Source of the DNA: a virus | Lineage: Duplodnaviria > Caudoviricetes | Length of the DNA: 64,000 bases | IMG/VR virus record: IMGVR_UViG_3300036976_000011 | Coordinates: 1-64,000 of that record | Reading direction: 5' to 3' (one strand) | Part shown: positions 1 to 64,000 of the stretch, one piece after another | Numbering within the stretch: position 1 is the first letter of the stretch | Layout: each line of letters starts with the position of its first letter | The notes under the pieces: generated by a model | Told to the model about the DNA's origin: nothing | Databases searched by the model: none | The model's input: the letters and a program-made list of their open reading frames with translations, nothing else | Translations under genes and position numbers: made by a program

Positions 1-709
1 TGAATGGCTTTCCGCTCTCTAGCTCAATATCCTCACCATCTATTGGCGCAAACCAGCGCAGCTCACCGGGCCGCGCCGGGTTCGGGTGCTGTGAATTGAG
101 CCACGGCCCCCAATAGTTTATGACCCATTCGCCCTCAGCGGTCGTGGGGGGGTTGCCTGTGCCCACTACGCGGACCCGCTGACCTGGTATCGTCGTGCGC
201 GTCCAGGCTGTGATGAATCGGTACATTGTCTCAGAAAATTCCGGCAACTCATCAAAAACCTTGAGATCATGCGGTCGGCCTTTGTATGCCTCTTTGTCCT
301 GTTCGTATTGGCACGATCCAAACTCTATCATTCTGTCACCTGGCAAATCACGCCAGACGTGCTCCTGACCATTGTAACGACCTCGATTGCCTATAATATC
401 ACGGCTACGTTGTATAAGACCGCCAGCACCTCGCAGTTGCGGATAGGTGCGCCTGAGAATAAGCGAGCGCCAGTGCAACGTCATCGCAAGGCCCAATGAC
501 AAGTCACTTTTTCCGCCACCCGCCTGGCCGCCGAAAAATAGCTCGTCGGCAGGCGATAGCATCGCCGCGAATTGCGGCGACATGCCTTTGCCCGGCTCTG
601 CGATAGGCAACCAGAGGTCATTCGTCAGGATCACGTCCGCTATCTTCTGCACCTGCGGCGGTAGCGAGTTGACCAATGAGCCTAATTCGTTGATCTGGCG
701 AGAGTCCAC
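1..709 (-). CDS. terL: terminase large subunit, N-terminal ATPase domain (runs off the window start)
   Basis: Translated by hand (absent from the ORF track). GTG at 709 follows AAGGAG. Contains Walker A FFGGQAGGGKS, LILRRTYPQL, Walker B DLKVFDELPEF and TGNPP. Overlaps terS. Confidence 0.92.
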   Translation of the reverse strand, partial: MDSRQINELGSLVNSLPPQVQKIADVILTNDLWLPIAEPGKGMSPQFAAMLSPADELFFGGQAGGGKSDLSLGLAMTLHWRSLILRRTYPQLRGAGGLIQRSRDIIGNRGRYNGQEHVWRDLPGDRMIEFGSCQYEQDKEAYKGRPHDLKVFDELPEFSETMYRFITAWTRTTIPGQRVRVVGTGNPPTTAEGEWVINYWGPWLNSQHPNPARPGELRWFAPIDGEDIELESGKPF

Positions 710-1247
710 CAGTATACTCCTTTTCACCTGACGGGTCAGTGGGCGCAACTTTTCTTACCGGTAATGTCTCCTGCGTCGTAATACGTGCTAGTTCATCAGC
801 GGTTTTGAGTACTGAGGCGGCGTCTTTTAGACCCTGTGCTGACAATGGCTCAATGATATAAGTTGCACCATCGTCACCCGCTCGCGTTTGCTTCGTCACC
901 GGAAACGCTAGCAGGCTCTCAGCCTTTTCGCGTAGCTTGTTTGCATTTTTGAAACGATGAACGCGCCAGTTATCGCAGTCCTCTTTGAACTCGGCTTCAA
1001 TGCGCTTGCGCTCTGATTCGTCCCATGCCCTGGCGCGATCTTGCCAATTCCACTGTTCAAGCGCCTCGCGCCAACTGTTAGGTGTATAATTTGACCTTTT
1101 TTGACCTTTTGACTCACGTTCTGCATTAACACAACCAAGCAATGAGCGAGACGCGCCCATGAGCCTGAACCTGGTAAAACGATCATACCACAGGTTGGGC
1201 TCAAGGTCTCCTTTTTCATTTCGTTGACGGTCCCACGGGTTAGACAT
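618..1247 (-). CDS. terS: terminase small subunit-like protein
   Basis: PWDRQ...LWYDRFTRF.LMGASRSL...WxWxxRAxAWD pattern. Lies directly upstream of terL. Confidence 0.75.
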   Translation of the reverse strand: MSNPWDRQRNEKGDLEPNLWYDRFTRFRLMGASRSLLGCVNAERESKGQKRSNYTPNSWREALEQWNWQDRARAWDESERKRIEAEFKEDCDNWRVHRFKNANKLREKAESLLAFPVTKQTRAGDDGATYIIEPLSAQGLKDAASVLKTADELARITTQETLPVRKVAPTDPSGEKEYTGGLSPDQRIRLIGQLATAAGAEDSGRDPDE

Positions 1248-1386
1248 TGCTCACCAGTTCGGGTTCAAGGCCAAGTCGGTCTGTGAACCGTTCGAGACAG
1301 ACCGCTACATACTTTGCCAATTTTTCAACTCCAAGCCCGATGCGTTGTCCGCCATCCGCTTGATGTGCTGCGACCTTGACAGTTGT
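1240..1386 (-). pseudogene. orphan C-terminal fragment of a DNA methyltransferase
   Basis: Reads TTVKVAAHQADGGQRIGLGVEKLAKYVAVCLERFTDRLGLEPELV, which aligns with the C-terminus of 2166..3527 (GTVLAACHSNDRRGLGIEVLPKYCAVILERLADLGL). Its stop overlaps the terS start. Confidence 0.7.
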
Positions 1387-1403
1387 GCGAAATACGATAC
1401 AAT
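1376..1403 (+). promoter_or_regulatory. sigma70-like promoter for the HNH gene
   Basis: TTGACA-16-TACAAT upstream of 1477. Confidence 0.6.
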
Positions 1404-1476
1404 ATAAGTGTCTGGGCAGTGTCCAATTATTCATCAGGCGGAATTTGCTTTTTATACATAACCCCCAAGAGCCAAG

Positions 1477-2169
1477 ATGATGCTGCTCAGACAACAGCAC
1501 CGCCAGCTTAAGGGGGTTGCCCTTTCCATAAAGGGACACATGGCTACTATTGATATTAACGGCATTCCACACAAGAAATGCCCCACCTGTAAAAAACACA
1601 AGGCCACTTGCGAATTCCACAAAAAGCGCAGAGCCACTGACGGGCTGTATTATCAATGTAAGGATTGCAGCAAAGCATATCGAGAAACAAAAAAAGACAG
1701 AATCAAAGAGCGAAACCGCCAATACCGACAAAGAAACCCCGAACGATGCCAGACAGCCCAAAAGCAATGGCGCGAAAAGAACCCCAACTATGCCAGTCAG
1801 TGGCACATGAACAACCAAGAGCGAAACATACAACGCAGCCGCCAATGGAGAATCGACAATCCAGAGCGCGAAGCGGAAAATAGTCGCCTGTGGGCAAAGC
1901 GAAATCCAGAAAAGCGCCGAATCGGAAATCACAAGAGACGCGCTAGAATAAAAAATAATGGCGGCAACTATACAGAGCTTGAGTGGCTGGCGCTTTGCCA
2001 GCACTATAAGCACCGGTGCCTGTGCTGTGGTGCCGTTGATAAAAAACTTACTCCCGATCATGTCATACCGCTCTCAAAAGGTGGACGTAACGATATTGAT
2101 AACTTGCAACCTCTTTGTCTAAAATGCAATCTGCACAAAGGTGTAAAAATAAAGGACTATCGTATTTAG
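1477..2169 (+). CDS. HNH homing endonuclease
   Basis: N-terminal CPTC..CKDC zinc finger, repeated WRxxNPE helices, C-terminal CLCCG..LTPDHVIPLSKGGRNDIDNLQPLCLKCN. Orientation is opposite to its neighbours. Confidence 0.92.
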   Translation: MMLLRQQHRQLKGVALSIKGHMATIDINGIPHKKCPTCKKHKATCEFHKKRRATDGLYYQCKDCSKAYRETKKDRIKERNRQYRQRNPERCQTAQKQWREKNPNYASQWHMNNQERNIQRSRQWRIDNPEREAENSRLWAKRNPEKRRIGNHKRRARIKNNGGNYTELEWLALCQHYKHRCLCCGAVDKKLTPDHVIPLSKGGRNDIDNLQPLCLKCNLHKGVKIKDYRI

Positions 2170-3527
2170 TTCGTATCTATCCGCTCGCCCATCAGTCCAA
2201 GATCGGCAAGGCGCTCAAGAATAACGGCGCAATACTTGGGCAGGACTTCAATGCCCAAGCCCCTGCGATCATTGCTATGGCAGGCCGCCAGGACGGTGCC
2301 GCTCCCGCAAAATGGATCAATCCAAGTGTCGCCTAAATCACTATACGCCCTCACAAAAAAGTCAGGCAGGGCGACGGGGAAAGGCGCAGAATGCACCCCA
2401 GTTAAGCCAGTTTCCGCCCCAGCCATGATTACATTGTCGGGATAAGCCATCCCCGGTTTTGCCAAGTCGGGACGACCGCGATTAGAAAAAAATCCAGTGG
2501 CAGACTTAGGATTGTCCGGCGAATATACAAAAGCCGCTTCAGTTGGTTCACTTACTGAGCCAGCATTAAACTTTATCCGTGCGTCACGACAAAAGTGATA
2601 AATTGGCTCAAAGGCATTTTTGAATCTATTGTTCCAGCCGCCCGGAACAGAGTTCCGTTTCCAACACAACTCATCAACAAACCGCCATCCCCACCGTCTT
2701 TTCATCGCCAGCACCAAGTCAAACACATACAGCACACGCTCTCCCTTTTCGCAGTGCGGCTTGATATTGACAAAAAAGCTCCCGTCGTCCGCCAGATTAG
2801 CTCTGACATTGCTCTGCACAGCTTCCCACCAGTCAACGTACTCGCCCGTAGGCACACCGCCATACTGCTTTTTGCGCTGTTCGGCATAGGGTGGGCTGGT
2901 GAACGCGCCGTTAACTTTCCCCACACCTGCAACGTTGAGTAATCGCCGCCAAGTCTCAGGTTCTCGACAGTCGCCACAAATCACAAAATGTGGCCCTGCT
3001 TGCCAGATATCGCCATCCGCAACACCCCATTGGGCTTGCAGCTCCTCAGCTTTGTCAATTGGTGGCGCTGGCTCTACGGGCTCGTCAGGTTGGTCTCCAT
3101 TGACCTGCGCCAATATCTCCCCAAGCTGCACATCATCTACACCCGGCACACTCTCCACGCCCAACTCCTGCACCATTGGCGCGAGCACTTCAAAGTCAAA
3201 GTCAGTTGAAGGCGTGAAATTATCCGAAATCATCAAAGCCATCGCCCCATCACGCGACAGGTCAGAGCGGTCGTTGATGACGATGCGCTCCAAGCCGCGC
3301 TTTTTCGCCCCACGCCACAGTCCCTCGCCAGCTATGATCCAGTAAAAGTCTGCGTCAGGCGATTCTTTCCAGGCGACAATATTTTTGTACTGCGCGAACC
3401 TGTCAAGGCTCTCGCCAAGCTCCCCGACCTGCTCGTCACTATGACGATTGTAATTTTGCGGATGCGGGCACAATTCGTCAACATGGACAACTTTGAGATT
3501 CAATCCGAGTTTGACTAACTCATCCAT
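2166..3527 (-). CDS. ParB-like N-terminal domain plus N4C/N6A DNA methyltransferase
   Basis: LCPHPQNYNRH ParB-like start, TSPPY catalytic motif, DPFCGSGT SAM-binding motif. Confidence 0.92.
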   Translation of the reverse strand: MDELVKLGLNLKVVHVDELCPHPQNYNRHSDEQVGELGESLDRFAQYKNIVAWKESPDADFYWIIAGEGLWRGAKKRGLERIVINDRSDLSRDGAMALMISDNFTPSTDFDFEVLAPMVQELGVESVPGVDDVQLGEILAQVNGDQPDEPVEPAPPIDKAEELQAQWGVADGDIWQAGPHFVICGDCREPETWRRLLNVAGVGKVNGAFTSPPYAEQRKKQYGGVPTGEYVDWWEAVQSNVRANLADDGSFFVNIKPHCEKGERVLYVFDLVLAMKRRWGWRFVDELCWKRNSVPGGWNNRFKNAFEPIYHFCRDARIKFNAGSVSEPTEAAFVYSPDNPKSATGFFSNRGRPDLAKPGMAYPDNVIMAGAETGLTGVHSAPFPVALPDFFVRAYSDLGDTWIDPFCGSGTVLAACHSNDRRGLGIEVLPKYCAVILERLADLGLMGERIDTN

Positions 3528-3689
3528 TTCACCACCAAAGCCACAGCTGCCCCCAGGTCCACCAACCTATTACGCCGCAAGTCCAGCCTGACGACGGCCC
3601 TGGCCGGCTGGGTGCTTGGGTCGTGGCGCAGGAACAAATAGCCATCAGGATTATTCATTCGTGTCCGCCCCCGGCTGACCCTCTATCTC

Positions 3690-3884
3690 TCAGCACGTCT
3701 CCACCTCAGCACGCCCCAGTCGCTCCATCAAAATACCGCCAATCTCCCTCACCGCCTCCGAGTACGGTTCAGCGCGTTGTCGCCAGCGTAGCGCCTGGAC
3801 ATGGCAATTATGCACCTCGTCTCGCATGCGCCTGGCGAGGGCTTCGAGTTCGGGCGTGCCCAGGGTGCGAAAATCAAATTCCAC
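3690..3884 (-). CDS. hypothetical protein
   Basis: Overlap-coupled ORF in the minus-strand operon. Confidence 0.5.
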   Translation of the reverse strand: MEFDFRTLGTPELEALARRMRDEVHNCHVQALRWRQRAEPYSEAVREIGGILMERLGRAEVETC

Positions 3885-4122
3885 TATCCGCCACCGTCTC
3901 GTTCGTCAGCGGGTCAACGTCCAGCACTGACGCCCAATGCTCCACACCGACATTGGCAAGGGCGGCCTGGTCCAGGTCGCGGTCGGGATGCTCCAAACAC
4001 TCGCGCTGTGGCTTGCTGTAATCTATCGCCCGTCCGCACCATTGGCAAGGTGGCGCTGGCGTCATGCCAACGCCCCAGCGGTTAGGGTAGATGGGACGAG
4101 GCTTACAAAACAGACTAATCAT
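3874..4122 (-). CDS. hypothetical protein (CxxC)
   Basis: Coupled ORF with PCQWCG. Confidence 0.45.
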   Translation of the reverse strand: MISLFCKPRPIYPNRWGVGMTPAPPCQWCGRAIDYSKPQRECLEHPDRDLDQAALANVGVEHWASVLDVDPLTNETVADSGI

Positions 4123-4287
4123 TCTCTAATCCCTTACATGCCTCATCGTACCATCTATTCAAGATTTCCTCTTGTTCATCACACCATTTATGCACTGACC
4201 GCCAATACCGACGAGTTTGATACCTATCCAACAAAAGCGCCGATATAGCAACCACGATAGTCGCTAAAAACACGATCAACCCAAAAA

Positions 4288-4832
4288 TCATTTGCTTTCC
4301 TCAATCAGTCCAAGAATGTCCTCGAAAAACTCTTTGTACTCAAGCTGCTCAATCACGGACAAACAAAACTCACGCCACCACGGCAAGCGGTGATTGTACC
4401 GCTGTTTCATCATGCGCCGCAGGGTAGCATAAGACGTGCAAAGCTGGCGCTTTTGCAAAAAACCTTCTGGCAGCTCATTTTTTAATCGGTTAAACTCGCC
4501 ACGGTCACGCATACCGTTGAGCGTGACCAGCGTCGTCGGCCATATTGGCTCGTCAAAATCATCTTGTTCAATTGGTCGTTTCATTAGCGTGTGCATTGTG
4601 GATTCTGACTGCTTCGTCACGTCCACACGATAGGTGTCAATTTGTTGCCAGACGTAACGGGGTGCAGTTACGAGTAGCCAGACCTTCATGCTCTCCAGGA
4701 ATTTGTTGTGACCACCGTCTTTGTTGTAAAGTCGGTGCGCAACCTTTGGCATGTCAGCGGGGTCTTGATTTTTGCTTAGAGAAAGTCCAAGCATTGCCTC
4801 CTCGTAGCCAGCTTCGTGCAAAACTTGAACGC

Positions 4833-4836
<4 letters not shown>
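4288..4836 (-). CDS. ThyX-like flavin-dependent thymidylate synthase family protein
   Basis: GGHNKFLES, APRYVWQQIDTYR, SESTMHTL, LKNELPEGFLQ, YxRHNHRL-like motif. Adjacent to a dCMP deaminase. Confidence 0.65.
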
Positions 4837-7033
<2,197 letters not shown>

Positions 7034-7104
7034 CCTTGCCCCTTACGAAATCGTTAGTTACTGTCCATGTAAATGCCACCGTCTGTGTATCCCGCAAAAC
7101 GGGC

Positions 7105-7473
7105 TTACTCAGCGGTAACGAGTCGGTGAACGTTGATTGACTGCCAGGCCTGAGAAACATCCAGCAAGATTTTCTCTAACTGTGATTTCTGAACCAGGCA
7201 TTCAATCATGTCAGCCTGCAACTGGCACTGGCGGTGCAGGGTCTCTATTGTTCGCCCAAGGCCCTCCACCACGGCAACGAGGTGGTCAATCAATTCGCGG
7301 ATGTCAGCATCATTATTGCCCTTTAGCAATTTTGACAACTCCGCCACCATTGTTTTGACCTCTTCCAGTTGCATTCTCAGTTCAGCTATTTCCTGTTCCA
7401 GGCGCTTTTTTTCGGCGTCAGAATAACGACCATCAGCCTCATCAGCACCCGCAGACGCCTTTTTAGCGTCCAT
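7105..7473 (-). CDS. coiled-coil hypothetical protein
   Basis: Heptad-rich, coupled to the upstream membrane gene. Confidence 0.6.
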   Translation of the reverse strand: MDAKKASAGADEADGRYSDAEKKRLEQEIAELRMQLEEVKTMVAELSKLLKGNNDADIRELIDHLVAVVEGLGRTIETLHRQCQLQADMIECLVQKSQLEKILLDVSQAWQSINVHRLVTAE

Positions 7474-8002
7474 ATCGCTCCTCTAAATTATCCAGGCCCC
7501 TCTGGATTGACTCGATCTTCTCAGTGGCAGACCCTAGTAAATCCGCCACCTTTTTCTTGCGACACAGGACCAGGGCAATCACCCCGATAACTAAAGCACC
7601 GCCAGCAAGTACGCCAGACGCGCCCTCATTGCCATAAATCATCCCGGCTACTAGAGAACTAATAATGGCCAGGGGTATATACCCCACCGTCGCCCACGAG
7701 CACCCCGTCAATGCCCCGACCATCAACAGCCCCACAAGTGGCGTACCCATCAGCCAGGCCCCTTGGCCCCCAATGCTAGCATGATATTGCAACATAGAAA
7801 ACACAGGAGCGAGTGACCAGGTACAGTATAGAAACACCGCTGCATTGACCGTGCGACGGGTCAGCCACAGCGCACAGACTGCTACCAAAATCAAAAGTAC
7901 GAGCTCTGACTCATAACCATAGCTCGGCGGCTGGTCGGCTAGATTGTAAGCCAGTCCTGCGGCTGGAATAATAACACAAATCGCCAGGGTCAATCGCGCC
8001 AC
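7463..8002 (-). CDS. multi-pass membrane protein (lysis region)
   Basis: About 5-6 hydrophobic segments and a charged C-tail. Confidence 0.6.
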   Translation of the reverse strand: MARLTLAICVIIPAAGLAYNLADQPPSYGYESELVLLILVAVCALWLTRRTVNAAVFLYCTWSLAPVFSMLQYHASIGGQGAWLMGTPLVGLLMVGALTGCSWATVGYIPLAIISSLVAGMIYGNEGASGVLAGGALVIGVIALVLCRKKKVADLLGSATEKIESIQRGLDNLEERYGR

Positions 8003-8301
8003 GGTTCGCTTATCTCCCCACCAATCTCACGAGCAAGGGCTGCTAGCCCCTGTGCTTTGCGCTGAAAATCAGGGTGAGACAATACGCGCCAGTACCAACT
8101 CCTGTGCGGAATGTCTGCCATGCGCTCTGTATTCTCGTTCTCATCAATGTACTCACCAACGCCCGTCAGGTTAATTCTTTCAACTGCCTCTGGGCACTCA
8201 CGCAAAAATCGACCAGCAAGCATATCGCCTAGATCGCAGTCGTCAACGACTATCGTGTATATCACCTTGTTTCTCCTCTGCAATCGTGAGCGCATCGGCA
8301 A
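7990..8301 (-). CDS. hypothetical protein
   Basis: Coupled ORF. Confidence 0.55.
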   Translation of the reverse strand: MPMRSRLQRRNKVIYTIVVDDCDLGDMLAGRFLRECPEAVERINLTGVGEYIDENENTERMADIPHRSWYWRVLSHPDFQRKAQGLAALAREIGGEISEPWRD

Positions 8302-8512
8302 AAAGAGCTAACACGCTCATGGTACTATGAATCTCGCTTACGGTAGCCTGTAAAGTCGAGAATGACTCCTCGACCTCGCCCAGCCTGCGCAGGGTTTCAA
8401 TCTGGCGATTCTCCACTCGTTTTATTCGGTGCAAGATTTTATCAACTTGCGCAGTCGGAAGCTCGCCATTGGCATTCGGAACCAGTCTGCGCAATCTGCC
8501 CGTGATGCTCAT
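8243..8512 (-). CDS. coiled-coil hypothetical protein
   Basis: Coupled ORF. Confidence 0.55.
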   Translation of the reverse strand: MSITGRLRRLVPNANGELPTAQVDKILHRIKRVENRQIETLRRLGEVEESFSTLQATVSEIHSTMSVLALFADALTIAEEKQGDIHDSR

Positions 8513-9177
8513 GATAATACTATAAGACCTTGATTGCCGTACCGGTTCCCACCAGCGGGCGTCTCAAGCGCCTCTGTGAAAATGTCAATGGGGACGTGCC
8601 TGAAAGCGCCCTCATTGCGTCGCTCCCCCCAAAAGTCGGGATCATGCATGACAATGCTTTCATCGTCGTAGCCCACGACCAACACCCAATGAGCGCCATC
8701 GAAGTCGTCTTGGTTCTCCCCAGTTTTGGCGATAATGTCATAGTGAACGAGGGCAATGACAGGATCGCCGTTCTCAATTTCTTCTTTGATACGGTCCAGA
8801 TCCAGCGGGCGACGATAGACCAAAGACACGCCATGTCGCAAGCCGCCCTGCATAAGCTGTGACGCCTTCGTTGACCAGCGCCCCCACCCCGCCGTTGGTT
8901 GTCCGGCTGAAGTGGCTACCTCGTCCACCGTGGGGCGCTGGTCTGTTTTGAAATGTGCGATCATTGCTACGCAGGCTGGGCCGCAGTCGCCGGGCCTATC
9001 ATCGGCGTCCGGCACGTCCCACTGGGAAAGATAGGGGATGTCGAGAATGTGCCCTGCTGGCATTGACTCGTCCAAAATGGCGCGGAATAGCTCAAAAGTG
9101 GCGCGTAGCTCAACTGCCCGTTCTGCCATGAGCAAAGTAAGACGGTCCATTTCTTGGACGATTTCGTTGGGGTTCAC
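8509..9177 (-). CDS. peptidase C39-like protein (candidate lysin)
   Basis: IPYLSQ, DCGPACVAM (Cys), HWVLVVGYD (His), MHDP (Asp). Confidence 0.85.
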   Translation of the reverse strand: MNPNEIVQEMDRLTLLMAERAVELRATFELFRAILDESMPAGHILDIPYLSQWDVPDADDRPGDCGPACVAMIAHFKTDQRPTVDEVATSAGQPTAGWGRWSTKASQLMQGGLRHGVSLVYRRPLDLDRIKEEIENGDPVIALVHYDIIAKTGENQDDFDGAHWVLVVGYDDESIVMHDPDFWGERRNEGAFRHVPIDIFTEALETPAGGNRYGNQGLIVLS

Positions 9178-9198
9178 CCGCCACCACCACCGATTGGA

Positions 9199-9582
9199 TT
9201 ACTCGTCACATTCTCCACATTCATACCACCCGCCTTCACTCTCGCACAATGGACAATTGTCCCTTTCCACTAAGGCGCACTCTGGGCAATTGGCCCACTC
9301 AAGGACGCCGCTACAATTTGCGCAGTACACCTCTACAGAAATTATCACGCTAGGCTCGTCAACCAACTCATTAAGATACCCCAAATTGAGCGGGATTTCA
9401 CCATCTGCCATGCGCTGCGCCTCGGACATGGCGCGGGTCAAATCTATGATCACTTCATCGCCACAGATTAGATTACACATTGCTCTCATCCAACAAATCA
9501 GCCATCTTGGCAATGATGAGTATAAGTTGGTGGCCTGGCAATCCTGCCGGGTCGCCACTGGCGTACTGTCTCGCGTTGGCAA
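9199..9582 (-). CDS. Cys-rich hypothetical protein (true start probably near 9489)
   Basis: Several CxxC pairs. Confidence 0.5.
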   Translation of the reverse strand: MPTRDSTPVATRQDCQATNLYSSLPRWLICWMRAMCNLICGDEVIIDLTRAMSEAQRMADGEIPLNLGYLNELVDEPSVIISVEVYCANCSGVLEWANCPECALVERDNCPLCESEGGWYECGECDE

Positions 9583-9706
9583 TCAAGCGGCGCTGCCGCT
9601 CATCAAAGTTACTCAACCACCCCATACGCAAGGACTCTAGCACCATGCGCCTTTGATCTTCCCTGATGGCTTCAGCGGTTAAGTCGTCAAGTTTTTGTTT
9701 TTCCAT
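9473..9706 (-). CDS. hypothetical protein
   Basis: ORF with RBS in the operon. Confidence 0.55.
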   Translation of the reverse strand: MEKQKLDDLTAEAIREDQRRMVLESLRMGWLSNFDERQRRLIANARQYASGDPAGLPGHQLILIIAKMADLLDESNV

Positions 9707-9885
9707 TTAACTACCCCTCGCCAGGTTTGTGCTTTCTCACTCTCAGTGCAAGGATATCCACCAATCCATGAGCAAGGACATTCATTGCACACACCCGATG
9801 ATAAATCATCAGAAATCATGGCGTTTTTGCTACCACAGCCTGGACAAACTTTCTTCATGTCGCCCGTTTCTTCTCTTCTAGCCAT
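9679..9885 (-). CDS. small zinc-ribbon protein
   Basis: CPGCGS..CNECP. Confidence 0.5.
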   Translation of the reverse strand: MARREETGDMKKVCPGCGSKNAMISDDLSSGVCNECPCSWIGGYPCTESEKAQTWRGVVKWKNKNLTT

Positions 9886-10100
9886 TCTTCAAGACACACG
9901 CCAGAACAAAAGCTATGCAATCCATATCGGTATGCAATGTGTGAAAGAAACTGCAATTCCTTTGTGTCGTCACTGCAGCACTGACATGATCCTGGACGCG
10001 GTAGCGAGTCGAGCCATTCTTGCATCTCTGGAGTGCGTGCGGGCTCGCTCTTGTTGGGACGAGCAGCAACCGACTGATTCATCATATCCTGCAATGTCAT
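9855..10100 (-). CDS. hypothetical protein
   Basis: CQCC..CSGVC. Confidence 0.5.
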   Translation of the reverse strand: MTLQDMMNQSVAARPNKSEPARTPEMQEWLDSLPRPGSCQCCSDDTKELQFLSHIAYRYGLHSFCSGVCLEEWLEEKKRAT

Positions 10101-10169
10101 CTGTCTACACTCCCTCGCCAGGCGCGGCGCTTGGGGAGAGGATGACCGCGCCTGGCAACCAAGGAAACG

Positions 10170-10379
10170 TCACGCGCCCCGTGCGCGCAATCCGTCTTCG
10201 AGTGCCGTGCCAAGGATATAGGTCACGACAACGACAACGGCTTCGGTCAAATTTGCAGCGTCAATGCCTGCTCGCTCACCAACCGTGGCGAGTAGCAAGC
10301 CAATGACAGCCGCCCAAAACTTCCGGCTCTTGAGCAGTTGCTTGAACTTTTCCATATTTACCTCTCTTTTGGAATGCAA
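10170..10379 (-). CDS. holin-like protein (likely start MEKF near 10355)
   Basis: LKSRKFWAAVIGLL, two transmembrane helices. Confidence 0.75.
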   Translation of the reverse strand: MHSKREVNMEKFKQLLKSRKFWAAVIGLLLATVGERAGIDAANLTEAVVVVVTYILGTALEDGLRARGA

Positions 10380-10394
10380 AAAAACGCTACGACT

Positions 10395-10423
10395 AGTGTA
10401 TCAAATTTTGTAGAGTTTGTCAA
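10395..10423 (-). promoter_or_regulatory. sigma70 promoter for the holin/lysis block
   Basis: TTGACA-17-TACACT. Confidence 0.75.
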
Positions 10424-10496
10424 GACGCAAAAAGGCCATGCGTTGAGCATGGTCCCATAGAAAGAAAAGGCCCGGTCTCCTATGCCGGGCTTTCCT

Positions 10497-10748
10497 TCAC
10501 CCTTGACTTTCTATCCAGGCCGCCACTTCGTCAAGGTCGTATAGCAAACTCACATCGAGATGATACTCCATGCCACCCTCAAACTTGCGAAGTTCTCCAA
10601 ATTCAGGTGCGTTTTTCTCTACCCAAGCGGCCACATCTGGCGCTGCTGCACCAATGAATAGCAAATTAGCCCCTCGCTTTTGCACTGCAATTTTTCGCTT
10701 CGGCTTTGGTTTTGACATTTTTTCTCCTTTAATGATCTCTAAAAACAA
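10497..10748 (-). CDS. hypothetical protein, paralog of 10785..11039
   Basis: Shared AxxWIExxAxxxGxL..Y.hxVx..yDxxEVxxyIES.G pattern. Confidence 0.65.
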   Translation of the reverse strand: MFLEIIKGEKMSKPKPKRKIAVQKRGANLLFIGAAAPDVAAWVEKNAPEFGELRKFEGGMEYHLDVSLLYDLDEVAAWIESQG

Positions 10749-10784
10749 GCGAATAAAACACTGACAAAGATGCTATCACCCCCT

Positions 10785-11039
10785 TCACTTCCCGCCACTT
10801 TCAAGATAGGTAATGACCTCTTGTTTATCCCAATTTGGATCAACGAAAAAGCTATACGTATTGTCGTCAAGGGTAGATTTGTAGAGTACACCATAGTCAC
10901 GAGCCTCGCTCTCGATCCACCCCCTAGCATCAGGCGTTATAGCCACGATTTCAATATACACGTCTATGTCCGTTGCAACGATCTCCTTTCTCGGTGTTGG
11001 CTTTTTCGCCACCGTTCTTACTCCATATACTCTCGCCAA
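10785..11039 (-). CDS. hypothetical protein, paralog of 10497..10748
   Basis: Same pattern as its neighbour. Confidence 0.65.
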   Translation of the reverse strand: MARVYGVRTVAKKPTPRKEIVATDIDVYIEIVAITPDARGWIESEARDYGVLYKSTLDDNTYSFFVDPNWDKQEVITYLESGGK

Positions 11040-11905
11040 CGCAGCGGGTTCTGTCGGCGCACCTCATCAGACAACGCGCCAAACTGACCACGACGCTTGG
11101 CCCACATGACAAGCTCTTGTGCCATACCCTGACGAGTTTGCCTACGCAGGCTTTCATGGTCACACCCGATGTTGAAGCATAACGTCTTTATCTCACCTAG
11201 ATTGAACCCGGCGACAATCGCGTCGCGTAGGCGCGACGCTTCCGGCAAATCCTGGCACGGTTCAGGAATAGACGCCTTGAGTTTCAAGTAGCGAGCAATG
11301 TCTATCTCGCCCCTGTTGTATGCTCGCTCTAGCGCATCAAGAGTTAGACCGACGGGGGTAGAGGCTACGGGCGCAGGCATGGGCGCAGAGCATCGCACAG
11401 CTTCAGCCTGCGGGTACACAGTACCCATTGCGCGAAGATACACGCCGTCGTCTCGCCGCATATCTTTCACCACCTCGTCCAGTAACAGCCAAGGCGTGCC
11501 AGACAGCAATGCCTTGACATTGAGCCTGATGGACTTTTCTGACTCACGGATATCACCTGTGTGCCTGCCATAATGGATAGCCGCCACGAGCTTGTGCCCG
11601 TTTTCGCTCTCCCATAGCCGCTCCCACAGTCCCGGCGTCACCGGTCGTAGGTGAATCGGGTCGAGTCGCACCCTGGCGGCGAACGCCTGCGCAGCGGTCA
11701 CGGTCGGCTCGTCGCCCCATTCGTGCGGCGCGACTTGGTACAATCGCTCGTACTCGATGGCCGCCAATGTGGCGCTGATATTTACCTTGCCGCCAGGCGC
11801 GACAAATACTGTCCGATGGCTGAACGCACTGCGCAGGTCGGCAACGGCCATGCGGTCGCCTGAGACGGCTTTTTCCAACAGTGTCTTGATTCGTTCTGTG
11901 TTCAT
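11018..11905 (-). CDS. protein with C-terminal effector-associated domain (EAD7-like)
   Basis: LRDAIVAGFNLGEIKTLCFNIGCDHESL...AQELVMWAKRRGQFGALSDEVRRQNP. Confidence 0.7.
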   Translation of the reverse strand: MNTERIKTLLEKAVSGDRMAVADLRSAFSHRTVFVAPGGKVNISATLAAIEYERLYQVAPHEWGDEPTVTAAQAFAARVRLDPIHLRPVTPGLWERLWESENGHKLVAAIHYGRHTGDIRESEKSIRLNVKALLSGTPWLLLDEVVKDMRRDDGVYLRAMGTVYPQAEAVRCSAPMPAPVASTPVGLTLDALERAYNRGEIDIARYLKLKASIPEPCQDLPEASRLRDAIVAGFNLGEIKTLCFNIGCDHESLRRQTRQGMAQELVMWAKRRGQFGALSDEVRRQNPLRWREYME

Positions 11906-12261
11906 TTTTCACTCTCCTCTAAATAGTCTGGCTTTATCCAGGCCGGCAAATGATACGTGCCGTCTTCCTGACAAGCGTCTATCGCCTCTTGCACCCTCTC
12001 CCATGCACGCTCTGACAACTCGTGCTTGTGCCAATGATTCCAGCGACGATACCACTCCCAGTATTCCTTAGTTGGCCTCTCGTCAGAGTCAAGGGAGTTG
12101 ATCCCAAAGTCTGGCAGTCGCTTCACGGCCTCGTGCTGACTTGCGCGCATTTTTAGCAAGCTCTTGGACAAATCTGCGCTGACCTCAATTCGACCGTCGG
12201 CAAGCTCGTGCTCGAAAAACCAGATTTGTCCCCCCAGGGACTCAGTAAAGCATCGCCTCAT
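11902..12261 (-). CDS. hypothetical protein
   Basis: Trp-rich coupled ORF. Confidence 0.6.
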   Translation of the reverse strand: MRRCFTESLGGQIWFFEHELADGRIEVSADLSKSLLKMRASQHEAVKRLPDFGINSLDSDERPTKEYWEWYRRWNHWHKHELSERAWERVQEAIDACQEDGTYHLPAWIKPDYLEESEK

Positions 12262-12279
12262 TCATCTTTTGAATTTCGT

Positions 12280-12570
12280 TCATCTCCCACCTACAATTAT
12301 GTCACCCTTGACACTGCCACCAATAGCCACGCCCCCGCTTTTGGCGACAACTGCAATACCGCCGCCGCTTGCCTGCGCAATATTGGACCCGATGGCAATC
12401 TGAGCACCGCCAACGCGTGGGTGCTCAGTGCCAGCGGCAAACTCACTCTTGCAATACTGACATACAAAATCGCAACCGGAACGAATGATGACAGTAGACT
12501 CAGTCACGGCGACAAGACTCTTGTCGCGCTCCAAAGTCCCCCCGCAGTTTTCACACTTCAATTTAACCAT
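12280..12570 (-). CDS. zinc-ribbon protein with Gly/Ile/Val-rich repeat tail
   Basis: CENCGG..CQYC, then IAIGSNIAQASGGGIAVVAKSGGVAIGGSVKGDIIVGG. Confidence 0.65.
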   Translation of the reverse strand: MVKLKCENCGGTLERDKSLVAVTESTVIIRSGCDFVCQYCKSEFAAGTEHPRVGGAQIAIGSNIAQASGGGIAVVAKSGGVAIGGSVKGDIIVGGR

Positions 12571-12638
12571 TTGATTCTCCTCGTGGCGGCAGTTAATCTG
12601 CCGCCACTCGATCTTACATAAAGGGCAGGGACCACTTG

Positions 12639-13010
12639 CTACAACTTGTCAATCAGGGCCTGCAACTCATCAACGTCTTTTTCCAGCAGCTCCGCATCCT
12701 GCTTTTGCGCCAAGACGCCCAGGAGCTTTTGCTTGTGTGCGGCGTTGACCGCTTCCTTCTCACGCTCCATAGCCTCGGCCAGCTTGACCTTGACAATGTG
12801 CTTGACGATGGCGACCTGTAAGTCAAGCACCTCGTCCTCATCACTCGCAGTGTCAAGCAAGCTTTCTTCCTCTCGCGCCCTGACTTGACGATTCAGGGCT
12901 TTGTAGATAGCGTCTAGCTCCTCGACCGTCAAGAGCCATAGGTCCTCAACGTCCAATGGACCACGAGTTGACTGCCAGCGCAGTCTCATGCGTACAGCTT
13001 TTTGAAACAT
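12639..13010 (-). CDS. conserved phage protein
   Basis: MFQKA.R.RLRWQSTRG.L.VEDLW.L pattern, recognised from phages and paired with the large upstream gene. Confidence 0.75.
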   Translation of the reverse strand: MFQKAVRMRLRWQSTRGPLDVEDLWLLTVEELDAIYKALNRQVRAREEESLLDTASDEDEVLDLQVAIVKHIVKVKLAEAMEREKEAVNAAHKQKLLGVLAQKQDAELLEKDVDELQALIDKL

Positions 13011-13022
13011 TTTTCACTCTCC

Positions 13023-15065
13023 TTAAAAGATTACTTTGACAGGCCTACCGTCAACTTTAACGACCAGCGAATTTCGCCTGGTCGAACTAAACCCCAAGCC
13101 TGATAATTGATCTTCTGACCGTTCCACGTGCATCTTTGACCCTAGCGCCTCAAAAACGCGCCGATGCTCTCTGAAATCCTCGCGCAGGTACTCGTTGTAA
13201 AATCCATTGGGTCGTCCTGGATTTTGACAACCAACAAGGAAGAAAAAGTAATGCCGATTGCCGATCCCGTGCTGTTCATCCCAATAGTTGGGGGAGTATG
13301 TGATGGTTGACACGGGCTGAAACTGGTTGGTCTGCAAGTTCCAAATTTCGCGCGTGCTGGTGGTTGACGGTAGAGATTCCGTGATCTTGAATCCGTCCAG
13401 ACGGCTGTAATGCACGCGGGCGACGGTTACATTTTCATCCTGCATAAGCTCTTTATCATACACGTACTCATAAATCTGCCCGCTAAACTCAATTTCAGCA
13501 CTAAAGCCAGTCCTGCCGCCGTTGTGCGAATAATTTCGCACATAGAAATGGTACTCACCTTCTGGCATTCGACGCGGGTCTGACCAGGTGATATTTTCGA
13601 CTGCGACCCTGCGTCCAGGATTGATGATATCCACGTCCAGCACGCCACTTGAGCGGTGAATCTGGCGCTTATTTGGGTAGTAAATGTGGTTGCCGCCAGG
13701 CTCAATGCAGTGGGCGTCAAAGTCGTTCTGATTGTTGTCGCCATCGTTCCACTGTAGAGAAAAGCGCAGCACTCCCTCGACATTGCCGCCTGCCGCTTTG
13801 ACACGCTCACGCATCGAGTCCGCGATGTTGCCATTGTAGGTCCAGGAGAAAGCATTGTCCCATTTGAACAACGTGGGGCTATCTGCCACCTTTGGCGCGA
13901 TAAGTGACATTAGGTTGGTCTGGTGACGGTTCTCCACCAGAGCTTCTATACTAGACGTGTTTGGCAAAACAGTCTCGACAAACTCTGACACATCCACACC
14001 GGGCAATCGGTCAAATTGGCGCGGGTTTAAAGCTACCTCTTTGGCAAGCAACTCAAACACATTTCCCACGTCACTACCCCCGCGCATGTGCCTCGCAGCG
14101 TCACGATTGGCCCATAGTACGTTATTGACCCTGATATCATCCAGCTTGGCATGACGGCGGCCCAATGAACTAAGCAGCCCCAGGCGCTCGACGGTCTCTT
14201 GCGCTTGCTCTACCATTCTCTTGGTATAAATAGCCTTAGGGCGCTGATAGTTGGCTGGCGCGACGATCTTCTCAAATCGCTTGACTGCCTTGACCACGTC
14301 CATGCCGTCAGTGATGTCCTGAAGCAAGACGCCGATAGAATGATTGCGGATGCGCGAGATTGAGCCACCAACCTTGACAGATTTGGACCACAAAAACCCG
14401 TCGTGCTGGTCGCTTGGCAGCATGTGATATTCGTTGTGTAGCGCAAGAAACTTTTGCAATACCGCCCTCCACTCCTCGCCGCGATAGAGGCTTTTTTCTG
14501 CTATCAAGTCTAGCACGGTCTCCACGGCCTCTTTAGAAATCTCCTCAAGCGACCGTTGAAAAACGTCACGCGATGCTCGCAGCTCGCCGCGCAACTCCGC
14601 CTCTGACTTGTGTGACCTAGTGACGAGGCGACGCGGCAACTCTAGGCGAAAGTGATGCCAGGTATGGATCTGGCCGTCGTCAAGCTGCTCAAAATTATGG
14701 TCGGTTCCGAACGCGCCTTGCTTGGTGATAAAGGCGTCCTTGATTGAAGCGGACGCAACAAAGGCATTCAAGGCATTTAGAACGGCCTGAAACTTTCCAT
14801 CGTAGACGACAAAGCCCCAAATGCTAACTGGCTTGTTGTCCACCAGAGTGATGACGTTGCCAAATTGTTTGATGAACTGACGACAGCACGAGCAATCGAA
14901 CTCGCGCCGCTCTCGAAATACCTCATTCGTCCCCGGCGGGAAGCTGTCGAGGTAGAGGTTCCACAACTCATCTTTGTCCACATCGGTCACATATAACTGA
15001 CACACATCCGTCAGCATGTCCGCAACGTGGCGCTGAAATACCTGTCTGAACTCTTTGAATTGCAT
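13023..15065 (-). CDS. large conserved phage protein with YfaP/DUF2135-like module
   Basis: CSCCRQFI; LRFSLQW..DFDAHCIEP..LDVDI..AVENITW. Confidence 0.75.
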   Translation of the reverse strand: MQFKEFRQVFQRHVADMLTDVCQLYVTDVDKDELWNLYLDSFPPGTNEVFRERREFDCSCCRQFIKQFGNVITLVDNKPVSIWGFVVYDGKFQAVLNALNAFVASASIKDAFITKQGAFGTDHNFEQLDDGQIHTWHHFRLELPRRLVTRSHKSEAELRGELRASRDVFQRSLEEISKEAVETVLDLIAEKSLYRGEEWRAVLQKFLALHNEYHMLPSDQHDGFLWSKSVKVGGSISRIRNHSIGVLLQDITDGMDVVKAVKRFEKIVAPANYQRPKAIYTKRMVEQAQETVERLGLLSSLGRRHAKLDDIRVNNVLWANRDAARHMRGGSDVGNVFELLAKEVALNPRQFDRLPGVDVSEFVETVLPNTSSIEALVENRHQTNLMSLIAPKVADSPTLFKWDNAFSWTYNGNIADSMRERVKAAGGNVEGVLRFSLQWNDGDNNQNDFDAHCIEPGGNHIYYPNKRQIHRSSGVLDVDIINPGRRVAVENITWSDPRRMPEGEYHFYVRNYSHNGGRTGFSAEIEFSGQIYEYVYDKELMQDENVTVARVHYSRLDGFKITESLPSTTSTREIWNLQTNQFQPVSTITYSPNYWDEQHGIGNRHYFFFLVGCQNPGRPNGFYNEYLREDFREHRRVFEALGSKMHVERSEDQLSGLGFSSTRRNSLVVKVDGRPVKVIF

Positions 15066-15081
15066 TTTTCGATCTCCTTTA

Positions 15082-15396
15082 CTAATTCACATCCTGACCA
15101 AGCAACGGCGGCGGCGCTTCCACTTCTGGAAACCGACCGTGCTCATCCTGGAAAGCCTGCGTGCGCTCCGCATCAATCCACGTACTCTGCATGCGGGTGC
15201 GCCCAGTGCCGTCGTACCAATAGCCAAGTAATGCTATTCCCATCGTATCATAGAACATTCCAGAGCCTTCTTCTACAATGAGGGCGCGCTGCTCAGGCGA
15301 TAGGCACGGCTTCAGACATGTGGTCCTGATAACGACCACCTCGCCCTTCTCAATCGTGCGACCCAATGAGTTAGCCATTTGACTTTCTCCTTTCAA
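15082..15396 (-). CDS. hypothetical protein
   Basis: AAAGGAG RBS before MANS. Confidence 0.6.
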   Translation of the reverse strand: MKGESQMANSLGRTIEKGEVVVIRTTCLKPCLSPEQRALIVEEGSGMFYDTMGIALLGYWYDGTGRTRMQSTWIDAERTQAFQDEHGRFPEVEAPPPLLGQDVN

Positions 15397-15824
15397 ATCG
15401 GATAATACCGCTCAGGATTCGGGCTTTCGCCCCACCCGAATTGTTGATAATACCCCGGGCACTTGCTCAATAGCAATGCCCGGTAACGACTGTGTACCGC
15501 CCACGTCCCCACCCACGGCGGCCACACGACTGGCTCACCGCTACGCTGCGTCAAGAGCCATTCGCCGCTGGCGTGGTCACGTTTTCCGCCACGCTCCTTA
15601 TTGTCAAAGCGGCGCTTCCACTCAGCGTAGAACGCCAGACCGTACTCGACCAGGGCGGCGCGATAGCCGCGCCACATATCCACGACGGCGTGACGCCTGC
15701 TGTTTGGGTTGTCTAGCGCCCGCACGGCCCTGGCGCCCTCACGCACCTGGTTGCCGCACCGCTTGTTGTCCACGACACGGGCGCTGGCGCGCGGATCAGG
15801 AAGGGGAAAGAAAGTTTGGGTCAT
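15393..15824 (-). CDS. pyrimidine-dimer DNA glycosylase-like protein (DenV/MSMEG_6728 family)
   Basis: MTQTFFP...DNKRCGNQVRE...HAVVDMWRGY..AL..Y...HSRYRALLL.K...YY. Confidence 0.8.
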   Translation of the reverse strand: MTQTFFPLPDPRASARVVDNKRCGNQVREGARAVRALDNPNSRRHAVVDMWRGYRAALVEYGLAFYAEWKRRFDNKERGGKRDHASGEWLLTQRSGEPVVWPPWVGTWAVHSRYRALLLSKCPGYYQQFGWGESPNPERYYPI

Positions 15825-15829
15825 AATTT

Positions 15830-16156
15830 TTAATAATGCGCCAACGGGTCACGACGATACGGCACATCCTCAACCAATCGCGTCGCCTCAAGATGCGTCA
15901 CCTGGGCCTCTAGCGCCTCAATCTGGCGCTGTTGTGCCTTGACCATCTGCAATAGCTCAAACTCTGCCCAGGTCACGCGCACAAGCCGACCATCCGGTCC
16001 AGCAGCGATGTCTCCACCGTCCGGGTCGTAAAGTTCTTCAATGCGCTCCACTGCGTAATGGTTGAATTTTTCTGACATTTCACCTCTCCAACGAGCAGTT
16101 TCCGTCTTGCTCAGGACGATTGCTAGATCAAGTCCAGCAAAATCAACGCTGCCCAA
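15830..16156 (-). CDS. hypothetical protein
   Basis: Coupled ORF. Confidence 0.5.
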   Translation of the reverse strand: MGSVDFAGLDLAIVLSKTETARWRGEMSEKFNHYAVERIEELYDPDGGDIAAGPDGRLVRVTWAEFELLQMVKAQQRQIEALEAQVTHLEATRLVEDVPYRRDPLAHY

Positions 16157-16557
16157 GCCTTGTTGTCATTATAGCGATGTTCGTGCAGCAATTCTGGGCT
16201 TGCTGCCAGATAGTCTTCTTTGATCCATTCTGGCTCTCGCCAGAAGACTATCTCGGCCTGCTCCTTCAGGTCTTCAGGCAATAAGTCATACCGCCAGGTG
16301 GACTCAAAATCTAGCCGCTTGGAATACACGACGAATCCATGAACTTGCCGGAATCCCTCTGCACGCGCTGGCGACCACGCTTCCCGTTCCACCCACCCGT
16401 CTGGCTCAGTGCCGATACAGGGCGGGCGTGATAGATAGAAATATTTGCACGATCCCTCAGCCGCATGTGCAAATTGCTTTTCTGAATCGTCTTTACCTTT
16501 TCTGACTTGTGCTTCTAGCATTTTACTCCTCACTCTCCGGCCAGTAAACCATTTCAA
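16123..16557 (-). CDS. hypothetical protein
   Basis: Coupled ORF; YYLSRPP..GT.P pattern. Confidence 0.55.
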   Translation of the reverse strand: MKWFTGRRVRSKMLEAQVRKGKDDSEKQFAHAAEGSCKYFYLSRPPCIGTEPDGWVEREAWSPARAEGFRQVHGFVVYSKRLDFESTWRYDLLPEDLKEQAEIVFWREPEWIKEDYLAASPELLHEHRYNDNKAWAALILLDLI

Positions 16558-17062
16558 CCTTGTGCGAGTAGGGTAGCGTCACCACCACCCACCCGCAAAC
16601 CCTGGCAATTTCTACCGCCTGATGAAACTTATAGCAAGCTATCCCGTTTGGGTTTCCGGGTAGCGCCCGCGAGCGTCGCTCAGTGGCGTCCACCAGGAGC
16701 AAGAGCGACATCCACTTTTTGCAGACCGCCAGGCGCTCTGACAAGTCCAGCCCAGTCAATTCCTGGCGAAAGGCTTTGTATTCAGCATCCCCCAGGAGAA
16801 TGTCCAGGTCGTTGACAAGCTGGGAAACCCTCGCGCCAGGGCCACGGCTAGCTTCAGCGTGCGCGTCCATCGCAGCGGCTTCGGTCTGGTGGCGGTTGGC
16901 GATTTTCTGTTGCCTGTAGGTGATTGGTCTGGTCATTGGGTTGCTCCCTCTTACTCTGTCGCTATTGCCACAATGCGGTCTTTGCGAAATCTGATTTCTG
17001 TCTGCTCTTTTTCGCCTTTCCGCATTGGCGCATCGTACTCTGTAAGTACCGTGATAAAGCAA
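16523..17062 (-). CDS. hypothetical protein (true start probably MTRP near 16936)
   Basis: GGAG RBS before the internal ATG. Confidence 0.55.
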   Translation of the reverse strand: MLYHGTYRVRCANAERRKRADRNQISQRPHCGNSDRVRGSNPMTRPITYRQQKIANRHQTEAAAMDAHAEASRGPGARVSQLVNDLDILLGDAEYKAFRQELTGLDLSERLAVCKKWMSLLLLVDATERRSRALPGNPNGIACYKFHQAVEIARVCGWVVVTLPYSHKVEMVYWPESEE

Positions 17063-17253
17063 GCTGTTTCTTTCACGATCTCAAGGACCGGGGAAACTGC
17101 TCCACGGTTCCAAACCATCGTATCGCCTACCTCTAGTTCTTCTGCTGGCTTTCCGACCGTGTGACCGATTCGGGCCAGAAAGACAGTGTCGTTATCTTTC
17201 TCTGACTTGACGGTAATTTGCTTTTCTATGAGTGTGACTGTTGCTTGCTTCAC
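16951..17253 (-). CDS. hypothetical protein, first gene of the leftward operon
   Basis: AGGAG RBS, GTG start. Confidence 0.65.
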   Translation of the reverse strand: MKQATVTLIEKQITVKSEKDNDTVFLARIGHTVGKPAEELEVGDTMVWNRGAVSPVLEIVKETACFITVLTEYDAPMRKGEKEQTEIRFRKDRIVAIATE

Positions 17254-17288
17254 TTCTATCTCCTGTTTGTTTCTCTTTGACTAGAGAT

Positions 17289-17383
17289 AGTTTACCACAA
17301 AATTGCACCTAGCTATAGTGATGAATGTCATATATATCACATGACATTCATCACTGCACAGGCTAGCCCTAGAATGTTATACT
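17289..17383. promoter_or_regulatory. divergent promoter pair with inverted ATGACATTCATCAC operators
   Basis: Perfect 14-bp inverted repeat at 17318-17331 and 17341-17354. Each copy is followed by 6+17 nt and an extended -10 (TGnTATACT rightward, TGnTAAACT leftward). Confidence 0.75.
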
Positions 17384-17400
17384 AAGAATAGGAGGGACTT

Positions 17401-17988
17401 ATGCTAAGAAATAAATACACATATATCATTAGGCACGGTAACTCAGATTACTACAAAGTGGGCAAGGCGTCTAATATGGAAAACAGGATAGTGGCATTGC
17501 AAAACGCTACTCCCATAGAACTTGTCCCTATCGCGGCCATAGAGCTATTGAATAGCAAAGATGCAATAGTCGAAAACAAACTACACAGTTTTCTGTATAG
17601 TAAACGAGTGCGAGGAGAGTGGTTTGAGCTTCCAGAACTCAATCACAGACCATTGCACACAATTGGTTCCTGGTTACTAGAGCTTGGATTTACCGTAATG
17701 AAAGCCAAGAAAAAGGGTGGCTATTATAGAATTTCAGTAGAAGAAAAGAGAAACACGCGATCTGAACGTTCATCGCAAGAAATAGAAGCAAGCATAATTC
17801 TATTACTAGAGTCCAGACAAGTCAAAGGGCTCGGTGGCATGAGAATCGTTGACATGCTTAGAATGCTACCTCACTATTATCGCTTCGACTTAGAGAGCGG
17901 CATTAAAAGTCTGACTCGCCAGGGCTTTGTATATAGCACCAAAGGGCGTGGCGAAGGCAAACGTTTTTGGCTTAAAGACAAGAGGTAG
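17401..17988 (+). CDS. T5orf172/GIY-YIG-like domain protein with C-terminal winged helix
   Basis: YTYII...YYKVGKA...RI..LQ.A.P..L...E..LH.F...RVRGEWFEL. Confidence 0.8.
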   Translation: MLRNKYTYIIRHGNSDYYKVGKASNMENRIVALQNATPIELVPIAAIELLNSKDAIVENKLHSFLYSKRVRGEWFELPELNHRPLHTIGSWLLELGFTVMKAKKKGGYYRISVEEKRNTRSERSSQEIEASIILLLESRQVKGLGGMRIVDMLRMLPHYYRFDLESGIKSLTRQGFVYSTKGRGEGKRFWLKDKR

Positions 17989-17990
17989 AG

Positions 17991-18209
17991 ATGAGCACCA
18001 AACAAAAAATACTAGATTTTATTAAGAAAAGCGAAGGCGGCGCGACCTATTCAGATATGCACTCGCTTGGCTTTTGTCGCGCCACTCTACGCCGATGGGT
18101 TATCGAGCTTGAAAATGAGGGGGCAGTAAAAAGAGAACGTGAGCATCCGCGTGCCAGGGCGGTGTTTAGCGTCATAGAACAAGACTGCGATATGACATTT
18201 GTCACATAG
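17991..18209 (+). CDS. winged helix-turn-helix regulator
   Basis: KQKILDFIK...ATYSDM..GFCRATLRRWVIELENEGAV; flanked by operator repeats. Confidence 0.75.
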   Translation: MSTKQKILDFIKKSEGGATYSDMHSLGFCRATLRRWVIELENEGAVKREREHPRARAVFSVIEQDCDMTFVT

Positions 18210-18257
18210 TATATATGACATTTGTCACTATACACGCCCGTCGCTTTCTGGTATCAT
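18192..18257 (+). promoter_or_regulatory. tandem ATGACATTTGTCAC operators plus promoter
   Basis: Copies at 18192-18205 and 18215-18228, then TATACA-17-TATCAT with TG extension. Confidence 0.7.
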
Positions 18258-18401
18258 ATAGACAGTTAGAGAGACACACCAGCACCTAAACAACCACAAA
18301 CGACACGCCCGCCAGGCAGGGGAAGAAACGGAGACCAGGGTCTCACCTCAGAAATGAGCGCCAGAAATGGGGAAGAGCCGGACGGCCAGAGGCGGTAACA
18401 A

Positions 18402-18679
18402 GCTCAGAGATTCTGAGGGAGACGAGAGCCAATACTAATTAAAAGGAGAAAAACATGAACAACTTGGAATGGTTCACGGGAAACGAGATGAGCGCCGCGG
18501 AGGTCGCGGCTATGACGCTAGACGAAATCAAAGTCGGTATTGCAAATATCGGCGTGACCGAAGATACAGACGTTGACACCCTCGCCAGGGAGATCAAGGC
18601 CCTGGCAGAGGCAGAACTAGACTAACACCGGCAGACCACCGGGAACACTCCGCTCTCGTCTCCCTCAGAGTTTCTGAGC
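18402..18679. repeat. 28-bp inverted repeat pair bracketing ORF 18455..18625
   Basis: 18402-18429 is complementary to 18652-18679 with 2 G-U-type differences. Confidence 0.85.
18455..18625 (+). CDS. 56-aa acidic protein
   Basis: AAAAGGAG RBS; MNNLEWFTGNEMSAAEVAAM... Confidence 0.65.
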   Translation: MNNLEWFTGNEMSAAEVAAMTLDEIKVGIANIGVTEDTDVDTLAREIKALAEAELD

Positions 18680-18681
18680 AA

Positions 18682-19889
18682 CTTGGAAATTTTGAGCGGG
18701 GGATAAAACAAAAGGAGCAAGCAAATGAAAACCTACACCATCCCAGTTGAGAACTTTGACAGATTCGAGAGAAAAATAAACCGATTGGCAAACAAAGCCA
18801 AGAAACTAGGAACTGAGACCATCGCCTACCGCAAGTTACGCGAGCGCGATGACGAGTACAAGCCCGGTCAGTTCATTCGTGTCATTGACGTACAGGTCGC
18901 CGGGGTTGCACCAATCATAAACGGCTGGCAGTTCGCGGCAAAGATTGAGCCGGCGGGCGACGGCAACCTGGTTTACCACTTTGGCGAGAACGGCTACTTG
19001 CCAAAAAAGTACCGCACGGTCGAGATGGACTGCGATCACTGCAAGCAGAACAGGGCGCGCAAGTCAGTCTACGTAGTTGAGCACGTCAAAAGCGGTACTT
19101 TTAGGCAAGTTGGCTCAACCTGCCTAAAAGATTTCACCGGCCACCCCGCACCGCAGGACGTGGCAAGCGCCGCCGAGTGCATTCTGGAACTGGACGACTT
19201 GCAAAAGGAGTTCGAGTACGACCCAATGGGCGAGAGCGAGCCAGAATATCTCAAGATTGAACAATACTTGGCCTGGGTAGTCAAGAGCATCAAAGAGAGC
19301 GGCTGGCACAGTCGCTCAAACGGCGATAGGCCAACGGCTGACGACGCGGCCATCCTCTGGACGACAGCGCACCTGACTGGCAAGAAGTTGTCTCAGGACG
19401 AGCGAGACGAAGCAAAGTCCGCGCTGGTCTGGGTGCGCGAAAACTGGACGACAAACCTCAACGATTATCAGTGGAATGTTGTGCAGGCAACCAAGCATGA
19501 CACGATAAAAGTCAGGCACATTGGACTAGTCGCCAGCTTGATACCAGCCTATCGCCGCGAGGTGGAGCAGCGGCGAATAGCTGACGCCAATCCTAGCGAA
19601 TGGCAAGGCCAAGTAAAAAAGCGTCAGACTTGGACAGACCTGGAACTAGTCTCAATTATCACATTCGACGGCTACTATGGCCCTAGCCATTTGCACAAGT
19701 TCATTGACAGCGACGGCAACGTTTTTGTCTGGACAACGAGCAAGCGGCTGGAAAAAGGCCAGAGCTATAGCGGCAAGGCCACGGTCAAGAAACACGACGA
19801 ATATCGTGGTGTCAAGCAGACGGTCTTGACACGGGCGGCATTCAAATAAACAGCACGGGAGAGTTTCTCTCCCGCTCAAAGTTTCCAAG
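18682..19889. repeat. 22-bp inverted repeat pair bracketing ORF 18725..19849
   Basis: CTTGGAAATTTTGAGCGGGGGA (18682) pairs with TCTCCCGCTCAAAGTTTCCAAG (about 19868-19889). Confidence 0.8.
18725..19849 (+). CDS. conserved phage protein with zinc finger and C-terminal OB fold
   Basis: CDHC..NRARK..Y..QVGSTCLKDF; FIDSDGNVFVW...ATVKKHDEYRGVKQTVLTR. Confidence 0.8.
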   Translation: MKTYTIPVENFDRFERKINRLANKAKKLGTETIAYRKLRERDDEYKPGQFIRVIDVQVAGVAPIINGWQFAAKIEPAGDGNLVYHFGENGYLPKKYRTVEMDCDHCKQNRARKSVYVVEHVKSGTFRQVGSTCLKDFTGHPAPQDVASAAECILELDDLQKEFEYDPMGESEPEYLKIEQYLAWVVKSIKESGWHSRSNGDRPTADDAAILWTTAHLTGKKLSQDERDEAKSALVWVRENWTTNLNDYQWNVVQATKHDTIKVRHIGLVASLIPAYRREVEQRRIADANPSEWQGQVKKRQTWTDLELVSIITFDGYYGPSHLHKFIDSDGNVFVWTTSKRLEKGQSYSGKATVKKHDEYRGVKQTVLTRAAFK

Positions 19890-19898
19890 TATTCTCTA

Positions 19899-20009
19899 AA
19901 CGGTCAAGCCAGCGGTAACGAGCACGCGAACGCGGTAATTGAGGCTGGCAGTCAATGACGGCGTGCTGACCGTTACGATTTGATAGGGGCTGCGCATCTT
20001 ACACGCAGA
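19899..20009 (+). ncRNA. 111-bp repeated structured leader, copy 1
   Basis: Identical to 20528-20638; predicted nested pseudoknot. Confidence 0.6.
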
Positions 20010-20063
20010 CCGTGAGCGCCAGCACGGCAAGACTGGCGCAGATTAAGAAAAGGAGAAAATCAA

Positions 20064-20288
20064 ATGTACATTTCAGCATGGGAAATTTACACCGGAAGTT
20101 TACGAAACATCCTCAAGTCAGCAGTTGGACGTGAGGAAATCAAGTCCAGCGATATTGTCTGGCGCGGACCTTCAGGTGACGCGGTTGTCACCGGCGACGC
20201 GGCAGACCTCAGCCAGGACGATGATGACGCACCCGATTATTCAGACTATGTAGACAGTGGGCAAGTCAATGAATATCTCAATGACTGA
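20064..20288 (+). CDS. hypothetical acidic protein
   Basis: Strong RBS. Confidence 0.6.
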   Translation: MYISAWEIYTGSLRNILKSAVGREEIKSSDIVWRGPSGDAVVTGDAADLSQDDDDAPDYSDYVDSGQVNEYLND

Positions 20289-20469
20289 GGACATCGAAAC
20301 GCTCAAAAAATTTGTATTATTGGCAAACGCTCAATTTGACATTCTGCGCCAGATTCTTGATGAGCACCAACGAAAACTGGACATCTTGACGCAGCGGATG
20401 GATGTGCAGGCGGAGATGCTAAAAAACATCAAGGCCCGCATAGACATTTTGGCAGGGGGGAACAACTAA
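20257..20469 (+). CDS. coiled-coil hypothetical protein
   Basis: Coupled ORF. Confidence 0.55.
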   Translation: MGKSMNISMTEDIETLKKFVLLANAQFDILRQILDEHQRKLDILTQRMDVQAEMLKNIKARIDILAGGNN

Positions 20470-20527
20470 GTCGCAGGCCACCGGAACTCCGCTCTCGTCC
20501 CCCTCAAAGTTTCCAAGCGGTTTTATC

Positions 20528-20638
20528 AACGGTCAAGCCAGCGGTAACGAGCACGCGAACGCGGTAATTGAGGCTGGCAGTCAATGACGGCGTGCTGACC
20601 GTTACGATTTGATAGGGGCTGCGCATCTTACACGCAGA
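20528..20638 (+). ncRNA. 111-bp repeated structured leader, copy 2
   Basis: Identical to 19899-20009. Confidence 0.6.
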
Positions 20639-20650
20639 AAGGAAAAAACA

Positions 20651-20890
20651 ATGAGGTGGTCATCTGACCAGGAAGTAGTAGGCGGAACCAAGCGTCTACT
20701 AAAAACGCCAAGAGTTCGCCGTACCCTGACCGACATTGACGGTCAGAGATGGGTTGTCGCTTTGCGGCAAAACGAAGCCAGGTTCACGAACGCCTGGCTA
20801 AAGAAGGTGCGGGCCGACTCTTATCCCCACCTGACCATTGTTGAGATGCTCCGCTTCACTGGAGCAATCTCGTGGAGCGAGAAGAAATAG
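20651..20890 (+). CDS. hypothetical protein
   Basis: AAAGGA RBS; MRWSSDQ... Confidence 0.55.
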   Translation: MRWSSDQEVVGGTKRLLKTPRVRRTLTDIDGQRWVVALRQNEARFTNAWLKKVRADSYPHLTIVEMLRFTGAISWSEKK

Positions 20891-20891
20891 G

Positions 20892-21004
20892 CGCGAGCTA
20901 TTCCTGCTCCGCTGACGCTGGTCGAGGTATCTGGATAATTCCAGCGAAGGTCAGGTGTCGGGTTCGAGTCCCGACGGCCAGCGTCAGGGGCGCAGGAATG
21001 CGCG
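20892..21004 (+). ncRNA. tRNA-like structured leader with T-arm
   Basis: Long closing stem, CTGGA/TCCAG hairpin, GTCGGG-TTCGAGT-CCCGAC T-arm; no anticodon arm. Confidence 0.55.
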
Positions 21005-21035
21005 AAGCAACTCAAGCTAAAAGGAGAAAGGAAAA

Positions 21036-21518
21036 ATGAACTATCAGGATTGCAACGATTATAGAGAAAGTGGTCGCATGGCTGTGAATACCTGCCCTTG
21101 TGGTAAGCCAATCAAAGTAAGCATGAATGCTTCAGCATTCTATAAGTTGTACTGTCAGAGTTGTGTAGACCAAGCCAAGGAGTTCTGGCGGCAAGAATAC
21201 GCCAGGGCTATCAAGGAGCAAGGAAACCTTGACGAATTTGTTATCGCACTGCGCGAACACGGCGGCAAAATCACCGTGTTCAGAAAGAATCGCAGTGGGC
21301 TTTTTGGGGCATTAGAGGCCCTGATCCCTAGCCCTGGACCACCGCCTTGGTATGCACGCTTTAGCAATATTTTGCACGCCTTTGTTGCACACGAGATTTC
21401 ACATCCCGAAATCGAGGAAGAGCGAGTGGCTGTTCCATCGCGGTCCTATCACAAGTCCGCACTGCCGTGGGGAGAAGTGGGGCACAGCAGCCTCATCTTG
21501 CGCGTGAAAAGTCACTAG
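21036..21518 (+). CDS. hypothetical protein
   Basis: Strong RBS; CPCG..CQSC. Confidence 0.6.
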   Translation: MNYQDCNDYRESGRMAVNTCPCGKPIKVSMNASAFYKLYCQSCVDQAKEFWRQEYARAIKEQGNLDEFVIALREHGGKITVFRKNRSGLFGALEALIPSPGPPPWYARFSNILHAFVAHEISHPEIEEERVAVPSRSYHKSALPWGEVGHSSLILRVKSH

Positions 21519-21570
21519 CCCCGCGCTTTCTGCGCACAATTTCGATTGTGCGCAGAGAATACGGCGCTAG
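21515..21570 (+). other. perfect intergenic hairpin (processing or termination site)
   Basis: TCTGCGCACAAT-TTCG-ATTGTGCGCAGA. Confidence 0.6.
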
Positions 21571-21600
21571 AGAATCGTGCCTATAGAGAAAAGGAGAAAA

Positions 21601-22017
21601 ATGATGACGGAAATACTCAGAGTGTATAAGGGCTATGATAAAAATGACCTGGTCGGTTTCTTCCCGCGCCAACAGGCCATTGACATGGCGGGAAGTGGGA
21701 CCAATTATTGCGCCTGCGTCAACGGGCGCAAGTGTCAATACCATGCAGGCCTCAAGGCGGTTCAGCAGGATCGGGGCGGAAGTCTCCGCCTGCGCCCCGC
21801 GCCAACGCAGGCAGGGGTAGACGCCTTTCGTAATAGGATGGCGGACTTGGCCGAAGAACGGGGGTACACCCTCGACACGAACGCCTTTGGAATGCGCGGG
21901 GGATGGGTTTCCATTACCCGCGAAGGGCGTCCGTATATGCTGGACATCACCCGCAAAGTGTCTATCAAAGAACACGCTGGCGGGGAGATTGAGTTTGTGA
22001 GATGGTTAGCGACGTAA
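21601..22017 (+). CDS. hypothetical protein
   Basis: AAAAGGAG RBS. Confidence 0.65.
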   Translation: MMTEILRVYKGYDKNDLVGFFPRQQAIDMAGSGTNYCACVNGRKCQYHAGLKAVQQDRGGSLRLRPAPTQAGVDAFRNRMADLAEERGYTLDTNAFGMRGGWVSITREGRPYMLDITRKVSIKEHAGGEIEFVRWLAT

Positions 22018-22061
22018 ATTTCACGCCCACGCGCAACGGGCGCAGGGGCAAGGAGAAAATC

Positions 22062-22349
22062 ATGGACGGGATCGTAGAAAAATTATACAATGTTGGGTTC
22101 AATGCGGGAATCTCTGCTGAAATAGCGAGATTCAAAAACGAGGATCGCCTGGTTGCTTGTGCCACAGCCCTTGGAAAGCAAGTTGACGACCTGGACTTGT
22201 TCCAGGTTGACGCAAGCAAGAAGGGGAATTTCTGGACACATGATGCGGAGAGCGGGGTCGTTTGCTCGGGCCACCTATGGCCCAATGCAATCTATTTATT
22301 CCCGCTCTACGCCACCAATCCACCGCGCACCTTTATCTTTGCGCGATAG
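22062..22349 (+). CDS. hypothetical protein
   Basis: AAGGAG RBS. Confidence 0.65.
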   Translation: MDGIVEKLYNVGFNAGISAEIARFKNEDRLVACATALGKQVDDLDLFQVDASKKGNFWTHDAESGVVCSGHLWPNAIYLFPLYATNPPRTFIFAR

Positions 22350-22375
22350 GTGTAGAATAGCGCAAAATGTACCCA

Positions 22376-22515
22376 CTATTCCCCAGAACCCGGTTCGACT
22401 CCGGGACCAGCCCCACAAGACCGCTGGCGCTGACCGAGAGGCGGCGAGACAGGGTGGCGTCGGAGTGACGCGGAAGGGCGTGGGGCGCAGGAGTGGCGGA
22501 CTCGCTGGGGGATAG
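22376..22515 (+). ncRNA. multi-stem structured leader with T-arm
   Basis: 11-bp closing stem CTATTCCCCAG/CTGGGGGATAG, CCCGG-TTCGACT-CCGGG, GCCCCAC/GTGGGGC. Confidence 0.55.
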
Positions 22516-22534
22516 ACTCAAAAAGGAGAAAAAA

Positions 22535-22843
22535 ATGAATCACCATTACTACGAAAACATTATTATGCGATATCTGCCCGCCGCCGGGCGCACTGTGTTT
22601 GTGGACATTGATACAGCCTCGCGCCTAGTAAAGTATGGCGCGGGGTCGGTGGACCCACACCCAGTTACAAACAAACATGTACCAGTCCACATCGTCCCCG
22701 CGATGTTCTTGAATGTAGGGTATCTACGCCTGAACACTCACAGGCACAGCGCCAATTATATGAAGATGTGCATCCGCGGGTTACAGTATGAACCCGCAGC
22801 GATTCACGATGCTGCAGGACCGCGGCGGTTTTTGAGCAAGTAG
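22535..22843 (+). CDS. hypothetical protein
   Basis: AAAAAGGAG RBS. Confidence 0.65.
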   Translation: MNHHYYENIIMRYLPAAGRTVFVDIDTASRLVKYGAGSVDPHPVTNKHVPVHIVPAMFLNVGYLRLNTHRHSANYMKMCIRGLQYEPAAIHDAAGPRRFLSK

Positions 22844-22890
22844 CAAAAACAGGCCAGCCGGGAGCCTCTAATCCCGGCAAAGGAGAAATC

Positions 22891-23139
22891 GTGAGCTGGC
22901 TGGAAAAAATCATCGCAGATATTGAGTACGAAAAGTTTAAAGTCTCCACAAGAGGAAATGTAATCAGGCTCGACTTCTCACAGCCCGTCAACGAGTGGGA
23001 CAATGGACAGTTTTGGCTAGAGTTTCACGTTGAACCAGGATGCGTTACCATCCTGGATAGTACGTGGGGCGAAGAAACCATTGATATAGAAACGACCGTT
23101 TCAGAAATCACCGCCGCGCTTGCAAGCGCCAAGAGTTAG
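22891..23139 (+). CDS. hypothetical protein
   Basis: Hairpin plus AAAGGAG RBS, GTG start. Confidence 0.65.
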   Translation: MSWLEKIIADIEYEKFKVSTRGNVIRLDFSQPVNEWDNGQFWLEFHVEPGCVTILDSTWGEETIDIETTVSEITAALASAKS

Positions 23140-23171
23140 CAACGCCGAATCCCGGCAAAGGAGAAACAAAA

Positions 23172-23744
23172 ATGGATTTCGACCTGTTCGAAAATTATCA
23201 AGTACTCGCGCCAAAAGGCGCATTCTATCAATTCCTGCGCAATGGTCAACCACGCGTGTTCGGCAGGTTTGACCACAACGAAAGTGAGTGGAAGGCTGGG
23301 CGGCGAGTTGGCACGCTGCTAGGAATCCCGGCGAGTGGACCAGAGCTTCGTGACGGAGGCGGTCCACCAAGGGCGGATATGTACGGTGAAGACGCCATAC
23401 GTTGGCTGTCCACCTACCTACAGGGTTGGGGCAAGTTTAGAAAAAGGAGAAAAACGATGGAAAAATTTCAATTCACAAATTCGCTGCACCTAACCAAACT
23501 TTCCAGTCCACCAGACATAGACTTCGAGAGTATTGGTTCGCCCAAATGGTGGCTACAAGAAAATCTCGAATGCTTTGTTGCTGGCGGCGGTCTCGATTGG
23601 CTTGCCGTTGGCGAGGCCGCTGAAATGCGCCACCTCGATAGTGAACGAGATGGGCGCATTTTTATTCGCCGCGAGAACGTCTTGTTGGCGTACTCGCGTG
23701 GGTCTGCCAGCCACGCGGCGGACTGGGGACGATTGGCGGTGTAG
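23172..23744 (+). CDS. hypothetical protein (contains an internal in-frame RBS and ATG near 23457)
   Basis: Two RBS-ATG pairs in one frame. Confidence 0.6.
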   Translation: MDFDLFENYQVLAPKGAFYQFLRNGQPRVFGRFDHNESEWKAGRRVGTLLGIPASGPELRDGGGPPRADMYGEDAIRWLSTYLQGWGKFRKRRKTMEKFQFTNSLHLTKLSSPPDIDFESIGSPKWWLQENLECFVAGGGLDWLAVGEAAEMRHLDSERDGRIFIRRENVLLAYSRGSASHAADWGRLAV

Positions 23745-23769
23745 CGCCGCCACAGGGAGAGGAAAAAAG

Positions 23770-24042
23770 ATGTCAGAAGAACATTGGGATCACCCTGACA
23801 ACCTGAAGGCGGTCAAGGCGTTCCGTTCCAGAAGTGCCGCCAGGGAATACCGAAAATTTCAGGGGTGGCGCTCTAACTATGCAAGAATACGGATGTTCCA
23901 CCGCCCAGATCACCCCTGGGCGAATAAGCGCGGGAACATTTTCGCCCTGCGCATAGGCGCAGAGACCCCCGGCGGCTGGAAGTGGCTATTCGAGCATGGA
24001 GAAATAACCTTCGGCTGCTTTCATGGCCTGCCGAAGGACTAA
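23770..24042 (+). CDS. hypothetical protein
   Basis: GGAGAGG RBS; MSEEHWDHP... Confidence 0.6.
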   Translation: MSEEHWDHPDNLKAVKAFRSRSAAREYRKFQGWRSNYARIRMFHRPDHPWANKRGNIFALRIGAETPGGWKWLFEHGEITFGCFHGLPKD

Positions 24043-24046
24043 CCCC

Positions 24047-24073
24047 AAGCCCCGTTTCGGCGGGGGCTTTTTT
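24047..24073 (+). terminator. intrinsic terminator
   Basis: AAGCCCCG-TTTCGG-CGGGGGCTT followed by a T tract. Confidence 0.8.
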
Positions 24074-24085
24074 GCATTTTGGGGA

Positions 24086-24114
24086 TTGACACGGAAAGCC
24101 AAATGTGATAAAAT
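24086..24114 (+). promoter_or_regulatory. sigma70 promoter
   Basis: TTGACA-17-TAAAAT. Confidence 0.85.
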
Positions 24115-24123
24115 TGTCGTATT

Positions 24124-24318
24124 ATGACAAAGCGGAAAATCAAGACTTTTACAGCTAGCGAGTGGAGCAAGTTGTCCACCAAGCGCCAGATTGATGCAGC
24201 GCGGTTTCATGGCAAAATCCACGTGACCTGGTGGGGCAGAGTTGAAATGATAGTCACTGCCGCGCCACACGAGGGGAGCAAAAATGAACAAGCTGACGTG
24301 TCCAGCCTGCAAAACTGA
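24124..24318 (+). CDS. small basic protein (antitoxin/Phd-like DNA-binding?)
   Basis: Directly downstream of the promoter. Confidence 0.5.
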   Translation: MTKRKIKTFTASEWSKLSTKRQIDAARFHGKIHVTWWGRVEMIVTAAPHEGSKNEQADVSSLQN

Positions 24319-25090
24319 ATACGTCCCCGCTGACCGCTCCAAGCTATACCAACTCATCAGCGGCAACGGCCCGCGTTCGCAGCGATGGGAAGGCAACAGC
24401 GCCTCAGACCTAACGCAGACCTGGCCGCGCCAGCAGCGCCTGGAGTTGCCCGACTGGGCAACGGGGAAAGTTTGGGAGCGAGCTTTGCAGACGGCTATCT
24501 CTTGCCTGGTTGCGGGGGGATGCTCTTACACTATCTCCCTGGACAATCCGCCTATCGAGACCGTTGGCCTCGTCGCCGGCTTTGTCTGGTTCGGGTCTAT
24601 GCTCTTGGGCGACGGGAACTGGCGTATTGTATTCAACTGGCTTGATAGGAATAGGGACGGCCGGCTAACGATAGCTGACGTTCATGCCGCCATTGACGAG
24701 GCCCTGGGCCATGACGAAGACGAGCCGCCCGGTCCCCTGCCAGAAATTCCCGTTGAGGTCATCATAGGTCAAGTCACCCGGCGCGGCATTCTCAACGCTA
24801 CCCAAGAGCAAATGGAGCAAGCCGCTCATATCATGGACGCTAATCCAGAAAGTGCGTTCTCCAAGCGTGTCGTGGGGCACGTGTTTGGGGAAGGGCTGTT
24901 CTCAAAAGTTCAGGCAGAAATGCTCAAAACGGGGTTGCTTGGGGGCAGTCGTCACACGGGTTACAAGTTGACCCGCGAGGGATGGGCACTGATGAAACGC
25001 TATCTCCCCCACCCTACCGGGAGTGGAGACTCTGAAAATGGTGGATTCCACCACTCACCACCAGCCACCACCACCCAGGGAGTGAAATGA
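24284..25090 (+). CDS. membrane protein with EF-hand-like loop
   Basis: Two transmembrane helices; LDRNRDGRLTIADV. Confidence 0.65.
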   Translation: MNKLTCPACKTEYVPADRSKLYQLISGNGPRSQRWEGNSASDLTQTWPRQQRLELPDWATGKVWERALQTAISCLVAGGCSYTISLDNPPIETVGLVAGFVWFGSMLLGDGNWRIVFNWLDRNRDGRLTIADVHAAIDEALGHDEDEPPGPLPEIPVEVIIGQVTRRGILNATQEQMEQAAHIMDANPESAFSKRVVGHVFGEGLFSKVQAEMLKTGLLGGSRHTGYKLTREGWALMKRYLPHPTGSGDSENGGFHHSPPATTTQGVK

Positions 25091-25344
25091 GAAGCCTCCA
25101 CAGAGACACCGACATCATAAACGCCGCCTGTGGCGCGCACGAGGCTACTCGACTCACCGTAATTCACGCGCCGCCAACGGAGTGCGTCAGCGCCTACCAC
25201 GCCGGCTTTATCGCCGGCATTATTGCGCTTTGTGCAGGCGTGGGTATCTCCCTGCGCTTAAACAGCGACGGAACACTCCAAAGACGCTTGCCACAACACA
25301 CCGCTCCCAGGGTACACTACGAGGGCTACCCCCACACCGGTTAG
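25087..25344 (+). CDS. hypothetical protein
   Basis: ATGA overlap. Confidence 0.45.
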   Translation: MRSLHRDTDIINAACGAHEATRLTVIHAPPTECVSAYHAGFIAGIIALCAGVGISLRLNSDGTLQRRLPQHTAPRVHYEGYPHTG

Positions 25345-25438
25345 CACACTCGGCACAAGCCAAGAATCCGCAACATGGACACGTCTTAGCGTTCTCGCGT
25401 CGAGCCCACTGCCCACAGTGACAGCAAGAAATCATCGC

Positions 25439-25624
25439 TCACTCCCCAATTTCTAGAGCAATCCGAGCCTGCTCCAGCACGCTAGACTCGCTCGCACCAA
25501 TCCACTCTCCACGCTTAGTAATGACCAACCCCCACCGCTCATTCTCCGGCAGGTGCGGAATATAGTCAATCTTGAACGCCAGGCCGCGCTTGACAAACTC
25601 ACCTTTGATTTGATCTTTGGTCAT
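25439..25624 (-). CDS. hypothetical protein
   Basis: AGGAG RBS. Confidence 0.55.
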   Translation of the reverse strand: MTKDQIKGEFVKRGLAFKIDYIPHLPENERWGLVITKRGEWIGASESSVLEQARIALEIGE

Positions 25625-25792
25625 TTTCCACTCCTTGACTGGCGCTATCCACAGGGGGCGCGTAGGGCGCGTACAAGCATTTCAATGTCTGCGCGGTCAA
25701 AATAAAACTCTCCATCTTGCCAATCATCAAGCTCGCTCTCAAAACTCCCCATGAGTTGTTCCCACCGCTCTTTATCCATTTTTCACCTCTAG

Positions 25793-26161
25793 TTAGTAAT
25801 TTGAGTTCTCCATGACATAGAAAAAACCACACTCATCACAACGCCACAGCTCAGACCAATCACGAGCATCCCACGGGCCGCTATTCATCGAAGCGGCTAC
25901 ATTGGCCTCGCCTCCAAAGCATGCTTTTAGGCACATATACTCATCTGCAACGCTGTTGCAGCTTGGGCATCTATATGGATCATCAACGACAAGCAAGTCG
26001 TGTGTGTTCTCTCGCAACCATTTATCCAGCCTTGTTGCAAATGTTTGTTCGTTCATTTTTCTCCTCACAGCACGTGCCCACACACGCGCCGCACGTGATT
26101 GTATCGCAGTTCGGGCACGGCAACAAAACGGCAGCCTCGCGTCCGCAGTTCGGGCAGGCAA
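25793..26161 (-). CDS. zinc-ribbon hypothetical protein
   Basis: CPSC..CDECG; start probably MNEQ. Confidence 0.55.
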   Translation of the reverse strand: MPARTADARLPFCCRARTAIQSRAARVWARAVRRKMNEQTFATRLDKWLRENTHDLLVVDDPYRCPSCNSVADEYMCLKACFGGEANVAASMNSGPWDARDWSELWRCDECGFFYVMENSNY

Positions 26162-26163
26162 AG

Positions 26164-26478
26164 CTACTCATTTGTACAAACCCTCATGCTATCATAACTC
26201 TTGCCGTCTCTTGGACCGCCAAACGAATAGCAAATACCGTCGGCCACAGCTTGGTATACGCGTTTACTAACGGTAATCCAGATCAATTCGTCATCCGTTC
26301 TGACCTGCAACGCATGAAAATAGGTTCTGTGGCCATTGTAGTATACCTCTATTTTCTCAACGACAACGCCAGAGACAGGGGTGACAGGCGTGAAACCAAC
26401 AAAAATCTTCCAAATACTCAGAACCACAAGGCTAAATAACACTAAAATAGCAACACCATTTTTTATTCTTTCTAACAT
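26164..26478 (-). CDS. membrane-anchored hypothetical protein
   Basis: N-terminal transmembrane helix. Confidence 0.6.
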   Translation of the reverse strand: MLERIKNGVAILVLFSLVVLSIWKIFVGFTPVTPVSGVVVEKIEVYYNGHRTYFHALQVRTDDELIWITVSKRVYQAVADGICYSFGGPRDGKSYDSMRVCTNE

Positions 26479-26490
26479 TTTTCTTATCTC

Positions 26491-26805
26491 TCATATCAAC
26501 GCCAGTTGCTCCCCCGCTGATGTTTTCTCTGCCCACTCCTCGATTTTCATAGCTCGCATGACGATAGGCGCGGCCTGGTGAATAGGCGATAGGCCATATT
26601 CCGCGCCCGCCTTGCATTTCTCGCATGGCTCGTCCGTTTCTGGTTCATCACCGTCTAACTGCGCCTCAAGAATTCGAGCGCAAGGCACACATAGCACCCT
26701 GGTTCTGCCATTTGCCACGTAGCGATTGCGGTCAGGCTCGCCGTGGTAGGGCAGGCCGTCGTCAGGTGGTTGCTTGACTACCAGACTGCCACCAATGACA
26801 TACAT
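26491..26805 (-). CDS. hypothetical protein (CxxC pairs)
   Basis: Coupled ORF. Confidence 0.55.
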   Translation of the reverse strand: MYVIGGSLVVKQPPDDGLPYHGEPDRNRYVANGRTRVLCVPCARILEAQLDGDEPETDEPCEKCKAGAEYGLSPIHQAAPIVMRAMKIEEWAEKTSAGEQLALI

Positions 26806-27378
26806 CTATCCCCTCTGCTTCTCCAATCTATCCAGCACCAAGCTCCACAAAAATCCGCCCACCGTCTTTGCCACAAACTGCCCCGCACAGATTCCCCACA
26901 TCGGCGGCCAGCCAAAGGCAAATACCGGAAACGCTAGACTATCCACTAGCGCACTTGGCAGATTGCTCCCGTTCATGCGCTCAAGGCGCGTCCAGCCCCG
27001 CTTGACCAATGCCGCATAAATCGCCGCATCCACACTCATGCTCAACGCAAAAGCGCATGTGCTGGCCACTGCGATGCGCCAGGCCCCCCAGTTCACAGCA
27101 ACTGTCAACAGACTGCCCGCGAGCACGAGCAAGCCCACGTTGCGCTTGACGCGCCCGGCCCACAGGTCTTGCAGTGTATCCTTACTACTCAGATCAAAGC
27201 CGACGAAAATCAACGCCGTCACGGGCGAAATCCACGGACCCGCCTTATTCACAATCAGATTGGCCGCTACGATTGCCACAAGGTAGAGGCAGACGAGCCT
27301 GGTAGACTCGTTCTTGATAATCCGACCATAGCGCGATAGTGCGTTCAATGCCGATAAACCTTTGCTTTGTACCATCAC
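26806..27378 (-). CDS. VUT/YhhQ family (queuosine-precursor transporter-like) membrane protein
   Basis: LYLVAIVAANL, GFDLSSKD.LQD, RIAVAS..AF..S..VD, SN..SALVDS..F..AFG. Confidence 0.8.
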   Translation of the reverse strand: MMVQSKGLSALNALSRYGRIIKNESTRLVCLYLVAIVAANLIVNKAGPWISPVTALIFVGFDLSSKDTLQDLWAGRVKRNVGLLVLAGSLLTVAVNWGAWRIAVASTCAFALSMSVDAAIYAALVKRGWTRLERMNGSNLPSALVDSLAFPVFAFGWPPMWGICAGQFVAKTVGGFLWSLVLDRLEKQRG

Positions 27379-27904
27379 AGGTAAACTCCTCTGAGCCTTT
27401 CAGGCTCCTAAAATGCTCATAGCGCCGCCAGTTATTGACGCGGCCTATGTGAATACGCTTACCTAAAACCTGTGCACGCTTGATGACGGATATACAGGCA
27501 TCACTTATTTTCCACTCTGTACTACCGCCTATGAACAGCGTTTCCCACCGCTGCGACGGAAACGGCAAACTCTCCTGCCCATCCTGCGCCACAAACGCTA
27601 TGGGCCAAGCCCGCAGCATAACGGAAAACTCCTCAAGCGCAGCCACGGTTGCCGCCGCATTTCCAACGTGGTCTGGCGCGGCGATAAATAGGCATGTCTC
27701 GCTGTATGGATTCATAGCCTCAAGCCACAGCAATACAACCTCCCTGTTAAACCGCTTGACAAATTCTGGACCACTCAAACAACCCGGGTCACCGGCCCAA
27801 TCCATGCCCTCTTGTATTCCCGCCGGAATGCCCATGTGCTGCGGGCTAGCCAGGATACCAAAACGGTAGTCAACGACGCCGCCCACAGGGAGTAAGAATT
27901 TCAT
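27245..27904 (-). CDS. TGT/DpdA-like TIM-barrel protein (putative 7-deazaguanine insertion enzyme)
   Basis: AGDPGCL, APDHVGNA, FVAQDG, LFIGGSTEWK, HIGRVN, TCDGT; coupled to a VUT gene. Confidence 0.6.
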   Translation of the reverse strand: MKFLLPVGGVVDYRFGILASPQHMGIPAGIQEGMDWAGDPGCLSGPEFVKRFNREVVLLWLEAMNPYSETCLFIAAPDHVGNAAATVAALEEFSVMLRAWPIAFVAQDGQESLPFPSQRWETLFIGGSTEWKISDACISVIKRAQVLGKRIHIGRVNNWRRYEHFRSLKGSEEFTCDGTKQRFIGIERTIALWSDYQERVYQARLPLPCGNRSGQSDCE

Positions 27905-28173
27905 ATCCCCAACCTATCCAGCGCCGACGCGGCGCGCTCTGGTTCAGCGGTAGGTGTGTTGCTATTTCCGCCGATGGTGACGCCTTGATCCAATTTCTCT
28001 AGGATAGCGTCTAGCTTGCGCTCCACATTCCCTGGTCCATCTGTACGCAATCCGACCCGGATGGCCTCGCGGATGGCCGCTGACTTGCGCCCCCTTGGTA
28101 GAGAGTTTAGCCAACGAATAATATCAGCGTCGCTCTCTATGTCCAGGGAAAAGGAAAAGGTGATGTTGTTCAT
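27901..28173 (-). CDS. ParR-like ribbon-helix-helix adaptor
   Basis: ITFSFSLD..DADIIRWL.SLP.G.KS.AIREAIR; downstream of parM. Confidence 0.75.
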   Translation of the reverse strand: MNNITFSFSLDIESDADIIRWLNSLPRGRKSAAIREAIRVGLRTDGPGNVERKLDAILEKLDQGVTIGGNSNTPTAEPERAASALDRLGI

Positions 28174-28180
28174 TGGTCAA

Positions 28181-28468
28181 TTATTGACGGCTATTGAACC
28201 CATCGAGGATTTCTTCAATCTCTTCTTGACTAACTGATTTATGCTTTATCAAGCAAAGAAATGGCGTTAATTCACTATTGCTCGTGGTTCGTAACACGCC
28301 AGGTTTGCCCTTGATCCAGTAACGACAAAAGGCACAATTTTCTCGTAGGCTAGTTATAAAGCCAAATTCAACATCTGGGTGCTTTAGATCACCATTGGCG
28401 TGTCTTGGAACATAAGCTATCTGCGTTCCACGCTTCATTTCTGTGTGTCCAAGTTTATCCTGACTCAT
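28181..28468 (-). CDS. hypothetical protein inserted between parM and parR
   Basis: Coupled, AT-richer ORF. Confidence 0.55.
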   Translation of the reverse strand: MSQDKLGHTEMKRGTQIAYVPRHANGDLKHPDVEFGFITSLRENCAFCRYWIKGKPGVLRTTSNSELTPFLCLIKHKSVSQEEIEEILDGFNSRQ

Positions 28469-29432
28469 TCTTTGCTATCCTTTGGGCAAAGCGCCAGAAC
28501 CCCAAGGCGTTCGCCCATACCGGCTCACTCACGACGCGAGCGTGCCGGAAATGCGCCTTGATCTGGTCGCCCATCAAGAGCGCACCCCCCCCGGTGATAA
28601 GCACGGCGTCAATGCTAGCCGCCCCGTTCCACAACTGCGTTGCTTCAGCTATGACCTGCTCGGCTAGGGGAGCAACGGCCTCATCAACGACAGTCCCTAG
28701 GCTTACCGGTTCACCGTAGTATTTCACCTGGCGCTCCTGAATAACTTTCACGACCTGGTGGTCTCTCAGGTCCAGGTCGGGGCACTCGTCAGTCAAGTGA
28801 GCTTTAATAGCCCTCGCCACGTCCCAAGCCCCCACGCTGACGGATGAGGTTTCCCGACCGATCTCCTCAAGATTATCCACGCTGAGAATGTTGGTCGTCT
28901 TTCCGCCGATATCAATAACGCCAACGCGACCGGTCGCCAAAGCCGTGTCAACGATGCGTCCTGAATCATTGAGCGCCTGAGACAAAAGTACACCAAACGG
29001 CTGCGGAATGACGCGCACATCGCCCACATTGAACATCTGCCGATTGCGCCCATCTCGCTGAACACGGTGGCTCCCAATCAGGCGGTCACGCACGGTGTCT
29101 TTATCGTTGTAGAATGCCACAGGCAGACCGGTGACGATAATTGCCCCAACGGACGACGCTGTCAGTTCCGTAAGTGCCGATAGCACCAAGTGATACCACT
29201 CCAATCCAGCGATCCAGTGCCGGTCCTCTCTGCGCTTCAAGTGTCGGCTTTGTCGAATAGCACCATCACCAACCAGTACGTGGTCTGGTTCTCTCAAAAT
29301 AATGCTCTCGGCCATTCCATTCACCGAAAAACGCGCCTGGTCCGGCGTCCCCACCACGGACGGGAACGACGTGCGCCGGTCGCCCGCGATGGCTTTCACT
29401 GCGCTGTATCCTACGTCTAGGCCGATGTTCAT
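28455..29432 (-). CDS. parM: ParM/StbA actin-like partition ATPase
   Basis: IGLDVGYSAVK, VTGLPV, IPQPFG, VIDIGGKTT, LITGGGA, NALGF. Confidence 0.93.
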   Translation of the reverse strand: MNIGLDVGYSAVKAIAGDRRTSFPSVVGTPDQARFSVNGMAESIILREPDHVLVGDGAIRQSRHLKRREDRHWIAGLEWYHLVLSALTELTASSVGAIIVTGLPVAFYNDKDTVRDRLIGSHRVQRDGRNRQMFNVGDVRVIPQPFGVLLSQALNDSGRIVDTALATGRVGVIDIGGKTTNILSVDNLEEIGRETSSVSVGAWDVARAIKAHLTDECPDLDLRDHQVVKVIQERQVKYYGEPVSLGTVVDEAVAPLAEQVIAEATQLWNGAASIDAVLITGGGALLMGDQIKAHFRHARVVSEPVWANALGFWRFAQRIAKNESG

Positions 29433-29971
29433 GCCGCATACCTCTTGTATAGCTTTTCGGCAAACTCAAAAACTTCCTGTTCTGCGTCCTCGCAGTCGTT
29501 GAATAGACCGACGATGTGCATTATAGCGTCGAGGTGCTCGTGAGAATAATCCTCATTTACCACGTAGCGATTGAGCCAATCTAGCATCGAGTCACGGGAA
29601 TCGCCAAAGCCAAGCGGGCCATCTGAATATGACCATGCCCCAAGCCGCACCTCTAGCCACGCCATGTAGGCCTTGCACTCATCCTCTGTTCCCGTGGATA
29701 GGGTAACGCCACCCGACACGATAGCCCAGCTCTCTGGCGCGCCAGACTCTTTTCTCATGGCGATTAGCCTGCTGGATACGTCAAGTAGGTTTCCGGCCTT
29801 TGTCCTGATAAACATCTCTCTCCCCTCTGCCCCGCCCAATCCAGCCGGGCGGGGCTTGCGCGTTTTGAGCCTAGAACGGAATGTTGCCCTGGTCCTGTGG
29901 ATTCTCGCCAGGCGCGCCGCCGTTAAGATCGGCGTTGCCGCCGTTGTCCGGCAGGCCATCGTCAAACTCAA
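29429..29971 (-). CDS. hypothetical protein (start probably MFIR near 29815)
   Basis: GGAGAGAG RBS. Confidence 0.55.
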   Translation of the reverse strand: MSLTMACRTTAATPILTAARLARIHRTRATFRSRLKTRKPRPAGLGGAEGREMFIRTKAGNLLDVSSRLIAMRKESGAPESWAIVSGGVTLSTGTEDECKAYMAWLEVRLGAWSYSDGPLGFGDSRDSMLDWLNRYVVNEDYSHEHLDAIMHIVGLFNDCEDAEQEVFEFAEKLYKRYAA

Positions 29972-30737
29972 CGACCAGGCGGCCCTCTTGGTACATCGTT
30001 TCGAACTCGACCTGAAGGGCGCGGATTTCGACTTGCTCCTTCAAATCCAGAGTGCGCCCACGTGAGCAAGCGTACTCAATCCACTGCCGTGAACCGTTGT
30101 CACGCTCCACCGTGGTCAAGACGATGGACTTGGGGGCCTTGGGGTTCAAGCGCCGCATGTACGTGGTCAGCTTTTGGGATGCTTTCATGCTCGTCCGCTG
30201 CATCGTGAGGATGACGGGTTCGAGAGAGTCGTCCTCAATTACTACCACCAGAAAGTTGCGCTGGCGCGTGCAGCGTGGGGCGTCACGGTCGCCAGTCTGA
30301 AGATTTTCGTTCCACAGTGCAAACGGACACACGTCTTTGTTTCCCTGCGAGCATGGCCCGGCCTGCTGATTGGTCAAGCGGCGCCGGTCACTCTGCGTTG
30401 GGGTAAGCCCATCATCACTGGCGCAAAGTGGTTCGTTGTTGGCGTCGTACTCTTCAGGCCACATGACGCGAGTATTAGGCAATTCGCGCAAGGGGAACAT
30501 TTCCAGCCCGCTGGGGTAGACAACGCCCAGCTCAACGTTGACGATAGAGCCAGCATCCGTGGGCGTGCCATCATCTAGCTTGACGGGACGGTTGCGCTGG
30601 CTGATCCGCAAGCGGGGCGGCCTGGCCGTGTCCTCTGGACGTAGGTTATCCTGCCACCCCTGGTCCACGGTAAGCGGCCCCAGGGTCTCAAGCTGCTCCT
30701 GAAGAGCCTTTTGTTCAGTTACGGTCAATTTGTTCAT
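29871..30737 (-). CDS. putative ssDNA-binding/recombination protein
   Basis: Acidic C-tail ending IPF; C.S.DG..P..C..CP..W...C pattern. Confidence 0.55.
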   Translation of the reverse strand: MNKLTVTEQKALQEQLETLGPLTVDQGWQDNLRPEDTARPPRLRISQRNRPVKLDDGTPTDAGSIVNVELGVVYPSGLEMFPLRELPNTRVMWPEEYDANNEPLCASDDGLTPTQSDRRRLTNQQAGPCSQGNKDVCPFALWNENLQTGDRDAPRCTRQRNFLVVVIEDDSLEPVILTMQRTSMKASQKLTTYMRRLNPKAPKSIVLTTVERDNGSRQWIEYACSRGRTLDLKEQVEIRALQVEFETMYQEGRLVVEFDDGLPDNGGNADLNGGAPGENPQDQGNIPF

Positions 30738-31293
30738 CTTACAGATTCTCCTAGGTATAGATTAGCTTTTGCGGTCAAGGCTTCTAGCCTCGCCCGCAGG
30801 TTACGGATGTTGTTGTAAATAAGACGCTTTTCTTCTTCAATTTGCGATAGCTCTGCCTCCTTTATGAGCCTAGCCTTTTCGGCCTGGCGCATGTCTAACA
30901 GGGTTGCTTGGTACGCCTCATTTTCAGAAAGGGCGATGGCAACACTGGCCTTGCGCTGCTCTGCGTTCTTACCCTCGCTTTTCATGACGGCCTCAGCCTG
31001 GGCAACCTCTATTACCTCTTTATATCCCAGGACCACATCCTTCAGCCCAATGATTTCGACTTGCAGGGCGTGAATCTTGGCAGGGAAGCCCGCCAGCCGG
31101 TTCTGCGAGTGCATCATGTCAGTTACGATGGCGTCAGCCTCGTCTGTGCTAGGCGCGCCACTCTTTTGCAATTCCACGAGCTTGGCGTCTATCCCCGCTG
31201 CCCATTCCATGTGTTCGCCCCACAGTTGCCCCAGAGCGTCGAGGCGCTGGTGAGGGTTCTTGCCCTGGCCGTTGAGCCATTCTTGTTCATTCA
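30734..31293 (-). CDS. coiled-coil protein
   Basis: MNEQEW...EGKNAEQRKA. Confidence 0.6.
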
Positions 31294-31997
31294 TCGAGCC
31301 ACCCCGCGAATTTTTCCCTAGACCACGGATTGTCCATCCAGGACGTGTCGGGGAGGGGGAGTTGTAGGCACTCACGGACGGTCAAGAGCCGCTCAACCGG
31401 CTCCCAGTTGTCTTTGCCCTTCTTTGAAATCCAACGTATCTGGGACGCGCTTTCGATATTCAGCGCCACGTCTAGCGTCAAGCGAGCGTCCTGCTCGCAG
31501 TATGCCAGGACGCGCTCTTGATCCTCGCGTGTTCCGAGCCAATCCGACGCGGCCTTGCTACCATCCATGCCCTCTGTCTTGCTGCCTAGGCCAAAGCCTT
31601 TGGCGAGGGCGTTCAGGCCAACGGGAAAGCCGCGCTGGCAGAACATTTGGAAGCAAGGGTCATAGTGGTCAAGGGCCAATCCGCGCAGATTTCTATAGAT
31701 ATCTGTGTCCCTGCACTCCTCAGCCATCACGCGCAGGTCAAAGCCCGCAGAGTTGATACCAACAACTTTAAAACCGGCACAGGCGTAGCTCATCAGGTCA
31801 ATGGCGAGGGCGCGCACGTCGCTACCCTCCATGCGTAAAGCGTAACTCCCATTGGGCTGAACTGAGCCACAGTAGTGCCTGGGATCGTTGCCCTCAGCCT
31901 GAAAGACCGTACAGGTGATTCCGAGGGCATAATTGCCCTCATGCGCACTTGGCGGGGCCTGCGCGGTCTCGATGTCGAAAGCTAGCCATTTACTCAT
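31287..31997 (-). CDS. RNase H-fold 3'-5' exonuclease (YprB/PolB-exo-like)
   Basis: AFDIET, GINSAGFD, LNALAKG.GLG.K, YCEQD. Confidence 0.8.
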   Translation of the reverse strand: MSKWLAFDIETAQAPPSAHEGNYALGITCTVFQAEGNDPRHYCGSVQPNGSYALRMEGSDVRALAIDLMSYACAGFKVVGINSAGFDLRVMAEECRDTDIYRNLRGLALDHYDPCFQMFCQRGFPVGLNALAKGFGLGSKTEGMDGSKAASDWLGTREDQERVLAYCEQDARLTLDVALNIESASQIRWISKKGKDNWEPVERLLTVRECLQLPLPDTSWMDNPWSREKFAGWLDE

Positions 31998-32304
31998 CTT
32001 GCACCATCCCTTCCAGCATCCCCAGGGCGGTGATGCGCTCCCTGGCGGCCAGGCGGCTGACCGTGCCGTCGAAGGTCTCCCGACCGTCGCGGAAGTCGGT
32101 CAGGATGGCGGCGATTTCGGCGTTGCCGTTGGTGATGGCGAGGTAGGTTTTGATGGCCTCGCGGATCACGTCGCTTTTGAACGCCCTGCGCTTTGCCGCA
32201 ACGAGCCGCAGGGCGTCATCGTCGTCTTGGGTTATTTTACAGGTTACGGTTACTGTGCCCATAGTGCCCCCAGGAAAAGCCCAATCGCTAGCAGCGCCAC
32301 CCAA
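31990..32304 (-). CDS. CopG/RHH regulator (start probably near 32262)
   Basis: VTVTCKIT..DDDALR..A......KSDVIREAI. Confidence 0.7.
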   Translation of the reverse strand: MGGAASDWAFPGGTMGTVTVTCKITQDDDDALRLVAAKRRAFKSDVIREAIKTYLAITNGNAEIAAILTDFRDGRETFDGTVSRLAARERITALGMLEGMVQDE

Positions 32305-32421
32305 ATTGCCAGGTACATCCCGTTTCGTCTTTCATCTCCCTCGCGCCACTGGGCAACAAAGGCTATCAAGCCTGATAGGGCCATCGCTACGCAGGCCGCG
32401 ACAATAAAAAAAGTCCCCATA
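32250..32421 (-). CDS. small two-TM membrane protein
   Basis: MGTFFIVAACVAM..., AAGGAG RBS. Confidence 0.55.
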
Positions 32422-32457
32422 ATTTCTCCTTTCTTGATAGTGTAATAAGGCAATAGA

Positions 32458-32486
32458 ATAATACCACAATACCAGGTTCCTGTCAA
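32458..32486 (-). promoter_or_regulatory. sigma70 promoter for the recombination/partition block
   Basis: TTGACA-17-TATTAT. Confidence 0.85.
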
Positions 32487-32502
32487 TACTCCCCAGGAAT
32501 TT

Positions 32503-32982
32503 CTAACCAATTTCAGGTATTTCGTTTATCGCCCACTCCCAAGCCTGAGCAACCTTCCTCAATTCGTCACAGGTCTCGAAAAGGGCGATGGGCCAAGACT
32601 TTCTCTCCGTTTGCGCCCTAAATTCTGCCAGGAGTGAGAATGGTATAGCCCAGACCCGCCCTCTTTGCCCTTCCCGGCCAGCAAAGCCGTAATAGTTCAC
32701 CAGGACGTAGGTCAGGACGCCGCCCTGGGAACACTTTTCCAGGGCGGTCCATTGGTGGTCGGGGAAGCGAGAGAAGGGTAAAGATTTGCCCTTGAGAGAC
32801 TTGCACTCGACGACGAGACCGCGACCGCCTTGCATGTAGCAATAGAAATCTATCGGTGATTGGTTCGTGAATCGGTCGCGTTGTGCGGGGGGCACGTCGT
32901 AGGGGCGATAGAAGAAGGCTATCTCCGGGTGGGTGGATAGCATCTTGGATATTTCGGATTCGAGGCGTTTGGAGCGTTTCAT
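32503..32982 (-). CDS. recU: RecU-like Holliday junction resolvase
   Basis: SPIDFY..GGRGLVVECKS...FS.F.DHQ..L. Confidence 0.75.
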   Translation of the reverse strand: MKRSKRLESEISKMLSTHPEIAFFYRPYDVPPAQRDRFTNQSPIDFYCYMQGGRGLVVECKSLKGKSLPFSRFPDHQWTALEKCSQGGVLTYVLVNYYGFAGREGQRGRVWAIPFSLLAEFRAQTERKSWPIALFETCDELRKVAQAWEWAINEIPEIG

Positions 32983-33257
32983 TAGCCCTCGCGCGCCTCT
33001 TGACTTGGTAGCGTGCTCCTGAATGCGTCAATGTCACATCTGTGCATGGGCGGCTCCACCCCGGCCCAGTGAGTAGCCCCGTTAACGAATTTGCTGCCAC
33101 AGATTTCTTTGTGAATCCAGTAGAAATTATAGCCGTCATAGGTCGCCAGGCCCATACCATCACTTGGAGAATAAATCAGAACCGTTTGCTTCTCATGAGG
33201 CACATCCTCGCTTGCGTCTATCCACTTAATCATTAAACTCCTCCATAAACTCATCAA
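32982..33257 (-). CDS. DUF551-like protein
   Basis: KWIDASEDVP..QTVLIY...ATHWA..EPP. Confidence 0.75.
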   Translation of the reverse strand: MMSLWRSLMIKWIDASEDVPHEKQTVLIYSPSDGMGLATYDGYNFYWIHKEICGSKFVNGATHWAGVEPPMHRCDIDAFRSTLPSQEAREG

Positions 33258-33504
33258 GCGGTATCATTTCCGTCGCGGTCTCGTGGGCTTGGGCGAGGAT
33301 GCGAGCGTCCCCACATAGCTCGCAAAAGAATTGACCGCGAGGGCCGTAATCCCATTCAGTTTTTCCGCAGTCGGCGCACTGAGCACGGCGGGGTAGGCCG
33401 TGGGCGCACCAGGAGAGGTAGCCGAGGATGGTGGTTAGAAATTGCTTCATGGGTGTTATCCTGACTCGCCGTGCTCGAAGCGGGCAGAGCGGGCGGCGCG
33501 ACAC
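33226..33504 (-). CDS. zinc-ribbon hypothetical protein
   Basis: CADCG..CELCG. Confidence 0.55.
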   Translation of the reverse strand: MSRRPLCPLRARRVRITPMKQFLTTILGYLSWCAHGLPRRAQCADCGKTEWDYGPRGQFFCELCGDARILAQAHETATEMIPLDEFMEEFND

Positions 33505-34175
33505 GCCTCATCTCTTTTTTCCCAATCAAACCCCGCTAGCATAAAGGGAAAATCATATTCAACATCAAACACTTTCTCAATGTCAATGAATGTGTTACCT
33601 TTGTGGAATCCCAATCTAACTGTCCAATAGTGCATATTTTCGCACCACAAATTTATCCTCACTGCCCCACCACGACCCGCCCATGCGGAATAGTCATCAC
33701 AATCAATCTTTACAACGTTGCCGATATGCACATATCCAAAAAGGCATACTGGGCAATGCAACATTCTTCCCCAATCGCCATAGGAATAGTTATCGGGGTC
33801 ATTTTTTTGCCCAATCATGCGCTCGGGCCAATTCTCATCTATTTGAATCTCTCGCTGCGCTCCGCCCCAATCAAAGTTAGATTCCTGGCCTGGAGCCGGT
33901 ATATCTCCTACAAGAACAACGTCTTTCCCTGAAGCATTGCGCAATGCGACGATTTTTTTGTAATCCTCATGATTGCATTTACCGCCCTTTACTTCTACCC
34001 ACATATCTCGATTTGGCAACCAAAAATCCGGCAAGTACCATACACCATCTAAATCAAAGCCCTCTGATTCATACTGATATTCTACTGCCAATGCGTCGAA
34101 TAGGTAAGCCCATCGCGCTTCAAGACGTGAGCGGAAGCGATAGCCGTTGTATTTTGTTTCAATTGCCTTAATCAT
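33456..34175 (-). CDS. PD-(D/E)XK nuclease-like phage protein
   Basis: IETKYNGYRFRSRLEARWA..FD..YE.EGF..YLPDFWLP..WVEVK. Confidence 0.85.
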   Translation of the reverse strand: MIKAIETKYNGYRFRSRLEARWAYLFDALAVEYQYESEGFDLDGVWYLPDFWLPNRDMWVEVKGGKCNHEDYKKIVALRNASGKDVVLVGDIPAPGQESNFDWGGAQREIQIDENWPERMIGQKNDPDNYSYGDWGRMLHCPVCLFGYVHIGNVVKIDCDDYSAWAGRGGAVRINLWCENMHYWTVRLGFHKGNTFIDIEKVFDVEYDFPFMLAGFDWEKRDEACRAARSARFEHGESG

Positions 34176-34194
34176 TTTGCATTTTCTCCTTTTT

Positions 34195-34327
34195 TGTGTA
34201 GGGTTGTGTAGGGTTAACCCCCCTTATAACTTTTGACAAAAACTAAAAAAAAATTAAGATTTTTTCTAACGCTTATAAAAGTTCTGGAAAACCCTGCATA
34301 CACTACACAACCCTACACACCCTACAC
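34195..34327. other. putative replication origin
   Basis: TGTGTAGGG x2 facing CCCTACAC(A)-type copies across an A/T-rich core, right after the primase-helicase gene. Confidence 0.6.
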
Positions 34328-36258
34328 TAAATGGGCGGCAACTCCTGAGTCAATAGCCCAACCCCATGATACCAAACCCCGCTGCCGGCCCGCTTCTTTC
34401 TAAAGCCGATTCGTACCCAGTCAGAGGCAACCCGTGTCATTGACTTATATCTGTGCCCCGTCTCTGAGCACCACTGCTTATAGGCTTCATAAAGTTGCTT
34501 GCCGCTGACTTTATAATCTGCTCCCTCTATACACATATCGTCAATGAAGGCGCGTTCAACATCGTTACTCTCTCGGTAGGCCGCCGTTGCGTCCTCAATT
34601 TCCGGCGACTGCGCCCAACCGCTTTCTTCCAGGTCACGTAAGCCCCCAAGAGACCAGTTGAGAATGCCAGGCAGTTCGGAGATTAACTTATCCTTCAGGT
34701 TGACATCAGCCGCTTGGCCGTTGCGTCCAAAACAGGCACGAAAGGGAACGACCTTGACCCTGCGCCAGAACCCCTCGCTTGTGTCCGCTACCTTTGGTGG
34801 ATTGTTCATCGCCCACCAGATTTTGCATTCTGGCGTCAACTGAAAGGATTCTTTATATGGTGCTCTAACGGATGTTCTATCGCCGCTAATCAAGCCTTTT
34901 AGAATTGAGTCGGCAACCTTCAGGCCGACCGGGCTTTCAGAGCACAGCACCACTCTGACACCAGGCAGGTTGGCGAGTTGGTACGTGTCCCGTTCTAGCA
35001 TTCCGAGATTGAGGGACATTGACGCTGTGCCGCTCATTTCAGAGAGCACGCGCAAGAGTGTACTTTTCCCATTCGCGCCGTCGCCCTGCAACCAAAATGA
35101 GATTTCGTATTTCGTCCAAGCAGTGAGGGAGTAGCCAAAGGCTTGACGCATGAAATGAATCATCGTCTCGCATGGTTGGCCGTCCCTATCAATCAAGACC
35201 TGGTTCAAAAAATCAAGCCAGCGTGGACATTCCGCGTTCTGACTATAGTCAAAAGGCAGTTGTGTTGTCAAATATAGATCATAGCTCGCCGGTCTCATTT
35301 CGCCCGTAGCAATGTCCAGTACGCCATTGGTCAAGTTGATCCACTCTGGATGGGCGTCCACGGCACTTTCTGGCACTCCCATCATAGAATGCCCTTGTAG
35401 CCGCTCCTCAATGCTTGCCCGCTTGTGCTTCGACGGTGTAACGTCAAGGTCTTTCATGGCAATCATTTGGTCCCATATCTCATCTGTCGTGTCGCACTGG
35501 TCAGACCAAACGCCGCAATCGTCCCACTTGTACCATCTGGCGCGAGTATACATTCTCCGATTTTCGTGTTTTGCCTTGAAAGCATCGGCTATCATGTCAT
35601 CAGTCGCCTTTGGCTTGATGGCCCTTTTAAGCTGTCGCTTTGAGGCGTTCCACATCTTCAAAATAGATGTGCGTGCATTTTTTAGCAGGGGGGGATGTCG
35701 CTCTATTTCGTCAATGACGGTGTGTATTTCAAGCTCTCCAAGCGCACCGCATTTTGAGACTATCGCCCGCGTCATGGCCGCTATGGGTGGCTCCTCTGCA
35801 CTTGGGTCAGTCGCTTTCTTTAGCCAAAAGGTCGCCTGTACCGTTCGCAGTTCTTCAAGTTGAACCATGATTTCAGGGAGTTTGTAGGCTTTTGGGGCAT
35901 CTTTAGATTTCGTCTTTGACTTCTTTTTCTTCTCTAGCCCTATCACATCCCATGCGCTTTGCCCCGTCACCCCCGCGCACGTATTATGATGACAGTGATA
36001 AATCGCCGCGCCAGACGAAAAGACCTGGAAACCGTAACCAGTACCGCCATGATCTCCCGTCAAACAACCACCATCTGTGATTTCGTAATAATCAAAGTCA
36101 GATTGCTTTTTTAGGCTATACTGACGCCCCTTGTTCTTGAGATACTTCTTGATTTCTTCAACGATGTCAGTCGAGTCGCCCCGCTCACCGCTCCGCGACT
36201 CAGGTTTGCTTTTCAGCGCCGCCACCTGTCGCATGAGTTCAATCGTCAGAGTTTGCAT
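34327..36258 (-). CDS. P4/D5-family primase-associated SF3 helicase
   Basis: INLTNGVLD, WLDFL, FGYSLT, GDGANGKST, KGLISGD...APYK, MNNPP, FWRRV..PF. Confidence 0.93.
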   Translation of the reverse strand: MQTLTIELMRQVAALKSKPESRSGERGDSTDIVEEIKKYLKNKGRQYSLKKQSDFDYYEITDGGCLTGDHGGTGYGFQVFSSGAAIYHCHHNTCAGVTGQSAWDVIGLEKKKKSKTKSKDAPKAYKLPEIMVQLEELRTVQATFWLKKATDPSAEEPPIAAMTRAIVSKCGALGELEIHTVIDEIERHPPLLKNARTSILKMWNASKRQLKRAIKPKATDDMIADAFKAKHENRRMYTRARWYKWDDCGVWSDQCDTTDEIWDQMIAMKDLDVTPSKHKRASIEERLQGHSMMGVPESAVDAHPEWINLTNGVLDIATGEMRPASYDLYLTTQLPFDYSQNAECPRWLDFLNQVLIDRDGQPCETMIHFMRQAFGYSLTAWTKYEISFWLQGDGANGKSTLLRVLSEMSGTASMSLNLGMLERDTYQLANLPGVRVVLCSESPVGLKVADSILKGLISGDRTSVRAPYKESFQLTPECKIWWAMNNPPKVADTSEGFWRRVKVVPFRACFGRNGQAADVNLKDKLISELPGILNWSLGGLRDLEESGWAQSPEIEDATAAYRESNDVERAFIDDMCIEGADYKVSGKQLYEAYKQWCSETGHRYKSMTRVASDWVRIGFRKKRAGSGVWYHGVGLLTQELPPI

Positions 36259-36968
36259 TTCTCTACCTCGTTTAGCAACAAGTGGGAGCGTCGGTGTATG
36301 CGCCCAAGCTCTGGTGAATGGTCGCCCTTGCGCGCCATTGTTCCGTACAGCTTTATACAGCGAGCAGCGTTTTTCAGAGTCACGTCAAAGTCAACCGTTT
36401 TAGTGGTGAATCTCTCTTGAAGCGTGGTATAAATATCGGCTATGAGTTTTGAAGATTTGTCATCGTTAGGAAGGTCTGGAAGTCTGTAAAGCCAGTGTCC
36501 GCCGTTGCCACTCATGGCGCGCAGGGGGGACGGCCACCCATTCAATTCTAGCCACTCCGCGCACCTTTCGCCCTGTTCAAGTGACGCGGCAAGCTCCTCG
36601 TCCGTAGCACTTATGCCAGTCGGTCGCACGGGGTCAAAGTCGAGAGTGAGCCAGCGTCTTACAAGAATCTCTTTATCCTTGGTAAATCCGCCCCTTTTCT
36701 GATAGTGCTTTAGCTGATTGTTCGCTCTGGCCCTACAATCAGAGTGAACCGGGTTCGGAATGATCCACACCGCTTCAGCCTTTCCGTCCACGCTCGCAAC
36801 GGCGCGGGCCAGGGTCACTGGGTCGGTAAAGTATCCAACCGTGCTACCCTTGTACCCAATAGCCCGAACTTCCACGGTATCCCCCGGCAAGATGAAAAGT
36901 CGCGCCACCTCTGTTACATAGTCAACGTCGTAGGGAGTTCGTGCGTGGAAGTCTTTGGGGTCAAACAT
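36246..36968 (-). CDS. primase (AEP/prim-pol-like)
   Basis: LTLDFDP, SGNGGH.LY, FDVTLKNAAR..KLYGT. Confidence 0.75.
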   Translation of the reverse strand: MFDPKDFHARTPYDVDYVTEVARLFILPGDTVEVRAIGYKGSTVGYFTDPVTLARAVASVDGKAEAVWIIPNPVHSDCRARANNQLKHYQKRGGFTKDKEILVRRWLTLDFDPVRPTGISATDEELAASLEQGERCAEWLELNGWPSPLRAMSGNGGHWLYRLPDLPNDDKSSKLIADIYTTLQERFTTKTVDFDVTLKNAARCIKLYGTMARKGDHSPELGRIHRRSHLLLNEVEKCKL

Positions 36969-37164
36969 AATCGCTCCTAAAACAAAAAACGCCCACTATC
37001 TAACGTCCCCCGGAAACTGCACGGGGAGGGACGCCCCCAGGGGGGCGTTAGATACTGAGCGTTTTCGGCTTGAGTTCAGGTTCATAGCAGTTTCCTATTT
37101 TATTCACAGGCACAGGCGTCCCATTCCCGCGCCGCCAGCGGGCCAGCCCGCCAAGTTTAGTATA

Positions 37165-37593
37165 TCAAAATCGTCGTCGCTTGTCAAACCGTCTTTGTCT
37201 TGCCCTCACCATCTCCCGCCACTTTAACCTCTCCTCAAGCCCCACCGCGAACTCAACCACGGCCTCACTCGCAGCCGGCGGCGGCCAAGACGCCAGCGCA
37301 TAAACTGGCCTCTCGACCCGAACTATCCTATGCCTTTTCCCCTTGCACCCAGGATACCACTCACAAGACAGAAAGGGTCCATATTTGCCCGACCGCTCTA
37401 CCATCTTGCCCCCACAGGCGAGGCAAAGTGGCTCTTGTGCTGGCTCTGTCCCGATTTCTTTCCAGCGCAACCAATGACCCTGGGGGCAGAGGAAGCGGGC
37501 GAACGGAGCGAGGTGATAAGGGTGCGCGGGGAGGGGCTGGGCGCAGAGAGGGCAGGCGAGGGGGATGGAAGGAAGCTCGATGCTGTCTGTCAC
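37165..37593 (-). CDS. topoisomerase zinc-ribbon-containing protein
   Basis: CLACGGKMVERSGKYGPFLSCEWYPGC. Confidence 0.7.
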   Translation of the reverse strand: MTDSIELPSIPLACPLCAQPLPAHPYHLAPFARFLCPQGHWLRWKEIGTEPAQEPLCLACGGKMVERSGKYGPFLSCEWYPGCKGKRHRIVRVERPVYALASWPPPAASEAVVEFAVGLEERLKWREMVRARQRRFDKRRRF

Positions 37594-37638
37594 TGACTCA
37601 ACTCCTTTACCACCCGAACAGCGCCAGTTGCCCGGCGC

Positions 37639-37839
37639 TTACTGAACCAGCAAATTTAAATAGGCGCACAATAGTCCAGGAATTACCACAACAAGCACAA
37701 AAATACTAGCGGCAATGTATGAAATCGTTACGATGTTCATGACTGCATTAACTATACCTGATTCAACAAATGAATCAATCATGCACTCTGTAACTTTTGC
37801 AACATTTGTGACATTAAGCATTTTTCGGATCTCGGCCAT
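37639..37839 (-). CDS. small membrane protein
   Basis: GAGGAG RBS, C-terminal transmembrane helix. Confidence 0.5.
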   Translation of the reverse strand: MAEIRKMLNVTNVAKVTECMIDSFVESGIVNAVMNIVTISYIAASIFVLVVVIPGLLCAYLNLLVQ

Positions 37840-37851
37840 TGATCTCTCCTC

Positions 37852-38110
37852 TCAAAAACAAAAAGCCTTCTGTTCTTTCGTGGACAGGTGACGATCTTCT
37901 GCCCCATGTCCAGTCTCGACCCACGCCAAAAAATCCACAATGACCTCACTCGCTATCGTAAAGTCAAGGTCAATATCACGTTCTGGTATAGGCCATGCCA
38001 TATACTCTGGCTTGACTTCTCTGCCTTGTGCCAGCATTGTGTCGCGCCATGTTTTCCATACCGTGTACGCGCCATTGACCCTGGCATATTCGTGAATTTC
38101 CTTTGCGTTC
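37852..38110 (-). CDS. hypothetical protein
   Basis: AGGAG RBS; MNAKEIHEY. Confidence 0.6.
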
Positions 38111-38283
38111 ATGATTTCTCCTAAAACAAAAGACGTTCTCTGGCCTGTACCGTTGGCCGTTGGCAAGCTCTCCTAGCTAGAGAAAAACCGGTCAACGGTC
38201 CAGACCAAAAAACGCCTTTGCTACGCTATCTCTGCTAGACGGGCTTGCCATTCCCGCTGCGCTTCTTTTGCTCGCGCATTTCT

Positions 38284-38312
38284 ATCTTACACCATTCCGG
38301 CGTCGCTGTCAA
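38284..38312 (-). promoter_or_regulatory. sigma70 promoter for the replication block
   Basis: TTGACA-17-TAAGAT. Confidence 0.8.
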
Positions 38313-38320
38313 GGGGTAAA

Positions 38321-38542
38321 CTAGACAACGCCTTGGTTCTCTGACCAATCTCTAACGGTGTCCTCACCAAGAAATTTAGCTATAGTCTTATCTATAGCTG
38401 ATTGAAGTTTCGTCTGACAGGCGTCACACAAATGGCATCGCTGTGATCTGTTCGCACTATCAAAATATGAAAATCTCTTGTTGCAGAAAGTATAGGAGTT
38501 TGAACTTTCATAATCGCATTTCTCACATTTTATGATTATCAT
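38321..38542 (-). CDS. zinc-ribbon hypothetical protein
   Basis: CEKC..CHLCDAC. Confidence 0.6.
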   Translation of the reverse strand: MIIIKCEKCDYESSNSYTFCNKRFSYFDSANRSQRCHLCDACQTKLQSAIDKTIAKFLGEDTVRDWSENQGVV

Positions 38543-38599
38543 TTGTCTTTCCCCTCAAAAGCAAAAACCGCTCAAGTCTGGCTGTGCAGCAAGATATAT

Positions 38600-38878
38600 T
38601 CATTCTCGCATGCGTGGACAAATCCACACGCCAGCATCAGTCGCCCATTCTATGTACGCCTCTTTCAGAACGTCATAATCAACGTCCCAGGTTCCATCGT
38701 AAGGGTCATCCCCAACAGACAATCCCCTCTCTTTGCAAAAATCGAGAAAGTCCTGTTCTTCTTCAATGTTCAGTGAATTTAGGTCTCTGATTATTCCCCA
38801 ATTGCCTTTTGTGGCGTTCCAGGCCCTTTTTCGTTCTTCGATCATTGATTTCTCCTTCCTGAAACAAAAGCCACTCAA
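38600..38878 (-). CDS. hypothetical protein
   Basis: AAGGAG RBS before MIEE. Confidence 0.55.
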   Translation of the reverse strand: MSGFCFRKEKSMIEERKRAWNATKGNWGIIRDLNSLNIEEEQDFLDFCKERGLSVGDDPYDGTWDVDYDVLKEAYIEWATDAGVWICPRMRE

Positions 38879-38914
38879 GTCTGGCTACCCGGCAAAGAGG
38901 TCTTGCCGGGCTGG

Positions 38915-39199
38915 CTATTGCTCTCCCCAGTGCTGAAATTCAACTATAGAATTGGTCCAGTGATTTGCCCAATCGTCAGCGTCGGCGTTGGCGTAGACTA
39001 TTCCGTCAATGCACTCTACCTCTGCCCCTGCCGGTGTGGCAAGTTTCATGCTTTCGCCCCACGCGAATGTAATGTGTCCATACAGTTGATGGGGAGATCC
39101 GGCGCTGAATGTGTTAGTTGACCGCTCGTAGATGTCGCGTGCAATAGATGCGTCTTTCGCGCTTACAATTTTGTCATCGTCAAATCTGTAGAGGTGCAT
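38915..39199 (-). CDS. hypothetical protein
   Basis: AGGAG RBS. Confidence 0.6.
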   Translation of the reverse strand: MHLYRFDDDKIVSAKDASIARDIYERSTNTFSAGSPHQLYGHITFAWGESMKLATPAGAEVECIDGIVYANADADDWANHWTNSIVEFQHWGEQ

Positions 39200-39548
39200 G
39201 GTATCTCCTATTTGGCGTCAAATCCCATCGTATCTCATAGTCATCCGTCTCGGCTTTATCCGCGCATTCGGTCCAGTCTTGCACTTCAATATCACCATTT
39301 TTTTTCTGTGGCTCGCAAGTGACAGACGCGAATTTGATATGGTGTCGTCACGCGCCATTTAGACCGGTCGTTGCTCAGGCGATAGACCGGCATAGGATGA
39401 TACTCAAATCCACAATAGTGACACTTATCCATGCTTGCACCTACCTTCTAGCCCACTTCTACAATACCATCCCAAATGGCCGCTGTCCACGTAGCCCAAC
39501 TCGTGCAACAGCGGCCATAGTATATCAATGGTGTGTCGGTGCATCATA

Positions 39549-39890
39549 TCAAATTTCTCTCGACACGCTACGGATGATAGCCATTTCACGAATGTAGTGT
39601 CCCGGCATAGACTCACCGCGCCAGTGCTCCGGGCGGTGAGGGTTGCACTCATAGTGGTGCTGAAGGGCTTGGCGGAAATTGACCTCATCCTGCTCTAATG
39701 GTTCAGCGCCGGTCAGGCGTGGGATGGTGAATTTGATGATGTAGAACGGCTGTTCCTGTGGACTGTATTTGCTCAGGTCGTGAATTCTGGCCTGCAGTTC
39801 AGGTACACCCAACTCGCGGCACTGTTGCGCGACTAGTTCACGGTGTTGCTCCACTCGCTCTCTGTATGCCTGTACGTAGATATGATTCAT
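39549..39890 (-). CDS. hypothetical protein
   Basis: ATGA overlap. Confidence 0.55.
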   Translation of the reverse strand: MNHIYVQAYRERVEQHRELVAQQCRELGVPELQARIHDLSKYSPQEQPFYIIKFTIPRLTGAEPLEQDEVNFRQALQHHYECNPHRPEHWRGESMPGHYIREMAIIRSVSREI

Positions 39891-40198
39891 TCTACCATCC
39901 CCAACGTCTCAGGGTCTAGCGTAATTAGCCCATGTGTCAGCTTGAAATCCTCAGCGCGGACTGCGACTACGGGGGTGAATTGGGCAAGGGCGGTGACGGT
40001 GCGCCCTTGCATGAGTCGTATAAATTGCCCCGTGTCGAGTTCGACACGGAACATGATCACCCCGCACTCGAACAGCAGGGTCATGGTTGATTGAGGCGTA
40101 CCCGCGTTCTCATCTTTGTGTTCCTGTAGTCGCATGGTGACGTCGGCGGGGTCTTGGTTGATCTCGACCATTTCATCGTCAATTTCTATTTCCCACAT
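39887..40198 (-). CDS. hypothetical protein
   Basis: GAGGTG RBS. Confidence 0.6.
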   Translation of the reverse strand: MWEIEIDDEMVEINQDPADVTMRLQEHKDENAGTPQSTMTLLFECGVIMFRVELDTGQFIRLMQGRTVTALAQFTPVVAVRAEDFKLTHGLITLDPETLGMVE

Positions 40199-40202
40199 TG
40201 GT

Positions 40203-41174
40203 TCACCTCGCTACGCGTGCCCCCTGGTGATACTTGGCCGGCATTTCTCTCCACGCCACGCCATCCAGGTGGTGTCCGGCATGGGCTTTGCCGACGCGAT
40301 ACATCTCAGGCCAGCCGTCGCGCTGGTAAGTCCTTGACGCGGAAACCGGCATAATTTCATCAATAGTTTCCTGCGGCATGTTTACGGAATCTACCCATGC
40401 CCCCCACTGCTTGAAAAAGTACTTAGTTCCGTTCGCCTGACATTGGTCCCGTAGACTTCGCGCCCAGTCAGGATGCATGGGGCGTGCGCCGAGGCCTGTC
40501 TCACCGCCAACAATCACGAGAGAAATTGCCCGACGCTCCGCTTTGCCAATATTCTCCCACTGCTCAGTATTACAGCAGTCGCAAAAAGAGCTACCATGTT
40601 GCCAATCGCGGCAGTTGGGACACCGCCACTGTTGCAGGTATGGTTCCAGGTCAATCTCAGACAACAGCGGTTCACAACTCACAAACCGCACTGCCGCTGG
40701 CGTCTGCAAAAGGAGCGGTATACGCTCGTCGGCGGCTTTCTGGTTCTCGATGGTGACGCCGAGCCACAGATTAGGATAGGCCGCCTCTTTGGCATGACGC
40801 CACAAATATGCCATGCGCTTGGGGCGCTTGGTCAGGATTTGAAATGTGTGCTGTGGACACTTTGCGATAATGGCGAGTACGTCAAAAATGAACGCATCAG
40901 GCACGTCATCGTGAAACAAATCTCCCATAAACTGCACCCCAATCCGCGCTGGCTTCTTACGCCTTAGCGGTTTCTCAAGCCGGTCCTCAACCAACAGCGG
41001 CGGAATCTCGCCAGCGTAGGCCGCACGTTCATCGTCGGATATTTTTGGATTGCCAGCCAGTCGATTCGCCATGCGCAAGTGCCAGCAGTTGTCACAGCCT
41101 GCGGAAATCGGCTGGCAGCGCATGACGATTGGATTCCAGCTAAAATCCATGTATTCTATGCCTGTCTTGTTCAT
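40203..41174 (-). CDS. phage Gp37/Gp68 (DUF5131) protein
   Basis: T.IEYMD.SWNP..C..ISAGCDNC, MGDLFH, QILTKRP, FVSCEPLL, GGETG..ARPMHPDW, FFKQWG; carries a CPNC..CDCC insertion. Confidence 0.9.
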   Translation of the reverse strand: MNKTGIEYMDFSWNPIVMRCQPISAGCDNCWHLRMANRLAGNPKISDDERAAYAGEIPPLLVEDRLEKPLRRKKPARIGVQFMGDLFHDDVPDAFIFDVLAIIAKCPQHTFQILTKRPKRMAYLWRHAKEAAYPNLWLGVTIENQKAADERIPLLLQTPAAVRFVSCEPLLSEIDLEPYLQQWRCPNCRDWQHGSSFCDCCNTEQWENIGKAERRAISLVIVGGETGLGARPMHPDWARSLRDQCQANGTKYFFKQWGAWVDSVNMPQETIDEIMPVSASRTYQRDGWPEMYRVGKAHAGHHLDGVAWREMPAKYHQGARVAR

Positions 41175-41312
41175 GTCAGATTCTCTCCTCAAGCAAATCC
41201 CTAACTGCCTCTTTCGCCTCATCGGCCTCTAATCCAAGCGTCCAGAATAGCACAAAGGCGCGGTCAAGCTGTTCATGCTTCAGATATTTTTGAATCTGGT
41301 CAACTATCTCTA

Positions 41313-41403
41313 CGGTCCACCCTCGCGCCCACGGGGGAACCGAGAGACCGTAGTCTCTGGCGATTACCTGGTCACGGTCCACCCTCGCGCCCACGGGGGA
41401 ACC
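41313..41403 (-). CRISPR. mini-array: two identical 29-nt type I-E-like repeats and one 33-nt spacer
   Basis: GGTTCCCCCGTGGGCGCGAGGGTGGACCG at 41375-41403 and 41313-41341 (period 62); spacer TGACCAGGTAATCGCCAGAGACTACGGTCTCTC. Confidence 0.8.
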
Positions 41404-41600
41404 ACTAGGAATTTCCCGTGTAATGATTTCCCCGCGTGCATAGGGTTTTTAATGTCCAGTGTCCTCTCTGTGGCCCTCCCGTATTTTTCAACGGTACGAC
41501 ATCCACAGTCTTAGACACATTCACATTAAATTTGCAGACAATTGTCTCAGATGATCCGCTCTGACTCCGGCTAGCCGAAGCTGGAAGGCTTGTGCCTGCC
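41404..41600 (-). ncRNA. putative TnpB omegaRNA scaffold, continuous with the mini-array
   Basis: Overlaps the tnpB 3' end (GCCGGAGTCAGAGCGGATC...GGATGTCGTA pattern); contains CACGCGGGAA and CACGGGAA segments complementary to the repeat. Confidence 0.6.
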
Positions 41601-43052
41601 ATTTGCAGATTTAGCATCCCTAAACGCCATCTGTAGGAGCGGACCCGCACCCGACCAGCTTTCTTTCGCGTGGTCCGCGTTTAGGGTATCATTCTCGACA
41701 CATCTTGCTAGAAATGCCGAGTAAAGATCACGTTGAGCCTCTATGCCACATTCGCACTCGTGCCAACGTTGCGACAGAGGTTTTTTCTCTATCGTGCCGC
41801 AGCCGTGGCATATCTGGCTCAGTCTGGTACGATACGTCGAAAACTCCTCGACCCGACCGCCCGCGCCCTCAGTCTTGCGTCGCAACATCTCAACGAACGT
41901 ACCCGGTGCGCGCTTCCCGACCGATCTACCATACTGGCGCTGAAAGGCCCGGTAGGACAACTTTTCGGTCTTGACAACGTTGCCCATCCCAAGCACGCGG
42001 TTGGCAAGCCGGCCGTGCAGGCTCTTGCGGTACTCGGCCTGCCGGCGCTGCAACTCGGCCAGTTTCGCTTCCGTCTTGAGCATACGTTTGGACTTGTTGC
42101 GTGGTCTCTTGTCCTTGATGGCGCGCCCCTTTTCGTCGTAGCAGTCGGGGTTATTGGCACGCCGTTGTCGGTCCAACTTGCGCTGCAAAATCCGTATCTC
42201 GTGCTCGATGTCCTCAAGCTCTGCGCAGAATTGGACCAGAAAGGCGTCGTCCTCGCCTACTACTGCGACGGTGGACGGCCCAATGTCTAGGCCGACGACA
42301 GCGCCGTCAACTGTGGGATGTCGTTGTAGGGGATGGCCCTCTAGCACCAACTGGGCGTAGAACCGGTTGCGCCCGCTGATGACCTTGAGGATGATGCGCA
42401 CGTATTTGACCCGACAACCGAGGCCGTGGGCGTGGGTTGGGTCGTCCCGGTCCACGACGGCGGGTATTTCCAGGTCGCGCCACTGAACGTAATTGCCCTT
42501 GTCCCGCCAGCGCAAGCCCTGCAAGTTGGTGATGTTCTCCACGCTGCGCACCTGGCCGTACCGTTTGAATCTTGGCTTGCCGCAAAGGTCGCAGCGCCGG
42601 GTCTCTTTGGGTTTCTTGCACCTTCGACCATTCTTGCACGGCCTGTCGGTCCCAAACCGGTAACGGTTGACGCTCGTCCAAACACGAGCCGTAACAGCCT
42701 TGACCTCTTGGCTGCCCAGGTGGTCACGAATCCAGGAGTGTGTAAACTGTGTCGCCCAACTCATCAAATCGTATTTGCGTATGCCCACGGCTGCATCCGC
42801 TTGACGAAAGGCTTCTACCCGCGCCTTGTATTGTGCTTTTTGAGTAACCGTGGCGTCTTTCCCGTTTCTGCCCCTGGGCATCTTGCAGGCACGTCGGAAA
42901 GCCTTGGACTCGCGCAACAACTTCAACCGCTTCAGGCCCTCGCCCAATACGGCGTTGTGAACCTGGCGGGCGGTCTCAAAGCGCACCAGGAGTTTTTTTT
43001 CCTGACACGGCGTTGTCTTTAATGGCAATTCTAAAATAAATGTCTTGCTCAT
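41571..43052 (-). CDS. tnpB: TnpB RNA-guided nuclease (IS200/IS605 family), no tnpA
   Basis: RuvC-I VGLDIG, RuvC-II KTEKLS, CHGC..CECG zinc finger, RuvC-III QRDLYSA. All three catalytic acidic residues are present. Confidence 0.93.
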   Translation of the reverse strand: MSKTFILELPLKTTPCQEKKLLVRFETARQVHNAVLGEGLKRLKLLRESKAFRRACKMPRGRNGKDATVTQKAQYKARVEAFRQADAAVGIRKYDLMSWATQFTHSWIRDHLGSQEVKAVTARVWTSVNRYRFGTDRPCKNGRRCKKPKETRRCDLCGKPRFKRYGQVRSVENITNLQGLRWRDKGNYVQWRDLEIPAVVDRDDPTHAHGLGCRVKYVRIILKVISGRNRFYAQLVLEGHPLQRHPTVDGAVVGLDIGPSTVAVVGEDDAFLVQFCAELEDIEHEIRILQRKLDRQRRANNPDCYDEKGRAIKDKRPRNKSKRMLKTEAKLAELQRRQAEYRKSLHGRLANRVLGMGNVVKTEKLSYRAFQRQYGRSVGKRAPGTFVEMLRRKTEGAGGRVEEFSTYRTRLSQICHGCGTIEKKPLSQRWHECECGIEAQRDLYSAFLARCVENDTLNADHAKESWSGAGPLLQMAFRDAKSANGRHKPSSFG

Positions 43053-43059
43053 TCTCTGG

Positions 43060-43219
43060 CCTAACAAAAAACCAACCCCGTCGGTGCTTGTTCCTGTCAC
43101 AGAGTCAAGCCGGGGTTGGCTAGCATCGCCAGTCTGGCGCTATGCCTAAAAAACAAAAAGCTCCGACCTGACTAACTCTGTGACGATTCTATCGTATCAT
43201 GGTTCAAGCATAGTGTCAA
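43060..43219 (-). promoter_or_regulatory. tnpB promoter and structured 5' leader
   Basis: TTGACA-17-TACGAT (43191-43219); GTCACAGAGT/ACTCTGTGAC stem, GCATAGCGCCAG/CTGGCGATGC hairpin, CCAACCCCG/CGGGGTTGG pairing. Confidence 0.7.
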
Positions 43220-43309
43220 GCGGATCACCCTTCCCGCTTCAATCGTTTGGTGCGCAGTGCCCCTATCATACTCCCACTACGGCGATATGCAAGCCGCACA
43301 GCGTCAAAG

Positions 43310-43624
43310 CTATGCTAATTCCCACCTGCCCCGCTCTGGATTGACAACATGCCCCTTCTTTTTCGCCAGTGACAGGGCTGACCGCGTGTGCGGCAGTGAT
43401 ATCCCCATGTGCGCCGCTATTCCCGCTGGCGTATGTCGTCCGTCACGGATAGCGGTAAGAATGGCTTCGCGGCGCATGGGCTTGCGCCCGTCTTTGGTGC
43501 TAGGGCAGCGCCCGACGAGAGGATACCAGCGGTATGAAGTATCACGATTGCGCTCCCTGCGCTGCATGACGGCGCAAAAGACACAACGGCGATACACGCC
43601 TTCCAGTCTCCACTTATGGGCCAT
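43310..43624 (-). CDS. zinc-finger plus winged-helix protein
   Basis: CVFC..; ILTAIRDG..TPAGIA.HMGIS...RSALS.A.KKGHV. Confidence 0.6.
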   Translation of the reverse strand: MAHKWRLEGVYRRCVFCAVMQRRERNRDTSYRWYPLVGRCPSTKDGRKPMRREAILTAIRDGRHTPAGIAAHMGISLPHTRSALSLAKKKGHVVNPERGRWELA

Positions 43625-43970
43625 AGCGCAAACTCAAAAGTTTTGTTTTTGTTTTATTGATACGCCTCAGCTCTGTTGTAGCTTTTCGCTGCTCTCGCTT
43701 GCTAACTGGGTCTGGCGTACCATCTGGCAAGACCATGCGATTTTCCGCATACAGGTACGCCTCCTCAGCGTACCTGGCGAGGAGCCTATCCACGTCGTCA
43801 AGTGCAGCATTGACGACTCGCTCAATTTCTCTCTGCGCTCGCTCTAGTGGACGGAGCAAGTCGTCCGCGTTACAATAATCGCGCTTTTTGAGAAATTTTA
43901 CAAGAGAGCTAACACTTTTCCGCGCTTGATCCAATCGGTTCATTTCCCACCTCGACTTTATCATCTGCAT
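43614..43970 (-). CDS. hypothetical protein
   Basis: Coupled ORF. Confidence 0.55.
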   Translation of the reverse strand: MQMIKSRWEMNRLDQARKSVSSLVKFLKKRDYCNADDLLRPLERAQREIERVVNAALDDVDRLLARYAEEAYLYAENRMVLPDGTPDPVSKREQRKATTELRRINKTKTKLLSLRYGP

Positions 43971-44500
43971 TCTATAATATCACAGAACACAGATAAAATC
44001 AAGCGTTTTCAGGAATTTCTAACCTTTGTGGAGCTTTTCGTTTCACGCGCCGTTTGCAAGCGCGCCTGTGTCGCTCAAAATTGGCCCTAGCCAGTCCGCG
44101 TATTTTCACCGTCCCGAATGCGCCGGCGTGCCCAGGGACGCCCCAATACCAGGCAGGGAACCTTTTCTTGCAATGGGGGCAAACATAGTGATTGCTCATA
44201 ATAATAAACTTGGGCGTGCAATGCCTTGCGCGCCTCTGCACAAAAGCACGGGGCAAAGCACGCCCGGCGAGTTTGGGAGACTCGCTTTTACAGCTAATCC
44301 ATCGCCCGCCACAACATGGCGAACATCAACACGACGACGATAACCGATGCAAACTCTATCATTTTCAGCTACTTGATTTTTTCGCGGCAGTCGTCACAGT
44401 ATCCCCAGTTGCCACAGCTCGGGCAAATCGGGCGACCGCACGCGCCGCACGTTTGGTTGGTTTCATTTCCGCATTGGCATTTCACCGTTTTTTCTCCTTT

Positions 44501-44731
44501 TTAAAACATCCTTAGTTGTGCATCCTCTTTCACCAGAACATCTACAACGTCCCACTCGTCAAATCGCCGCCGCGCCCACTCCTCAAGCGCCAGCAGGGCG
44601 CTGTTCTGCGTACCGTGGTCGTGGACCCGGACGTGTAGCCGGTCGTGTATCCTGACACAACCGTGCCAGCCGCTCGCGTCCTGGTAGAGCGCGGGACGGC
44701 CTGAGTTGCGGCAGATTGTACAGGCGAGCAT
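44501..44731 (-). CDS. hypothetical protein
   Basis: GGGAG RBS. Confidence 0.55.
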   Translation of the reverse strand: MLACTICRNSGRPALYQDASGWHGCVRIHDRLHVRVHDHGTQNSALLALEEWARRRFDEWDVVDVLVKEDAQLRMF

Positions 44732-44733
44732 TG

Positions 44734-44976
44734 TTATTCTCCCAGGCCCATCGCCGCTTGCGCGACCTGCTCAAGCTCTAGTGGTACCACTTCAATATTT
44801 TCAAATTCAATATTGACCGCTGCATACTTTACCCCTTCTGGCATACCTGGATTATAGTCACTGTACCACTCGCCACACTCCCAGTATTGGGCGTATTGTC
44901 TGACCGCTTCTACGATGGCCCATTTACTAGGGCGCGTAGGCGCTTCAAGCACGAATTCAACTTTTATTTTGACCAT
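44734..44976 (-). CDS. hypothetical protein
   Basis: Coupled ORF. Confidence 0.55.
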   Translation of the reverse strand: MVKIKVEFVLEAPTRPSKWAIVEAVRQYAQYWECGEWYSDYNPGMPEGVKYAAVNIEFENIEVVPLELEQVAQAAMGLGE

Positions 44977-45000
44977 TTCGCTCCAAGTTGTCCAGCAACG

Positions 45001-45303
45001 TCATAGGTCCCAATTCTCCACCACGCGGTCCCAGTCCACCTCGTCTGGCGAGGCGTCCGACTGGCCTGCGTCCAGTAAGCCGGTGAACTGCTCCTGTATC
45101 ATTGGCAAGCGCAAGATGTTCACGCCATTCTTTTCTATGCCAGCCATGAGCGTCGGTACACCTTTGATGAACGCCGTAATCGCGCAACTTGCACACACGC
45201 CGTCTGGTGTGGACGAGCGTTTGAGCAATCTCGTATTGGGGCTGTCGTCCGAGGGCGCGACCCGGCAGGGGGTCCCACAGCGGGAACAGGTTGTTTCATT
45301 CAT
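45001..45303 (-). CDS. zinc-finger hypothetical protein
   Basis: CSRCGTPC..CASC. Confidence 0.6.
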   Translation of the reverse strand: MNETTCSRCGTPCRVAPSDDSPNTRLLKRSSTPDGVCASCAITAFIKGVPTLMAGIEKNGVNILRLPMIQEQFTGLLDAGQSDASPDEVDWDRVVENWDL

Positions 45304-46150
45304 TTGTTTGTTCTCCTCTATAAGTTAGGTCCATCGCGGCCTGCGTCACTGTCACCTCGTTGTTCTCCGGTATAGACCAGAACGACGGCTGGCGCAGCCG
45401 GTCCACGGCGATGCGGCAGTACTCCTCGCTGATTTCTATGCCGACGCAACGGCGTCCCTCGTTCTGTGCGGCAACCAGGGTTGTGCCTGAGCCGCAGGTA
45501 TTGTCCAGAATGATGTCACCTGGATTGGTGTAGGTACGGACAAGGATAGACAGGAGCTTCACTGGCTTTTGCGTATGATGTAAAACAGGTCTGTCTTTCT
45601 TAAAGTACAGAACGCTACGCAAGTAAGTGCCATCTTTTGGATATGTTATCTGCTTGGTTGGGTTAGGACGATAGCTGATATCATTTAGCCGCTTTGACTT
45701 TTCTCTATACTTTGTTGTCTCTGCTAGAGTTGCTTTTCTGCCAGAAAAAACAATTGGATTGTAAGTGGCCTTATTCTTTGCATTAGGATGATAGTAGCGT
45801 GATGAAAATACAAGTATGCTTTCATGTACATGATTTGGTCTGTGACCAGAGAGGATAAATGCTGCGCCACCGTCTTTCTCCCATATTAACTCATGCCTAA
45901 ACCATTCCAAATTAGACATCACCAATTGACTCGTAAACGGTTGACTCCCAAACAACACTGCCAGATTGCTCAACCGCTTGCATTCTTTCCATAGTGGTTC
46001 TAGCGGAATCACCGAATCCCACTTGCAGGATGTCACGCCATAGGGCCAATCTGATATGATAGCATTGAAAGGCCCGTCAAGGCGTGGCATGATCTCAAGG
46101 CAATCGCCCAAGTAGATTGTGATTCCGCCTTTTTGGTAATAGGGCTTCAT
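45296..46150 (-). CDS. N4C/N6A DNA methyltransferase (second)
   Basis: GDCLEIM, SDWPYG, HTQKPVKL, LDNTCGSGTT, GIEISEEYC. Confidence 0.92.
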   Translation of the reverse strand: MKPYYQKGGITIYLGDCLEIMPRLDGPFNAIISDWPYGVTSCKWDSVIPLEPLWKECKRLSNLAVLFGSQPFTSQLVMSNLEWFRHELIWEKDGGAAFILSGHRPNHVHESILVFSSRYYHPNAKNKATYNPIVFSGRKATLAETTKYREKSKRLNDISYRPNPTKQITYPKDGTYLRSVLYFKKDRPVLHHTQKPVKLLSILVRTYTNPGDIILDNTCGSGTTLVAAQNEGRRCVGIEISEEYCRIAVDRLRQPSFWSIPENNEVTVTQAAMDLTYRGEQTNE

Positions 46151-46238
46151 TTCGCCTCAATCTCTCCGCGATACCAGGTGGCCCAGTCCAGCACGTCGGA
46201 CTGGTATAGCTGTACGCCGCCGCTGGCAAAGAACGCTT

Positions 46239-46469
46239 TCACTCCAACACCCACTTCTGAGCGTACCGCACACCCTCTACCCGCTCTTGCCCAATGAAGA
46301 CCATCCGGTCCTCGCTGACCATTTTCAACGTGGCGTGTTCTAGTGTGTATCTGACATGCCCGTCAATAGAGACATGCGCCACGCTGTCATGGTAAGAGAA
46401 ATCGCACTCAATAGGCTGTGGTTCTGTTGGCCGACCTTTATTCAGTTGGATGTATAGTGTTGCTTTCAT
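46239..46469 (-). CDS. hypothetical protein
   Basis: Coupled ORF. Confidence 0.55.
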   Translation of the reverse strand: MKATLYIQLNKGRPTEPQPIECDFSYHDSVAHVSIDGHVRYTLEHATLKMVSEDRMVFIGQERVEGVRYAQKWVLE

Positions 46470-46858
46470 CGCTCTATCCCCGCCAGCGCCAAATCGTACT
46501 CATCCCACGCCTCTCCGAGCACCATCTGCCCCATCCTCACGCGCACCTCGCAGGCCGCTCGTGTGATAATATCACATTTATCACAACCGCCGACGCACGA
46601 AGCAGTCCGGTACTCTGGAAAGACTGGGTAGGTATCCTCTTGATATAAAAGCGGTTCAATCAGACCGGCGCGTTCTAGCCATAACCTGACAGTAGAGTGA
46701 GGTGTCTCGTTGCAAATCTGACCTATTTGGTGCATATTGTGCAATTCATCCCAGAGTTCAGCAAGCCGTTCTTGCCCAGGGTGGTTTTTGCACGAGCGTT
46801 CGTGCTGATAGTACCCGCGTGGGTCCACTTCTGACTGGCAATGTGGGCAAGTTTTCAC
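46466..46858 (-). CDS. zinc-finger/HTH hypothetical protein
   Basis: CPHC..H..SC; HSTVRLWL. Confidence 0.6.
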   Translation of the reverse strand: MKTCPHCQSEVDPRGYYQHERSCKNHPGQERLAELWDELHNMHQIGQICNETPHSTVRLWLERAGLIEPLLYQEDTYPVFPEYRTASCVGGCDKCDIITRAACEVRVRMGQMVLGEAWDEYDLALAGIER

Positions 46859-47391
46859 CGCTTCACCCCCAAATCAAAATCTACCTGCCCTATTTCCGCC
46901 AGCATGTCCAAGAGCGCCTGGTCGCACACCGTAGACGTGTACGGTGTACTGACGGCGATGAACAAATGTACTGGACTGGTGATTTCTGGCAGTGGCATCC
47001 CTCGGCGCTCTTTGACTACAGCGCCATTGGCCTGCGCCAGCGTGATCCAATTTCCGCAGTCAAGCTGACCGGTGTAATTTTCGGCGTCACAGTGCTCGTC
47101 CCAATCTAATACCACATCGCCGGGCCGCAACCACTCTACAATGTCGGCGTGGCAGTCGCGCACAACGACCGGCCCGGCAATGTCCAGCGTCATGAGCCAT
47201 TGGCGAATGCGCTCAAATTCTGCCAGGGCGTCGTCGCGTTCTTGACCGCCCTCGCCACGTCCTCGCCCTCGCCCCACGCACCCACCACACTGCCACGCAC
47301 ATTGCGCCTGTGGCTTGCCTGGAATACGGCAGTCGCCCGTAAGGTAATCGAGGTCAAGGCTAATCCAAACGACCATATCCGCGCATGTCAT
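46855..47391 (-). CDS. hypothetical protein (UPF0489-like DxHxD motifs?)
   Basis: SLDLDY, DCHADI, DWDEHCD. Confidence 0.55.
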   Translation of the reverse strand: MTCADMVVWISLDLDYLTGDCRIPGKPQAQCAWQCGGCVGRGRGRGEGGQERDDALAEFERIRQWLMTLDIAGPVVVRDCHADIVEWLRPGDVVLDWDEHCDAENYTGQLDCGNWITLAQANGAVVKERRGMPLPEITSPVHLFIAVSTPYTSTVCDQALLDMLAEIGQVDFDLGVKR

Positions 47392-47397
47392 TATCTC

Positions 47398-47883
47398 TCA
47401 CACCACAAAATCATTGCCTGGATAAATAGTTATCTCATGTGTCAGGCACTTGATTAGCGTTTTATACCAAAGATTGCCTATATCTGACGTGCACTCCTGC
47501 CCGTTATCCGCACCGGGCCAGCCCGCTGTCAAGAATGGAAATTCTCCGTTATGATGTTCGCCGGTGCAATGAAAATAGATTCCTAGTTCATATTTGAAAA
47601 ACTGAACGGCTGCACAAAATTGATAATCCGGGCTGCAAACTTCTACTATGCTCCCAGATTTGTACATTTGGGAAAAATCAATAGGATGCTCTGGCTGCAG
47701 CAGATAGAGCAAGCGGTAAAGAGCTTTTGGTGTATCTGGCACTGCACAGCTACCACATGGCATGGTTTTCACAGGACGATTACCATGCGCATAATCATGG
47801 ACTCTGTAGCACTGCCTGAATAATTCGAGTGGTTCTTCATTTGCGTCAACTAGTTTTTGAATGATGCGTAATTTTTTTAGCAT
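47398..47883 (-). CDS. hypothetical protein
   Basis: GAGG RBS; AT-richer. Confidence 0.6.
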   Translation of the reverse strand: MLKKLRIIQKLVDANEEPLELFRQCYRVHDYAHGNRPVKTMPCGSCAVPDTPKALYRLLYLLQPEHPIDFSQMYKSGSIVEVCSPDYQFCAAVQFFKYELGIYFHCTGEHHNGEFPFLTAGWPGADNGQECTSDIGNLWYKTLIKCLTHEITIYPGNDFVV

Positions 47884-47916
47884 TTCAAATGCCTCTCAAC
47901 CAGCGCCATTGCCCTG

Positions 47917-48081
47917 TCAACCTTCGAGAGGATATGCAGCGCCAGACTCCTCTAGCCAGCGCAGCACTTCAATTATCCCCTCCTCATAGCTCATGCCGGG
48001 AAACTTTGAGCCTTGGTCTATGCCTTCGGCTGCATCGTTGTAAAGTTGCTCGATTTCCTCTTTTGTCCTTATGATTTGCAT
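47917..48081 (-). CDS. small acidic protein
   Basis: AGGAG RBS; MQIIRTKEEIEQLY. Confidence 0.6.
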   Translation of the reverse strand: MQIIRTKEEIEQLYNDAAEGIDQGSKFPGMSYEEGIIEVLRWLEESGAAYPLEG

Positions 48082-48236
48082 GATATCTCCTGTACGGTTG
48101 GGGCGCGTCCTCACACTGTCGGCACGCGCCCCTTCAGTTGTTGTCCGACCAGTGCCACCGGTCGGGTGCGACAGCGCCGCCTCAATGGCGCTGCTAGTGG
48201 CACGTGACAGACTCAAACTGTCTCGGATTGAGGCCG

Positions 48237-48447
48237 CCTGCGATTGGGGAATTGAACCCGCACCTCAGTCCTTTATCCTAGAGCGAATCGCCAACGCTCC
48301 CGTGCCATATCCACTGCTGCCCAGGACGCACCAGTGCTCACAGCCCTTGTCGAATTATTGCACTGAGGCTAAAGCCGGCTTCGCCCCCGCTTGCCACCTT
48401 GACCAGGGTATGGCAATCGCAGTGGCAGATGGATGCGCCCTGGGCAG
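48237..48447 (-). ncRNA. structured ncRNA with 3' tRNA-like module
   Basis: 14-bp CTGCCCAGGGCGCA/TGCGTCCTGGGCAG, 9-bp CTGCGATTG/CAATCGCAG, CCTCAGT/ACTGAGG, GGGTTCAATTCCC T-arm. Confidence 0.6.
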
Positions 48448-48472
48448 TTGTGGATTTTAACGTGCTTGCGAA

Positions 48473-48562
48473 TGCGTCAGGACAGAATCGAACTGCCAAT
48501 GTTACCCAATCGGGACCGGGGTTACAGCCCGGCGCTACACAACCAATAGTAGCCTCTGACGC
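48473..48562 (-). tRNA. tRNA-Tyr(GTA), no encoded CCA
   Basis: Acceptor GCGTCAG/CTGACGC, anticodon loop CTGTAAC, long variable arm, TTCGATT. Confidence 0.9.
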
Positions 48563-48577
48563 ATGTGGGCTTTAACT

Positions 48578-48606
48578 AGGATAGCCCTATTTCCCTGACT
48601 TGTCAA
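48578..48606 (-). promoter_or_regulatory. sigma70 promoter for tRNA-Tyr and the downstream ncRNA
   Basis: TTGACA-17-TATCCT. Confidence 0.75.
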
Positions 48607-48704
48607 CGGCCTAGTACCGCCCGACGGGGGCTCGTGCAGGGAACAAGCCCCGTGACACCTTCATCGCCTTGGCACAGTATGTCGCCATTTGGTCAGTCGG
48701 TGTG

Positions 48705-48778
48705 TGGGACCGGCAGAAGTCGAATCTGCAACCTCTTGAGTCTAAGTCAAGCGCCTCTACCAATTGGGCTACGGTCCC
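48705..48778 (-). tRNA. tRNA-Leu(TAG) with short variable loop
   Basis: GGGACCG/CGGTCCC, CTTGA-CTTAGAC-TCAAG, 5-nt variable loop, TTCGACT. Confidence 0.88.
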
Positions 48779-49026
48779 ATGTGCTTGGTCTAGTACAATT
48801 CCACAATCCAGTTGCCTGAAGCAGAATCACACAACAGCATCCTGCCCAGAAACGTCCGTTCCCTCTCGTGCCGCAGCAGATCTTCTGCCACGCTGCCGCA
48901 CCTTGATATCGCAACAATTGTGTACTCATTGGCAAGAACGGTGTAATATTTGTTGTTGGCTTTTGCTTGATTGCTCAAGATTTGATTGACTGTAGTCTCC
49001 ATCTGGCTTCTCAATTGTGAAAGTTT

Positions 49027-49085
49027 GCCGGTTATTATTCTCTGCCGACCGGCGGCGGCGCATCTTCTACTCACACTAGTGGACC
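49027..49085. repeat. 59-bp direct repeat, copy 1
   Basis: Identical to 50750-50808. Confidence 0.95.
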
Positions 49086-49233
49086 TTAACTAGAATTGGT
49101 CCTGTATCTCATAGTGCCCGCGTCTCCCGTCCTGGAATTTCGTTTCAGAGGTCTAGTACCAATTTAAGCGATGGCCCAGGATACCGTCACTTCCGACACC
49201 CACGGTACAAGCGACCGGGCGAATTGGGTATGA

Positions 49234-49308
49234 TGGACGCAGCCAGATTCGAACTGGCGACTTCTGCATTTTCAGTGCAGCGCAACTACCAGGCTGTGCT
49301 ATGCGTCC
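49234..49308 (-). tRNA. tRNA-Phe(GAA), no encoded CCA
   Basis: GGACGCA/TGCGTCC, CTGCA-CTGAAAA-TGCAG, TTCGAAT. Confidence 0.92.
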
Positions 49309-49316
49309 AAGTTGCC

Positions 49317-49463
49317 GGCGGCTTGAGAATTGGTAGTATTTTGACCGCCTTCAGTATGACGACAGCGGCAGGCGTCCAATTGTTAACGATGTAGTTATCA
49401 CACACCGGTCATTTTCGCCGCCTGGTTCGCCAAGCCCGCAATACTACCAATTCTCAAGCCGCC
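49317..49463. repeat. perfect 24-bp inverted repeat enclosing about 99 nt
   Basis: GGCGGCTTGAGAATTGGTAGTATT / AATACTACCAATTCTCAAGCCGCC; overlaps the ligase stop. Confidence 0.9.
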
Positions 49464-50722
49464 TCCTCACGATCCACGAAATCTTCACTGTCTTTTAGGT
49501 AGCCCTCTAACAAGCCAAAGGTAAATGACTTGTGTTTGTAGAAGTGCGTACCGTGTTCATTGTCAACTCGAATAGCCACACCTTCACGGATATGGCTACT
49601 ATCTAGCACAGAAGGCCCGTCAATATAGCTCTCAATTACGGCGCGCAACCCTCTACCATCCAGGGTATGAAAACGCTGACTATACTCCGGTACATGATCA
49701 ATGCCAAGCTCATCGCAGCGTCGTTTTACATCGCGCCACGGGAGCTCAAATTGCACACCGTCCTCGTTTGCCTGCACGATACGATAGACAAATGCCTTGC
49801 ACTCCCCAGGTTCACAGCCGTAGGAATATATCATCTCGTCACCGTAGCTCTTTTTGACATCCCCGTCACGGAGCTTGCTGATGTTTTGCGGTTGCATAAT
49901 GGGCTCGTTTTGGCCAGCCCATCCGACAATCTCCATATAGACGACTTCGCCTTTGTGGAGATTGTTTTGTAGTCTTTCGACGGCCCTGTAACGAAAACCG
50001 TCGTTGCTATAATAAGTTGCGCCGTCATGGTGCTCAAGAATTACACGCCGCGTACCAGACAAATAGCGCCAAGCCATTTTGTGACTAAATCGAGCGCCAA
50101 ATCTATTCAGTGCTCGTTTCCACCACGGCAGCGGCATCTTATCCAGCACATGACCAAGTCGGTGACTCGTGCCGTGCAATTTTTCCGTGATCGTTATGAG
50201 TGATTCTGGCGGTATAATATCTGCTGCATCTCTGAACTGGTCAGTTTTAATGTGCATTCTAAACATGGTAGTTTCACGGCGATGTTTGATACTGCGCTGG
50301 CGCGCATGTCGCGTGGCTCTAGTGACATACTTATTACAAATTGGTACGCCATTAAGGCTATCAAACTCATCGCCTATCTTGAGCCTATCAAGATCATGAC
50401 CTGTAAATTCAAAGTATGACAGCGGCGCAAGAAACCCTTCGCTCTTTGCGCCACGGAATTTCTGTGCGCGCACGCGACGATTAGCTTCAAAAAAGCCACC
50501 CTCTTTTGCTCCCGTCTCTGGATTTGTGCGCCGAACTAGGTCATTGGATTGTGCAAATTGCTCGCTTAGTTGACCATCGGATCGAAAAAACACCATCAAG
50601 TCACCGTCTTGCGTATTCAGACCAACAACGACTTGATAGCCTAGTGCTGTGGCTAATTTTAGTCTGTCAGCATCTGGATGGGGTCGCGTATAGACTTTGA
50701 CAACTTTGGCTTTGTAGGTCAT
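49454..50722 (-). CDS. RNA ligase (Rnl2/DRB0094-like) with N-terminal OB fold
   Basis: HPDADRL, motif I TEKLHGTS, YMEIVG, REGVAIR, FYKHKS. Confidence 0.88.
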   Translation of the reverse strand: MTYKAKVVKVYTRPHPDADRLKLATALGYQVVVGLNTQDGDLMVFFRSDGQLSEQFAQSNDLVRRTNPETGAKEGGFFEANRRVRAQKFRGAKSEGFLAPLSYFEFTGHDLDRLKIGDEFDSLNGVPICNKYVTRATRHARQRSIKHRRETTMFRMHIKTDQFRDAADIIPPESLITITEKLHGTSHRLGHVLDKMPLPWWKRALNRFGARFSHKMAWRYLSGTRRVILEHHDGATYYSNDGFRYRAVERLQNNLHKGEVVYMEIVGWAGQNEPIMQPQNISKLRDGDVKKSYGDEMIYSYGCEPGECKAFVYRIVQANEDGVQFELPWRDVKRRCDELGIDHVPEYSQRFHTLDGRGLRAVIESYIDGPSVLDSSHIREGVAIRVDNEHGTHFYKHKSFTFGLLEGYLKDSEDFVDREEAA

Positions 50723-50749
50723 TTTTTCCACCTCTGAATAAGCATTCTC

Positions 50750-50808
50750 GCCGGTTATTATTCTCTGCCGACCGGCGGCGGCGCATCTTCTACTCACACT
50801 AGTGGACC
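50750..50808. repeat. 59-bp direct repeat, copy 2
   Basis: Identical to 49027-49085. Confidence 0.95.
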
Positions 50809-51544
50809 AGGGGAGACTTGAACTCCCTCGCGGGGACTATTTGCTAGCATTGTCATCCCCACTATTCTGTGACCTGCCAGTCACAGCACAACCGCTATCC
50901 CAAGAGCGGCAACTTCTGGCCCGTGTTGCCGGTTTTGCTATCGCACTCCGGCTCGTGCGCCCTGTTTGGCTGCGGGAACCAGCACGGGCGCGGTTGTTAT
51001 CCCTAATGTCCGTTAGCTTCCACCTACTCACCTGTGTTTTCGGCTTCACCCCCTCAAGCGCCCCGGTCAACACACAGAGCTTGGGTTTCACCACGGCCTT
51101 GATCATGGGCCACGGACTAATGCCCGCTACGGGATGTTGGCGCAGTTGGGAAGTCGAACCCACTTTGTACTACGGAACCCTCTCCGCGCCAATGTTGCCG
51201 CTCTGCCGTCATTGCTCTGGTGGGGCCGTGGCCTGAGCAGGCTTGATCGGTGATTCCCCGTCACGAACAGAGCAAACATTTTGTTAAAGTCAGCCCGTGG
51301 GCCAGGTCTTTCACCTGCCTAGCCACGTCTGGCACGGTCGGGACACATTCAGGACCGCTGTAGTGCGTGTCACTTCTGCTACAGTCGCCACGGGCCAACT
51401 GGCGCGGTAGACAAGTGCTCATCCACCGCCAGGGACACTCTACACACGGTCGGTGCGCACCATCTTGGGCTAGGGGCGGGTAGCATTCGCGCCCGCCACG
51501 CTGAGCCAGTTTCCGTGCCTTATAGGGGGGTAGAGTGCCCCTGG
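50803..51544 (-). ncRNA. large (about 740 nt) highly structured ncRNA region with two T-arm modules
   Basis: More than 15 GC-rich stems visible by eye, a GAAA tetraloop, T-arms at about 51137-51192 and 50803-50826, and no credible RBS-led ORF. Confidence 0.65.
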
Positions 51545-51996
51545 TGAGTGATGAACTATCGTTGACATTTCTTGCACATTTTCAAGCTCGGTCTTTCTTG
51601 ATAGAGAGCAGCCCGCCCATTATGAACACGCAAGCCACATTTTGTGTAATGTGCATGGACGCGCTCATGATAAACTCTACTCCCTTTTACAACGACGTAC
51701 TTTTTCATATTTTCCTCTCTCGCCCATCACTAGCCACACGAGCGCCAGCACGCGCAGGGTCTCAAGGCTGGTCAACGCGCCGTCCCAGGTCGTTGGACTG
51801 TGACGCCCGCGTGGCGACTGATGAATCAATCATCAAGAAGGTTCCGTAGAAACATGCTTGTTGAGCAAGCAGACAATGCGCTAATCCACCCATCCGCCCC
51901 TAGCGCCTGCATTGCGATAAACATTAGCAGACCGCCCCACAGAGACAGTATATAATTTATTGTTTGTTTAATCACCTTTTTTTCTCTCAATCCCTC

Positions 51997-52209
51997 TCAG
52001 CGAAACGCTATCAGGGAGCGATTGTCATACGTCCAGCATGACAACACACGCACGTGATCGCTCTCAATGCACAGCCTGGTAAATGCCTTAGCGTCATCAC
52101 GTGTGTCGAAGTCTGCCCGTGCTCTCCAGCCAGGGGAACCGTAGTTTTTTGGTGGTCTAACAAACGTTGCCCCAAGCTCTTCTGCCTCTTGCTCAAAATT
52201 ACCCTTGTT
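51997..52209 (-). CDS. hypothetical protein
   Basis: AAGGGAGG RBS; MINKGNF. Confidence 0.6.
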   Translation of the reverse strand, partial: NKGNFEQEAEELGATFVRPPKNYGSPGWRARADFDTRDDAKAFTRLCIESDHVRVLSCWTYDNRSLIAFR

Positions 52210-52214
52210 TATCA

Positions 52215-52435
52215 TTTGCCTGCCTCCCTTTTTCAACCCCTCTCAGTAGACCAGAACCGTCATCCTGGTCACTGTCCGGGTGACTACCGGAGGTACATTG
52301 CCTCGTCAGGCGCACAGACAGCCTGCTGATTTCCCGGCCCACTGAGAGGGATCGAATTTTTAAAGCGCGACCAGGGCATTGCCTCAATGTCATCCAATCT
52401 CTCTTGTCTACGTCAGCGCGATGGCCCTGGCCGAC
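52215..52435 (-). ncRNA. structured leader RNA with pseudoknot
   Basis: GCCAGGGC/GCCCTGGT, CCCTCTCAGT/ACTGAGAGGG, CCGG-TAGTCAC-CCGG loop pairing with GTGAC. Confidence 0.5.
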
Positions 52436-52441
52436 ATTAGA

Positions 52442-52470
52442 ATTATAGCACACTTTAACCAGTGTGTCAA
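52442..52470 (-). promoter_or_regulatory. consensus sigma70 promoter (twin of 57202-57230)
   Basis: TTGACA-cactggttaaagtgtgc-TATAAT. Confidence 0.9.
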
Positions 52471-52913
52471 GTGTTTCGTTTGAATAGTAGCCCTTCCCGG
52501 CGGCACTTGGCCTGCACGGCCCTTGGTGTCCTGTCCAGTTTTTTAGCCATCGCGGAGCATGTCATCGTCTTGTAAAATTTGTGCAGAAACTCAACCTGGT
52601 CTTTCTGCCAATACATCGAGCCAACGCCAACGCCAAGCCTCTGCGCCCGCTGATTTACTGCTATTGCAGACCGCCCTAGTTCCTCTGCAAGTTCACTCGC
52701 TGGCAAATGTTTATTTGCTAGCAACCTAGCGTCATCTTCGTCTGTCCATCGCTTGAGCTTACGCAGCCCAAGTTGCCTGCGCTTTTGTTTTATGGCTTCG
52801 GCAGTGCGGTTGAGTCGCTTGCCTATCTGTTCATCAGTACAATGACGCCAGTACCATTTTAGGTATCGGGTTTCAAGGGAGGTCCAGGATTTGTTCGTTT
52901 TCATGTGTAGCAC
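52467..52913 (-). CDS. triple Myb/SANT-like repeat DNA-binding protein
   Basis: Three WTxxE/D...L...IG/LA..LxRT..AI..K/R...LG repeats. Confidence 0.75.
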   Translation of the reverse strand: MLHMKTNKSWTSLETRYLKWYWRHCTDEQIGKRLNRTAEAIKQKRRQLGLRKLKRWTDEDDARLLANKHLPASELAEELGRSAIAVNQRAQRLGVGVGSMYWQKDQVEFLHKFYKTMTCSAMAKKLDRTPRAVQAKCRREGLLFKRNT

Positions 52914-53638
52914 CGCACTTCTGGAAATTCAGCGGCAAAGCGGTTGAAACCTTCTAAATTCTCACACTTGCTTCGAGCTAGACCGCCGTAATCTGCCATC
53001 ATTCTTGTGACCCTGGCAGTAGTACGTACTTGCAAGCCTTGCTCCTTGTATAGATTCAAAAGCGGCAGGTTGTGCTCTGAAATATACGCCGCCAGGTCCA
53101 GGAGCTCCCACTCCATGATTGGACAACACCGGTATTTACTATCAACATATTTAAAAATAGTTGGATGGGGCTGTCCTTTCCAGCGGCTTGACAATGTTCG
53201 TTCTCTGTCCGCGCTTTCACCTTTAGATAGCCCCCAGTACCAACCGTCCCAATATTCACGCTTTGTCATAGTTTGTAAGTCCCATTGCCCCTTATCTCTA
53301 CTCTCTTGCCATGATTCAGAATTTGTAATATTAAGCGTCTGTACAATGGTTAATTCAATCGGCCATTGAGCCAAGAACGTCTCTATGACTTCCTGAAAAT
53401 TGTGTATCCACCATGATTCCTCTGAGGCAAGAAAGTACATTGGTATTTGTGGAGCAATTTGGTATATCATGTGTGCTAGGCAAACAGATTGTTTGCCAAA
53501 GGAGACTGAGACATACGCTCTTGGAGCTAGCCTGAGCATTTCCTCAATACCAGACAGAGCAAAATCTAATCTGTATCGCCTCTGCCGCAATCGAGCATAA
53601 AGCCTTGCTTCAGCCATTTGCCTTTCAAATATCTTCAT
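52901..53638 (-). CDS. cysH: CysH/PAPS-reductase-like protein of type IV-B CRISPR-Cas
   Basis: YVSVSFGKQS (PP-loop variant), WGLSKGESADR, CCPIMEW...DLAAYI..HNLP.L.LY. Confidence 0.85.
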   Translation of the reverse strand: MKIFERQMAEARLYARLRQRRYRLDFALSGIEEMLRLAPRAYVSVSFGKQSVCLAHMIYQIAPQIPMYFLASEESWWIHNFQEVIETFLAQWPIELTIVQTLNITNSESWQESRDKGQWDLQTMTKREYWDGWYWGLSKGESADRERTLSSRWKGQPHPTIFKYVDSKYRCCPIMEWELLDLAAYISEHNLPLLNLYKEQGLQVRTTARVTRMMADYGGLARSKCENLEGFNRFAAEFPEVRCYT

Positions 53639-54041
53639 TGCGTCGCCACTCCCACAAAGCTATTGCCAAAGCTGCCTCTACCGTTAGCCCAGAAACACAG
53701 CCGATCATAGGTATTTGCACTTTCTGCGCAGCGCGTAGCGACCTTGGCAATCCATTTGATTCACCACCAAGCACTATCGTCGTCACCTCGGACCAATCCG
53801 TTGATTCTATTGAGTGCTCGTAATAGGTTTCAAGAGCCAATAGGCCATACGGCAACGGCCAATCAGATAGCGTCTCCAGATCAACTCTATCCTTTGCCTT
53901 GAAAAGATTTCCGGCCAAGAGGGCGCTTCCGCAGTCCAATAACAAAAGCCGAGACACACCAAATGCTTCTGCGGTACGGTAGGCTCTATTCAGGTTCCGA
54001 TTTACTTGATAAAGTAGAACGTCCACCAAATACCTCGTCAT
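53625..54041 (-). CDS. minimal SPOUT (SpoU/TrmL-like) RNA 2'-O-methyltransferase
   Basis: NRNL.RAYRTAEAFG, IVLGGESNGLP, VQIPMIG...GLTVEAALAIALWE. Confidence 0.8.
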   Translation of the reverse strand: MTRYLVDVLLYQVNRNLNRAYRTAEAFGVSRLLLLDCGSALLAGNLFKAKDRVDLETLSDWPLPYGLLALETYYEHSIESTDWSEVTTIVLGGESNGLPRSLRAAQKVQIPMIGCVSGLTVEAALAIALWEWRRNEDI

Positions 54042-54525
54042 TCATAGCACGCCACGGGTGCTTCTTTCCCCTTGGCCTTTGCGCCATTTCTTTGGCCCAT
54101 CTGCGTCGCTGTTCCCACCATTTTGGCGAGCGATTATAAATCACGCCGCGCAAGTTATCAGGCGTGTATCTATACACAGTAAACTCAGATACACCAAGCT
54201 TGCTGGCAACTTCACAGCACCGCTTCCTTTGAACCAAGCGCATGTCAATAATTGCCTCGGTTGCATTCTGATAACCCAGCATCATCGCTTTCCTATCGGT
54301 CTCAGTTACGCTACTTCTGTTATCGTGCTTGTGAGCACTTTTGTCTATAGGCAATCCAAATAACTTTCTCCAATTGAAAAGCGCCCGTGTAGACACACCA
54401 AGCACGCCTGCTATCGTGCCCCACGAGCACCCCTGCTCGCGCATTCCGGCGATTACATCTTTGACCGGTTCTTCAAATTCACTCTCTATTCTATTCCACA
54501 ATTTTTGTCTCGTGGCAATGCTCAT
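53986..54525 (-). CDS. double HTH protein
   Basis: SWGTIAGVLGVSTRALFNWRK and CEVASKLGVSEFTVYRY. Confidence 0.7.
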   Translation of the reverse strand: MSIATRQKLWNRIESEFEEPVKDVIAGMREQGCSWGTIAGVLGVSTRALFNWRKLFGLPIDKSAHKHDNRSSVTETDRKAMMLGYQNATEAIIDMRLVQRKRCCEVASKLGVSEFTVYRYTPDNLRGVIYNRSPKWWEQRRRWAKEMAQRPRGKKHPWRAMNDEVFGGRSTLSSKSEPE

Positions 54526-55262
54526 CCTGGAACCGCCAAGCGTCTTTGGTGCTCAGGCCGGTAATAAGATGGTCTAAGACCATAATGCGCAATGTTGAAT
54601 GGCTTGAACTCGCCGTGTTGCTGGATGAGTTCAAGCGCGTCCTCTTTTGGCACACCACGCGTCAACTCACCATTACGCCAGAGCGACCAATTTTCCTGCC
54701 AACTTTCAACTGTCCAGAACACGCGCCCCCACCCCTGACTTGCTTTCTTTCCTATATGCGTCATGGTGCTAAGAAGCGCCTCAATTTCGCCTCTATCACC
54801 AATGCAATACCAATGCACGCGCTCGGCTACCCGCGCAAAGACCGGCATGTGATAAGCCCGATATTTGCCTTGTTCAACGATAACCTTCCCGCGTCGCGTG
54901 CCAAAGTCTACCAGGTCTGCGTACTGCGTGTCAAATCGCTTATTCCAGTGACTTGTGTCCTCTGCGATCCACCACGGCTGAGGCTGTGCCCACGAACACG
55001 CAAAATACCAGTCAGGTGTACCATGGTTGATGATTTTGAGCGGCATGTGAATCCCGCGCAGGTTCGTCCTGACACCGCCCGGCAGCGTGGCCTGCTGTGG
55101 ACCGTGTGCTAGCCTATGCGCCTGATACCACAAGAGACCGTCTAGTGGCAACCACTGGTCACATATTGGATTCGTGCGGAATCGCGCCGTGACACGCAAT
55201 GGCTCGTAAGCTTTACCGTAAGGCATTGAGTAGCTCCCGGATATTGTCAGCATGGCTCTCAA
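54522..55262 (-). CDS. csf3: Csf3 (Cas5-like RAMP), type IV
   Basis: PLRVTA, LPLDGLL, YFACSW, G.YRAYHMP, WYCIGD..EIE.LL....HIGKK.SQGWGRV, RP.Y. Confidence 0.88.
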   Translation of the reverse strand: MRAMLTISGSYSMPYGKAYEPLRVTARFRTNPICDQWLPLDGLLWYQAHRLAHGPQQATLPGGVRTNLRGIHMPLKIINHGTPDWYFACSWAQPQPWWIAEDTSHWNKRFDTQYADLVDFGTRRGKVIVEQGKYRAYHMPVFARVAERVHWYCIGDRGEIEALLSTMTHIGKKASQGWGRVFWTVESWQENWSLWRNGELTRGVPKEDALELIQQHGEFKPFNIAHYGLRPSYYRPEHQRRLAVPG

Positions 55263-56184
55263 GATGGCTCATGTAGCGATTGCCAAGCGGCAAGTCAACG
55301 TCTTTTCCCGTTGGCGCGATACGTGGATTTATCTCTATCCACTTGTCGAAGCTGATAGAGACTTTGCCATGCCCTGTGCCGGACTTGCCACCGATGTACG
55401 GCCTGCGCCCAAACTCTGCCAGCGTCACAGCGAATGCTTCAAATTCTACGTCTGTCACATCATCAAGCGCAATTTCCCAAAAGAAACGTGTGCCTGCCGC
55501 CAGCGTCTCGACCTGGTATCTCATTTGCTGCTTTTGGCCCGTTTTTTTTACCACATCCTGGTCTGTACCGGTTTTGGCGCGCTCATCTGCCGCCTTGGCC
55601 TCAAGCAAGCCACGTACCTCTGGCGCTATCAACTGACGTAGCTTTTCGTCTTTCTCATCGTCCTTGCGCGTGAACGCTTCGCGCTGGCACAAATCCCACA
55701 CCGAGACGAGCTCGCCGTCTGTGAAACGATCCGGCAGAATCCATGCAGTTTCTTCGCAAATCGGGATGACCTTACCGAATTTAGCCTTCCCAGGCAACAT
55801 CTGATTCCCACACGCCGCGCCAAAGAGCGCCAGAAGTGGGATAGCCTCGCGCCACTGCCGCGCCTTGTCAATATCAAGACCGCGGGAACCACCTTTTTCC
55901 AACGCGCCACCAGAAAAGAGCATGTAATACGCTGCCAGGCTCAAACCATGCACCTCTCCGTTTTCGTTCACGCCATAGCCAAGCTGACGTAGCATGTGGT
56001 ACATTCCAATGTCGCGGAAAAGTCCCCGCATCGAGTTGCCGCTAATAATTGGCACGATCTCTACCGTACCGTTACCTTGCGCTACCTTTTCGCGTCGCAG
56101 CATTGAGTTGATACCGTGTGTCTCTCCGATGTGCGAGATGCTGGTTAGCGCCGTAACGACGCCCTCAAAAATGTACGTGTGCAT
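55213..56184 (-). CDS. csf2: Csf2 (Cas7-like backbone), type IV
   Basis: LTSISH, VPIISGNSMRG..R, LFSGG.L, PL.ALFG, L.GK, IGGKSGTGHG. Confidence 0.92.
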   Translation of the reverse strand: MHTYIFEGVVTALTSISHIGETHGINSMLRREKVAQGNGTVEIVPIISGNSMRGLFRDIGMYHMLRQLGYGVNENGEVHGLSLAAYYMLFSGGALEKGGSRGLDIDKARQWREAIPLLALFGAACGNQMLPGKAKFGKVIPICEETAWILPDRFTDGELVSVWDLCQREAFTRKDDEKDEKLRQLIAPEVRGLLEAKAADERAKTGTDQDVVKKTGQKQQMRYQVETLAAGTRFFWEIALDDVTDVEFEAFAVTLAEFGRRPYIGGKSGTGHGKVSISFDKWIEINPRIAPTGKDVDLPLGNRYMSHLESHADNIRELLNALR

Positions 56185-56585
56185 TATGCCTCCTCAAATA
56201 GCGGAGCGTCTAGCGCCGCCTCTAGCTCATCTTGTTCTTTCCGACGTGCCTTGTACTCATCTTGTGCGTCCTGATTGCGTACGCGCACCATGAGCACGAG
56301 CAATATCGTTTCGTCCCTCATCAATTTCAAAATTGATCTATCCCGCCCCGAGTTTAATATCTTATTGGCTTCTACCTTCTCTGCTTTTGTCTTGCCGACG
56401 TTGGCATTAAGATTCAAACAAAGAGAGCTGACGAACGTCCCCAGGCTGCTCGTGTACGCTGCACTCCTCACCTGGTCCTCGAACTGTTGCCATATCGTCG
56501 TTCGGTAACGGCTCTTGTAATCTGGTGGTACGCCGCGCCAAATTATCCACAGAAACTCTGCCGCCTCTTGATGCTCTGGTGTCAT
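56184..56585 (-). CDS. cas11: Cas11-like small subunit, type IV-B
   Basis: Helical protein ...IWQQFEDQVRSAAYTSSL..F...L..MRDET..LV..VR between csf1 and csf2; AGGAG RBS. Confidence 0.78.
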   Translation of the reverse strand: MTPEHQEAAEFLWIIWRGVPPDYKSRYRTTIWQQFEDQVRSAAYTSSLGTFVSSLCLNLNANVGKTKAEKVEANKILNSGRDRSILKLMRDETILLVLMVRVRNQDAQDEYKARRKEQDELEAALDAPLFEEA

Positions 56586-57195
56586 CTTTGCTCCTTTGCG
56601 CCAGGAATAGCGCCAATTGAAAGAGCAAGCCACCGCGCTTGCTCTTGATCCCACTCTCCAAAGTCCACCACTGTTCCACGCCAAACTGGCGAACTCTGTG
56701 CTGTACGTAATCACCTGTCTCGATTTCCTCTTTAGAAAATTGGGCGTGGAGGGATTCAACTAATGTCAGAAGCTCTTTTAATTCCATTGGCTGGACAAAA
56801 AGAGATTGCTCCTCAAACTGCACCCACCCACACGTTGCACCTAGCGGGTTCCGCCGCGCCCTAAAGACAATATGTTTTTGACCACTTTCTGCTATCGTGG
56901 CTAGCTCTGGAAAAGGCACACCCAAGAGGATGCTTTGCATGTGTTGCTTATCAGCCTTACTAAGTGGTATCCACATACCGCTGACAACAAAGTGAGAGTA
57001 GTTGCGCATGCGCTGGGGCTTGTCTTTACCAACCAACGCAGCAAGCTCTGCGGAGCGTTCGTCAAACCAAAACAAACAACTGTCACATACACCATCACCA
57101 TCAAGCAGTTTGTCATGGTCAACAAATGTGGGCTTGACCCACCTGTTGAAATCAGTCATGTCATCTGATTCATTACCGCAAAATCTACACAGCAT
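56407..57195 (-). CDS. csf1: Csf1 (Cas8-like), type IV
   Basis: CRFCG..TF.DHD.L..VCDSC, MRNYSH, P.L..IAESGQKHI.FRA, FSKEEI.TG.Y. Confidence 0.85.
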   Translation of the reverse strand: MLCRFCGNESDDMTDFNRWVKPTFVDHDKLLDGDGVCDSCLFWFDERSAELAALVGKDKPQRMRNYSHFVVSGMWIPLSKADKQHMQSILLGVPFPELATIAESGQKHIVFRARRNPLGATCGWVQFEEQSLFVQPMELKELLTLVESLHAQFSKEEIETGDYVQHRVRQFGVEQWWTLESGIKSKRGGLLFQLALFLAQRSKDDTRASRGGRVSVDNLARRTTRLQEPLPNDDMATVRGPGEECSVHEQPGDVRQLSLFES

Positions 57196-57201
57196 GTTCT
57201 A

Positions 57202-57230
57202 ATTATAGCACGCCTTAACCAATGTGTCAA
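57202..57230 (-). promoter_or_regulatory. consensus sigma70 promoter, probably leaderless csf1 mRNA
   Basis: TTGACA-cattggttaaggcgtgc-TATAAT, with the ATG 6 nt after the -10 box. Confidence 0.9.
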
Positions 57231-57520
57231 CTCGTCATACATAACTCATACCAACCCCAAATTTCCCACCTGGTAGCATCCTGTGAGACTCAATATTTCA
57301 GCGTTCCAGCCAAAAATATCAAGCTCGACTCAAAGGTTTGCTTAAGATTTTTAGGCCCTGGCTTAATAATTTTGAGCACGTCGCCAAAATTGCAACACGG
57401 GAGAGTCGCGCCAGTGGATTTTGCAGCCGCTCGTGAACAGAATGGCGCTGAAACTGAGGCTTACACGGTGTTTTTACAGTTTTGAGAGACTGGGTGTAAT
57501 TGGAGTTGTTCTATCTAATT

Positions 57521-57754
57521 CTACTCGTCTACCCCACCCAGCAACCGCTCCAATAATACTAGTTCATTTTTGGCGTCGTGTTTATCCATCAGTGCCTTTT
57601 GCTGTGCTTGCTGTAATAGTGCAGCGTCTTGCTCCAGTTGCTTCTGGCGCTCCTGTAATGCTAGCCTATCAAGTTGCAACTGGTCCAGCACAGCGTCAGC
57701 CGCTACGATGTCAGCGCGGGCCTTATTTGCGAGTTGTTCTAGTTGCTCTCTCAT
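57521..57754 (-). CDS. coiled-coil protein (tail-fibre assembly?)
   Basis: Coupled downstream of the fibre gene. Confidence 0.6.
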   Translation of the reverse strand: MREQLEQLANKARADIVAADAVLDQLQLDRLALQERQKQLEQDAALLQQAQQKALMDKHDAKNELVLLERLLGGVDE

Positions 57755-58002
57755 ATCTTCGCCGTGCTCAGATTTGTTCTGATGCCAGGTGTCACCGCTG
57801 TTGTGATAGTATCCATGTTGGCCGACGTGGTGGTGAACATGGCTGCAGTCAATCCGTCGTCAAAGTCCTCGTCGGTCACACTAGCCAGGTCCAGCGCCAC
57901 GTATTTGTATTTCGCTACCAGCCACGCCTCATAGGCCGCCAGCATCGTTCCATACGCTTGACGACATTCCAGAATAGCCGCCTGTTTATTCGCTTCTGTC
58001 AT
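57751..58002 (-). CDS. hypothetical protein (tail region)
   Basis: AGGAG RBS. Confidence 0.6.
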   Translation of the reverse strand: MTEANKQAAILECRQAYGTMLAAYEAWLVAKYKYVALDLASVTDEDFDDGLTAAMFTTTSANMDTITTAVTPGIRTNLSTAKI

Positions 58003-58016
58003 TTTACTTTAGTCTC

Positions 58017-60587
58017 CTATCTCATCCAAAATGGGCGGCGCTTGACTACGTGCCGTTCGCCCTGGGCCAGCGCCGCCTTGAGTCTCTTGTGCTGATCGGC
58101 TTCCCAGTTGCGGCGCTCTCTGACCGGCAACGGTTCGGTATAAATGAACTGTTCGCCAGTCAACGCCTCAAGCGCCAGTAGCGCTCGCTCAATATCATAC
58201 CACTTTCGCACGCCTAAATAGCTATTTTGATGATACTGCGACCAGTGTAGTGTGCCTGGTATCGGCTGTACCGGTCCATCGAAATTATGCGGCGTCAGTT
58301 GCGCGGCGTTGCCCGCTTCATCAACTGCAAAAGCCTCGACCGTTCCGCCCACGTCTTTGCCATAGAATCCAGCAGTATTTGATCCCATCGTCGGATCGGC
58401 AGTGTTATCACCGACCGTCAACACCTTGCCACTATTCGCCGTGGGTGCTGTCGTCGTGCCCAGGAGCAAATCACCGCCGCCGGTAATCCGTGCTTTCTCA
58501 GACCTAGACGTTCCACCGCTGGCCGTGGTCTCAAACCGCATGTACGTTCCCTGCGCGCCAGCCGTGTAATTCTCCTCAGCGTATGAGCCGAAAAACGCCC
58601 GCGTGGCCGTCCAAGATGTTCCATCATGTCCCCGCCCGGCAAAGGCCAGAAGCAAACGGCCCGATGGCGTTGCGGACGGTGACGCTTCAGAGCCCGCTGC
58701 CGTGCGCCCAATGACTTGCACGTTGTTGCTACCATAGTGGTCCATCAACAGGACAGCTACACTACCGTCCTTGACGCCCTCAAACAAGAATGATGGAACC
58801 ACATTGACGCCGATACCACTAGCATCAATGTGGACCACATCCGACCCACCAACTTCAATATCTATTTGGTCATCAGTCGGCGCGCTGAGGGTCGTGTCGC
58901 CATCCGTATCAAGGATGAGGCAATCAGCTATGCCATTAAGGTCTAGCGTTGCGGGTGAAGTCAGTAAAACATTGCCGCCATCTTGAATAGTTAAAATAGG
59001 CGCACCGTTGTCCAAGAATGTAGCTATAGCCGTACCTGCACCAGTAAGATTTGCCTGCAACCCTATTCCGGTATCAGAGTAAAATCTACCACCTATCGCC
59101 GCACCATTGGCATAGCCAAGCACTGCTGCGTCAGTTGCCGTGGCGCTTAGGGTTTCGCCAGTAATGCAATGTGAGTTTTGCTGTGTCTGCGCGAAAATGC
59201 ACGGGCTGCTATAGCTCGTAATAGAAAGTGCGACCTGGTTATTGCTTGTGTTTGATGAACCTACAAACATTGTTGGAACTGCGTCGCCACTTACCCACGG
59301 GACGTACAGGCCTGCAGCACCAGATGGTGTGGCTCGTATTCCCGTTGCTCCATCGCTGCCCTGCACAAAAAGTGCATGCGTTAGCGTGTCACTCTCCACG
59401 CGAAAGTCAACATCCCGCCCGTCCTCGTTTACCACTAGGCCAGTGGAATCAGCACGCCACACCTCATCCGCGGCATTGACGCCACAGACGACGGGAGCAG
59501 CCGCCCCCAGCGTGCGTAGAACGAGGGCGCTGATATTTGTCCCCGTCTGCAAAATGCCGCTATCCTGAATCGCCAGTCCCGCTGTAGTGAATCCCGTCCC
59601 GGTCGTCGCCAGCGTTAAGGCGTGGTCTAGGCCTGCACCAGCCGTGTTTTTGAGATTCGCGGCCACGTAAGCGCTCGCGCCACCATCAGCATTGACGAGT
59701 TCTAGGCCACTAAAGCCTGCGTTTGTGTCGTTGCGTATGGCAAGCAGTTCGTTGCCGCCGCCGACCGTGCCGACATTGACGATCTGGTCGTCGAATAACC
59801 AATCAACCCCTGTCCACTCCACACGGTTGTTTGCGCTAACAAACTGGCCAATAGCGTCAGCGCCATCTCCAAAGTTCAGTGGTTGGTCATCGCCTATTTC
59901 AAGCCCAGCATCAAAATTGTGCAGCCCTGACCAGTTGGGAGTTTGATCCCACGCCTGCGTCGTTCCATCCGTGACCAGCGCATAGCCCGCTGCCGCCCCG
60001 GTCGTGAGAATGCTCCACTCCGGCGTGGCGTCAGCGATGAGCATGTCGCCCTGTGCCATGGGAGCAATCGGCAATGTCGTAGCGGGATTGGCAGGTATAT
60101 ACCGCGTACCATCTGCGCGCAGAATATATCCCGCTGTCACACCATCGGCGTGAATAACGCCCAGACCAGTATTGACGTAAAGATCAGCGTTGGCTATCTG
60201 CACCTGGTCCGTCGCAGGCGTGCTATCAAATGTCAGCCTGCCCGCCGCTGCGCCCAGCCCTATCCAGGCGTCATCAGCCATGCTCAGATTGGCCTGCCAG
60301 GCCGCCGTTGTGCCATTGCTCTCAAGGTGCGCATACTGTGCTCCGATATTCAGGAGTGTCAAGTTTGGGTTGCTGTCTGCTATCAAGAGGTCGCCCTCGG
60401 CTAGTGCAGCGTCAGCAGATAGCACCTGGGTCGCCGCCACAATATCTAGTACGTCCTCAAGCGTGGCGTCTATCGTCAGCGCGGGATGAGGTGCACCAAT
60501 GCCCTGGTGCTCTGGCGGATCCATGAAATACACCTTGAGGCGTCTCACATCCGCTTCAAAACTGTCAATGCCCAATTTACGGCTCAT
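58017..60587 (-). CDS. tail fibre / receptor-binding protein
   Basis: Gly/Ala/Thr-rich; GDLLIAD repeats; VNEDGRDVDFRVESD; MRFET...EKARITGGGDLLLGTT. Confidence 0.8.
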   Translation of the reverse strand: MSRKLGIDSFEADVRRLKVYFMDPPEHQGIGAPHPALTIDATLEDVLDIVAATQVLSADAALAEGDLLIADSNPNLTLLNIGAQYAHLESNGTTAAWQANLSMADDAWIGLGAAAGRLTFDSTPATDQVQIANADLYVNTGLGVIHADGVTAGYILRADGTRYIPANPATTLPIAPMAQGDMLIADATPEWSILTTGAAAGYALVTDGTTQAWDQTPNWSGLHNFDAGLEIGDDQPLNFGDGADAIGQFVSANNRVEWTGVDWLFDDQIVNVGTVGGGNELLAIRNDTNAGFSGLELVNADGGASAYVAANLKNTAGAGLDHALTLATTGTGFTTAGLAIQDSGILQTGTNISALVLRTLGAAAPVVCGVNAADEVWRADSTGLVVNEDGRDVDFRVESDTLTHALFVQGSDGATGIRATPSGAAGLYVPWVSGDAVPTMFVGSSNTSNNQVALSITSYSSPCIFAQTQQNSHCITGETLSATATDAAVLGYANGAAIGGRFYSDTGIGLQANLTGAGTAIATFLDNGAPILTIQDGGNVLLTSPATLDLNGIADCLILDTDGDTTLSAPTDDQIDIEVGGSDVVHIDASGIGVNVVPSFLFEGVKDGSVAVLLMDHYGSNNVQVIGRTAAGSEASPSATPSGRLLLAFAGRGHDGTSWTATRAFFGSYAEENYTAGAQGTYMRFETTASGGTSRSEKARITGGGDLLLGTTTAPTANSGKVLTVGDNTADPTMGSNTAGFYGKDVGGTVEAFAVDEAGNAAQLTPHNFDGPVQPIPGTLHWSQYHQNSYLGVRKWYDIERALLALEALTGEQFIYTEPLPVRERRNWEADQHKRLKAALAQGERHVVKRRPFWMR

Positions 60588-62064
60588 GGCGGTCCCTCTC
60601 TCGAATCAGGCGCACGGTATTACTCGCCATGTCGTATTCCACCTCACGAATGAATTGCACATCTGGTCTATCCTGGTCGAGACCGCTCGCGCCCTGCCGC
60701 TCTGATCCAGAAAGGAACTGGATTAGCCCCGGCTTGACGTTATACGGTTCAATGGGTTCCATGTCCAGTCCAAGGATCTGGTTGCCCTTGCGGTACATTG
60801 ATACCGTGGTAGGGCGTTTTTCGTAGACGAACTCACGCCAGTTGTACACGCCGCCTGTGTACGGTGTCGTGTCTCCATCTTCGCCAGCTTCTATGATTTG
60901 CTCGATAGCATCCCACAGCGTCGTTGGCACATCTATCACATCTAATTTGTGATTCGTGGCATTTGTGGCTATCTTGCCTGCTGAAATCCAACTCGTCTCC
61001 CCAAGCAAGTTCGTGATATGATTTGTGGCTGTGTCTGTTCCCTGCGTCGTTTTAGCATAAATCCACCGCAAGAGGTCCACGTAGCCATAAGCGGACACGG
61101 CGAGGTCAACGGGCTTATTCTCTGACTCCTCTGCGCTTGGGTCTATGACTATTGGGTCTTCCGTTCCCCGCGTACGCGGCCATTGGCGCTTCGCAAGCTG
61201 ATTCTGCCCCAAGGCGCGAGCCGATTCGTCTGAGCGTCCATCCGTGCTAATGATGAGCTCTTTGGGTGTGAATTCTGTAACGCTACTGGCGTGTATGTAC
61301 CAAGGCGTGCTGGCACGATTCGGTTTTTGTCGAAATGAGCCAGCATCAATATAAATTTCACCGCTGCCGGACGTTTCAAGTATCTTTACGTCTACAGAGG
61401 TCGCCGTGTTGCTCTCTGGTATTTGCAGCTTGAGCTCTTCCTCGCCGTCATTAGCTGATGCTCGCTGTGCCACCACGTCCGTCGTACCTGTGTCGTAGAC
61501 GTACAATATCCATGTGCCAGAATCCACACGCACATCAAAGCGCACGTCATAGGCTATGCCTGCCGTGATAGAAACCGCTGCACCGTCTACAAAAGTGCCC
61601 TCGTCAGCGGCGTCAGTAACCACGTGCCAGCTTTGCGTACCGTGCCAATAGGGATCGGTACTAGCAGCGTGGGTCGTCGGCGTCCCCTCTGCTGTCCAGG
61701 TAGAGCTTTCTGCACTGCCGTCCGTGAATAGGTTTGGATAAATCTTGGAGTAAATTACCTTGACGCGATTGGCAAATGGTCCAACGCTACGCACCACCCT
61801 ATCACCATTGGAGTACGTGAGTATCATTTCCCCGATAAATCCCTGCCAGGTCGTGCGCCCAGCAACGCTCTCCACGACCTTTTTCATCAGTGCCGTGTGA
61901 AAAAAGTCTGACATTTGCCACGGCTCACCCGCAAAGAGTGAATCTCCAAACCAGTAACCACCTATGGCGCGAATGCTGCGCTTCCAGGTCTGGAAATGTG
62001 GCTTGAGATTCATCACGTGGTCAGAGCCTTTGGTGATGTTCTGGTAAAGGTCGAGGGAGATCAT
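60577..62064 (-). CDS. tail/baseplate hub-like protein with inserted carbohydrate-binding module
   Basis: TWQGFI.E..., central NLFTDGSAE..W..YDV.F.V..IYID. Confidence 0.6.
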   Translation of the reverse strand: MISLDLYQNITKGSDHVMNLKPHFQTWKRSIRAIGGYWFGDSLFAGEPWQMSDFFHTALMKKVVESVAGRTTWQGFIGEMILTYSNGDRVVRSVGPFANRVKVIYSKIYPNLFTDGSAESSTWTAEGTPTTHAASTDPYWHGTQSWHVVTDAADEGTFVDGAAVSITAGIAYDVRFDVRVDSGTWILYVYDTGTTDVVAQRASANDGEEELKLQIPESNTATSVDVKILETSGSGEIYIDAGSFRQKPNRASTPWYIHASSVTEFTPKELIISTDGRSDESARALGQNQLAKRQWPRTRGTEDPIVIDPSAEESENKPVDLAVSAYGYVDLLRWIYAKTTQGTDTATNHITNLLGETSWISAGKIATNATNHKLDVIDVPTTLWDAIEQIIEAGEDGDTTPYTGGVYNWREFVYEKRPTTVSMYRKGNQILGLDMEPIEPYNVKPGLIQFLSGSERQGASGLDQDRPDVQFIREVEYDMASNTVRLIRERDRHEP

Positions 62065-63458
62065 GCGTTTATTCCATCCCCCATCATTTCTTCGTACCGC
62101 AGGTAGTATGAAAATTGCACACGTCCATAGTCACCTGTATTTTGCACGGTGGAGCGTTGCGCAGCGTAGACAAGTGAACCATCCCCTACCGGTGGGTAAA
62201 AGCCAAGCGTGGGATCGGGCGCAATATGTGGCGAGTGCCCTACAGCCTGCTGATCCAGCTTGCAAATAAAGTCACCTTCAGGCGTGCAAAGTACCCAGGT
62301 GCGATACGTCGTTCCTGCACTATAGTAGGCGTATCCGTCCTTGATATGACACGACCCCTCTGAAAGAGGAACAACGACGAATCGATCCATGTTGAGGTTG
62401 CCACTGCCCGTTATGCTTTCAGCTTCTATCGCCAGACTAAAATACTGCTCATCTTTCCAGTAAGATTCGCTATGTGTTTCGTGTCGCCCGGTTGGCGGTA
62501 TCTGAATCTCACCCACTGGATAGAATAAATAGTTCGTGTCTGCCACCTTGACATAATCGTGATTTTTCCATACTCCACTATCTGCAAAGCCACTCTTGAG
62601 ATAGAGTCGGGCCTCTCTAGTACTCGTCGTCGCGGCACGCAAGAGCACGAGAAATCGTCCTCGGTGCTCATCCTCATCACCAGCCGTGATGTTCGTCACC
62701 TGGTTCAATGCCAGCGTGAATCGCTCCTGCATAGACGTGTCAGCAAAGGTACAAACCATTACGCCGCCACTCGCGCTTGTATCTGTCACCCCTGTGCCAT
62801 CTGCGCAGTCCCATACGGGAGCGAACTTGGAACGGTCTCCCAATCGGTCCGTCCGAAAACCAAGCCACCACTCCGTTAATGGTCCCTGTCCAGTATACGG
62901 GCTGGTGAGATTCATCGAGCGAATCCGTGCAGGGGCATCGCCGTGAATCGTGTACAGACTACCTGAGCTATAATCCCAGATGTCACCAGCGGACTCAAGA
63001 TCGGACGAAGTCACTGTTCCAGCCGTAACGTACTCCCACAATGGCGTGCGCACTATCCCCACGCCCACGTCTTGGAGAAAGCTGCCGGGCGATGCAGGTG
63101 GACCATACACGCTTGACCGCTGCTCCACTTTGCCATGTTTGACCATCGCCCGGTATTCGCGGGTTTCATTATCAAGTTGCCTGTGCCACCACACCAGGTT
63201 ATCATCTACGGGTTCACGTTGAGCATCACTGGACTGGCGCAAGATAATGCGCACAGCGCGCACCTTGCTCGCCATGTCATCTGTATCATCTCCAGTGACG
63301 AAACACGATAGCGCCTCATTGACTTCTGGCGGGTAGGTTCCGTCCCGATTCCTTTCTACCGTGGCAGGGATATACCCACCGCGCTGAATATGAAATCCAT
63401 CCGTGCCAGCCACGAGGCTAATCTCCGTTGAGTTGCGCTTGAGTTTATTTACTGCCAT
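62061..63458 (-). CDS. distal tail-like protein
   Basis: Position and size; IHGDAPARI. Confidence 0.5.
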   Translation of the reverse strand: MAVNKLKRNSTEISLVAGTDGFHIQRGGYIPATVERNRDGTYPPEVNEALSCFVTGDDTDDMASKVRAVRIILRQSSDAQREPVDDNLVWWHRQLDNETREYRAMVKHGKVEQRSSVYGPPASPGSFLQDVGVGIVRTPLWEYVTAGTVTSSDLESAGDIWDYSSGSLYTIHGDAPARIRSMNLTSPYTGQGPLTEWWLGFRTDRLGDRSKFAPVWDCADGTGVTDTSASGGVMVCTFADTSMQERFTLALNQVTNITAGDEDEHRGRFLVLLRAATTSTREARLYLKSGFADSGVWKNHDYVKVADTNYLFYPVGEIQIPPTGRHETHSESYWKDEQYFSLAIEAESITGSGNLNMDRFVVVPLSEGSCHIKDGYAYYSAGTTYRTWVLCTPEGDFICKLDQQAVGHSPHIAPDPTLGFYPPVGDGSLVYAAQRSTVQNTGDYGRVQFSYYLRYEEMMGDGINA

Positions 63459-64000
63459 CCCCGCACGTGCTCCGTTTTCGCGCCTTGCTGACGCATCTCA
63501 CGCCATGACCGGCCTAGTGTTGCCTCATTCAAATCAGCATAGTCAAATACCGCATCCTTTACCTTTGCGCCAACCAGGACACACCCGCGCATATAGGCAT
63601 TCGTGAAGTCTGCGCCAGTCAAATCAGCGCTGCGCAAGTTGCACTTATCCAAAATTGCACCTGTGAAACTCGCGCCCGACAAGTCGGCTCCAGCAAAGCT
63701 CGCGTGCCAGAATTTTGCCTGGCTCAGATTTGCGCCTGACAAGTCACGACCGCTCAGGTTTACACTATGAAACTGCGCCATGCGCAGGTCCAGGCCAGCG
63801 AGGTCTTGCGGCACATCGTCGTCCGAGTAAAATACGGCGCGTCGCCCACCGTCATCGTTGAGCCAGGCCGTGTGTTGCTTAATCTTGTCCGCTACGCTCA
63901 CGTTGCCGTCCCCAACTTCGATGCGGTATACTCTACCCATTGCGCAATAACGTGCAACGGCCCAGTGCATTCGCCGCCGCCGCCAAGGTTGACGGCGCAC
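63449..64000 (-). CDS. pentapeptide-repeat protein (start uncertain, possibly 63940 or beyond the window)
   Basis: DLSGANLSQA..ASFAGADLSGASFTGAILDKCNLRSADLTGADF. Confidence 0.8.
   Translation of the reverse strand: MRRQPWRRRRMHWAVARYCAMGRVYRIEVGDGNVSVADKIKQHTAWLNDDGGRRAVFYSDDDVPQDLAGLDLRMAQFHSVNLSGRDLSGANLSQAKFWHASFAGADLSGASFTGAILDKCNLRSADLTGADFTNAYMRGCVLVGAKVKDAVFDYADLNEATLGRSWREMRQQGAKTEHVRGWQ

Follow-up and report, generated by a model that had tools for sequence, protein, structure and literature searches.

A phage-borne TnpB cassette with a two-repeat mini-array and a candidate flank-derived guide that nearly matches the phage's own early promoter region

The TnpB cassette and its guide-RNA region

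The DNA analysed here (the window) comprises the first 64 kb (64,000 nucleotides) of a phage genome that is complete at 90,407 bp and bears terminal repeats. Between about 43302 and 41313, on the minus strand, lies what we interpret as a domesticated IS605-type TnpB cassette, which would combine promoters of its own with a leader, tnpB and an omegaRNA-like scaffold, and end in a nascent CRISPR-like array of two repeats. From left end to right end, the features of this region are:

43303..43309, minus: CTTTGAC, candidate left junction, 0-6 nt past the stop of the upstream 104-aa gene
43191..43292, minus: cassette promoters TTGCAT-16-TATGAT and TTGACA-17-TACGAT, the first with homologues in the L006 and L008 cassette promoters
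41571..43052, minus: tnpB (493 aa, protein P0004), with profile matches and an intact RuvC triad D256/E363/D442
41404..41640, minus: conserved omegaRNA-like guide-RNA scaffold, overlapping the tnpB 3' end, with blocks shared by relatives; strongly structured (fold z-score -4.5)
41375..41403, minus: repeat 1, 29 nt, type I-E format, homologous to the terminal hairpin of canonical omegaRNAs
41342..41374, minus: spacer 1, 33 nt, with no in-register self match and no protospacer found
41313..41341, minus: repeat 2, 29 nt, identical to repeat 1
41297..41312, minus: trailer, putative native guide, 16 nt, with its register taken from the right-end boundary of relatives

P0004 matches the Cas12f1-like TNB domain (PF07282) above cut-off and the RNA-guided TnpB family model (NF040570) slightly below cut-off (91.8 bits, E 5e-26), and has more than 4,000 homologues, many of them annotated as transposases. 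It is 52-56% identical to TnpBs encoded directly behind a Y1 transposase in bacterial genomes; P0093, which falls within this range, lies directly behind a PF01797 gene, and the tnpB genes of L034 and L035 likewise follow a Y1 transposase. The phage itself has no Y1 transposase (TnpA). The RuvC residues D256, E363 and D442 are invariant in two alignments. Since this D-E-D triad is intact, P0004 is probably an active nuclease and not a TldR, which sets it apart from the nuclease-dead TnpBs that the first-pass annotation had cited as able to repress transcription. A second assembly with an identical TnpB (L117) is the same base for base and hence offers no variation.

The leader (43053-43120), which is conserved upstream of tnpB in L006 and L008, consists of a long CCCC...GGGG stem followed by a T run and, placed directly before the tnpB start, resembles a terminator or attenuator. 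Residues ~140-165 of P0004 (window 42560-42640) form a four-cysteine insertion, C-x5-C ... C-x2-C, which is present in the array-bearing phage TnpBs P0004, P0012 and P0047 and missing from P0005, from G001 and from all canonical relatives. A wetland metatranscriptome contains identical contigs of low depth, possibly DNA carry-over, on 42203-43431 and 44315-44781; these are confined to tnpB and upstream DNA, with none over the array.

The scaffold continues for ~170 nt after the tnpB stop codon and is kept in relatives down to 58% protein identity. Canonical relatives end in a single hairpin, after which the flank begins, and twelve copies of one IS place this right-end boundary at ...GTGGTCAG, followed by variable flank. 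The 3' ends of the repeats in the window (...GTGGACCG) and in G001 (...GTGGTCCG) both align with this canonical terminus. On the strength of this alignment, the repeat is a duplicated terminal hairpin of the omegaRNA, with the guide beginning at the next base. As the window repeat ends in ...GTGGACCG, the guide is predicted to start at the T of TAGAG; the flank thus begins right after the last G of the repeat. The boundary in relatives therefore sets the same register as the one in which the trailer had earlier been proposed to occupy the guide position of a TnpB. A reading of the trailer as the conserved end of a protein was rejected, the 45-aa frame found there having no homologue.

The effector gene and the adjacent repeat-spacer array share one orientation, and the locus is of the TranC/Cas12r-like kind, a TnpB effector with a two-repeat mini-array in type I-E format. 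In phage-borne relatives the scaffold recurs and leads into 29-nt repeats with spacers of 32-33 nt, each array-bearing relative having one to three different spacers. L008/L009 have three repeats, and G001, a complete 83-kb phage (L030 record), has three good repeats and one degenerate one. The last repeat is degenerate in both G001 and L008, and the terminal repeat is intact in the window phage. Several metagenome contigs end exactly at the first repeat. The cassette of L004 is 84% identical to that of the window and sits among unrelated neighbouring proteins, which excludes conserved synteny and indicates that the module moves between phages. Directly upstream of its intact tnpB, L004 also carries a second tnpB 3' end remnant with scaffold (760-1020), the remains of a tandem cassette.

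No protospacer for spacer 1 was found in IMG/VR, cultured phages or plasmids. A 13/16 match to it after TTGAT (genome 69713-69733, beyond the window) was set aside as probable chance, being off register by one base and lying inside a 382-aa gene in which the differences are non-synonymous. The 3' half of spacer 1 (window 41342-41357) forms a hairpin of 6 bp and a 4-nt loop, directly adjoining repeat 2. The 7-mer TGACCAG occurs directly after repeat 1 (41368-41374) and again 10 nt after repeat 2 (41296-41302), and the first two spacers of G001 both begin with TGATCTG; both 7-mers are similar to the 7 nt with which the repeats end. Elsewhere in the window, at 52901-56184 on the minus strand, lies a type IV-B-like operon without an array of its own, encoding Csf2-like (E 4e-20), Csf3-like (E 1e-11) and PAPS-reductase-like proteins.

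A near-cognate site in the divergent promoter region

Positions 17254-17400 divide a leftward from a rightward gene set and form a divergent promoter/operator region, in which the following features were recognized; the promoter calls follow the sigma-70 consensus only, and the promoter rules of the host may differ.

17277..17281, plus: TAM-like TTGAC, immediately before the matched site; nine canonical IS605 relatives have NTGAC as their left-end flank
17282..17297, plus: site matched 15/16 by the trailer guide, its near-cognate target; 17293 is T against G in the guide
17289..17297, minus: leftward TG-extended -10, TGgTAAACT (hexamer 17294->17289), with the position-12 mismatch at the second base of the hexamer
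17291..17319, plus: rightward promoter-like TTTACC-17-TATAGT, with its -35-like hexamer inside the target
17318..17354, no strand assigned: inverted pair of the 14-bp operator ATGACATTCATCAC

The trailer, which comprises the 16 nt directly 3' of the last repeat (41312->41297 on the minus strand), has the sequence TAGAGATAGTTGACCA; its counterpart at 17282-17297 on the plus strand is TAGAGATAGTTTACCA. The two are identical at 15 of 16 positions: positions 1-11 are all paired, and the sole mismatch is at position 12, where the genome has T (17293) and the guide has G. The register is the same at both sites, in that the target starts right after TTGAC (17277-17281). Re-reading of the sequence thus agrees with the first-pass annotation, which had reported a 15/16 match after TTGAC, on both the coordinates and the position of the mismatch.

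That annotation had also placed the match beyond chance, and several independent scans agree. Shuffles of the window predict 0.01 matches at two mismatches or fewer. Across the whole 90,407-bp genome, the second-best 16-mer matches to the trailer have four mismatches. When the search is anchored on candidate TAMs, the trailer guide finds one mismatch at 17277 and at least seven at all others of the 646 TTGAY sites; the same holds for the 1,062 TGAC sites, with one mismatch at the target and at least seven elsewhere. The analytic expectation for a TGAC-anchored 16-mer with no more than one mismatch is 1062 x 49 / 4^16, or ~1e-5. With so low an expectation for a TAM-anchored match, the match is real, and chance is ruled out for practical purposes. 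Coincidence, which would have in its favor that a single pair of sites is involved, standing apart from any comparative support, is hardly credible beside this figure and the seven mismatches of the second-best TGAC site. TTGAC itself is common in the phage genome (383 copies). The similarity is sharply bounded, with no significant similarity past the 16-mer on the right flank of the two sites, no extended homology on the left flank, and none outside 23 bp.

The TAM was derived from the left-end junctions of relatives, independently of the trailer match. In canonical relatives, inter-element homology sets in at an NTGAC that is conserved and precedes the left-end hairpin by 17-20 nt. Of nine canonical IS605 relatives, five (L010, L034, L035, L200 and L242) have TTGAC at this junction, two (L199 and L201) have CTGAC and two (L204 and L207) have ATGAC. 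The TAM is not uniform in the clade, since a more distant branch (42% identity, 13 copies) has TTAC at the junction. TGAC-type and TTAC-type proteins differ at 12 alignment columns; P0004 has the TGAC state in seven of them and the TTAC state in one, and these include N-terminal columns, where TAM reading is expected. Hence the TAM of P0004, as judged from relatives at 38-56% identity, is probably NTGAC. This is in line with the TTGAC/TTGAY predicted at the outset.

On the minus strand, the matched site corresponds to TGgTAAACT and the first transcribed bases, with the TAM just downstream. The earlier assignment of the site to the -10 (17289-94) and start of a leftward promoter is thus borne out by the TGgTAAACT read there. 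The layout of this promoter (operator, -35, 17 nt, TG -10) is common to two other promoters, and the 14-bp operator has two further copies at 18192 and 18215. A G at position 12 would change the leftward -10 from TAAACT to TCAACT, such that a perfectly matching target would be a worse promoter. The notion that the region constitutes a lysis-lysogeny switch is not supported, as no evidence of a repressor or integrase was found.

Origin of the match and its possible consequences

The left end of the cassette offers an origin for the match. The stop of the upstream 104-aa gene lies at 43310, and the conserved promoter TTGCAT-16-TATGAT spans 43292->43265; because these two bracket them, the left boundary must fall within the 17 nt in between, which begin with CTTTGAC. 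When CTTTGAC is joined to the trailer, the resulting 23-mer is identical at 22 of 23 positions to 17275-17297, and these are the only two copies of the 23-bp motif. Such a 23-mer is the signature expected of an IS605-type insertion after a TAM, which would make the trailer the native flank guide of the element. We therefore read the trailer as probably the element's own guide for homing or exclusion, and the promoter as a paralogous, near-cognate site. An origin of the match as a by-product of a native flank guide may be simpler than one by selection. With only two copies of the motif, the paralogous reading leans on the same match for which it is meant to account. No recognizable left-end hairpin is present at the proposed left junction. 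A candidate left-end relic at 43108-43104 was rejected as a leader hairpin common to L006 and L008 without a conserved TTGAC. IMG/VR holds no relative of either the target or the empty allele by pattern search: TTGAC plus the 16-mer went unmatched there, whether position 12 was G or T.

Our best explanation, to which we would tentatively assign a probability of roughly 0.42, is that a domesticated cassette retains a native flank guide for which the early promoter is a near-cognate site, bound and poorly cut. The RNA of the last repeat and the next 16-18 nt would serve as this flank-derived guide, with the insertion site of the element in its cassette-free form (CTTTGAC and then the trailer) as the perfect target. 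Homing, retention, or exclusion of relatives without the cassette would follow, as is usual for TnpBs. Positions 17275-17297 would then represent the second copy of the 23-bp motif, inside the divergent early promoter/operator region. With a TAM, an 11-nt perfect seed and four more pairs, the TnpB-guide complex would be expected to bind the promoter site, and the mismatch at position 12 would be expected to weaken or block cutting; the bound complex would cover the leftward -10 and start as well as the rightward -35. Production and loading of the trailer RNA, continued reading of NTGAC by P0004 and binding of the complex are steps that we infer, as would be any effect on transcription. Binding without efficient cutting at the promoter site is likewise plausible, and regulation of the early promoters by the trailer guide is a real possibility. 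Some TnpBs tolerate TAM-distal mismatches, and position 12 may not protect the site from cutting.

It is tempting to go further and to regard the arrangement as a selected RNA-guided switch, in which TnpB and the trailer guide, upon expression of the cassette, repress the early divergent promoters and the mismatch is kept for the sake of binding without cutting. The match is bounded exactly by a TAM and a TnpB-length guide, its target lies on a -10 and start site, the terminal repeat is intact, and there are precedents in active effectors that bind uncut and in regulatory crRNA-like RNAs. Selection of this kind is nonetheless doubtful: a by-product origin accounts for the match without it, the metatranscriptome contigs touch tnpB and not the guide, and comparative searches yielded no relatives in which co-variation could be seen. 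Indeed, no close relative of the phage was found in IMG/VR or the other collections searched for guide/target co-variation. Relatives reached through the 680-aa protein next to the target are only ~50% identical, too distant for non-coding comparison, and metagenome relatives reached through the DUF5131 gene 3' of the array are at best 54-63% identical, none with the scaffold or the 16-mer. Nor is the arrangement seen in G001, the one related phage with a complete genome, which has no TAM-anchored self match; such a match is thus no general trait of the family. In G001 the last full spacer does match the phage's own upstream region at 28 of 33 positions (sites 30922-30954 and 28954-28986). As a precedent for TAM-anchored self-regulation it was rejected, the flank being GAAAA, which is no TAM. 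The matched site in G001 is just after a left-end-like hairpin and has a strong promoter, a 44-aa ribbon-helix-helix-like gene and tnpB downstream of it.

Conversely, TnpB and promoter might not interact at all, the match being a relic of the landing site, if P0004 has ceased to read NTGAC or the trailer RNA is not loaded. We consider this unlikely, given that the N-terminal, TAM-side residues of P0004 group with TGAC-type relatives, that Cas12r can form its guide from one repeat and that repeat 2 is a perfect copy. Pointing the other way, array-bearing relatives may have shifted PAMs, as Cas12r has to ARG, RNAs beyond the last repeat are usually held to be non-functional, and the left end of the cassette has decayed. 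The first-pass annotation had offered a further role as a weapon, the guide cutting the perfectly matching promoter of competing phages with the phage's own copy spared by the mismatch. The intact nuclease triad would permit this, virus mini-arrays directed against siblings and mismatched to self are a known theme, and the 28/33 self match of the last G001 spacer could be viewed in the same light. Such a role is very unlikely, because a G at position 12 makes the -10 TCAACT, leaving the perfect target a poor promoter, and no G allele with TTGAC was found in IMG/VR. It is more improbable still that the array serves another effector, be it a host type I-E Cascade or the phage's type IV-B-like complex, with the trailer irrelevant. 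The type I-E format (29-nt repeats and a 33-nt spacer), the Csf2-like, Csf3-like and PAPS-reductase-like genes at 52.9-56.2 kb and the known hijacking of host Cas proteins by phage crRNA-like RNAs are what such a reading would draw upon. It is opposed by the fusion of the array to a TnpB scaffold in several unrelated phage contexts, by the homology of the repeat to the omegaRNA terminal hairpin, and by a target flank of GAC and not of the AAG type. Taken together, the guide position, TAM, register and promoter location that were originally proposed are supported; P0004 is not a TldR, nothing points to a lysis-lysogeny switch, and the perfect-promoter idea is weak.

If the favored reading of a native flank guide with a near-cognate promoter site holds, the locus captures a very early stage on the path from TnpB to CRISPR, with one spacer acquired and the native flank guide kept. 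A nuclease-competent TnpB, loaded with the last-repeat guide and one base short of a full match, might even sit uncut on the early promoters as a developmental timer, a speculation that we hold to be possible and rather unlikely. If true, this would be the first virus to time its own transcription with a transposon-derived guide RNA. Alternatively, it would be a natural example of a selfish flank guide that creates a near-cognate self-target for its carrier to tolerate or exploit. The RNA-guided repressors of the TnpB/Cas12 family known to us either lack nuclease activity (TldR, dCas12f) or have cas, toxin or host genes as their targets; a phage TnpB that is active and has a TAM-flanked site with one mismatch in its own early promoter would be new. 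With the TAM (NTGAC) and guide register predictable from relatives, the proposal is directly testable.

Comparison with known systems

Among the closest known systems are the IS200/IS605 TnpBs of ISDra2 type (TAM TTGAT), which share with P0004 a RuvC nuclease and TNB domain. In both, the scaffold overlaps the 3' end of the gene, and the guide is, or here is predicted to be, the DNA at the right end; the five-base 5' TAM is of the TTGAY type in these elements and likewise in the relatives of P0004. Their guide matches the empty insertion site, as the trailer would match the reconstructed cassette-free site. Unlike these elements, the window phage has neither TnpA nor a recognizable left-end hairpin. 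Duplication of the terminal hairpin has given a CRISPR-like array, the cassette carries promoters of its own, and an extra TAM-flanked near-match lies in the promoter region of the carrier.

The Cas12r-CRISPR of the Thermus Lalka phages and the transposon-CRISPR intermediates TranC (LaTranC, PDB 9jfo) are, as here, phage-borne TnpB-derived effectors, and they share with the window 29-nt I-E-like repeats, 32-33-nt spacers and the lack of adaptation genes. P0004 belongs to a different TnpB branch, and its sequence match to LaTranC is weak (E about 0.01). The Cas12r crRNA comprises 26 nt of repeat and 18 nt of spacer; RNA of the last repeat and 18 nt downstream has been observed, one repeat is enough, and Cas12r has evolved an ARG PAM (bioRxiv 10.64898/2026.04.20.719267). 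Against this, the window locus has a ~170-nt scaffold between gene and array, where Cas12r has 15 bp and no tracrRNA; its TAM is probably NTGAC in place of ARG, and it has one spacer.

TldRs (bioRxiv 10.1101/2023.11.30.569447) are TnpB-family proteins, often phage-encoded, with a ~16-nt guide to a TAM-flanked promoter, and thus resemble the situation described here. They repress by blocking RNA polymerase, as the window TnpB would. Of the TldR-type features, a guide complementary to a TAM-flanked promoter site is present and RuvC loss is absent; the triad is intact, the target is the phage's own promoter and not a host gene, and the guide has one mismatch. In CreR/CreA and viral Cracr (bioRxiv 10.1101/2023.03.10.532045; 10.1101/2024.10.29.618823; 10.1101/2023.03.03.530964), an incompletely complementary guide turns an active nuclease into a repressor. 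The likeness lies in partial complementarity to a PAM-flanked promoter, here 15/16 after TTGAC on the -10/start. Those RNAs work with effectors of type I, II or V-A, and the promoters on which they act belong to cas or toxin genes; the window combines a TnpB effector, a phage early promoter and a longer complementarity (15/16). Finally, when its guide is only 10 nt long, a TnpB with an active nuclease binds its target and leaves it uncut, and editing drops sharply with single mismatches (PMC13507860).

Follow-up and report, generated by a model that had tools for sequence, protein, structure and literature searches.

A phage-borne TnpB whose omegaRNA-like scaffold probably pairs with the repeats of an adjoining type I-E-format mini-array

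INTRODUCTION

When a short repeat–spacer array directly follows a tnpB gene in a phage genome, does the array serve the TnpB, or do the two simply lie side by side? Type V effectors have many origins in TnpB, and few natural intermediates illustrate the passage from a fixed to an exchangeable guide. In the type V-U systems, 40 TnpB-derived branches linked to arrays (V-U6 to V-U45) have been described, with the array 3′ of the gene and with many independent origins (PMC10691335). In TranC (Jin et al., Cell 2025), the repeats are 32–38 bp long and the tracrRNA comes from the right-end RNA (bioRxiv 10.64898/2026.03.27.714800). In Cas12r of the Thermus Lalka phages, a TnpB-like nuclease is found with 29-bp I-E-like repeats and 31–33-nt spacers, and interference with plasmids and phages has been demonstrated; a crRNA formed from the last repeat extends 18 nt into the sequence beyond it, and a reliance on the host I-E adaptation module is proposed by the authors (bioRxiv 10.64898/2026.04.20.719267).

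The locus analyzed here belongs to a stretch of 64,000 nt (the window), which opens a 90,407-bp IMG/VR virus record that has direct terminal repeats and is rated 100% complete. The original prediction saw in it a TnpB whose omegaRNA runs directly into a CRISPR-like mini-array, as in a nascent Cas12-like system.

RESULTS

An intact tnpB gene without transposase

On the minus strand, the order of elements is promoter, hairpin, tnpB, ∼165 nt of noncoding sequence, repeat 1, spacer, and repeat 2 (Table 1). The protein matches Pfam PF07282 (Cas12f1-like TNB domain), and its RuvC motifs GLDIGP, KTEKLS, and QRDLYSA carry D256, E363, and D442, respectively. These three residues and those of the zinc finger do not vary in alignments of 10 and of 40 homologs. 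The closest PDB structures to the AlphaFold model (mean pLDDT 87) are TnpB and Cas12f: ISFba1 TnpB, Cas12p, AsCas12f, ISDra2 TnpB, and LaTranC are matched, each with ∼12%–16% identity, and the two TnpB proteins of ISFba1 and ISDra2 are found by Foldseek with E-values of 1e-11 to 1e-13. By sequence alone, the PDB yields only marginal matches (Cas12p and LaTranC). The D-E-D triad, the zinc finger, the fold, and a structured RNA across the 3′ end of the gene (see below) place the protein in the TnpB class.

Table 1. Elements of the tnpB–array locus (positions in the window)
Feature	Position	Strand	Remarks
Promoter, sigma-70-like, 5′ of tnpB	43191..43219	minus	TTGACA, 17-nt spacer, TG-extended TACGAT; consensus scan
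Terminator-like hairpin with T-run	43071..43085	minus	between promoter and tnpB start
tnpB	41571..43052	minus	493 aa plus stop; RuvC triad D256/E363/D442 and zinc finger intact
OmegaRNA-like scaffold	41442..41652	minus	overlaps last ∼80 nt of tnpB; 3′ end is the conserved ...GGACATTAAAAACCC motif
Anti-repeat	41428..41439	minus	GCACGCGGGGAA; pairs with 5′ half of repeat
Linker	41404..41427	minus	small apical hairpin between anti-repeat and repeat 1; includes CACGGGAA
Repeat 1, scaffold-proximal	41375..41403	minus	29 nt, I-E-like
Spacer 1	41342..41374	minus	33 nt; at omegaRNA guide position
Repeat 2	41313..41341	minus	same sequence as repeat 1
Trailer after last repeat	41280..41312	minus	possible second (fixed) guide

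A family search over the whole phage gave zero matches for Y1 TnpA, Cas1, and Cas6e, which agrees with the original observation of an intact-RuvC tnpB standing without tnpA. There is one tnpB copy in the phage and one in the only complete host chromosome examined (G001). Homology between the locus and its relatives starts approximately at the tnpB start codon; no conserved left end was seen 5′ of tnpB when the upstream flanks of clade members were compared, and neither the upstream nor the downstream flanks are homologous between members. The locus shows none of the marks of a classical mobile element, which would be TnpA or conserved ends, a multi-copy state, and the flank as fixed guide. Because there is no TnpA, no conserved end, and a single copy, the tnpB appears domesticated.

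In a consensus scan of positions 41000–43400, the sigma-70-like site of Table 1 is the only promoter-like site, and it is probably the promoter of tnpB. The hairpin that follows it may act as an attenuator or may terminate an upstream operon.

A two-repeat array in type I-E format

The two repeats are identical over 29 nt (30 with one flanking base), where none is expected by chance. Read on the tnpB strand, the repeat begins with 5′ GGTT, forms a 7-bp C/G stem with one C–A mismatch closed by a 4-nt loop, and finishes with a 3′ tail ending in GGACCG. The original prediction had already noted this repeat pair, its 33-nt spacer, and the type I-E layout; all are confirmed, with the single mismatch in the stem. 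The whole array follows the type I-E format (29-nt repeat, stem-loop, 8-nt 3′ handle, spacers of ∼32–33 nt), and neither cas genes nor identity with a host I-E array assign it to such an array. The repeat does not recur anywhere else in the 64-kb window or in the full phage genome of 90,407 bp, and the array of the window holds one spacer only. The exact repeat core (25–27 nt) is absent from the collections genome_contigs and viral_contigs, and 401 Anaerolineae genomes gave no hit to a 28-nt version when up to three mismatches were allowed. By analogy with Cas12r, the trailer is a possible second, fixed guide.

The database search proposed for spacer 1 returned no protospacer in IMG/VR or INPHARED. 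The IMG/VR searches used 20- to 24-mers with exact matches only; there, neither a 20-mer of the window spacer nor the spacers of three relatives found a protospacer. A 111-nt array query gave none in the INPHARED phage collection, the full 33-nt spacer has no second match in the window itself, and a comparison of 38 spacers and trailers with all fetched loci and the whole phage gave no protospacer.

The scaffold and its predicted pairing with the repeat

The scaffold is conserved in L005, L007, L008, L170, and L172, the subclade of the window. The RNAalifold consensus contains 57 pairs, 23 of which show two-sided compensatory changes; it is therefore a structured RNA lying over the 3′ end of the gene, like omegaRNAs. 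No Rfam family was matched over positions 40500–44000 with E-values up to 1.

In the minimum-energy fold of the window, the anti-repeat lies on the 5′ half of the repeat, and the adjoining CCCU of the scaffold (41442–41445) pairs with AGGG of the repeat. Two segments had been put forward as a built-in anti-repeat. The one listed in Table 1 does pair in the fold; the other, the CACGGGAA segment at ∼41412–41420, is taken up by the apical hairpin and was rejected as a second anti-repeat.

The pairing changes on both sides between lineages: GGGGAA/TTCCCC in the window corresponds to GGAGTAAC paired with GTTACTCC in L007. The anti-repeat co-varies with the repeat in L007, L008, L170, and L172. Over eight lineages, the mean duplex energy is −18.8 kcal/mol for cognate versus −15.6 kcal/mol for noncognate combinations (permutation p = 0.012), a modest statistic, with the C-run/G-run complementarity making all duplexes look more stable. 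These energies and the cis folds replaced a column-wise pair count (alignment A4), which was dropped; there MAFFT had set the anti-repeats of the window and of L007 one column off.

A single long terminal hairpin appears in the minimum-energy cis fold of the window, L008, L170, L012, and L174, with the C-run of the scaffold closing on the G-run of the repeat and the anti-repeat on the 5′ half of the repeat. The hairpin is partial in L007 and L100 and absent in L172. The repeat also folds into its own I-E-type hairpin, in competition with the anti-repeat pairing. In L007 and L012, this internal hairpin is weakened and the pairing with the anti-repeat retained.

Recurrence of the layout among homologs

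The protein search gave more than 2,600 TnpB homologs, and the DNA of the nearest ones was fetched. Scans of metagenome and genome collections added 160 further loci, over which a mechanical search for direct repeats 3′ of the gene was run; among these, only L012/L013 and L100 have arrays. For the homolog with 84% identity, the contig stops within repeat 1. L007 (76%) has two I-E-like repeats in the same place and L008 (66%) has three, in both cases with different spacers and somewhat different repeats. L012 and L013 (52%) are one locus in two samples, with eight and six repeats, and differ by two internal repeat–spacer units. L100 (44%), with 16 identical repeats, is part of a complete Anaerolineae MAG chromosome. 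Altogether, from 2 to 16 I-E-like repeats occur 3′ of the scaffold at the same site and in the same orientation at 76%, 66%, 58%, 52% (two lineages), 51%, and 44% identity. The spacers (31–34 nt) differ between clade members wherever they are seen.

In a FastTree phylogeny of 238 TnpB homologs, the array loci then known (7/7) fall within one clade of 29 tips with a support of 0.999, and not a single array-less locus is present in that clade among those with sufficient downstream DNA. The tree predicted further arrays, and I-E-like repeats do follow the scaffold in P0009 (L170/L171), P0043 (L172/L173), and P0115 (L174/L175). An array conserved 3′ of a TnpB-like gene across a clade is also what characterizes TranC and type V-U. 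The gene contexts are mostly of phage type (Dam, thymidylate synthase, terminase and portal, ParB-methylase, SNF2 helicase). In IMG/VR, the TnpB protein alone found no relative, and hits to the neighboring DUF5131 protein did not exceed 49% identity, so that a close relative of the phage backbone was not among them; the same TnpB is carried by 0/77 DUF5131 loci.

The original prediction had looked to homologous loci for the same repeat with other spacers, and such loci exist, with repeats that vary somewhat; L007 and L008 carry repeats, contrary to the case in which all close TnpB homologs would lack them. On the other hand, "nascent" overstates the case: protein identity falls as low as 44% among the array-bearing loci and the longest array has 16 repeats, so the association is old.

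The right end of array-less relatives

The sister elements (37%–57% identity) are array-less and typical multi-copy transposons. In these relatives, the scaffold ends with AGAACCCCC, a short hairpin, GGGG, and the tail AGTGGTCAG. In three multi-copy array-less sets, conservation ceases exactly past this tail, which marks the right end of the element and the start of the guide. The repeats had been noticed where the right-end hairpin of an IS would be expected, and the array-less relatives do carry such a hairpin there, followed by the tail. The 3′ end of the repeat, GGGTGGACCG, occupies the same position as AGTGGTCAG and resembles it. In the array clade, the AAACCC motif is retained, and the segment after it is complementary to the repeat in its 5′ half; the 7-nt tail UGGACCG comes directly 5′ of the spacer. 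To judge from this comparison, the repeat would have taken over from the ancestral right-end hairpin and tail, and the spacer from the fixed guide.

DISCUSSION

A terminal stem probably re-formed by the repeat

We conclude that the locus is probably a domesticated, mostly phage-borne TnpB of the TranC/type V-U kind, in which the terminal stem is re-formed by pairing between anti-repeat and repeat, in cis for spacer 1. An omegaRNA that runs into a mini-array through a built-in anti-repeat, as first proposed, agrees with the recurrence in the clade, the co-variation, and the compensatory pairs. Transcription from the minus strand would yield tnpB, scaffold, and mini-array as one RNA. The 3′ end of the scaffold (the C-run and the 12-nt anti-repeat) would then pair with the 5′ half of the repeat and its G-run, which would restore the long stem that closed the ancestral omegaRNA at its end and leave the 7-nt UGGACCG right before the spacer, at the position where the guide starts in the array-less relatives. 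With repeat 1 pairing in cis, spacer 1 would have a natural single-guide RNA; later repeats would pair in trans, presumably after RNA processing. The RuvC-intact TnpB is expected to cut DNA matching the spacer, with competing phages or other mobile elements as presumable targets. An omegaRNA-derived helper that pairs with the repeat (the "functional RNA split" proposed for TranC) is predicted here computationally, by folds and co-variation, and the first repeat unit reads as such a split still joined in cis.

Relation to known systems

This kind of system is already described in TranC, the type V-U branches, and Cas12r. Like the type V-U branches, which usually lack cas1, cas2, and cas4, the locus combines a TnpB-derived nuclease with an array conserved 3′ of its gene. 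Since the type V-U survey excluded arrays attributed to non-type-V systems, I-E-like arrays may be missing from it (PMC10691335).

With TranC, the locus shares a TnpB-sized effector nested among transposon TnpBs, a short downstream array without adaptation genes, a guide RNA composed of an omegaRNA-derived helper and a crRNA held by repeat:anti-repeat pairing, and an occurrence in phages (CauTranC9). Reported TranC repeats, however, are 32–38 bp long and not I-E-like, whereas those of the window have 29 nt and are I-E-like. LaTranC (TranC structures, PDB 9jfo/9jfq) and the TnpB of the window are only marginally similar in sequence by phmmer (E = 0.009), with ∼12%–14% identity in the structure alignment.

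The closest described system is Cas12r of the Thermus Lalka phages, likewise phage-borne, with 29-nt I-E-like repeats, 31–33-nt spacers, and no adaptation genes. Cas12r has 564 aa versus 493 aa for the TnpB of the window. In Lalka, 15 bp separate the stop codon from the array and a tracrRNA was not detected, whereas here a conserved scaffold of ∼210 nt and an anti-repeat precede the array. Cas12r is from thermophiles, and the nearest named relatives of the window TnpB are Anaerolineae MAGs. Identity with Cas12r was rejected: LalCas12r (Lalka27a, PQ109076) has no detectable similarity (BLASTP E = 2.5), and Lalka27a was not returned by tblastn of a phage collection that contains it. To judge by the proteins, the two lineages are related very distantly at most, and their shared I-E-format arrays can be read as convergent.

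The IS200/IS605 TnpB proteins (ISDra2, ISFba1) have in common with this one the fold, the RuvC triad, the zinc finger, and a scaffold over the 3′ end of the gene; on the other hand, the present locus lacks TnpA and conserved ends, is single copy, and has a repeat–spacer array in place of the fixed guide. Because related loci retain the layout with other spacers, the locus is a genuine case of the recently described transition from transposon to CRISPR-Cas12, in a lineage that matches none of those compared.

Alternative roles and origins of the array

Instead, the array could be one more viral mini-array of the usual sort or could act as a repeat decoy (an RNA anti-CRISPR), using or blocking a host I-E Cascade, with tnpB as the remnant of a neighboring IS. 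There is ample precedent for viral mini-arrays and single repeat units (PMC11656645), and the 29-nt repeat, the 31- to 34-nt spacers, the stem-loop, and the 3′ handle are all of type I-E. In addition, G001 has its own type I-E system, with a repeat that differs from the TnpB-linked array at 3/26 positions. This interpretation is nevertheless improbable. The described viral arrays have repeats identical to those of the host, and no identical host repeat was found here in the contig collections or the 401 Anaerolineae genomes; an anti-repeat that co-varies with the repeat is left unexplained, and so is the weakening of the I-E hairpin in L007 and L012 while the anti-repeat pairing is kept. Chance adjacency is no explanation either, because the linkage to tnpB persists at 44%–100% protein identity within unrelated flanks. 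A dual use of the array that includes Cascade is conceivable.

The phage also encodes a type IV-B-like operon at about 52.9–56.2 kb, with Csf2-, Csf3-, and CysH-like genes, and the mini-array could furnish guides for that complex. The operon lies ∼11 kb from the array and has neither Cas6 nor an array of its own, and the phage contains no other copy of the repeat. Type IV-B complexes are reported to bind heterogeneous RNA without dedicated arrays, which counts against such a role. The array goes with tnpB rather than with csf genes: none was called within 5 kb in L172, in L174, or around P0054, and the flanks of the tnpB–array module are different in each member. We hold this function to be very unlikely. 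An active IS200/IS605-type element that landed in or beside an existing I-E array, so that the repeats are just flank read as a fixed guide, would be in keeping with the sharp right ends of the multi-copy sister transposons and with the tnpB of G001, which adjoins a 16-repeat array on its leader side. Yet the gene has no TnpA, no conserved left end, and a single copy, and throughout the clade an anti-repeat/repeat stem has taken the place of the classical right-end hairpin. Because of this remodeled end, the junction is inherited rather than a fresh insertion, and an active element is very unlikely. Insertion next to a pre-existing array is, however, a possible historical origin, and insertion near such arrays is kept open as one origin of type V arrays (PMC10691335).

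For the domesticated, array-guided TnpB that we favor, the sizes of repeat and spacers, which are I-E-like, lead us to infer that type I-E Cas1–Cas2 of the host, and perhaps Cas6e, would supply spacers and processing; the I-E format together with the near-matching repeat of G001 suggests such borrowing of a host I-E module. Going one step further, the array might even have been born on the transposon end, with I-E Cas1–Cas2 taking the terminal hairpin and tail as a pseudo-repeat, inserting spacers, and duplicating it. This is conceivable because the terminal hairpin and tail of the family already resemble an I-E repeat, and it is a speculative proposal that we consider rather doubtful. If true, the right end of a transposon would have turned directly into a CRISPR array, one shared by a TnpB effector and the host Cascade and of a format that fits both class 1 and class 2 machinery.

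Implications

The clade retains the whole omegaRNA scaffold and so offers a view, at the level of base pairs, of how a repeat replaces an ancestral right end. The I-E format of its repeats and spacers points to the borrowing of a class 1 adaptation module from the host. With a natural single-guide arrangement, the 493-aa TnpB is also a candidate compact editor. Together with Cas12r, at least two unrelated phage lineages of TnpB have come to use the I-E array format, which suggests a general route to guided nucleases built by phages.

Genes flanking the array-linked tnpB in the phage

Upstream of tnpB, a good candidate promoter is followed, about 100 nt on, by a terminator-like hairpin with a T-run just ahead of the tnpB start, possibly an attenuator or the point where the upstream operon ends. 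On the other side, the array is followed by a gene with a Pfam match to DUF5131 (phage Gp37/Gp68-type). The match covers the longest ORF only from residue 19 onward, so the ATG at 41174 is probably the genuine start, which leaves a gap of ~140 nt between array and gene. The phage also carries a type IV-B-like operon without an array (with genes like Csf2/Cas7, Csf3/Cas5, an SPOUT methyltransferase and CysH/PAPS reductase), in which all gene calls have significant E-values and scores below the curated cut-offs.

Features of the phage window, the homologous loci and the Anaerolineae chromosome (OZ241372.1)
Feature	Location	Strand
Promoter and terminator-like hairpin	window 43071-43219	-
DUF5131 gene, longest ORF	window 40203-41222	-
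Type IV-B-like operon	window 52467-57195	-
Csf2/Cas7-like gene	window 55213-56184	-
Csf3/Cas5-like gene	window 54522-55262	-
SPOUT methyltransferase-like gene	window 53625-54041	-
CysH/PAPS-reductase-like gene	window 52901-53638	-
Array of the 52% homologue	L012:4578-5039; L013:1698-2035	
Degenerate hairpin upstream of the L100 array	L100:4603-4666	
Match to L100 spacer 11	L109:3029-3049	
Main I-E array	G001: 501.6-506.2 kb	
Dispersed I-E repeats (examples)	G001: 107027, 446841, 543609, 704187, 745397, 1315007, 1417609, 2665750	
Remnant of a second copy in the 84% homologue	L005:739-1045; L006:1-126	

Arrays and repeats at the homologous loci

In the 52% homologue, a single locus sampled twice, the array contains degenerate repeats and has 8 repeats in one sample (L012) vs. 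6 in the other (L013), the difference being two internal repeat–spacer units. In the 44% homologue (L100), the first true repeat of the chromosomal TnpB-linked array is preceded, one period (~63 nt) upstream, by a degenerate repeat-like hairpin that sits where the ancestral omegaRNA has its terminal hairpin; this degenerate hairpin resembles a "repeat zero" followed by a segment of spacer length. Spacer 11 of this array and a tnpB homologue from a Chlamydiae MAG (L109) agree over 20 of 21 nt at the homologue's 5′ end, possibly by chance.

In the Anaerolineae MAG chromosome that bears the L100 array (G001), the host I-E repeat is present at dozens of sites beyond the main array, as single copies or mini-arrays of two to three repeats. 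The sites are mostly non-coding in appearance, and no flanking sequence common to them was found.

In the 84% homologue, a remnant of a second copy, with the final ~160 nt of a tnpB and the scaffold, is present immediately upstream of the intact tnpB. The remnant terminates at ...GAAAACCCAT, with neither an anti-repeat nor a full repeat thereafter, and it suggests the occurrence of tandem or decayed modules.

Follow-up and report, generated by a model that had tools for sequence, protein, structure and literature searches.

A structured non-coding region with tRNA-like parts behind tRNA-Tyr in a phage tRNA island

The locus studied here raises a simple question: which RNA, if any, is specified by the stretch of DNA that separates a phage tRNA-Tyr gene from the next open reading frame? 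The window, that is, the whole stretch that was analysed, comprises 64,000 nucleotides (positions 1 to 64,000 of the IMG/VR virus record IMGVR_UViG_3300036976_000011). A first-pass annotation of it had read positions 48237 to 48447 as a single pseudoknotted RNA of about 210 nt that mimics a tRNA. On the minus strand, to which it belongs, this feature runs from 48447 to 48237 and starts 25 nt 3' of tRNA-Tyr. We find that this stretch is a real, unusually structured orphan non-coding region, the tRNA-like parts of which are genuine but defective.

The gap downstream of tRNA-Tyr

The parent virus record is 90,407 bp long, has direct terminal repeats and carries phage structural genes (portal, major head protein and endolysin / tape-measure-like protein) as well as plasmid-like genes (a ParM-type actin and a D5-type primase). 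Nearly all genes near the element lie on the minus strand. On this strand, ARAGORN called a tRNA-Phe (49309-49232), a tRNA-Leu(UAG) (48778-48704) and a class II tRNA-Tyr(GUA) without encoded CCA (48472-48563), in that order, and the structured element comes next. All three tRNAs scored above the gathering threshold of the RF00005 model (29 bits), with 65.4, 61.7 and 40.7 bits, the last value being that of tRNA-Tyr at 48473-48562. A PF09414 RNA ligase, the cassette of which is bounded by 59-bp perfect direct repeats, is encoded 1 kb from the element and forms, with the three tRNAs and further tRNA-like modules, an RNA-centred island around it.

About 15 nt upstream of tRNA-Tyr we found a sigma-70-like promoter match (TTGACA-17-TATCCT, 48578-48606, minus strand), a consensus match at 10 of 12 positions and the putative start of the element-bearing transcript. 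A sequence resembling this site is also present upstream of 49085. No terminator-like site was found on the minus strand between tRNA-Tyr and the first downstream ORF, which encodes 54 aa (47917-48081, minus strand) and has an AGGAG 7 nt before its ATG. The start of this ORF, at 48081, is the 3' limit of the non-coding stretch, and the gap that separates it from tRNA-Tyr is ORF-free over 389 nt (48471-48083). The frames that overlap this gap, one of 129 aa on the plus strand and a TTG-extended one of 99 aa on the minus strand, belong to no Pfam family, in agreement with the first-pass reading of the region as non-coding. Judging from the sequence, the gap is probably transcribed together with tRNA-Tyr.

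Two domains and two interleaved tRNA-like frames

The folding of the entire 389-nt gap yielded -172.9 kcal/mol (z = -4.9), beyond all of the 57 background windows of 389 nt taken across the genome (mean z = -0.8, sd 1.1, minimum -4.0), while a 231-nt core reached z = -2.6. The plus strand of the gap folds almost as well (z = -4.7), and folding energy alone does therefore not fix the strand. The structured unit reaches to about 48100, well past 48237, and splits into at least two domains over some 390 nt, which does not fit the one discrete RNA of about 210 nt that had been proposed.

Domain 1 (48309-48455, 147 nt, minus strand) was recognized both as an inverted repeat (I3) and by folding. It is closed by a long interrupted stem, AUCCAC-AA-CUGCCCAGGGCGCA / UGCGUCCUGGGCAG-CA-GUGGAU, the arms of which (48455-48434 / 48330-48309) measure 22 nt each and are paired at 20 of 22 positions, as 6+14 bp on either side of a 2x2 internal loop. 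The 14-bp helix reported previously, CUGCCCAGGGCGCA with UGCGUCCUGGGCAG (48447-48434 / 48330-48317, minus strand), is indeed present with a pairing probability of ~1.0, although it is the inner part of this 22-bp interrupted stem and not a standalone helix. It contains one G.U pair that fits the minus strand only, as the plus-strand counterpart is a C.A mismatch. With about two turns (at least 20 bp) of mostly Watson-Crick pairs, the Domain 1 stem has the duplex length of an RNase III stem. It closes a 103-nt loop with three hairpins, one of them D-arm-like (UUGCCA...CUGGUCAAGG...UGGCAA); the D-like hairpin of the tRNA-like frame A, described below, has a loop of 8-14 nt. The MFE of Domain 1 is -74.1 kcal/mol (z = -4.8), and 0 of 200 shuffles folded as well.

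Domain 2 begins one nucleotide after Domain 1 and is a 110-nt cloverleaf (frame B; 48198-48307, minus strand) found by folding and by the closure scan presented below, with helices at pairing probabilities of 0.98-0.99. It consists of an acceptor-like stem of seven perfect pairs (UGGCACG/CGUGCCA, 48307-48301 / 48204-48198, P ~0.99), a D-like arm (GGAGCG-UUGGCGAUU-CGCUCU, 48300-48280), a long irregular arm that occupies the anticodon position without a 7-nt anticodon loop, and a T-like arm, T2 (GACAG-UUUGAGU-CUGUC, 48222-48206), and its 3' flank is CUAG. Acceptor and T-like arm stack as 7+5 bp with either a 1-nt spacer or a G.A at 7:66, the T-loop has a U where C56 is expected, and the 8-9 linker is missing. 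Taken alone, Domain 2 has an unremarkable folding energy (z = -1.3), equalled by 21 of 200 shuffles. It is followed at 48100-48194 on the minus strand by three stable hairpins (8, 9 and 9 bp; folding, inverted repeat I11), none of them with a U-tract after it.

A second tRNA-like frame, frame A, extends across both domains. The perfect 9-bp helix on which the first-pass annotation had built a tRNA-like elbow, CUGCGAUUG with CAAUCGCAG (48422-48414 / 48246-48238, minus strand), was recovered by sequence and folding. Its 3' strand lies directly 3' of a hairpin with a canonical T-loop, T1 (GGG-UUCAAUU-CCC, 48259-48247, minus strand), the two together forming the segment 48238-48259. The helix thus abuts a T-arm as claimed, although the T-stem is only 3 bp long: it consists of three G-C pairs, and the next two positions are C.C and G.A. 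The 9-bp acceptor-like helix and the 3-bp T-stem add up to a 12-bp stack, the length of the acceptor/T branch of tRNAs. Frame A spans 185 nt and, as noted before, no anticodon arm was found in it; a 7-nt anticodon loop is absent from both frames. GG is present in both D-like loops. Frame A has G-C at position 3:70 and frame B has C-G, so that the reported lack of a G3.U70 pair is correct for either frame.

In the nested fold, the 5' strand of the 9-bp helix (48422-48414) sits in hairpin H1 of Domain 1, while the T1 hairpin and 48246-48238 sit at the tip of the long arm of Domain 2. The 9-bp helix crosses both the 22-bp stem of Domain 1 and the 7-bp stem of Domain 2, two stable helices, and can thus only be a tertiary or an alternative pairing. 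The interleaved arrangement described earlier does exist in this sense, but the probability of the 9-bp pairing in the nested ensemble is 0, and forcing it without a knot costs ~25 kcal/mol. Leaving both of its strands unpaired and adding the duplex gave -164.9 - 12.4 = about -177 kcal/mol before any knot penalty, compared to -172.9 kcal/mol for the nested fold. On this estimate, a pseudoknotted or alternative 9-bp pairing is energetically plausible. We could not identify two non-conflicting 7-bp helices inside 48237-48447, as had been listed; a candidate, CCACUGC/GCAGUGG (48425-48419 / 48317-48311), competes with other helices. [quoted passage not shown] To our knowledge, a design with two interleaved acceptor/T-arm minihelices has not been described for any tRNA-like RNA, and we consider it distinctly unlikely here.

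The frequency of such elbows was evaluated by scanning the genome for hairpins with a T-loop whose closing acceptor/T stack measures 12 bp, with 40 dinucleotide shuffles as background and with rules that were set after seeing the sequence. Seven closures were observed versus 0.48 expected per shuffled genome, namely, the three tRNAs, frame A, 50922-50804, 20918-20981 (plus strand) and one that is probably fortuitous. The 9/3-type closure was found once in the genome versus 0.05 expected per shuffled genome, and the closure of frame B (a 5-bp T-like hairpin and, 1 nt after it, a strand that forms seven perfect pairs with an upstream one) is expected 0.025 times. The tRNA-like character proposed for the region is thus statistically non-random, and it is unlikely that the frame A elbow arose by chance, bearing in mind that the scan rule was set after this case had been seen. 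As for the region in its entirety, a chance structure in a GC-rich intergenic spacer would be in line with the lack of conservation and of a known family, with the z of -1.3 for Domain 2 alone and with the post hoc rules of the closure statistics. However, chance would have to account for a gap with z = -4.9, outside all 57 background windows, and for two closures, each expected at most 0.05 times per genome, that lie within 230 nt of each other on the tRNA strand and beside the tRNA cluster. We therefore regard it as very unlikely.

Both frames are defective (3-bp T-stem, U56, no anticodon loop, G.A or spacer at 7:66), as would be expected if duplicated tRNA or tRNA-like genes had been broken and interleaved by insertion or rearrangement, leaving functionless relics. 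Indeed, the T2 arm is identical to the T-arm of tRNA-Tyr at 14 of 17 positions in a direct comparison, the core of the match being repeat family D2. Moreover, interleaved frames are hard to square with one working fold, the 59-bp perfect repeats indicate recent rearrangement in the island, and the nearest relative of the downstream gene has neither tRNAs nor the element at this site. Decay would nevertheless leave unexplained the 20/22-paired stem of Domain 1 (z = -4.8) and the perfect 9-bp and 7-bp closures, as well as the fact that the gap is the most stably folding 389-nt window among those sampled. An origin as scrambled tRNA-gene remains is, in our view, rather unlikely.

Known families, relatives and neighbouring structures

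Rfam searches returned only tRNAs at the gathering threshold over the whole window, and only tRNAs and noise at E <= 10 over 47900-49500, 19500-24500 and 50700-51700. This comparison, which the first-pass annotation had proposed as a check, thus matched the element to no known family even at E <= 10. Over the whole genome, only the three tRNAs scored with RF00005, leaving frames A and B unscored in 48083-48471, and the tRNA-Sec model RF01852 matched the element only at the T1 hairpin (8.4 bits). At default settings, ARAGORN reported neither a tRNA nor a tmRNA in the element. With introns and -ps80 its sole call was a poor 'Ala(ggc)' that has 4 acceptor pairs, and the one call in tmRNA mode with -ps70 was permuted, implausible and located on the opposite strand. 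The lack of a default tmRNA call and of an Rfam match at E <= 10 speaks against a tmRNA. A tRNA identity was rejected as well, given that there is no RF00005 score and no 7-nt anticodon loop. We also dropped, on account of size, arm order or an absent partner gene, the readings as an intron-containing tRNA (group I or bulge-helix-bulge), as a permuted tRNA, as a retron ncRNA and as a Y RNA.

We then looked for homologues. The element had no blastn match in phage and plasmid records, and exact or degenerate patterns for T1 plus acceptor, T2 plus acceptor and the shared T-arm variant had none in viral, metagenome and genome collections. The same collections contained no match to patterns for tRNA-Tyr and tRNA-Leu, and the CRISPR-like repeat of the phage, used as host marker, gave no match either. 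A neighbourhood search covered the relatives of the RNA ligase, a 161-aa ORF, the capsid protein and a cysH-like gene; no relatives of the capsid protein were found, and the other three genes have relatives, none of which carries the element. The ligase has over a thousand homologues, and in the 80 viral loci examined the element was absent by blastn, by nhmmer and by a single-sequence covariance model of Domain 1. Among the relatives of the 161-aa gene downstream, the closest (L009, 60% identity) has other genes at the corresponding position, without tRNAs and without the element, and a small ORF at the same position is not significantly similar to the 54-aa ORF. An 88-kb relative found via the cysH-like gene (L017) shares only the type IV-B operon, as compared at that locus. 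Overall, no homologue with which the helices could be compared for covariation was found in the collections searched, which may lack near-identical records.

These neighbours also bear on the idea of a trans-acting tRNA mimic, in which the 9-bp pseudoknot would build a tRNA elbow. This idea is close to the first-pass proposal of a decoy or ligase substrate, a role supported only by the PF09414 ligase 1 kb away. Such an RNA could be a decoy or sponge that occupies a tRNA-targeting nuclease or a tRNA-binding enzyme of the host, or it could serve the neighbouring RNA ligase or SPOUT methyltransferase as substrate or guide. A mimic is in agreement with the non-random tRNA-like closures, with the canonical T1 loop (UUCAAUU) and the GG of both D-like loops, and with an energy of the pseudoknotted state (-164.9 plus -12.4 kcal/mol) that competes with the nested -172.9 kcal/mol. 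It also fits an RNA-centred island that holds, besides the PF09414 ligase and three tRNAs, tRNA-like modules of which one has G3.U70 and A73. On the other hand, no conservation was found, and the ligase cassette is bounded by the 59-bp repeats and is present in relatives that do not have the element, so that the linkage between element and ligase looks incidental. We thus consider a trans-acting mimic unlikely.

Two additional long stems of 24-25 bp, with loops of ~90-100 nt, are located in the same 3.3-kb island. The first has 24 perfect bp in 147 nt (49463-49317, z = -8.9) and ends 8 nt before tRNA-Phe, and the second has 25-nt arms (51554-51419, z = -3.8; inverted repeat, folding). Comparable long-range repeats occur roughly once per 50 kb in ~700 kb of other phage loci. 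No significant sequence is shared among the three long-stem modules, for which alignment scores were no better than those of shuffles, and the Domain 1 covariance model hit the two other stems at E ~0.03-0.06, on par with unrelated hairpins. A paralogy of the three modules was rejected on these two grounds.

Repeats of this kind could also act at the level of DNA, as recombination, transposition or protein-binding sites, for example, as an att-like core at tRNA-like 3' ends or as MITE-like inverted repeats. Indeed, the 59-bp direct repeat and the 3' end of Domain 2 both start with (G)CCACTAG, two inverted-repeat modules have the same length of 147 bp, and the plus strand folds almost as well as the minus strand. 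However, the three inverted repeats have unrelated arms, which align no better than shuffles, the G.U pairs fit an RNA on the minus strand only, and no integrase was noticed in a non-exhaustive scan of the ORFs near the element. We hold a DNA-level element to be highly improbable.

The module at 50922-50804 is one of several further tRNA-like modules of the island that are non-decoding, with G3.U70, A73 and a tetraloop replacing the anticodon loop. Phages with the same ligase family often have tRNA clusters beside the ligase, and several of these clusters contain tRNA-like frames of 84-147 nt that are uncalled by ARAGORN. In these frames the acceptor, D-arm and T-arm are canonical, and the anticodon position is taken by a large insert. 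The island of tRNAs and tRNA-like RNAs in phage N4 was also located, and it represents a possible comparison family.

We compared the element with known systems. tmRNAs combine a T-arm and an acceptor that carries G3.U70 with pseudoknots and with a tag reading frame that has a resume codon, and some forms keep only the tRNA-like domain. The element is similar to them in its acceptor/T-arm minihelix and in the long irregular helix that takes the place of the anticodon arm, but it has no G3.U70, no tag frame and no match to tmRNA models. RNase III processing stems are found in polycistronic stable-RNA precursors, such as rRNA operons and phage early transcripts. The island has three stems of ~22-25 bp that likewise bracket RNA next to tRNAs; however, the bracketed pieces are only ~90-100 nt long here, and their cleavage is something we infer.

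Phage T4 encodes RNAC and RNAD (the species 1 and 2 RNAs) with its tRNA genes. T4 makes both of them as small stable RNAs, and their function is still unknown (PMC9697503). Compared by description only, as Rfam has no model of them, our element would like them be a small non-decoding phage RNA, but it is larger and composite, with a 22-bp stem and two interleaved tRNA-like frames. The allo-tRNAs (Mukai et al. 2017) are RNAs of ~90 nt found with a tRNA-Sec model. Their acceptor branch of 12 bp is divided 9/3, their D-arm is Sec-like, with a long stem and a tetraloop, and they also have a 7-nt anticodon loop and a long variable arm; they are irregular, are found in polycistrons, and some of them were judged non-translating (PMC5389517). 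Frame A has the same 9-bp acceptor and 3-bp T-stem, together with a canonical T-loop. In contrast to allo-tRNAs, it is 185 nt long, has a D-like loop of 8-14 nt and no anticodon arm, and its 8.4 bits with RF01852 come from a hairpin only.

The YrlA-type Y RNAs of bacteria and phages (Chen et al. 2014) combine a long stem with a tRNA-like module that has D-like and T-like hairpins (PMC4201824). They are encoded beside Ro60, carry a GNCGAAN0-1G motif near their 5' end and are permuted in the order T, acceptor-like stem, D (PMC4201824). A GGCGAAG in Domain 1 fits this motif; however, the motif-like string lies mid-loop, and in the element D comes before T. No TROVE (Ro60) match was found in the 90-kb genome, and no Y RNA match was found in Rfam.

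A processed non-decoding RNA as the favoured reading

Overall, we tentatively favour, with a probability of roughly 40%, the reading that the gap gives rise to a tRNA-derived RNA that does not decode and that RNase III and RNase P-type processing would release from the transcript of tRNA-Tyr. RNase III substrates comprise about two helical turns, and stems of 22-25 bp are of the size required, while RNase P, RNase Z and the CCA-adding enzyme measure the 12-bp acceptor/T stack. Such a coaxial stack with a T-loop is present in both frames A and B. The element would be co-transcribed with tRNA-Tyr and then cut by the stable-RNA processing enzymes of the host. RNase III would cut within the 22-bp stem of Domain 1, and RNase P/Z would act at a tRNA-like minihelix of 12 bp, after which CCA might be added. 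This minihelix would be that of the 7/5 cloverleaf (48307-48198) or, alternatively, the 9/3 stack (48422-48414 / 48259-48238). Processing would thereby separate tRNA-Tyr from the downstream mRNA, the latter would keep protective 5' hairpins, and one or two stable small RNAs of ~110-150 nt would be released.

Several findings argue for this processing reading. The gap folds more stably (z = -4.9) than the background minimum (-4.0), Domain 1 by itself reaches z = -4.8, and the G.U pairs point to the minus strand, on which the neighbouring genes and tRNAs also lie. A promoter-like site precedes tRNA-Tyr, and there is no terminator-like site before the ORF at 48081. The two acceptor/T closures, each expected at most 0.05 times per shuffled genome, point in the same direction, while the rejection of both frames by the tRNA model and the lack of a 7-nt anticodon loop make decoding unlikely. 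Furthermore, two more stems of 24-25 bp lie in the same 3.3-kb island, such repeats being met about once per 50 kb in other phage loci, and ligase-carrying phages have tRNA-like frames of 84-147 nt that tRNA finders miss. Recognition of a tRNA-like RNA by RNase P has a precedent, since one bacterial Y RNA of tRNA-like form is an RNase P substrate and acquires CCA (PMC4201824).

Other observations argue against processing. No homologue was found, Domain 2 alone has a z of only -1.3, frame B has a U at 56 and no 8-9 linker, and the T-stem of frame A is limited to 3 bp. The plus strand, at z = -4.7, folds almost as stably, the closure rules are post hoc, and RNase III hairpins are normally small-looped.

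What is established is the sequence itself, its stable fold, tRNA-like closures that are not random, and the absence of both a coding signal and a known family; the co-transcription, each of the cuts and any role of the released RNAs are inferred. As to its kind, the element fits among the unannotated tRNA-like and stable RNAs of phage tRNA islands, and what is unusual about it is the combination of interleaved 9/3 and 7/5 frames behind a long stem. As a single orphan sequence, its value is that of a lead and not of a result.

Many RNAs in phage tRNA islands are missed by tRNA finders and by Rfam. A defined case would provide a substrate to study how phages use the tRNA and rRNA processing enzymes of their hosts to punctuate transcripts. 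It would also bear on whether minihelices of the 9/3 type are recognised outside true tRNAs, and on whether non-decoding tRNA mimics interfere with tRNA-targeting defences. If the double mimic were true, the phage could use it to titrate or divert defence nucleases or those enzymes of the host that recognise tRNAs.

tRNA-like RNAs in the window and in other RNA ligase phages

We found a 119-nt tRNA-like RNA on the minus strand at 50804-50922, with a folding z score of -3.2 against shuffled sequences. A G3.U70 pair and A73 are present, the D-stem is 6 bp, the extra arm is long, the T-arm is perfect, and a tetraloop takes the place of the anticodon loop; neither ARAGORN nor the tRNA model called this RNA. 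On the plus strand, a minihelix (20918-20981; z = -3.4) was found to consist of a 12-bp acceptor-like stem adjoining a perfect T-arm. This minihelix lies inside a plus-strand block lacking a long ORF (19900-24300), which shows a strong A-over-T skew (0.15 to 0.25) and harbors a second perfect T-arm hairpin at 22389-22405.

tRNA-like frames of 84 to 147 nt are also present in other phages with an RNA ligase. Among the loci fetched as relatives of neighboring genes, such frames were located in L031 (3810-3919, 8424-8554, and 8687-8796), L033 (1822-1961), L081 (2358-2495 and 2937-3048), and L095 (5933-6078). They display a 12-bp acceptor/T stack, large inserts at the anticodon position, and often a canonical D-arm, and none of them was called by ARAGORN.

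Repeats and structured RNAs around the RNA ligase gene

The RNA ligase gene, a 147-nt stem module, and tRNA-Phe lie between two perfect 59-bp direct repeats (49027-49085 and 50750-50808). Both repeats start with GGTCCACTAG, which is also the 3' end of the tRNA-like RNA at 50922-50804, and a similar sequence, GCCACTAG, ends Domain 2, the 110-nt cloverleaf at 48307-48198 (minus strand). The stem module (49317-49463, minus strand; z = -8.9) is built of a 24-bp perfect stem around a 99-nt loop with three hairpins; its 5' start falls inside the RNA ligase ORF, in the final codons, and its 3' end lies 8 nt upstream of tRNA-Phe. Within the RNA ligase ORF itself, 49601-49989 (minus strand) gave the second most stable fold among the sampled 389-nt windows (z = -4.0) and contains an imperfect 19-nt hairpin at 49926-49965.

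A tRNA with the Leu anticodon UAG was identified at 48704-48778 (minus strand), with a short variable loop and a length of 74 to 75 nt. Short tRNA-Leu(UAG) genes also occur in tRNA clusters of phages sharing the RNA ligase family (L038, L043, and L045), the L043 gene being 79% identical to that of the window across 53 nt.

Other neighboring genes and a consensus promoter

Distant relatives of the downstream 161-aa ORF (42% identity) were found in 100-kb phage contigs (L010 to L012), about 2 kb away from a Ro60/TROVE gene; in L010 this arrangement lies at about 12700-14160. The window's phage lacks a TROVE gene.

The type IV-B (Csf) operon at 52467-57230 (minus strand), in which a SpoU-type methyltransferase gene and a PAPS-reductase-like gene are embedded, was found again with both of these genes in phage contigs L017, L018, and L021. 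There, gene order is variable and neither a tRNA island nor an ncRNA island is attached; nucleotide identity between the operon of the window and that of L017, an 88-kb relative, is 66 to 71%. Immediately following the operon, a promoter-like site (52442-52470, minus strand) matches the consensus perfectly, reading TTGACA-17-TATAAT and including TG; downstream of it lie small ORFs and a 740-nt non-coding region (51544-50803).

Follow-up and report, generated by a model that had tools for sequence, protein, structure and literature searches.

Type IV-B is the one CRISPR-Cas subtype whose complex has been solved while no function is known for it; its CysH-like partner is the key unknown according to a review (PMC8175902), and a mechanism is likewise missing from the 2025 classification (PMC12669027). 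What, then, might such a system be doing when a phage carries it together with a predicted methyltransferase? The operon considered here comes from a complete wetland phage genome of 90.4 kb with terminal repeats, of which the stretch of 64,000 nucleotides that we analyzed is called the window. Positions 52467-57195 hold, on the minus strand, a single operon of eight genes in the order csf1, cas11, csf2, csf3, double helix-turn-helix (HTH), SPOUT (133 aa), CysH-like PP-loop and triple-HTH (Table 1), all of them located where the earlier note had placed them and with overlaps of 1 to 176 nt between adjoining genes. Profile searches of the operon proteins gave no matches to Cas6, DinG or Cas10, and no CRISPR array adjoins the operon, the sole CRISPR-like repeat in the 90-kb genome searched lying 11 kb off. 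Gene calls, profile searches and repeat search thus bore out the description of an eight-gene unit without cas6, dinG or an adjacent array. Type IV-B is recognized by Csf1, a Cas11 encoded between csf1 and csf2, Csf2, Csf3 and a CysH-like protein, in an operon free of DinG, Cas10, Cas6 and an adjacent array, and all of this was found here. On the strength of the sequence we lean towards reading the locus as a phage IV-B effector operon of a recurrent variant which carries its own RNA-modifying accessory cassette.

Table 1. Genes and promoter-like sites of the phage type IV-B operon (positions in the window)
Feature	Coordinates	Strand	Evidence and remarks
Promoter-like site, csf1 side	57202..57230	-	TTGACA, 17 nt, TG-TATAAT; 12/12, sigma-70-like
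csf1, type IV large subunit, 262 aa	56407..57195	-	PADLOC Csf1_0_IV E 1.3e-22, residues 3-203
cas11, small subunit, 133 aa	56184..56585	-	PADLOC Cas11_1_IV E 6e-29, profile positions 5-119 of 122
csf2, Cas7 backbone subunit, 323 aa	55213..56184	-	PADLOC Csf2_0_IV E 2e-81; TIGR03115 E 4e-20
csf3, Cas5, 234 aa from ATG 55226	54522..55226	-	PADLOC Csf3_0_IV E 1.2e-43; TIGR03116 E 1e-11
Double helix-turn-helix protein, 179 aa	53986..54525	-	PF13384 + PF01527 near residues 24-56; second HTH near 100-123
Minimal SpoU/TrmH-class SPOUT methyltransferase (predicted)	53625..54026	-	PF00588 E 2e-11; ORF open from ATG 54041
CysH-like PP-loop enzyme (CasCysH), 245 aa	52901..53638	-	Motif S-F-G-K-Q-S; PF01507 E 1e-9
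Triple HTH, SANT/Myb-like pattern, 145 aa	52467..52904	-	Pfam HTH families; phrog_323 E 2e-28
Second perfect sigma-70-like promoter-like site	52442..52470	-	Operon's downstream boundary; directed into gene-poor stretch

The four Csf genes are genuine. Csf1 carries CxxC...CxxC at its N-terminus, and the best two Foldseek matches of its AF2 model (pLDDT 81) were the IV-A Csf1 chains 7xg1_A and 8rc3_G; the TIGR03114 profile gave no match to it. Residues 211-262 of the model form a disordered tail (pLDDT <50), which is the part of Csf1 overlapping cas11. The latter gene, as read earlier, stood, while its start was corrected to ATG 56585, which has an AAGGAG site and lies out of frame within the 3' end of csf1, giving the 176-nt overlap; the csf1/cas11 overlap was found again in many relatives. 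For csf3 the alternative starts 55253 or 55262 are possible. Since the promoter-like site on the csf1 side stops 6 nt short of the csf1 ATG, the csf1 mRNA may be leaderless. Searched against the PDB, the Csf2 family profile matched the IV-B Csf2 of 7JHY at E 3e-37 and IV-A at about 1e-16, the type IV-C Cas7c chain (4e-37) being on par with the IV-B match.

The system of Mycobacterium sp. JS623 (PDB 7JHY; PMC7937560; review PMC8175902), whose Csf2 is the best solved match of this profile, shares the four effector genes and their order, together with a CysH-like accessory gene, and likewise shows no adaptation genes, nuclease or adjacent array. The phage operon differs from it in three extra genes (double HTH, SPOUT and triple HTH), in its location on a lytic-type 90-kb phage genome and not on a plasmid, in a CysH-like protein of the lineage that co-occurs with SPOUT, and in the out-of-frame overlap of cas11 with csf1. 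Among phages, the sole Csf2 match in 50,697 records (35% identity) was Skermania phage SPI1 (KR011061), where Orf40-44 follow the canonical order csf1-cas11-csf2-csf3-cysH; unlike the operon described here, they include neither SPOUT nor an HTH insert, and the record labels each of the five as hypothetical.

The SPOUT gene of the earlier reading was retained with a corrected start, most likely GTG 54026, which has GAGG upstream and yields 133 aa, the length also found in its homologues. The protein scored 44.5 bits against PF00588 (curated cut-off 29.7), and Foldseek with its AF2 model (pLDDT 90) placed TrmH 1v2x, TrmL-like 5co4 and RlmB 1gz0 on top, with TM 0.80-0.82; the closest solved structures are all RNA 2'-O-methyltransferases. 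Residues N16, R22 and E94 (numbered on the 138-aa ORF) are invariant in 29 homologues, R22 being aligned to the catalytic arginine of TrmH motif 1, R41, and E94 to the G-x-E glutamate of motif 2. Like the SpoU/TrmH family (TrmH, TrmL/YibK, RlmB), the phage protein keeps motif 1 N...R-T, motif 2 G-G-E and the IPM-G motif. On the other hand, motif 3 reads S-G-L-T-V in the SPOUT family, with G-L-T-V opposite S-L-N-V of TrmH in the HMMER alignment, and because of this departure from the TrmH consensus we infer the activity and do not take it as certain. In fold and in its catalytic arginine the modelled protein agrees with the ribose 2'-O-methyltransferases, and it is a predicted enzyme of this kind. 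It does not qualify as TrmL (TIGR00185 22.9 bits vs equivalog cut-off 190.6), and it is not the TrmH equivalog either (28.6 bits vs cut-off 227); NCBIfam equivalogs all score it far under their cut-offs, it is shorter than TrmL, and in the loci found its family occurs exclusively in CysH-like or IV-B contexts. Because the protein is of SpoU/TrmH class with the catalytic arginine kept, the RNA-modification machine proposed earlier is the best reading.

Using the SPOUT sequence as the sole query, blind to genomic context, we found about 100 homologues. The gene adjoins a CysH-like or csf gene in 35/35 loci (6/6 and 29 further), which represent 29 lineages. Where both flanks were visible (21 non-redundant loci), a CysH-like gene lay within 700 nt in 20 and csf genes were present in 19. 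At least three gene orders occur, SPOUT standing mostly between csf3 and cysH. SPOUT is therefore a dedicated family, found beside a CysH-like gene wherever the contig extends and almost always in IV-B loci; the earlier note had staked its proposal on such linkage in other genomes, and as a IV-B component the gene does recur there. Three loci (L025, L035 and L104) combine SPOUT with an IbrA-like long CysH (PAPS_reduct+DUF3440) and have no detectable csf genes, so the tight partner of SPOUT is the CysH-like protein and not necessarily the Csf complex. Conversely, when IV-B loci were sampled through Csf2, only 2 of the 63 had SPOUT, which hence is not essential to IV-B function in general. No description of a SPOUT methyltransferase cassette in IV-B was met with in the literature searched; neither the phage nor the plasmid records that we searched contain the family, which may be why genome-based surveys missed it.

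It may be argued that the SPOUT and HTH genes are unrelated passengers inside the operon, functionally unconnected with IV-B, as the nearest Csf2 relatives (L003, L061-L074) are without SPOUT and the triple-HTH gene occurs, among the loci examined, in this phage only. However, each of the 29 SPOUT lineages has CysH-like or csf genes as its neighbours, arranged in several orders, and no member of the family was found in 50,697 phage or 72,556 plasmid records. SPOUT moreover co-varies with one CysH lineage: among loci whose Csf2 is 53-72% identical to that of the window, the CysH identity was 55-74% with SPOUT and 26-43% without. The SPOUT label is clustered on the CysH tree (8 changes vs 22 in shuffles, with 0/500 as low), and on the Csf2 tree it requires at least 4-7 changes. 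SPOUT and one CysH lineage thus travel jointly across differing Csf backbones, and we strongly disfavour the passenger explanation, to which we give hardly any weight.

As regards the HTH genes, homologues of the double-HTH protein in loci L016, L019, L061 and L063 make it a recurrent accessory gene, and L011 encodes a 72-aa protein similar to its C-terminal half; it is probably an operon regulator or a nucleic-acid binding aid. The triple-HTH gene is coupled to cysH, and its product has three HTH repeats, each some 45 aa long. It had been called a Myb-repeat gene, and the repeat pattern is there, while Pfam puts the repeats in HTH families and not in the Myb family; no homologue turned up among the related loci that we looked at, and its membership in the system is only putative.

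The CysH-like protein scored 38.7 bits against PF01507 (cut-off 22.5), and its family profile matched PAPS reductases at E 1e-18. Residues S46, G48, K49, S51, E141, S142 and R145 are invariant in the alignment, the PP-loop being S-x-G-K-x-S. A bona fide PAPS reductase CysH was considered and rejected, the NF002537 score being 37.5 bits vs a cut-off of 154 and the C-terminal cysteine not being conserved across the alignment. The protein belongs to the PAPS-reductase/DndC/IbrA superfamily, and this raises the alternative that the substrate is DNA or protein, the CysH-like enzyme acting on DNA in the manner of its DndC/IbrA relatives and SPOUT methylating a target other than RNA ribose. The pairing of SPOUT with IbrA-like proteins outside csf loci agrees with this, and it counts against our main reading that CysH relatives such as DndC act on DNA, so that the shared substrate need not be RNA. 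Against it stand the nearest solved structures of SPOUT, RNA enzymes without exception, and we know of no SpoU/TrmH-class enzyme that acts on DNA. The IV-B complex of Mycobacterium, furthermore, binds RNA (PMC7937560). We consider a DNA or protein substrate very unlikely.

The accessory slot of sister loci holds further enzymes. A PTP-like phosphatase was present in four SPOUT loci, and SPOUT-phosphatase fusions were seen in both orders; in some sister loci radical-SAM enzymes substitute for cysH, and a class-I RrnaAD/Trm5-like methyltransferase also occurs in the slot. Bacterial Pnkp/Hen1 RNA repair heals, 2'-O-methylates and seals. By analogy of working only, sister loci similarly bring together three predicted activities, those of a phosphatase, a ribose methyltransferase and an adenylylating enzyme that uses ATP, and the window has an RNA ligase and tRNA genes nearby. 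There is no homology between the two: SPOUT contrasts with the Rossmann fold of Hen1, the phosphatase of the sister loci is PTP-like and missing from the window, there is no kinase, and the ATP enzyme of the IV-B cassette is a PP-loop protein and not a ligase.

These features suggest that IV-B with SPOUT modifies RNA and does not cut it. RNA would be held on the Cas7 filament of a Csf1-Cas11-Csf2-Csf3 complex, as in the Mycobacterium IV-B complex (PMC7937560), and SPOUT, using SAM, would methylate a ribose 2'-OH on the filament-held RNA or on RNA paired with it. The CysH-like protein, as an ATP alpha-hydrolase, would act on that substrate too, in a coupled step of adenylylation type. In sister loci SPOUT stands next to a PTP-like phosphatase or is fused with one, which suggests that the substrate bears a phosphate to be removed beforehand, in the manner of heal-and-methylate RNA repair. 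The RNA would thus end up chemically marked and not cleaved, with phage RNA, host tRNA or rRNA, and crRNA as candidates.

Three tRNA genes and an RNA ligase gene lie 1.7-4 kb downstream of the operon. They fit the idea that tRNAs of the phage or its host are handed by the complex to SPOUT and the CysH-like protein, so that 2'-O-methylation of the anticodon loop would block 2'-OH-dependent anticodon nucleases and the ligase would repair cuts. TrmL, which methylates position 34 of tRNA (Cm34/Um34), is among the closest folds; locus L010 includes four tRNAs as well as a T4 Rnl1-like ligase, and close to locus L009 lies a Ro60/TROVE gene. The earlier note had proposed surveying IV-B loci for both SPOUT and tRNA clusters, and where the SPOUT linkage came out clearly the tRNA association is weak: tRNA genes are near 3/11 long SPOUT loci vs 1/43 SPOUT-less loci (Fisher p 0.02, a statistic that ignores relatedness), which are few and phylogenetically related, and most SPOUT loci are without nearby tRNA. 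Besides, the ligase type of the window recurs in no other locus examined, SPOUT is not a TrmL orthologue, and the need for a Cas7 filament has no explanation if tRNA is the substrate. We therefore regard tRNA protection as quite unlikely.

Equally improbable, in our judgement, is a role in counter-defence or inter-element conflict through crRNAs, by which the Csf complex would load I-E-like crRNAs from host or phage mini-arrays and SPOUT would methylate these or their precursors, for example blocking 2'-OH-dependent Cas6e processing or marking guides. The phage does carry a two-repeat I-E-like mini-array (41312-41403), Cas6e is encoded two genes past csf3 on one SPOUT-type IV-B contig, and Cas6 occupies the accessory slot of L043, L056, L082 and L103; an array of at least five repeats directly follows cysH in L040, and an I-E-like mini-array lies just upstream of csf1 in L080. 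Yet no Cas6e was found in the phage genome, and a search of viral contigs gave no exact match to the mini-array spacer. The mini-array, moreover, has a rival owner in the TnpB/Cas12-like gene that lies 170 nt upstream of it, a pairing seen again with the array of L023, and this weakens the earlier suggestion that it serves IV-B.

The reading we prefer remains that of an effector operon with its own RNA-modifying cassette. A bolder version of it, which we think unlikely, would make the Csf ribonucleoprotein an RNA-guided or RNA-scaffolded modification machine, whose CRISPR-derived Cas7 filament positions a target RNA for site-specific 2'-O-methylation by SPOUT and an ATP-dependent step by the CysH-like protein; the enzymes of the slot (SPOUT, class-I RNA methyltransferase, radical SAM, phosphatase) would be swappable RNA-editing heads, with guides supplied by the arrays and Cas6 of sister loci. 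If true, bacteria and phages would have in it an equivalent of box C/D guide-RNA methylation. A predicted ribose methyltransferase tied to one CysH-like lineage turns the IV-B question into defined experiments, namely which RNA is modified, at which site, and whether ATP and the CysH-like protein are needed. The phosphatase fusions, and the fact that other modifying enzymes of RNA type were recruited independently into the slot, point in the same direction. If this is correct, type IV-B would be a CRISPR effector re-purposed by phages for the chemical marking of RNA.

The virus record is 90,407 bp long, carries 127-bp direct terminal repeats and is rated complete; the window is its first 64 kb, and its DNA is contained in a wetland metagenome. 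Almost all genes around the operon lie on the minus strand, and positions 52467-57195 are filled by eight consecutive minus-strand ORFs, namely csf1, cas11, csf2, csf3, a double-HTH gene, SPOUT (a SpoU/TrmH-class methyltransferase), a CysH-like gene and a triple-HTH gene. Start codons were assigned from their sequence context and from homologue lengths: SPOUT begins at GTG 54026 (133 aa) and cas11 at ATG 56585, and on this assignment each gene overlaps or abuts the following one by 1 to 176 nt. Two promoter-like sites bracket the operon (see the table); the first, only 6 nt before the csf1 ATG, suggests that the csf1 mRNA would be leaderless, and the second faces about 1.6 kb with no convincing ORFs. 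Given the gene overlaps and the bracketing sites, the eight genes look like one transcription unit. No match to Cas6, DinG or Cas10 was found among the eight operon proteins, the phage genome gave no hit to the Cas6e family, and the sole CRISPR-like repeat pair of the genome lies 11 kb from the operon. Gene models, layout and repeat scan thus confirmed what the earlier note had described, an eight-gene type IV-B operon with SPOUT and without cas6, dinG or an adjacent array.

The core proteins were assigned by matches to independent curated profiles. Csf1 matched PADLOC Csf1_0_IV (E 1.3e-22), though TIGR03114 was not found for it, and the only meaningful Foldseek matches of its AlphaFold model (pLDDT 81) were two IV-A Csf1 chains. 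Cas11 matched Cas11_1_IV (E 6e-29), Csf2 matched Csf2_0_IV (E 2e-81) and TIGR03115 (E 4e-20), and Csf3 matched Csf3_0_IV (E 1.2e-43) and TIGR03116 (E 1e-11). The best solved relative of the Csf2 family profile was the type IV-B Csf2 of PDB 7JHY (E 3e-37), with IV-C Cas7c scoring equally well and IV-A Csf2 chains near 1e-16. The operon is a genuine type IV-B one, well delimited on the phage genome. We also observed that cas11 starts out of frame within csf1, the overlap spanning 176 nt (56407-56585, minus strand), and that both frames can be aligned across about 25 related loci, with identities of 55-72% for the cas11 frame and 31-54% for the csf1 tail, the former being the more conserved; Csf1 residues 211-262 lie beyond the family profile and are predicted to be disordered.

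The predicted structure of SPOUT (pLDDT 90) most closely resembled TrmH, a TrmL-like Cm/Um34 enzyme, RlmB and other ribose 2'-O-methyltransferases, with TM values of about 0.8. Residues N16, R22, T23, G92-G93-E94 and L119-T120-V121 (numbering of the 138-aa ORF) are invariant in 29 homologues. In the HMMER alignment R22 falls on the motif-1 arginine of Thermus TrmH, the catalytic residue of that enzyme, and motif 3 deviates, G-L-T-V standing opposite S-L-N-V. Since the protein scores far under every NCBIfam equivalog cut-off, it is no orthologue of TrmL, TrmH or RlmB. In the CysH-like protein the PP-loop (S-x-G-K-[DQ]-S) and the motif E-S-x-x-R are both kept, but no C-terminal cysteine is conserved. 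CysH-like proteins have been read as ATP alpha-hydrolases and not as sulfur reductases (PMC8175902), and the motifs of the operon's enzyme agree with that reading. Complex prediction for the CysH-like protein and SPOUT gave a score of 0.00, which counts neither for nor against interaction. No homologue of the triple-HTH gene was found in any locus examined.

Judged by the nearest Csf2 relatives, SPOUT first looked like a passenger: in L003, a related contig whose Csf2 is 70% identical to that of the window, cysH directly follows csf3, in L004 a radical-SAM gene takes the place of cysH, and the cassette of Skermania phage SPI1 consists of the canonical five IV-B genes. This view changed when SPOUT was used as the only query, which returned about 100 proteins, 128-146 aa in length and with identities of 42-80%; in all six contexts looked up, SPOUT has PAPS_reduct and Csf3 genes for neighbours, in varied orders. 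Viral and metagenome contigs scanned with a SPOUT alignment yielded 29 further loci, making 35 in 29 clusters at 95% identity, and their neighbours were classified by family profiles built from the window's genes. Flanks of 900 nt or more to either side are available for 21 loci; in 20 of these a CysH-like gene lies within 700 nt of SPOUT and in the remaining one at 811 nt, and csf genes are present in 19. Two main orders were noticed, csf1-cas11-csf2-csf3-(x)-SPOUT-cysH, which the window shares, and csf1-(cas11)-csf2-cysH-(x)-SPOUT-csf3, and in most loci SPOUT stands between cysH and csf3. Linkage of SPOUT to type IV-B in other genomes, which the earlier note's proposal implied, was therefore borne out, CysH-like and/or csf neighbours being recurrent. 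The locus gave no blastn match to phage records, and tblastn found no SPOUT family member in 50,697 phage or 72,556 plasmid records.

A Csf2-alignment scan recovered 45 viral and 20 MAG loci, and only 2 of the 63 new ones had a SPOUT gene, one on an already known contig and one encoding a larger 253-aa SpoU protein; this census used the closer Csf2 subset, the diverse alignment being too variable for pattern scans, and is biased to the window's Csf2 clade. The SPOUT-linked contexts and this count together indicate that the family is specific to these cassettes yet occurs in a minority of them. No fewer than seven changes of the SPOUT label are required on the Csf2 tree, and well-supported branches force four of them. 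Where Csf2 is 53-72% identical to that of the window, CysH identity is 55-74% in the loci with SPOUT (L019, L007, L023, L009) and 26-43% in about 35 loci without it. On the CysH tree the SPOUT-linked proteins fall in a few clades; the label changes 8 times, compared with 22 times in shuffles, and none of 500 shuffles went as low, L040, actually a truncated SPOUT locus, having been entered as SPOUT-negative. In L025, L035 and L104 SPOUT is paired with an IbrA-like PAPS_reduct+DUF3440 protein and csf genes are not detectable; checking L035 for hidden csf genes gave none, and a Snf2-like helicase fragment and the IbrA-like protein were found instead. From the identities, the CysH tree and these three loci together, the tightest partner of SPOUT is the CysH-like enzyme.

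Features of the operon, its surroundings and related loci (L, loci or contigs; P, SPOUT-family proteins; accessory slot, the stretch between csf2, csf3 and cysH)
Feature	Location	Strand	Description
Promoter-like site upstream of csf1	57202-57230	-	perfect extended sigma-70-type match, TTGACA-17-TGnTATAAT; ends 6 nt before csf1 ATG
Double-HTH protein	between csf3 and SPOUT	-	179 aa, two HTH motifs
SPOUT	start GTG 54026	-	SpoU_methylase 44.5 bits, cut-off 29.7
CysH-like	after SPOUT	-	PAPS_reduct 38.7 bits, cut-off 22.5
Triple-HTH protein	last operon gene	-	145-148 aa, three HTH repeats
Second promoter-like site	52442-52470	-	perfect extended sigma-70-type match, right after last stop codon
tRNA-Tyr, tRNA-Leu, tRNA-Phe and RNA ligase	48472-50797		ligase 447 aa, PF09414, phrog_968; just downstream of operon and gene-poor stretch
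I-E-like mini-array of window	41312-41403		two 30-nt repeats, 32-nt spacer
TnpB/Cas12-like gene of window	41571-43100		509 aa; PADLOC Cas12u2 E 1e-18
TnpB and array of L023 (SPOUT-type IV-B contig)	7875-9689		distantly related TnpB, 180 nt on a seven-repeat array with similar repeat
IbrA-like SPOUT loci without detectable csf genes	L035:5874-7952; L104:1522-4362; L025		further shared uncharacterised protein
PTP-like phosphatase	L009 (7477-8004), L020, L029, L031		adjoins SPOUT; four SPOUT loci
SPOUT-phosphatase fusions	P0081, P0103		both domain orders
Radical-SAM enzymes	L004:7585-9126; L101:7712-9253		where cysH is missing
Class-I methyltransferase	L083:4167-4649		160 aa; resembles rRNA adenine dimethylase (RrnaAD) and Trm5; cysH missing
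Cas6	L043 (6975-7694), L056, L082, L103		accessory slot; cysH missing or displaced at L043
Double-HTH proteins	L061, L063, L080, L081, L084; L016 and L019		after cysH in L016 and L019
Small HTH-like proteins	next to SPOUT loci		70-90 aa; one like C-terminal half of window's HTH protein

The sister loci carry varied genes in the accessory slot (see the table). A Ro60/TROVE gene lies near L009, and in P0102 SPOUT bears an extension of about 190 aa with no Pfam match. Cas6 or Cas6e genes in sister loci speak for a reading in which the cassette works with crRNA, for which the earlier note had offered the window's mini-array as an alternative source. This crRNA-linked reading gains also from L040, where a real array of at least five 37-nt repeats (994-1304) directly follows cysH, and from L080, where a I-E-like mini-array of two repeats closely precedes csf1 (124-217); some relatives are thus not array-less. 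Against it, a TnpB/Cas12-like gene stands 170 nt upstream of the window's mini-array, a pairing repeated in L023, and the array may belong to that TnpB-like effector. No viral contig matched the spacer of the window's mini-array exactly.

The earlier note had further proposed that the cassette protects tRNA. Of 11 SPOUT loci 3 have tRNA genes nearby, compared with 1 of 43 loci lacking SPOUT (p 0.02, without correction for relatedness), and RNA ligase and Ro60 neighbours at some SPOUT loci are anecdotal; these observations point only weakly to tRNA protection. None of the related loci has a homologue of the window's own RNA ligase. An Rfam scan of 47500-58000 detected tRNAs only. Within 50900-51470 (minus strand) lies a non-coding element, about 250 nt long, that is 77% identical to L008:820-1080, where it adjoins tRNA-Met on another SPOUT-type IV-B phage contig. 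It matched no Rfam family, a profile search with the conserved element returned L008 only, and the deepest metatranscriptome contig of the 10-kb stretch covers 50919-51469 (depth 13.8 against 2-5) with adapter sequence at 51469; the element is probably an abundant structured RNA. Stretches of csf1/cas11 and of cysH were likewise fully identical to metatranscriptome contigs (run X2). As DNA carry-over is possible and the contigs give no strand, we did not count these matches as proof of operon expression, and operon parts that they leave uncovered carry no meaning.

The type IV-B complex of Mycobacterium is a Cas7 filament on heterogeneous RNA, without nuclease (PMC7937560). Because the IV-B complex holds RNA, the SPOUT and CysH-like enzymes come from an RNA ribose-methylating and an adenylylating family, and a phosphatase is fused in relatives, the simplest reading, towards which we lean slightly, is that the cassette would modify RNA held by the Csf complex, or RNA paired to RNA in it. 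Phosphatase, 2'-O-methyltransferase and ATP enzyme together would recall bacterial Pnkp/Hen1 repair, a likeness by function only. The RNA modification or protection proposed earlier thus stands in part, through a dedicated SPOUT recurrently linked to IV-B and CysH-like genes, and its tRNA part stands weakly. Neither the 2021 review (PMC8175902) nor the 2025 classification (PMC12669027) gives a IV-B function, and IV-B in viruses was already known (PMC10848311). Full-text literature search returned no paper linking SpoU/SPOUT to type IV-B or to CysH-like genes, and the SPOUT-carrying variant is new relative to the literature searched. It is a recurrent IV-B variant in which a dedicated SpoU-class methyltransferase is coupled to a specific CysH-like lineage. 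Skermania phage SPI1 (L002, KR011061), which is cultured and whose canonical IV-B cassette (Orf40-44) is annotated only as hypothetical proteins, could be a laboratory model for phage IV-B.
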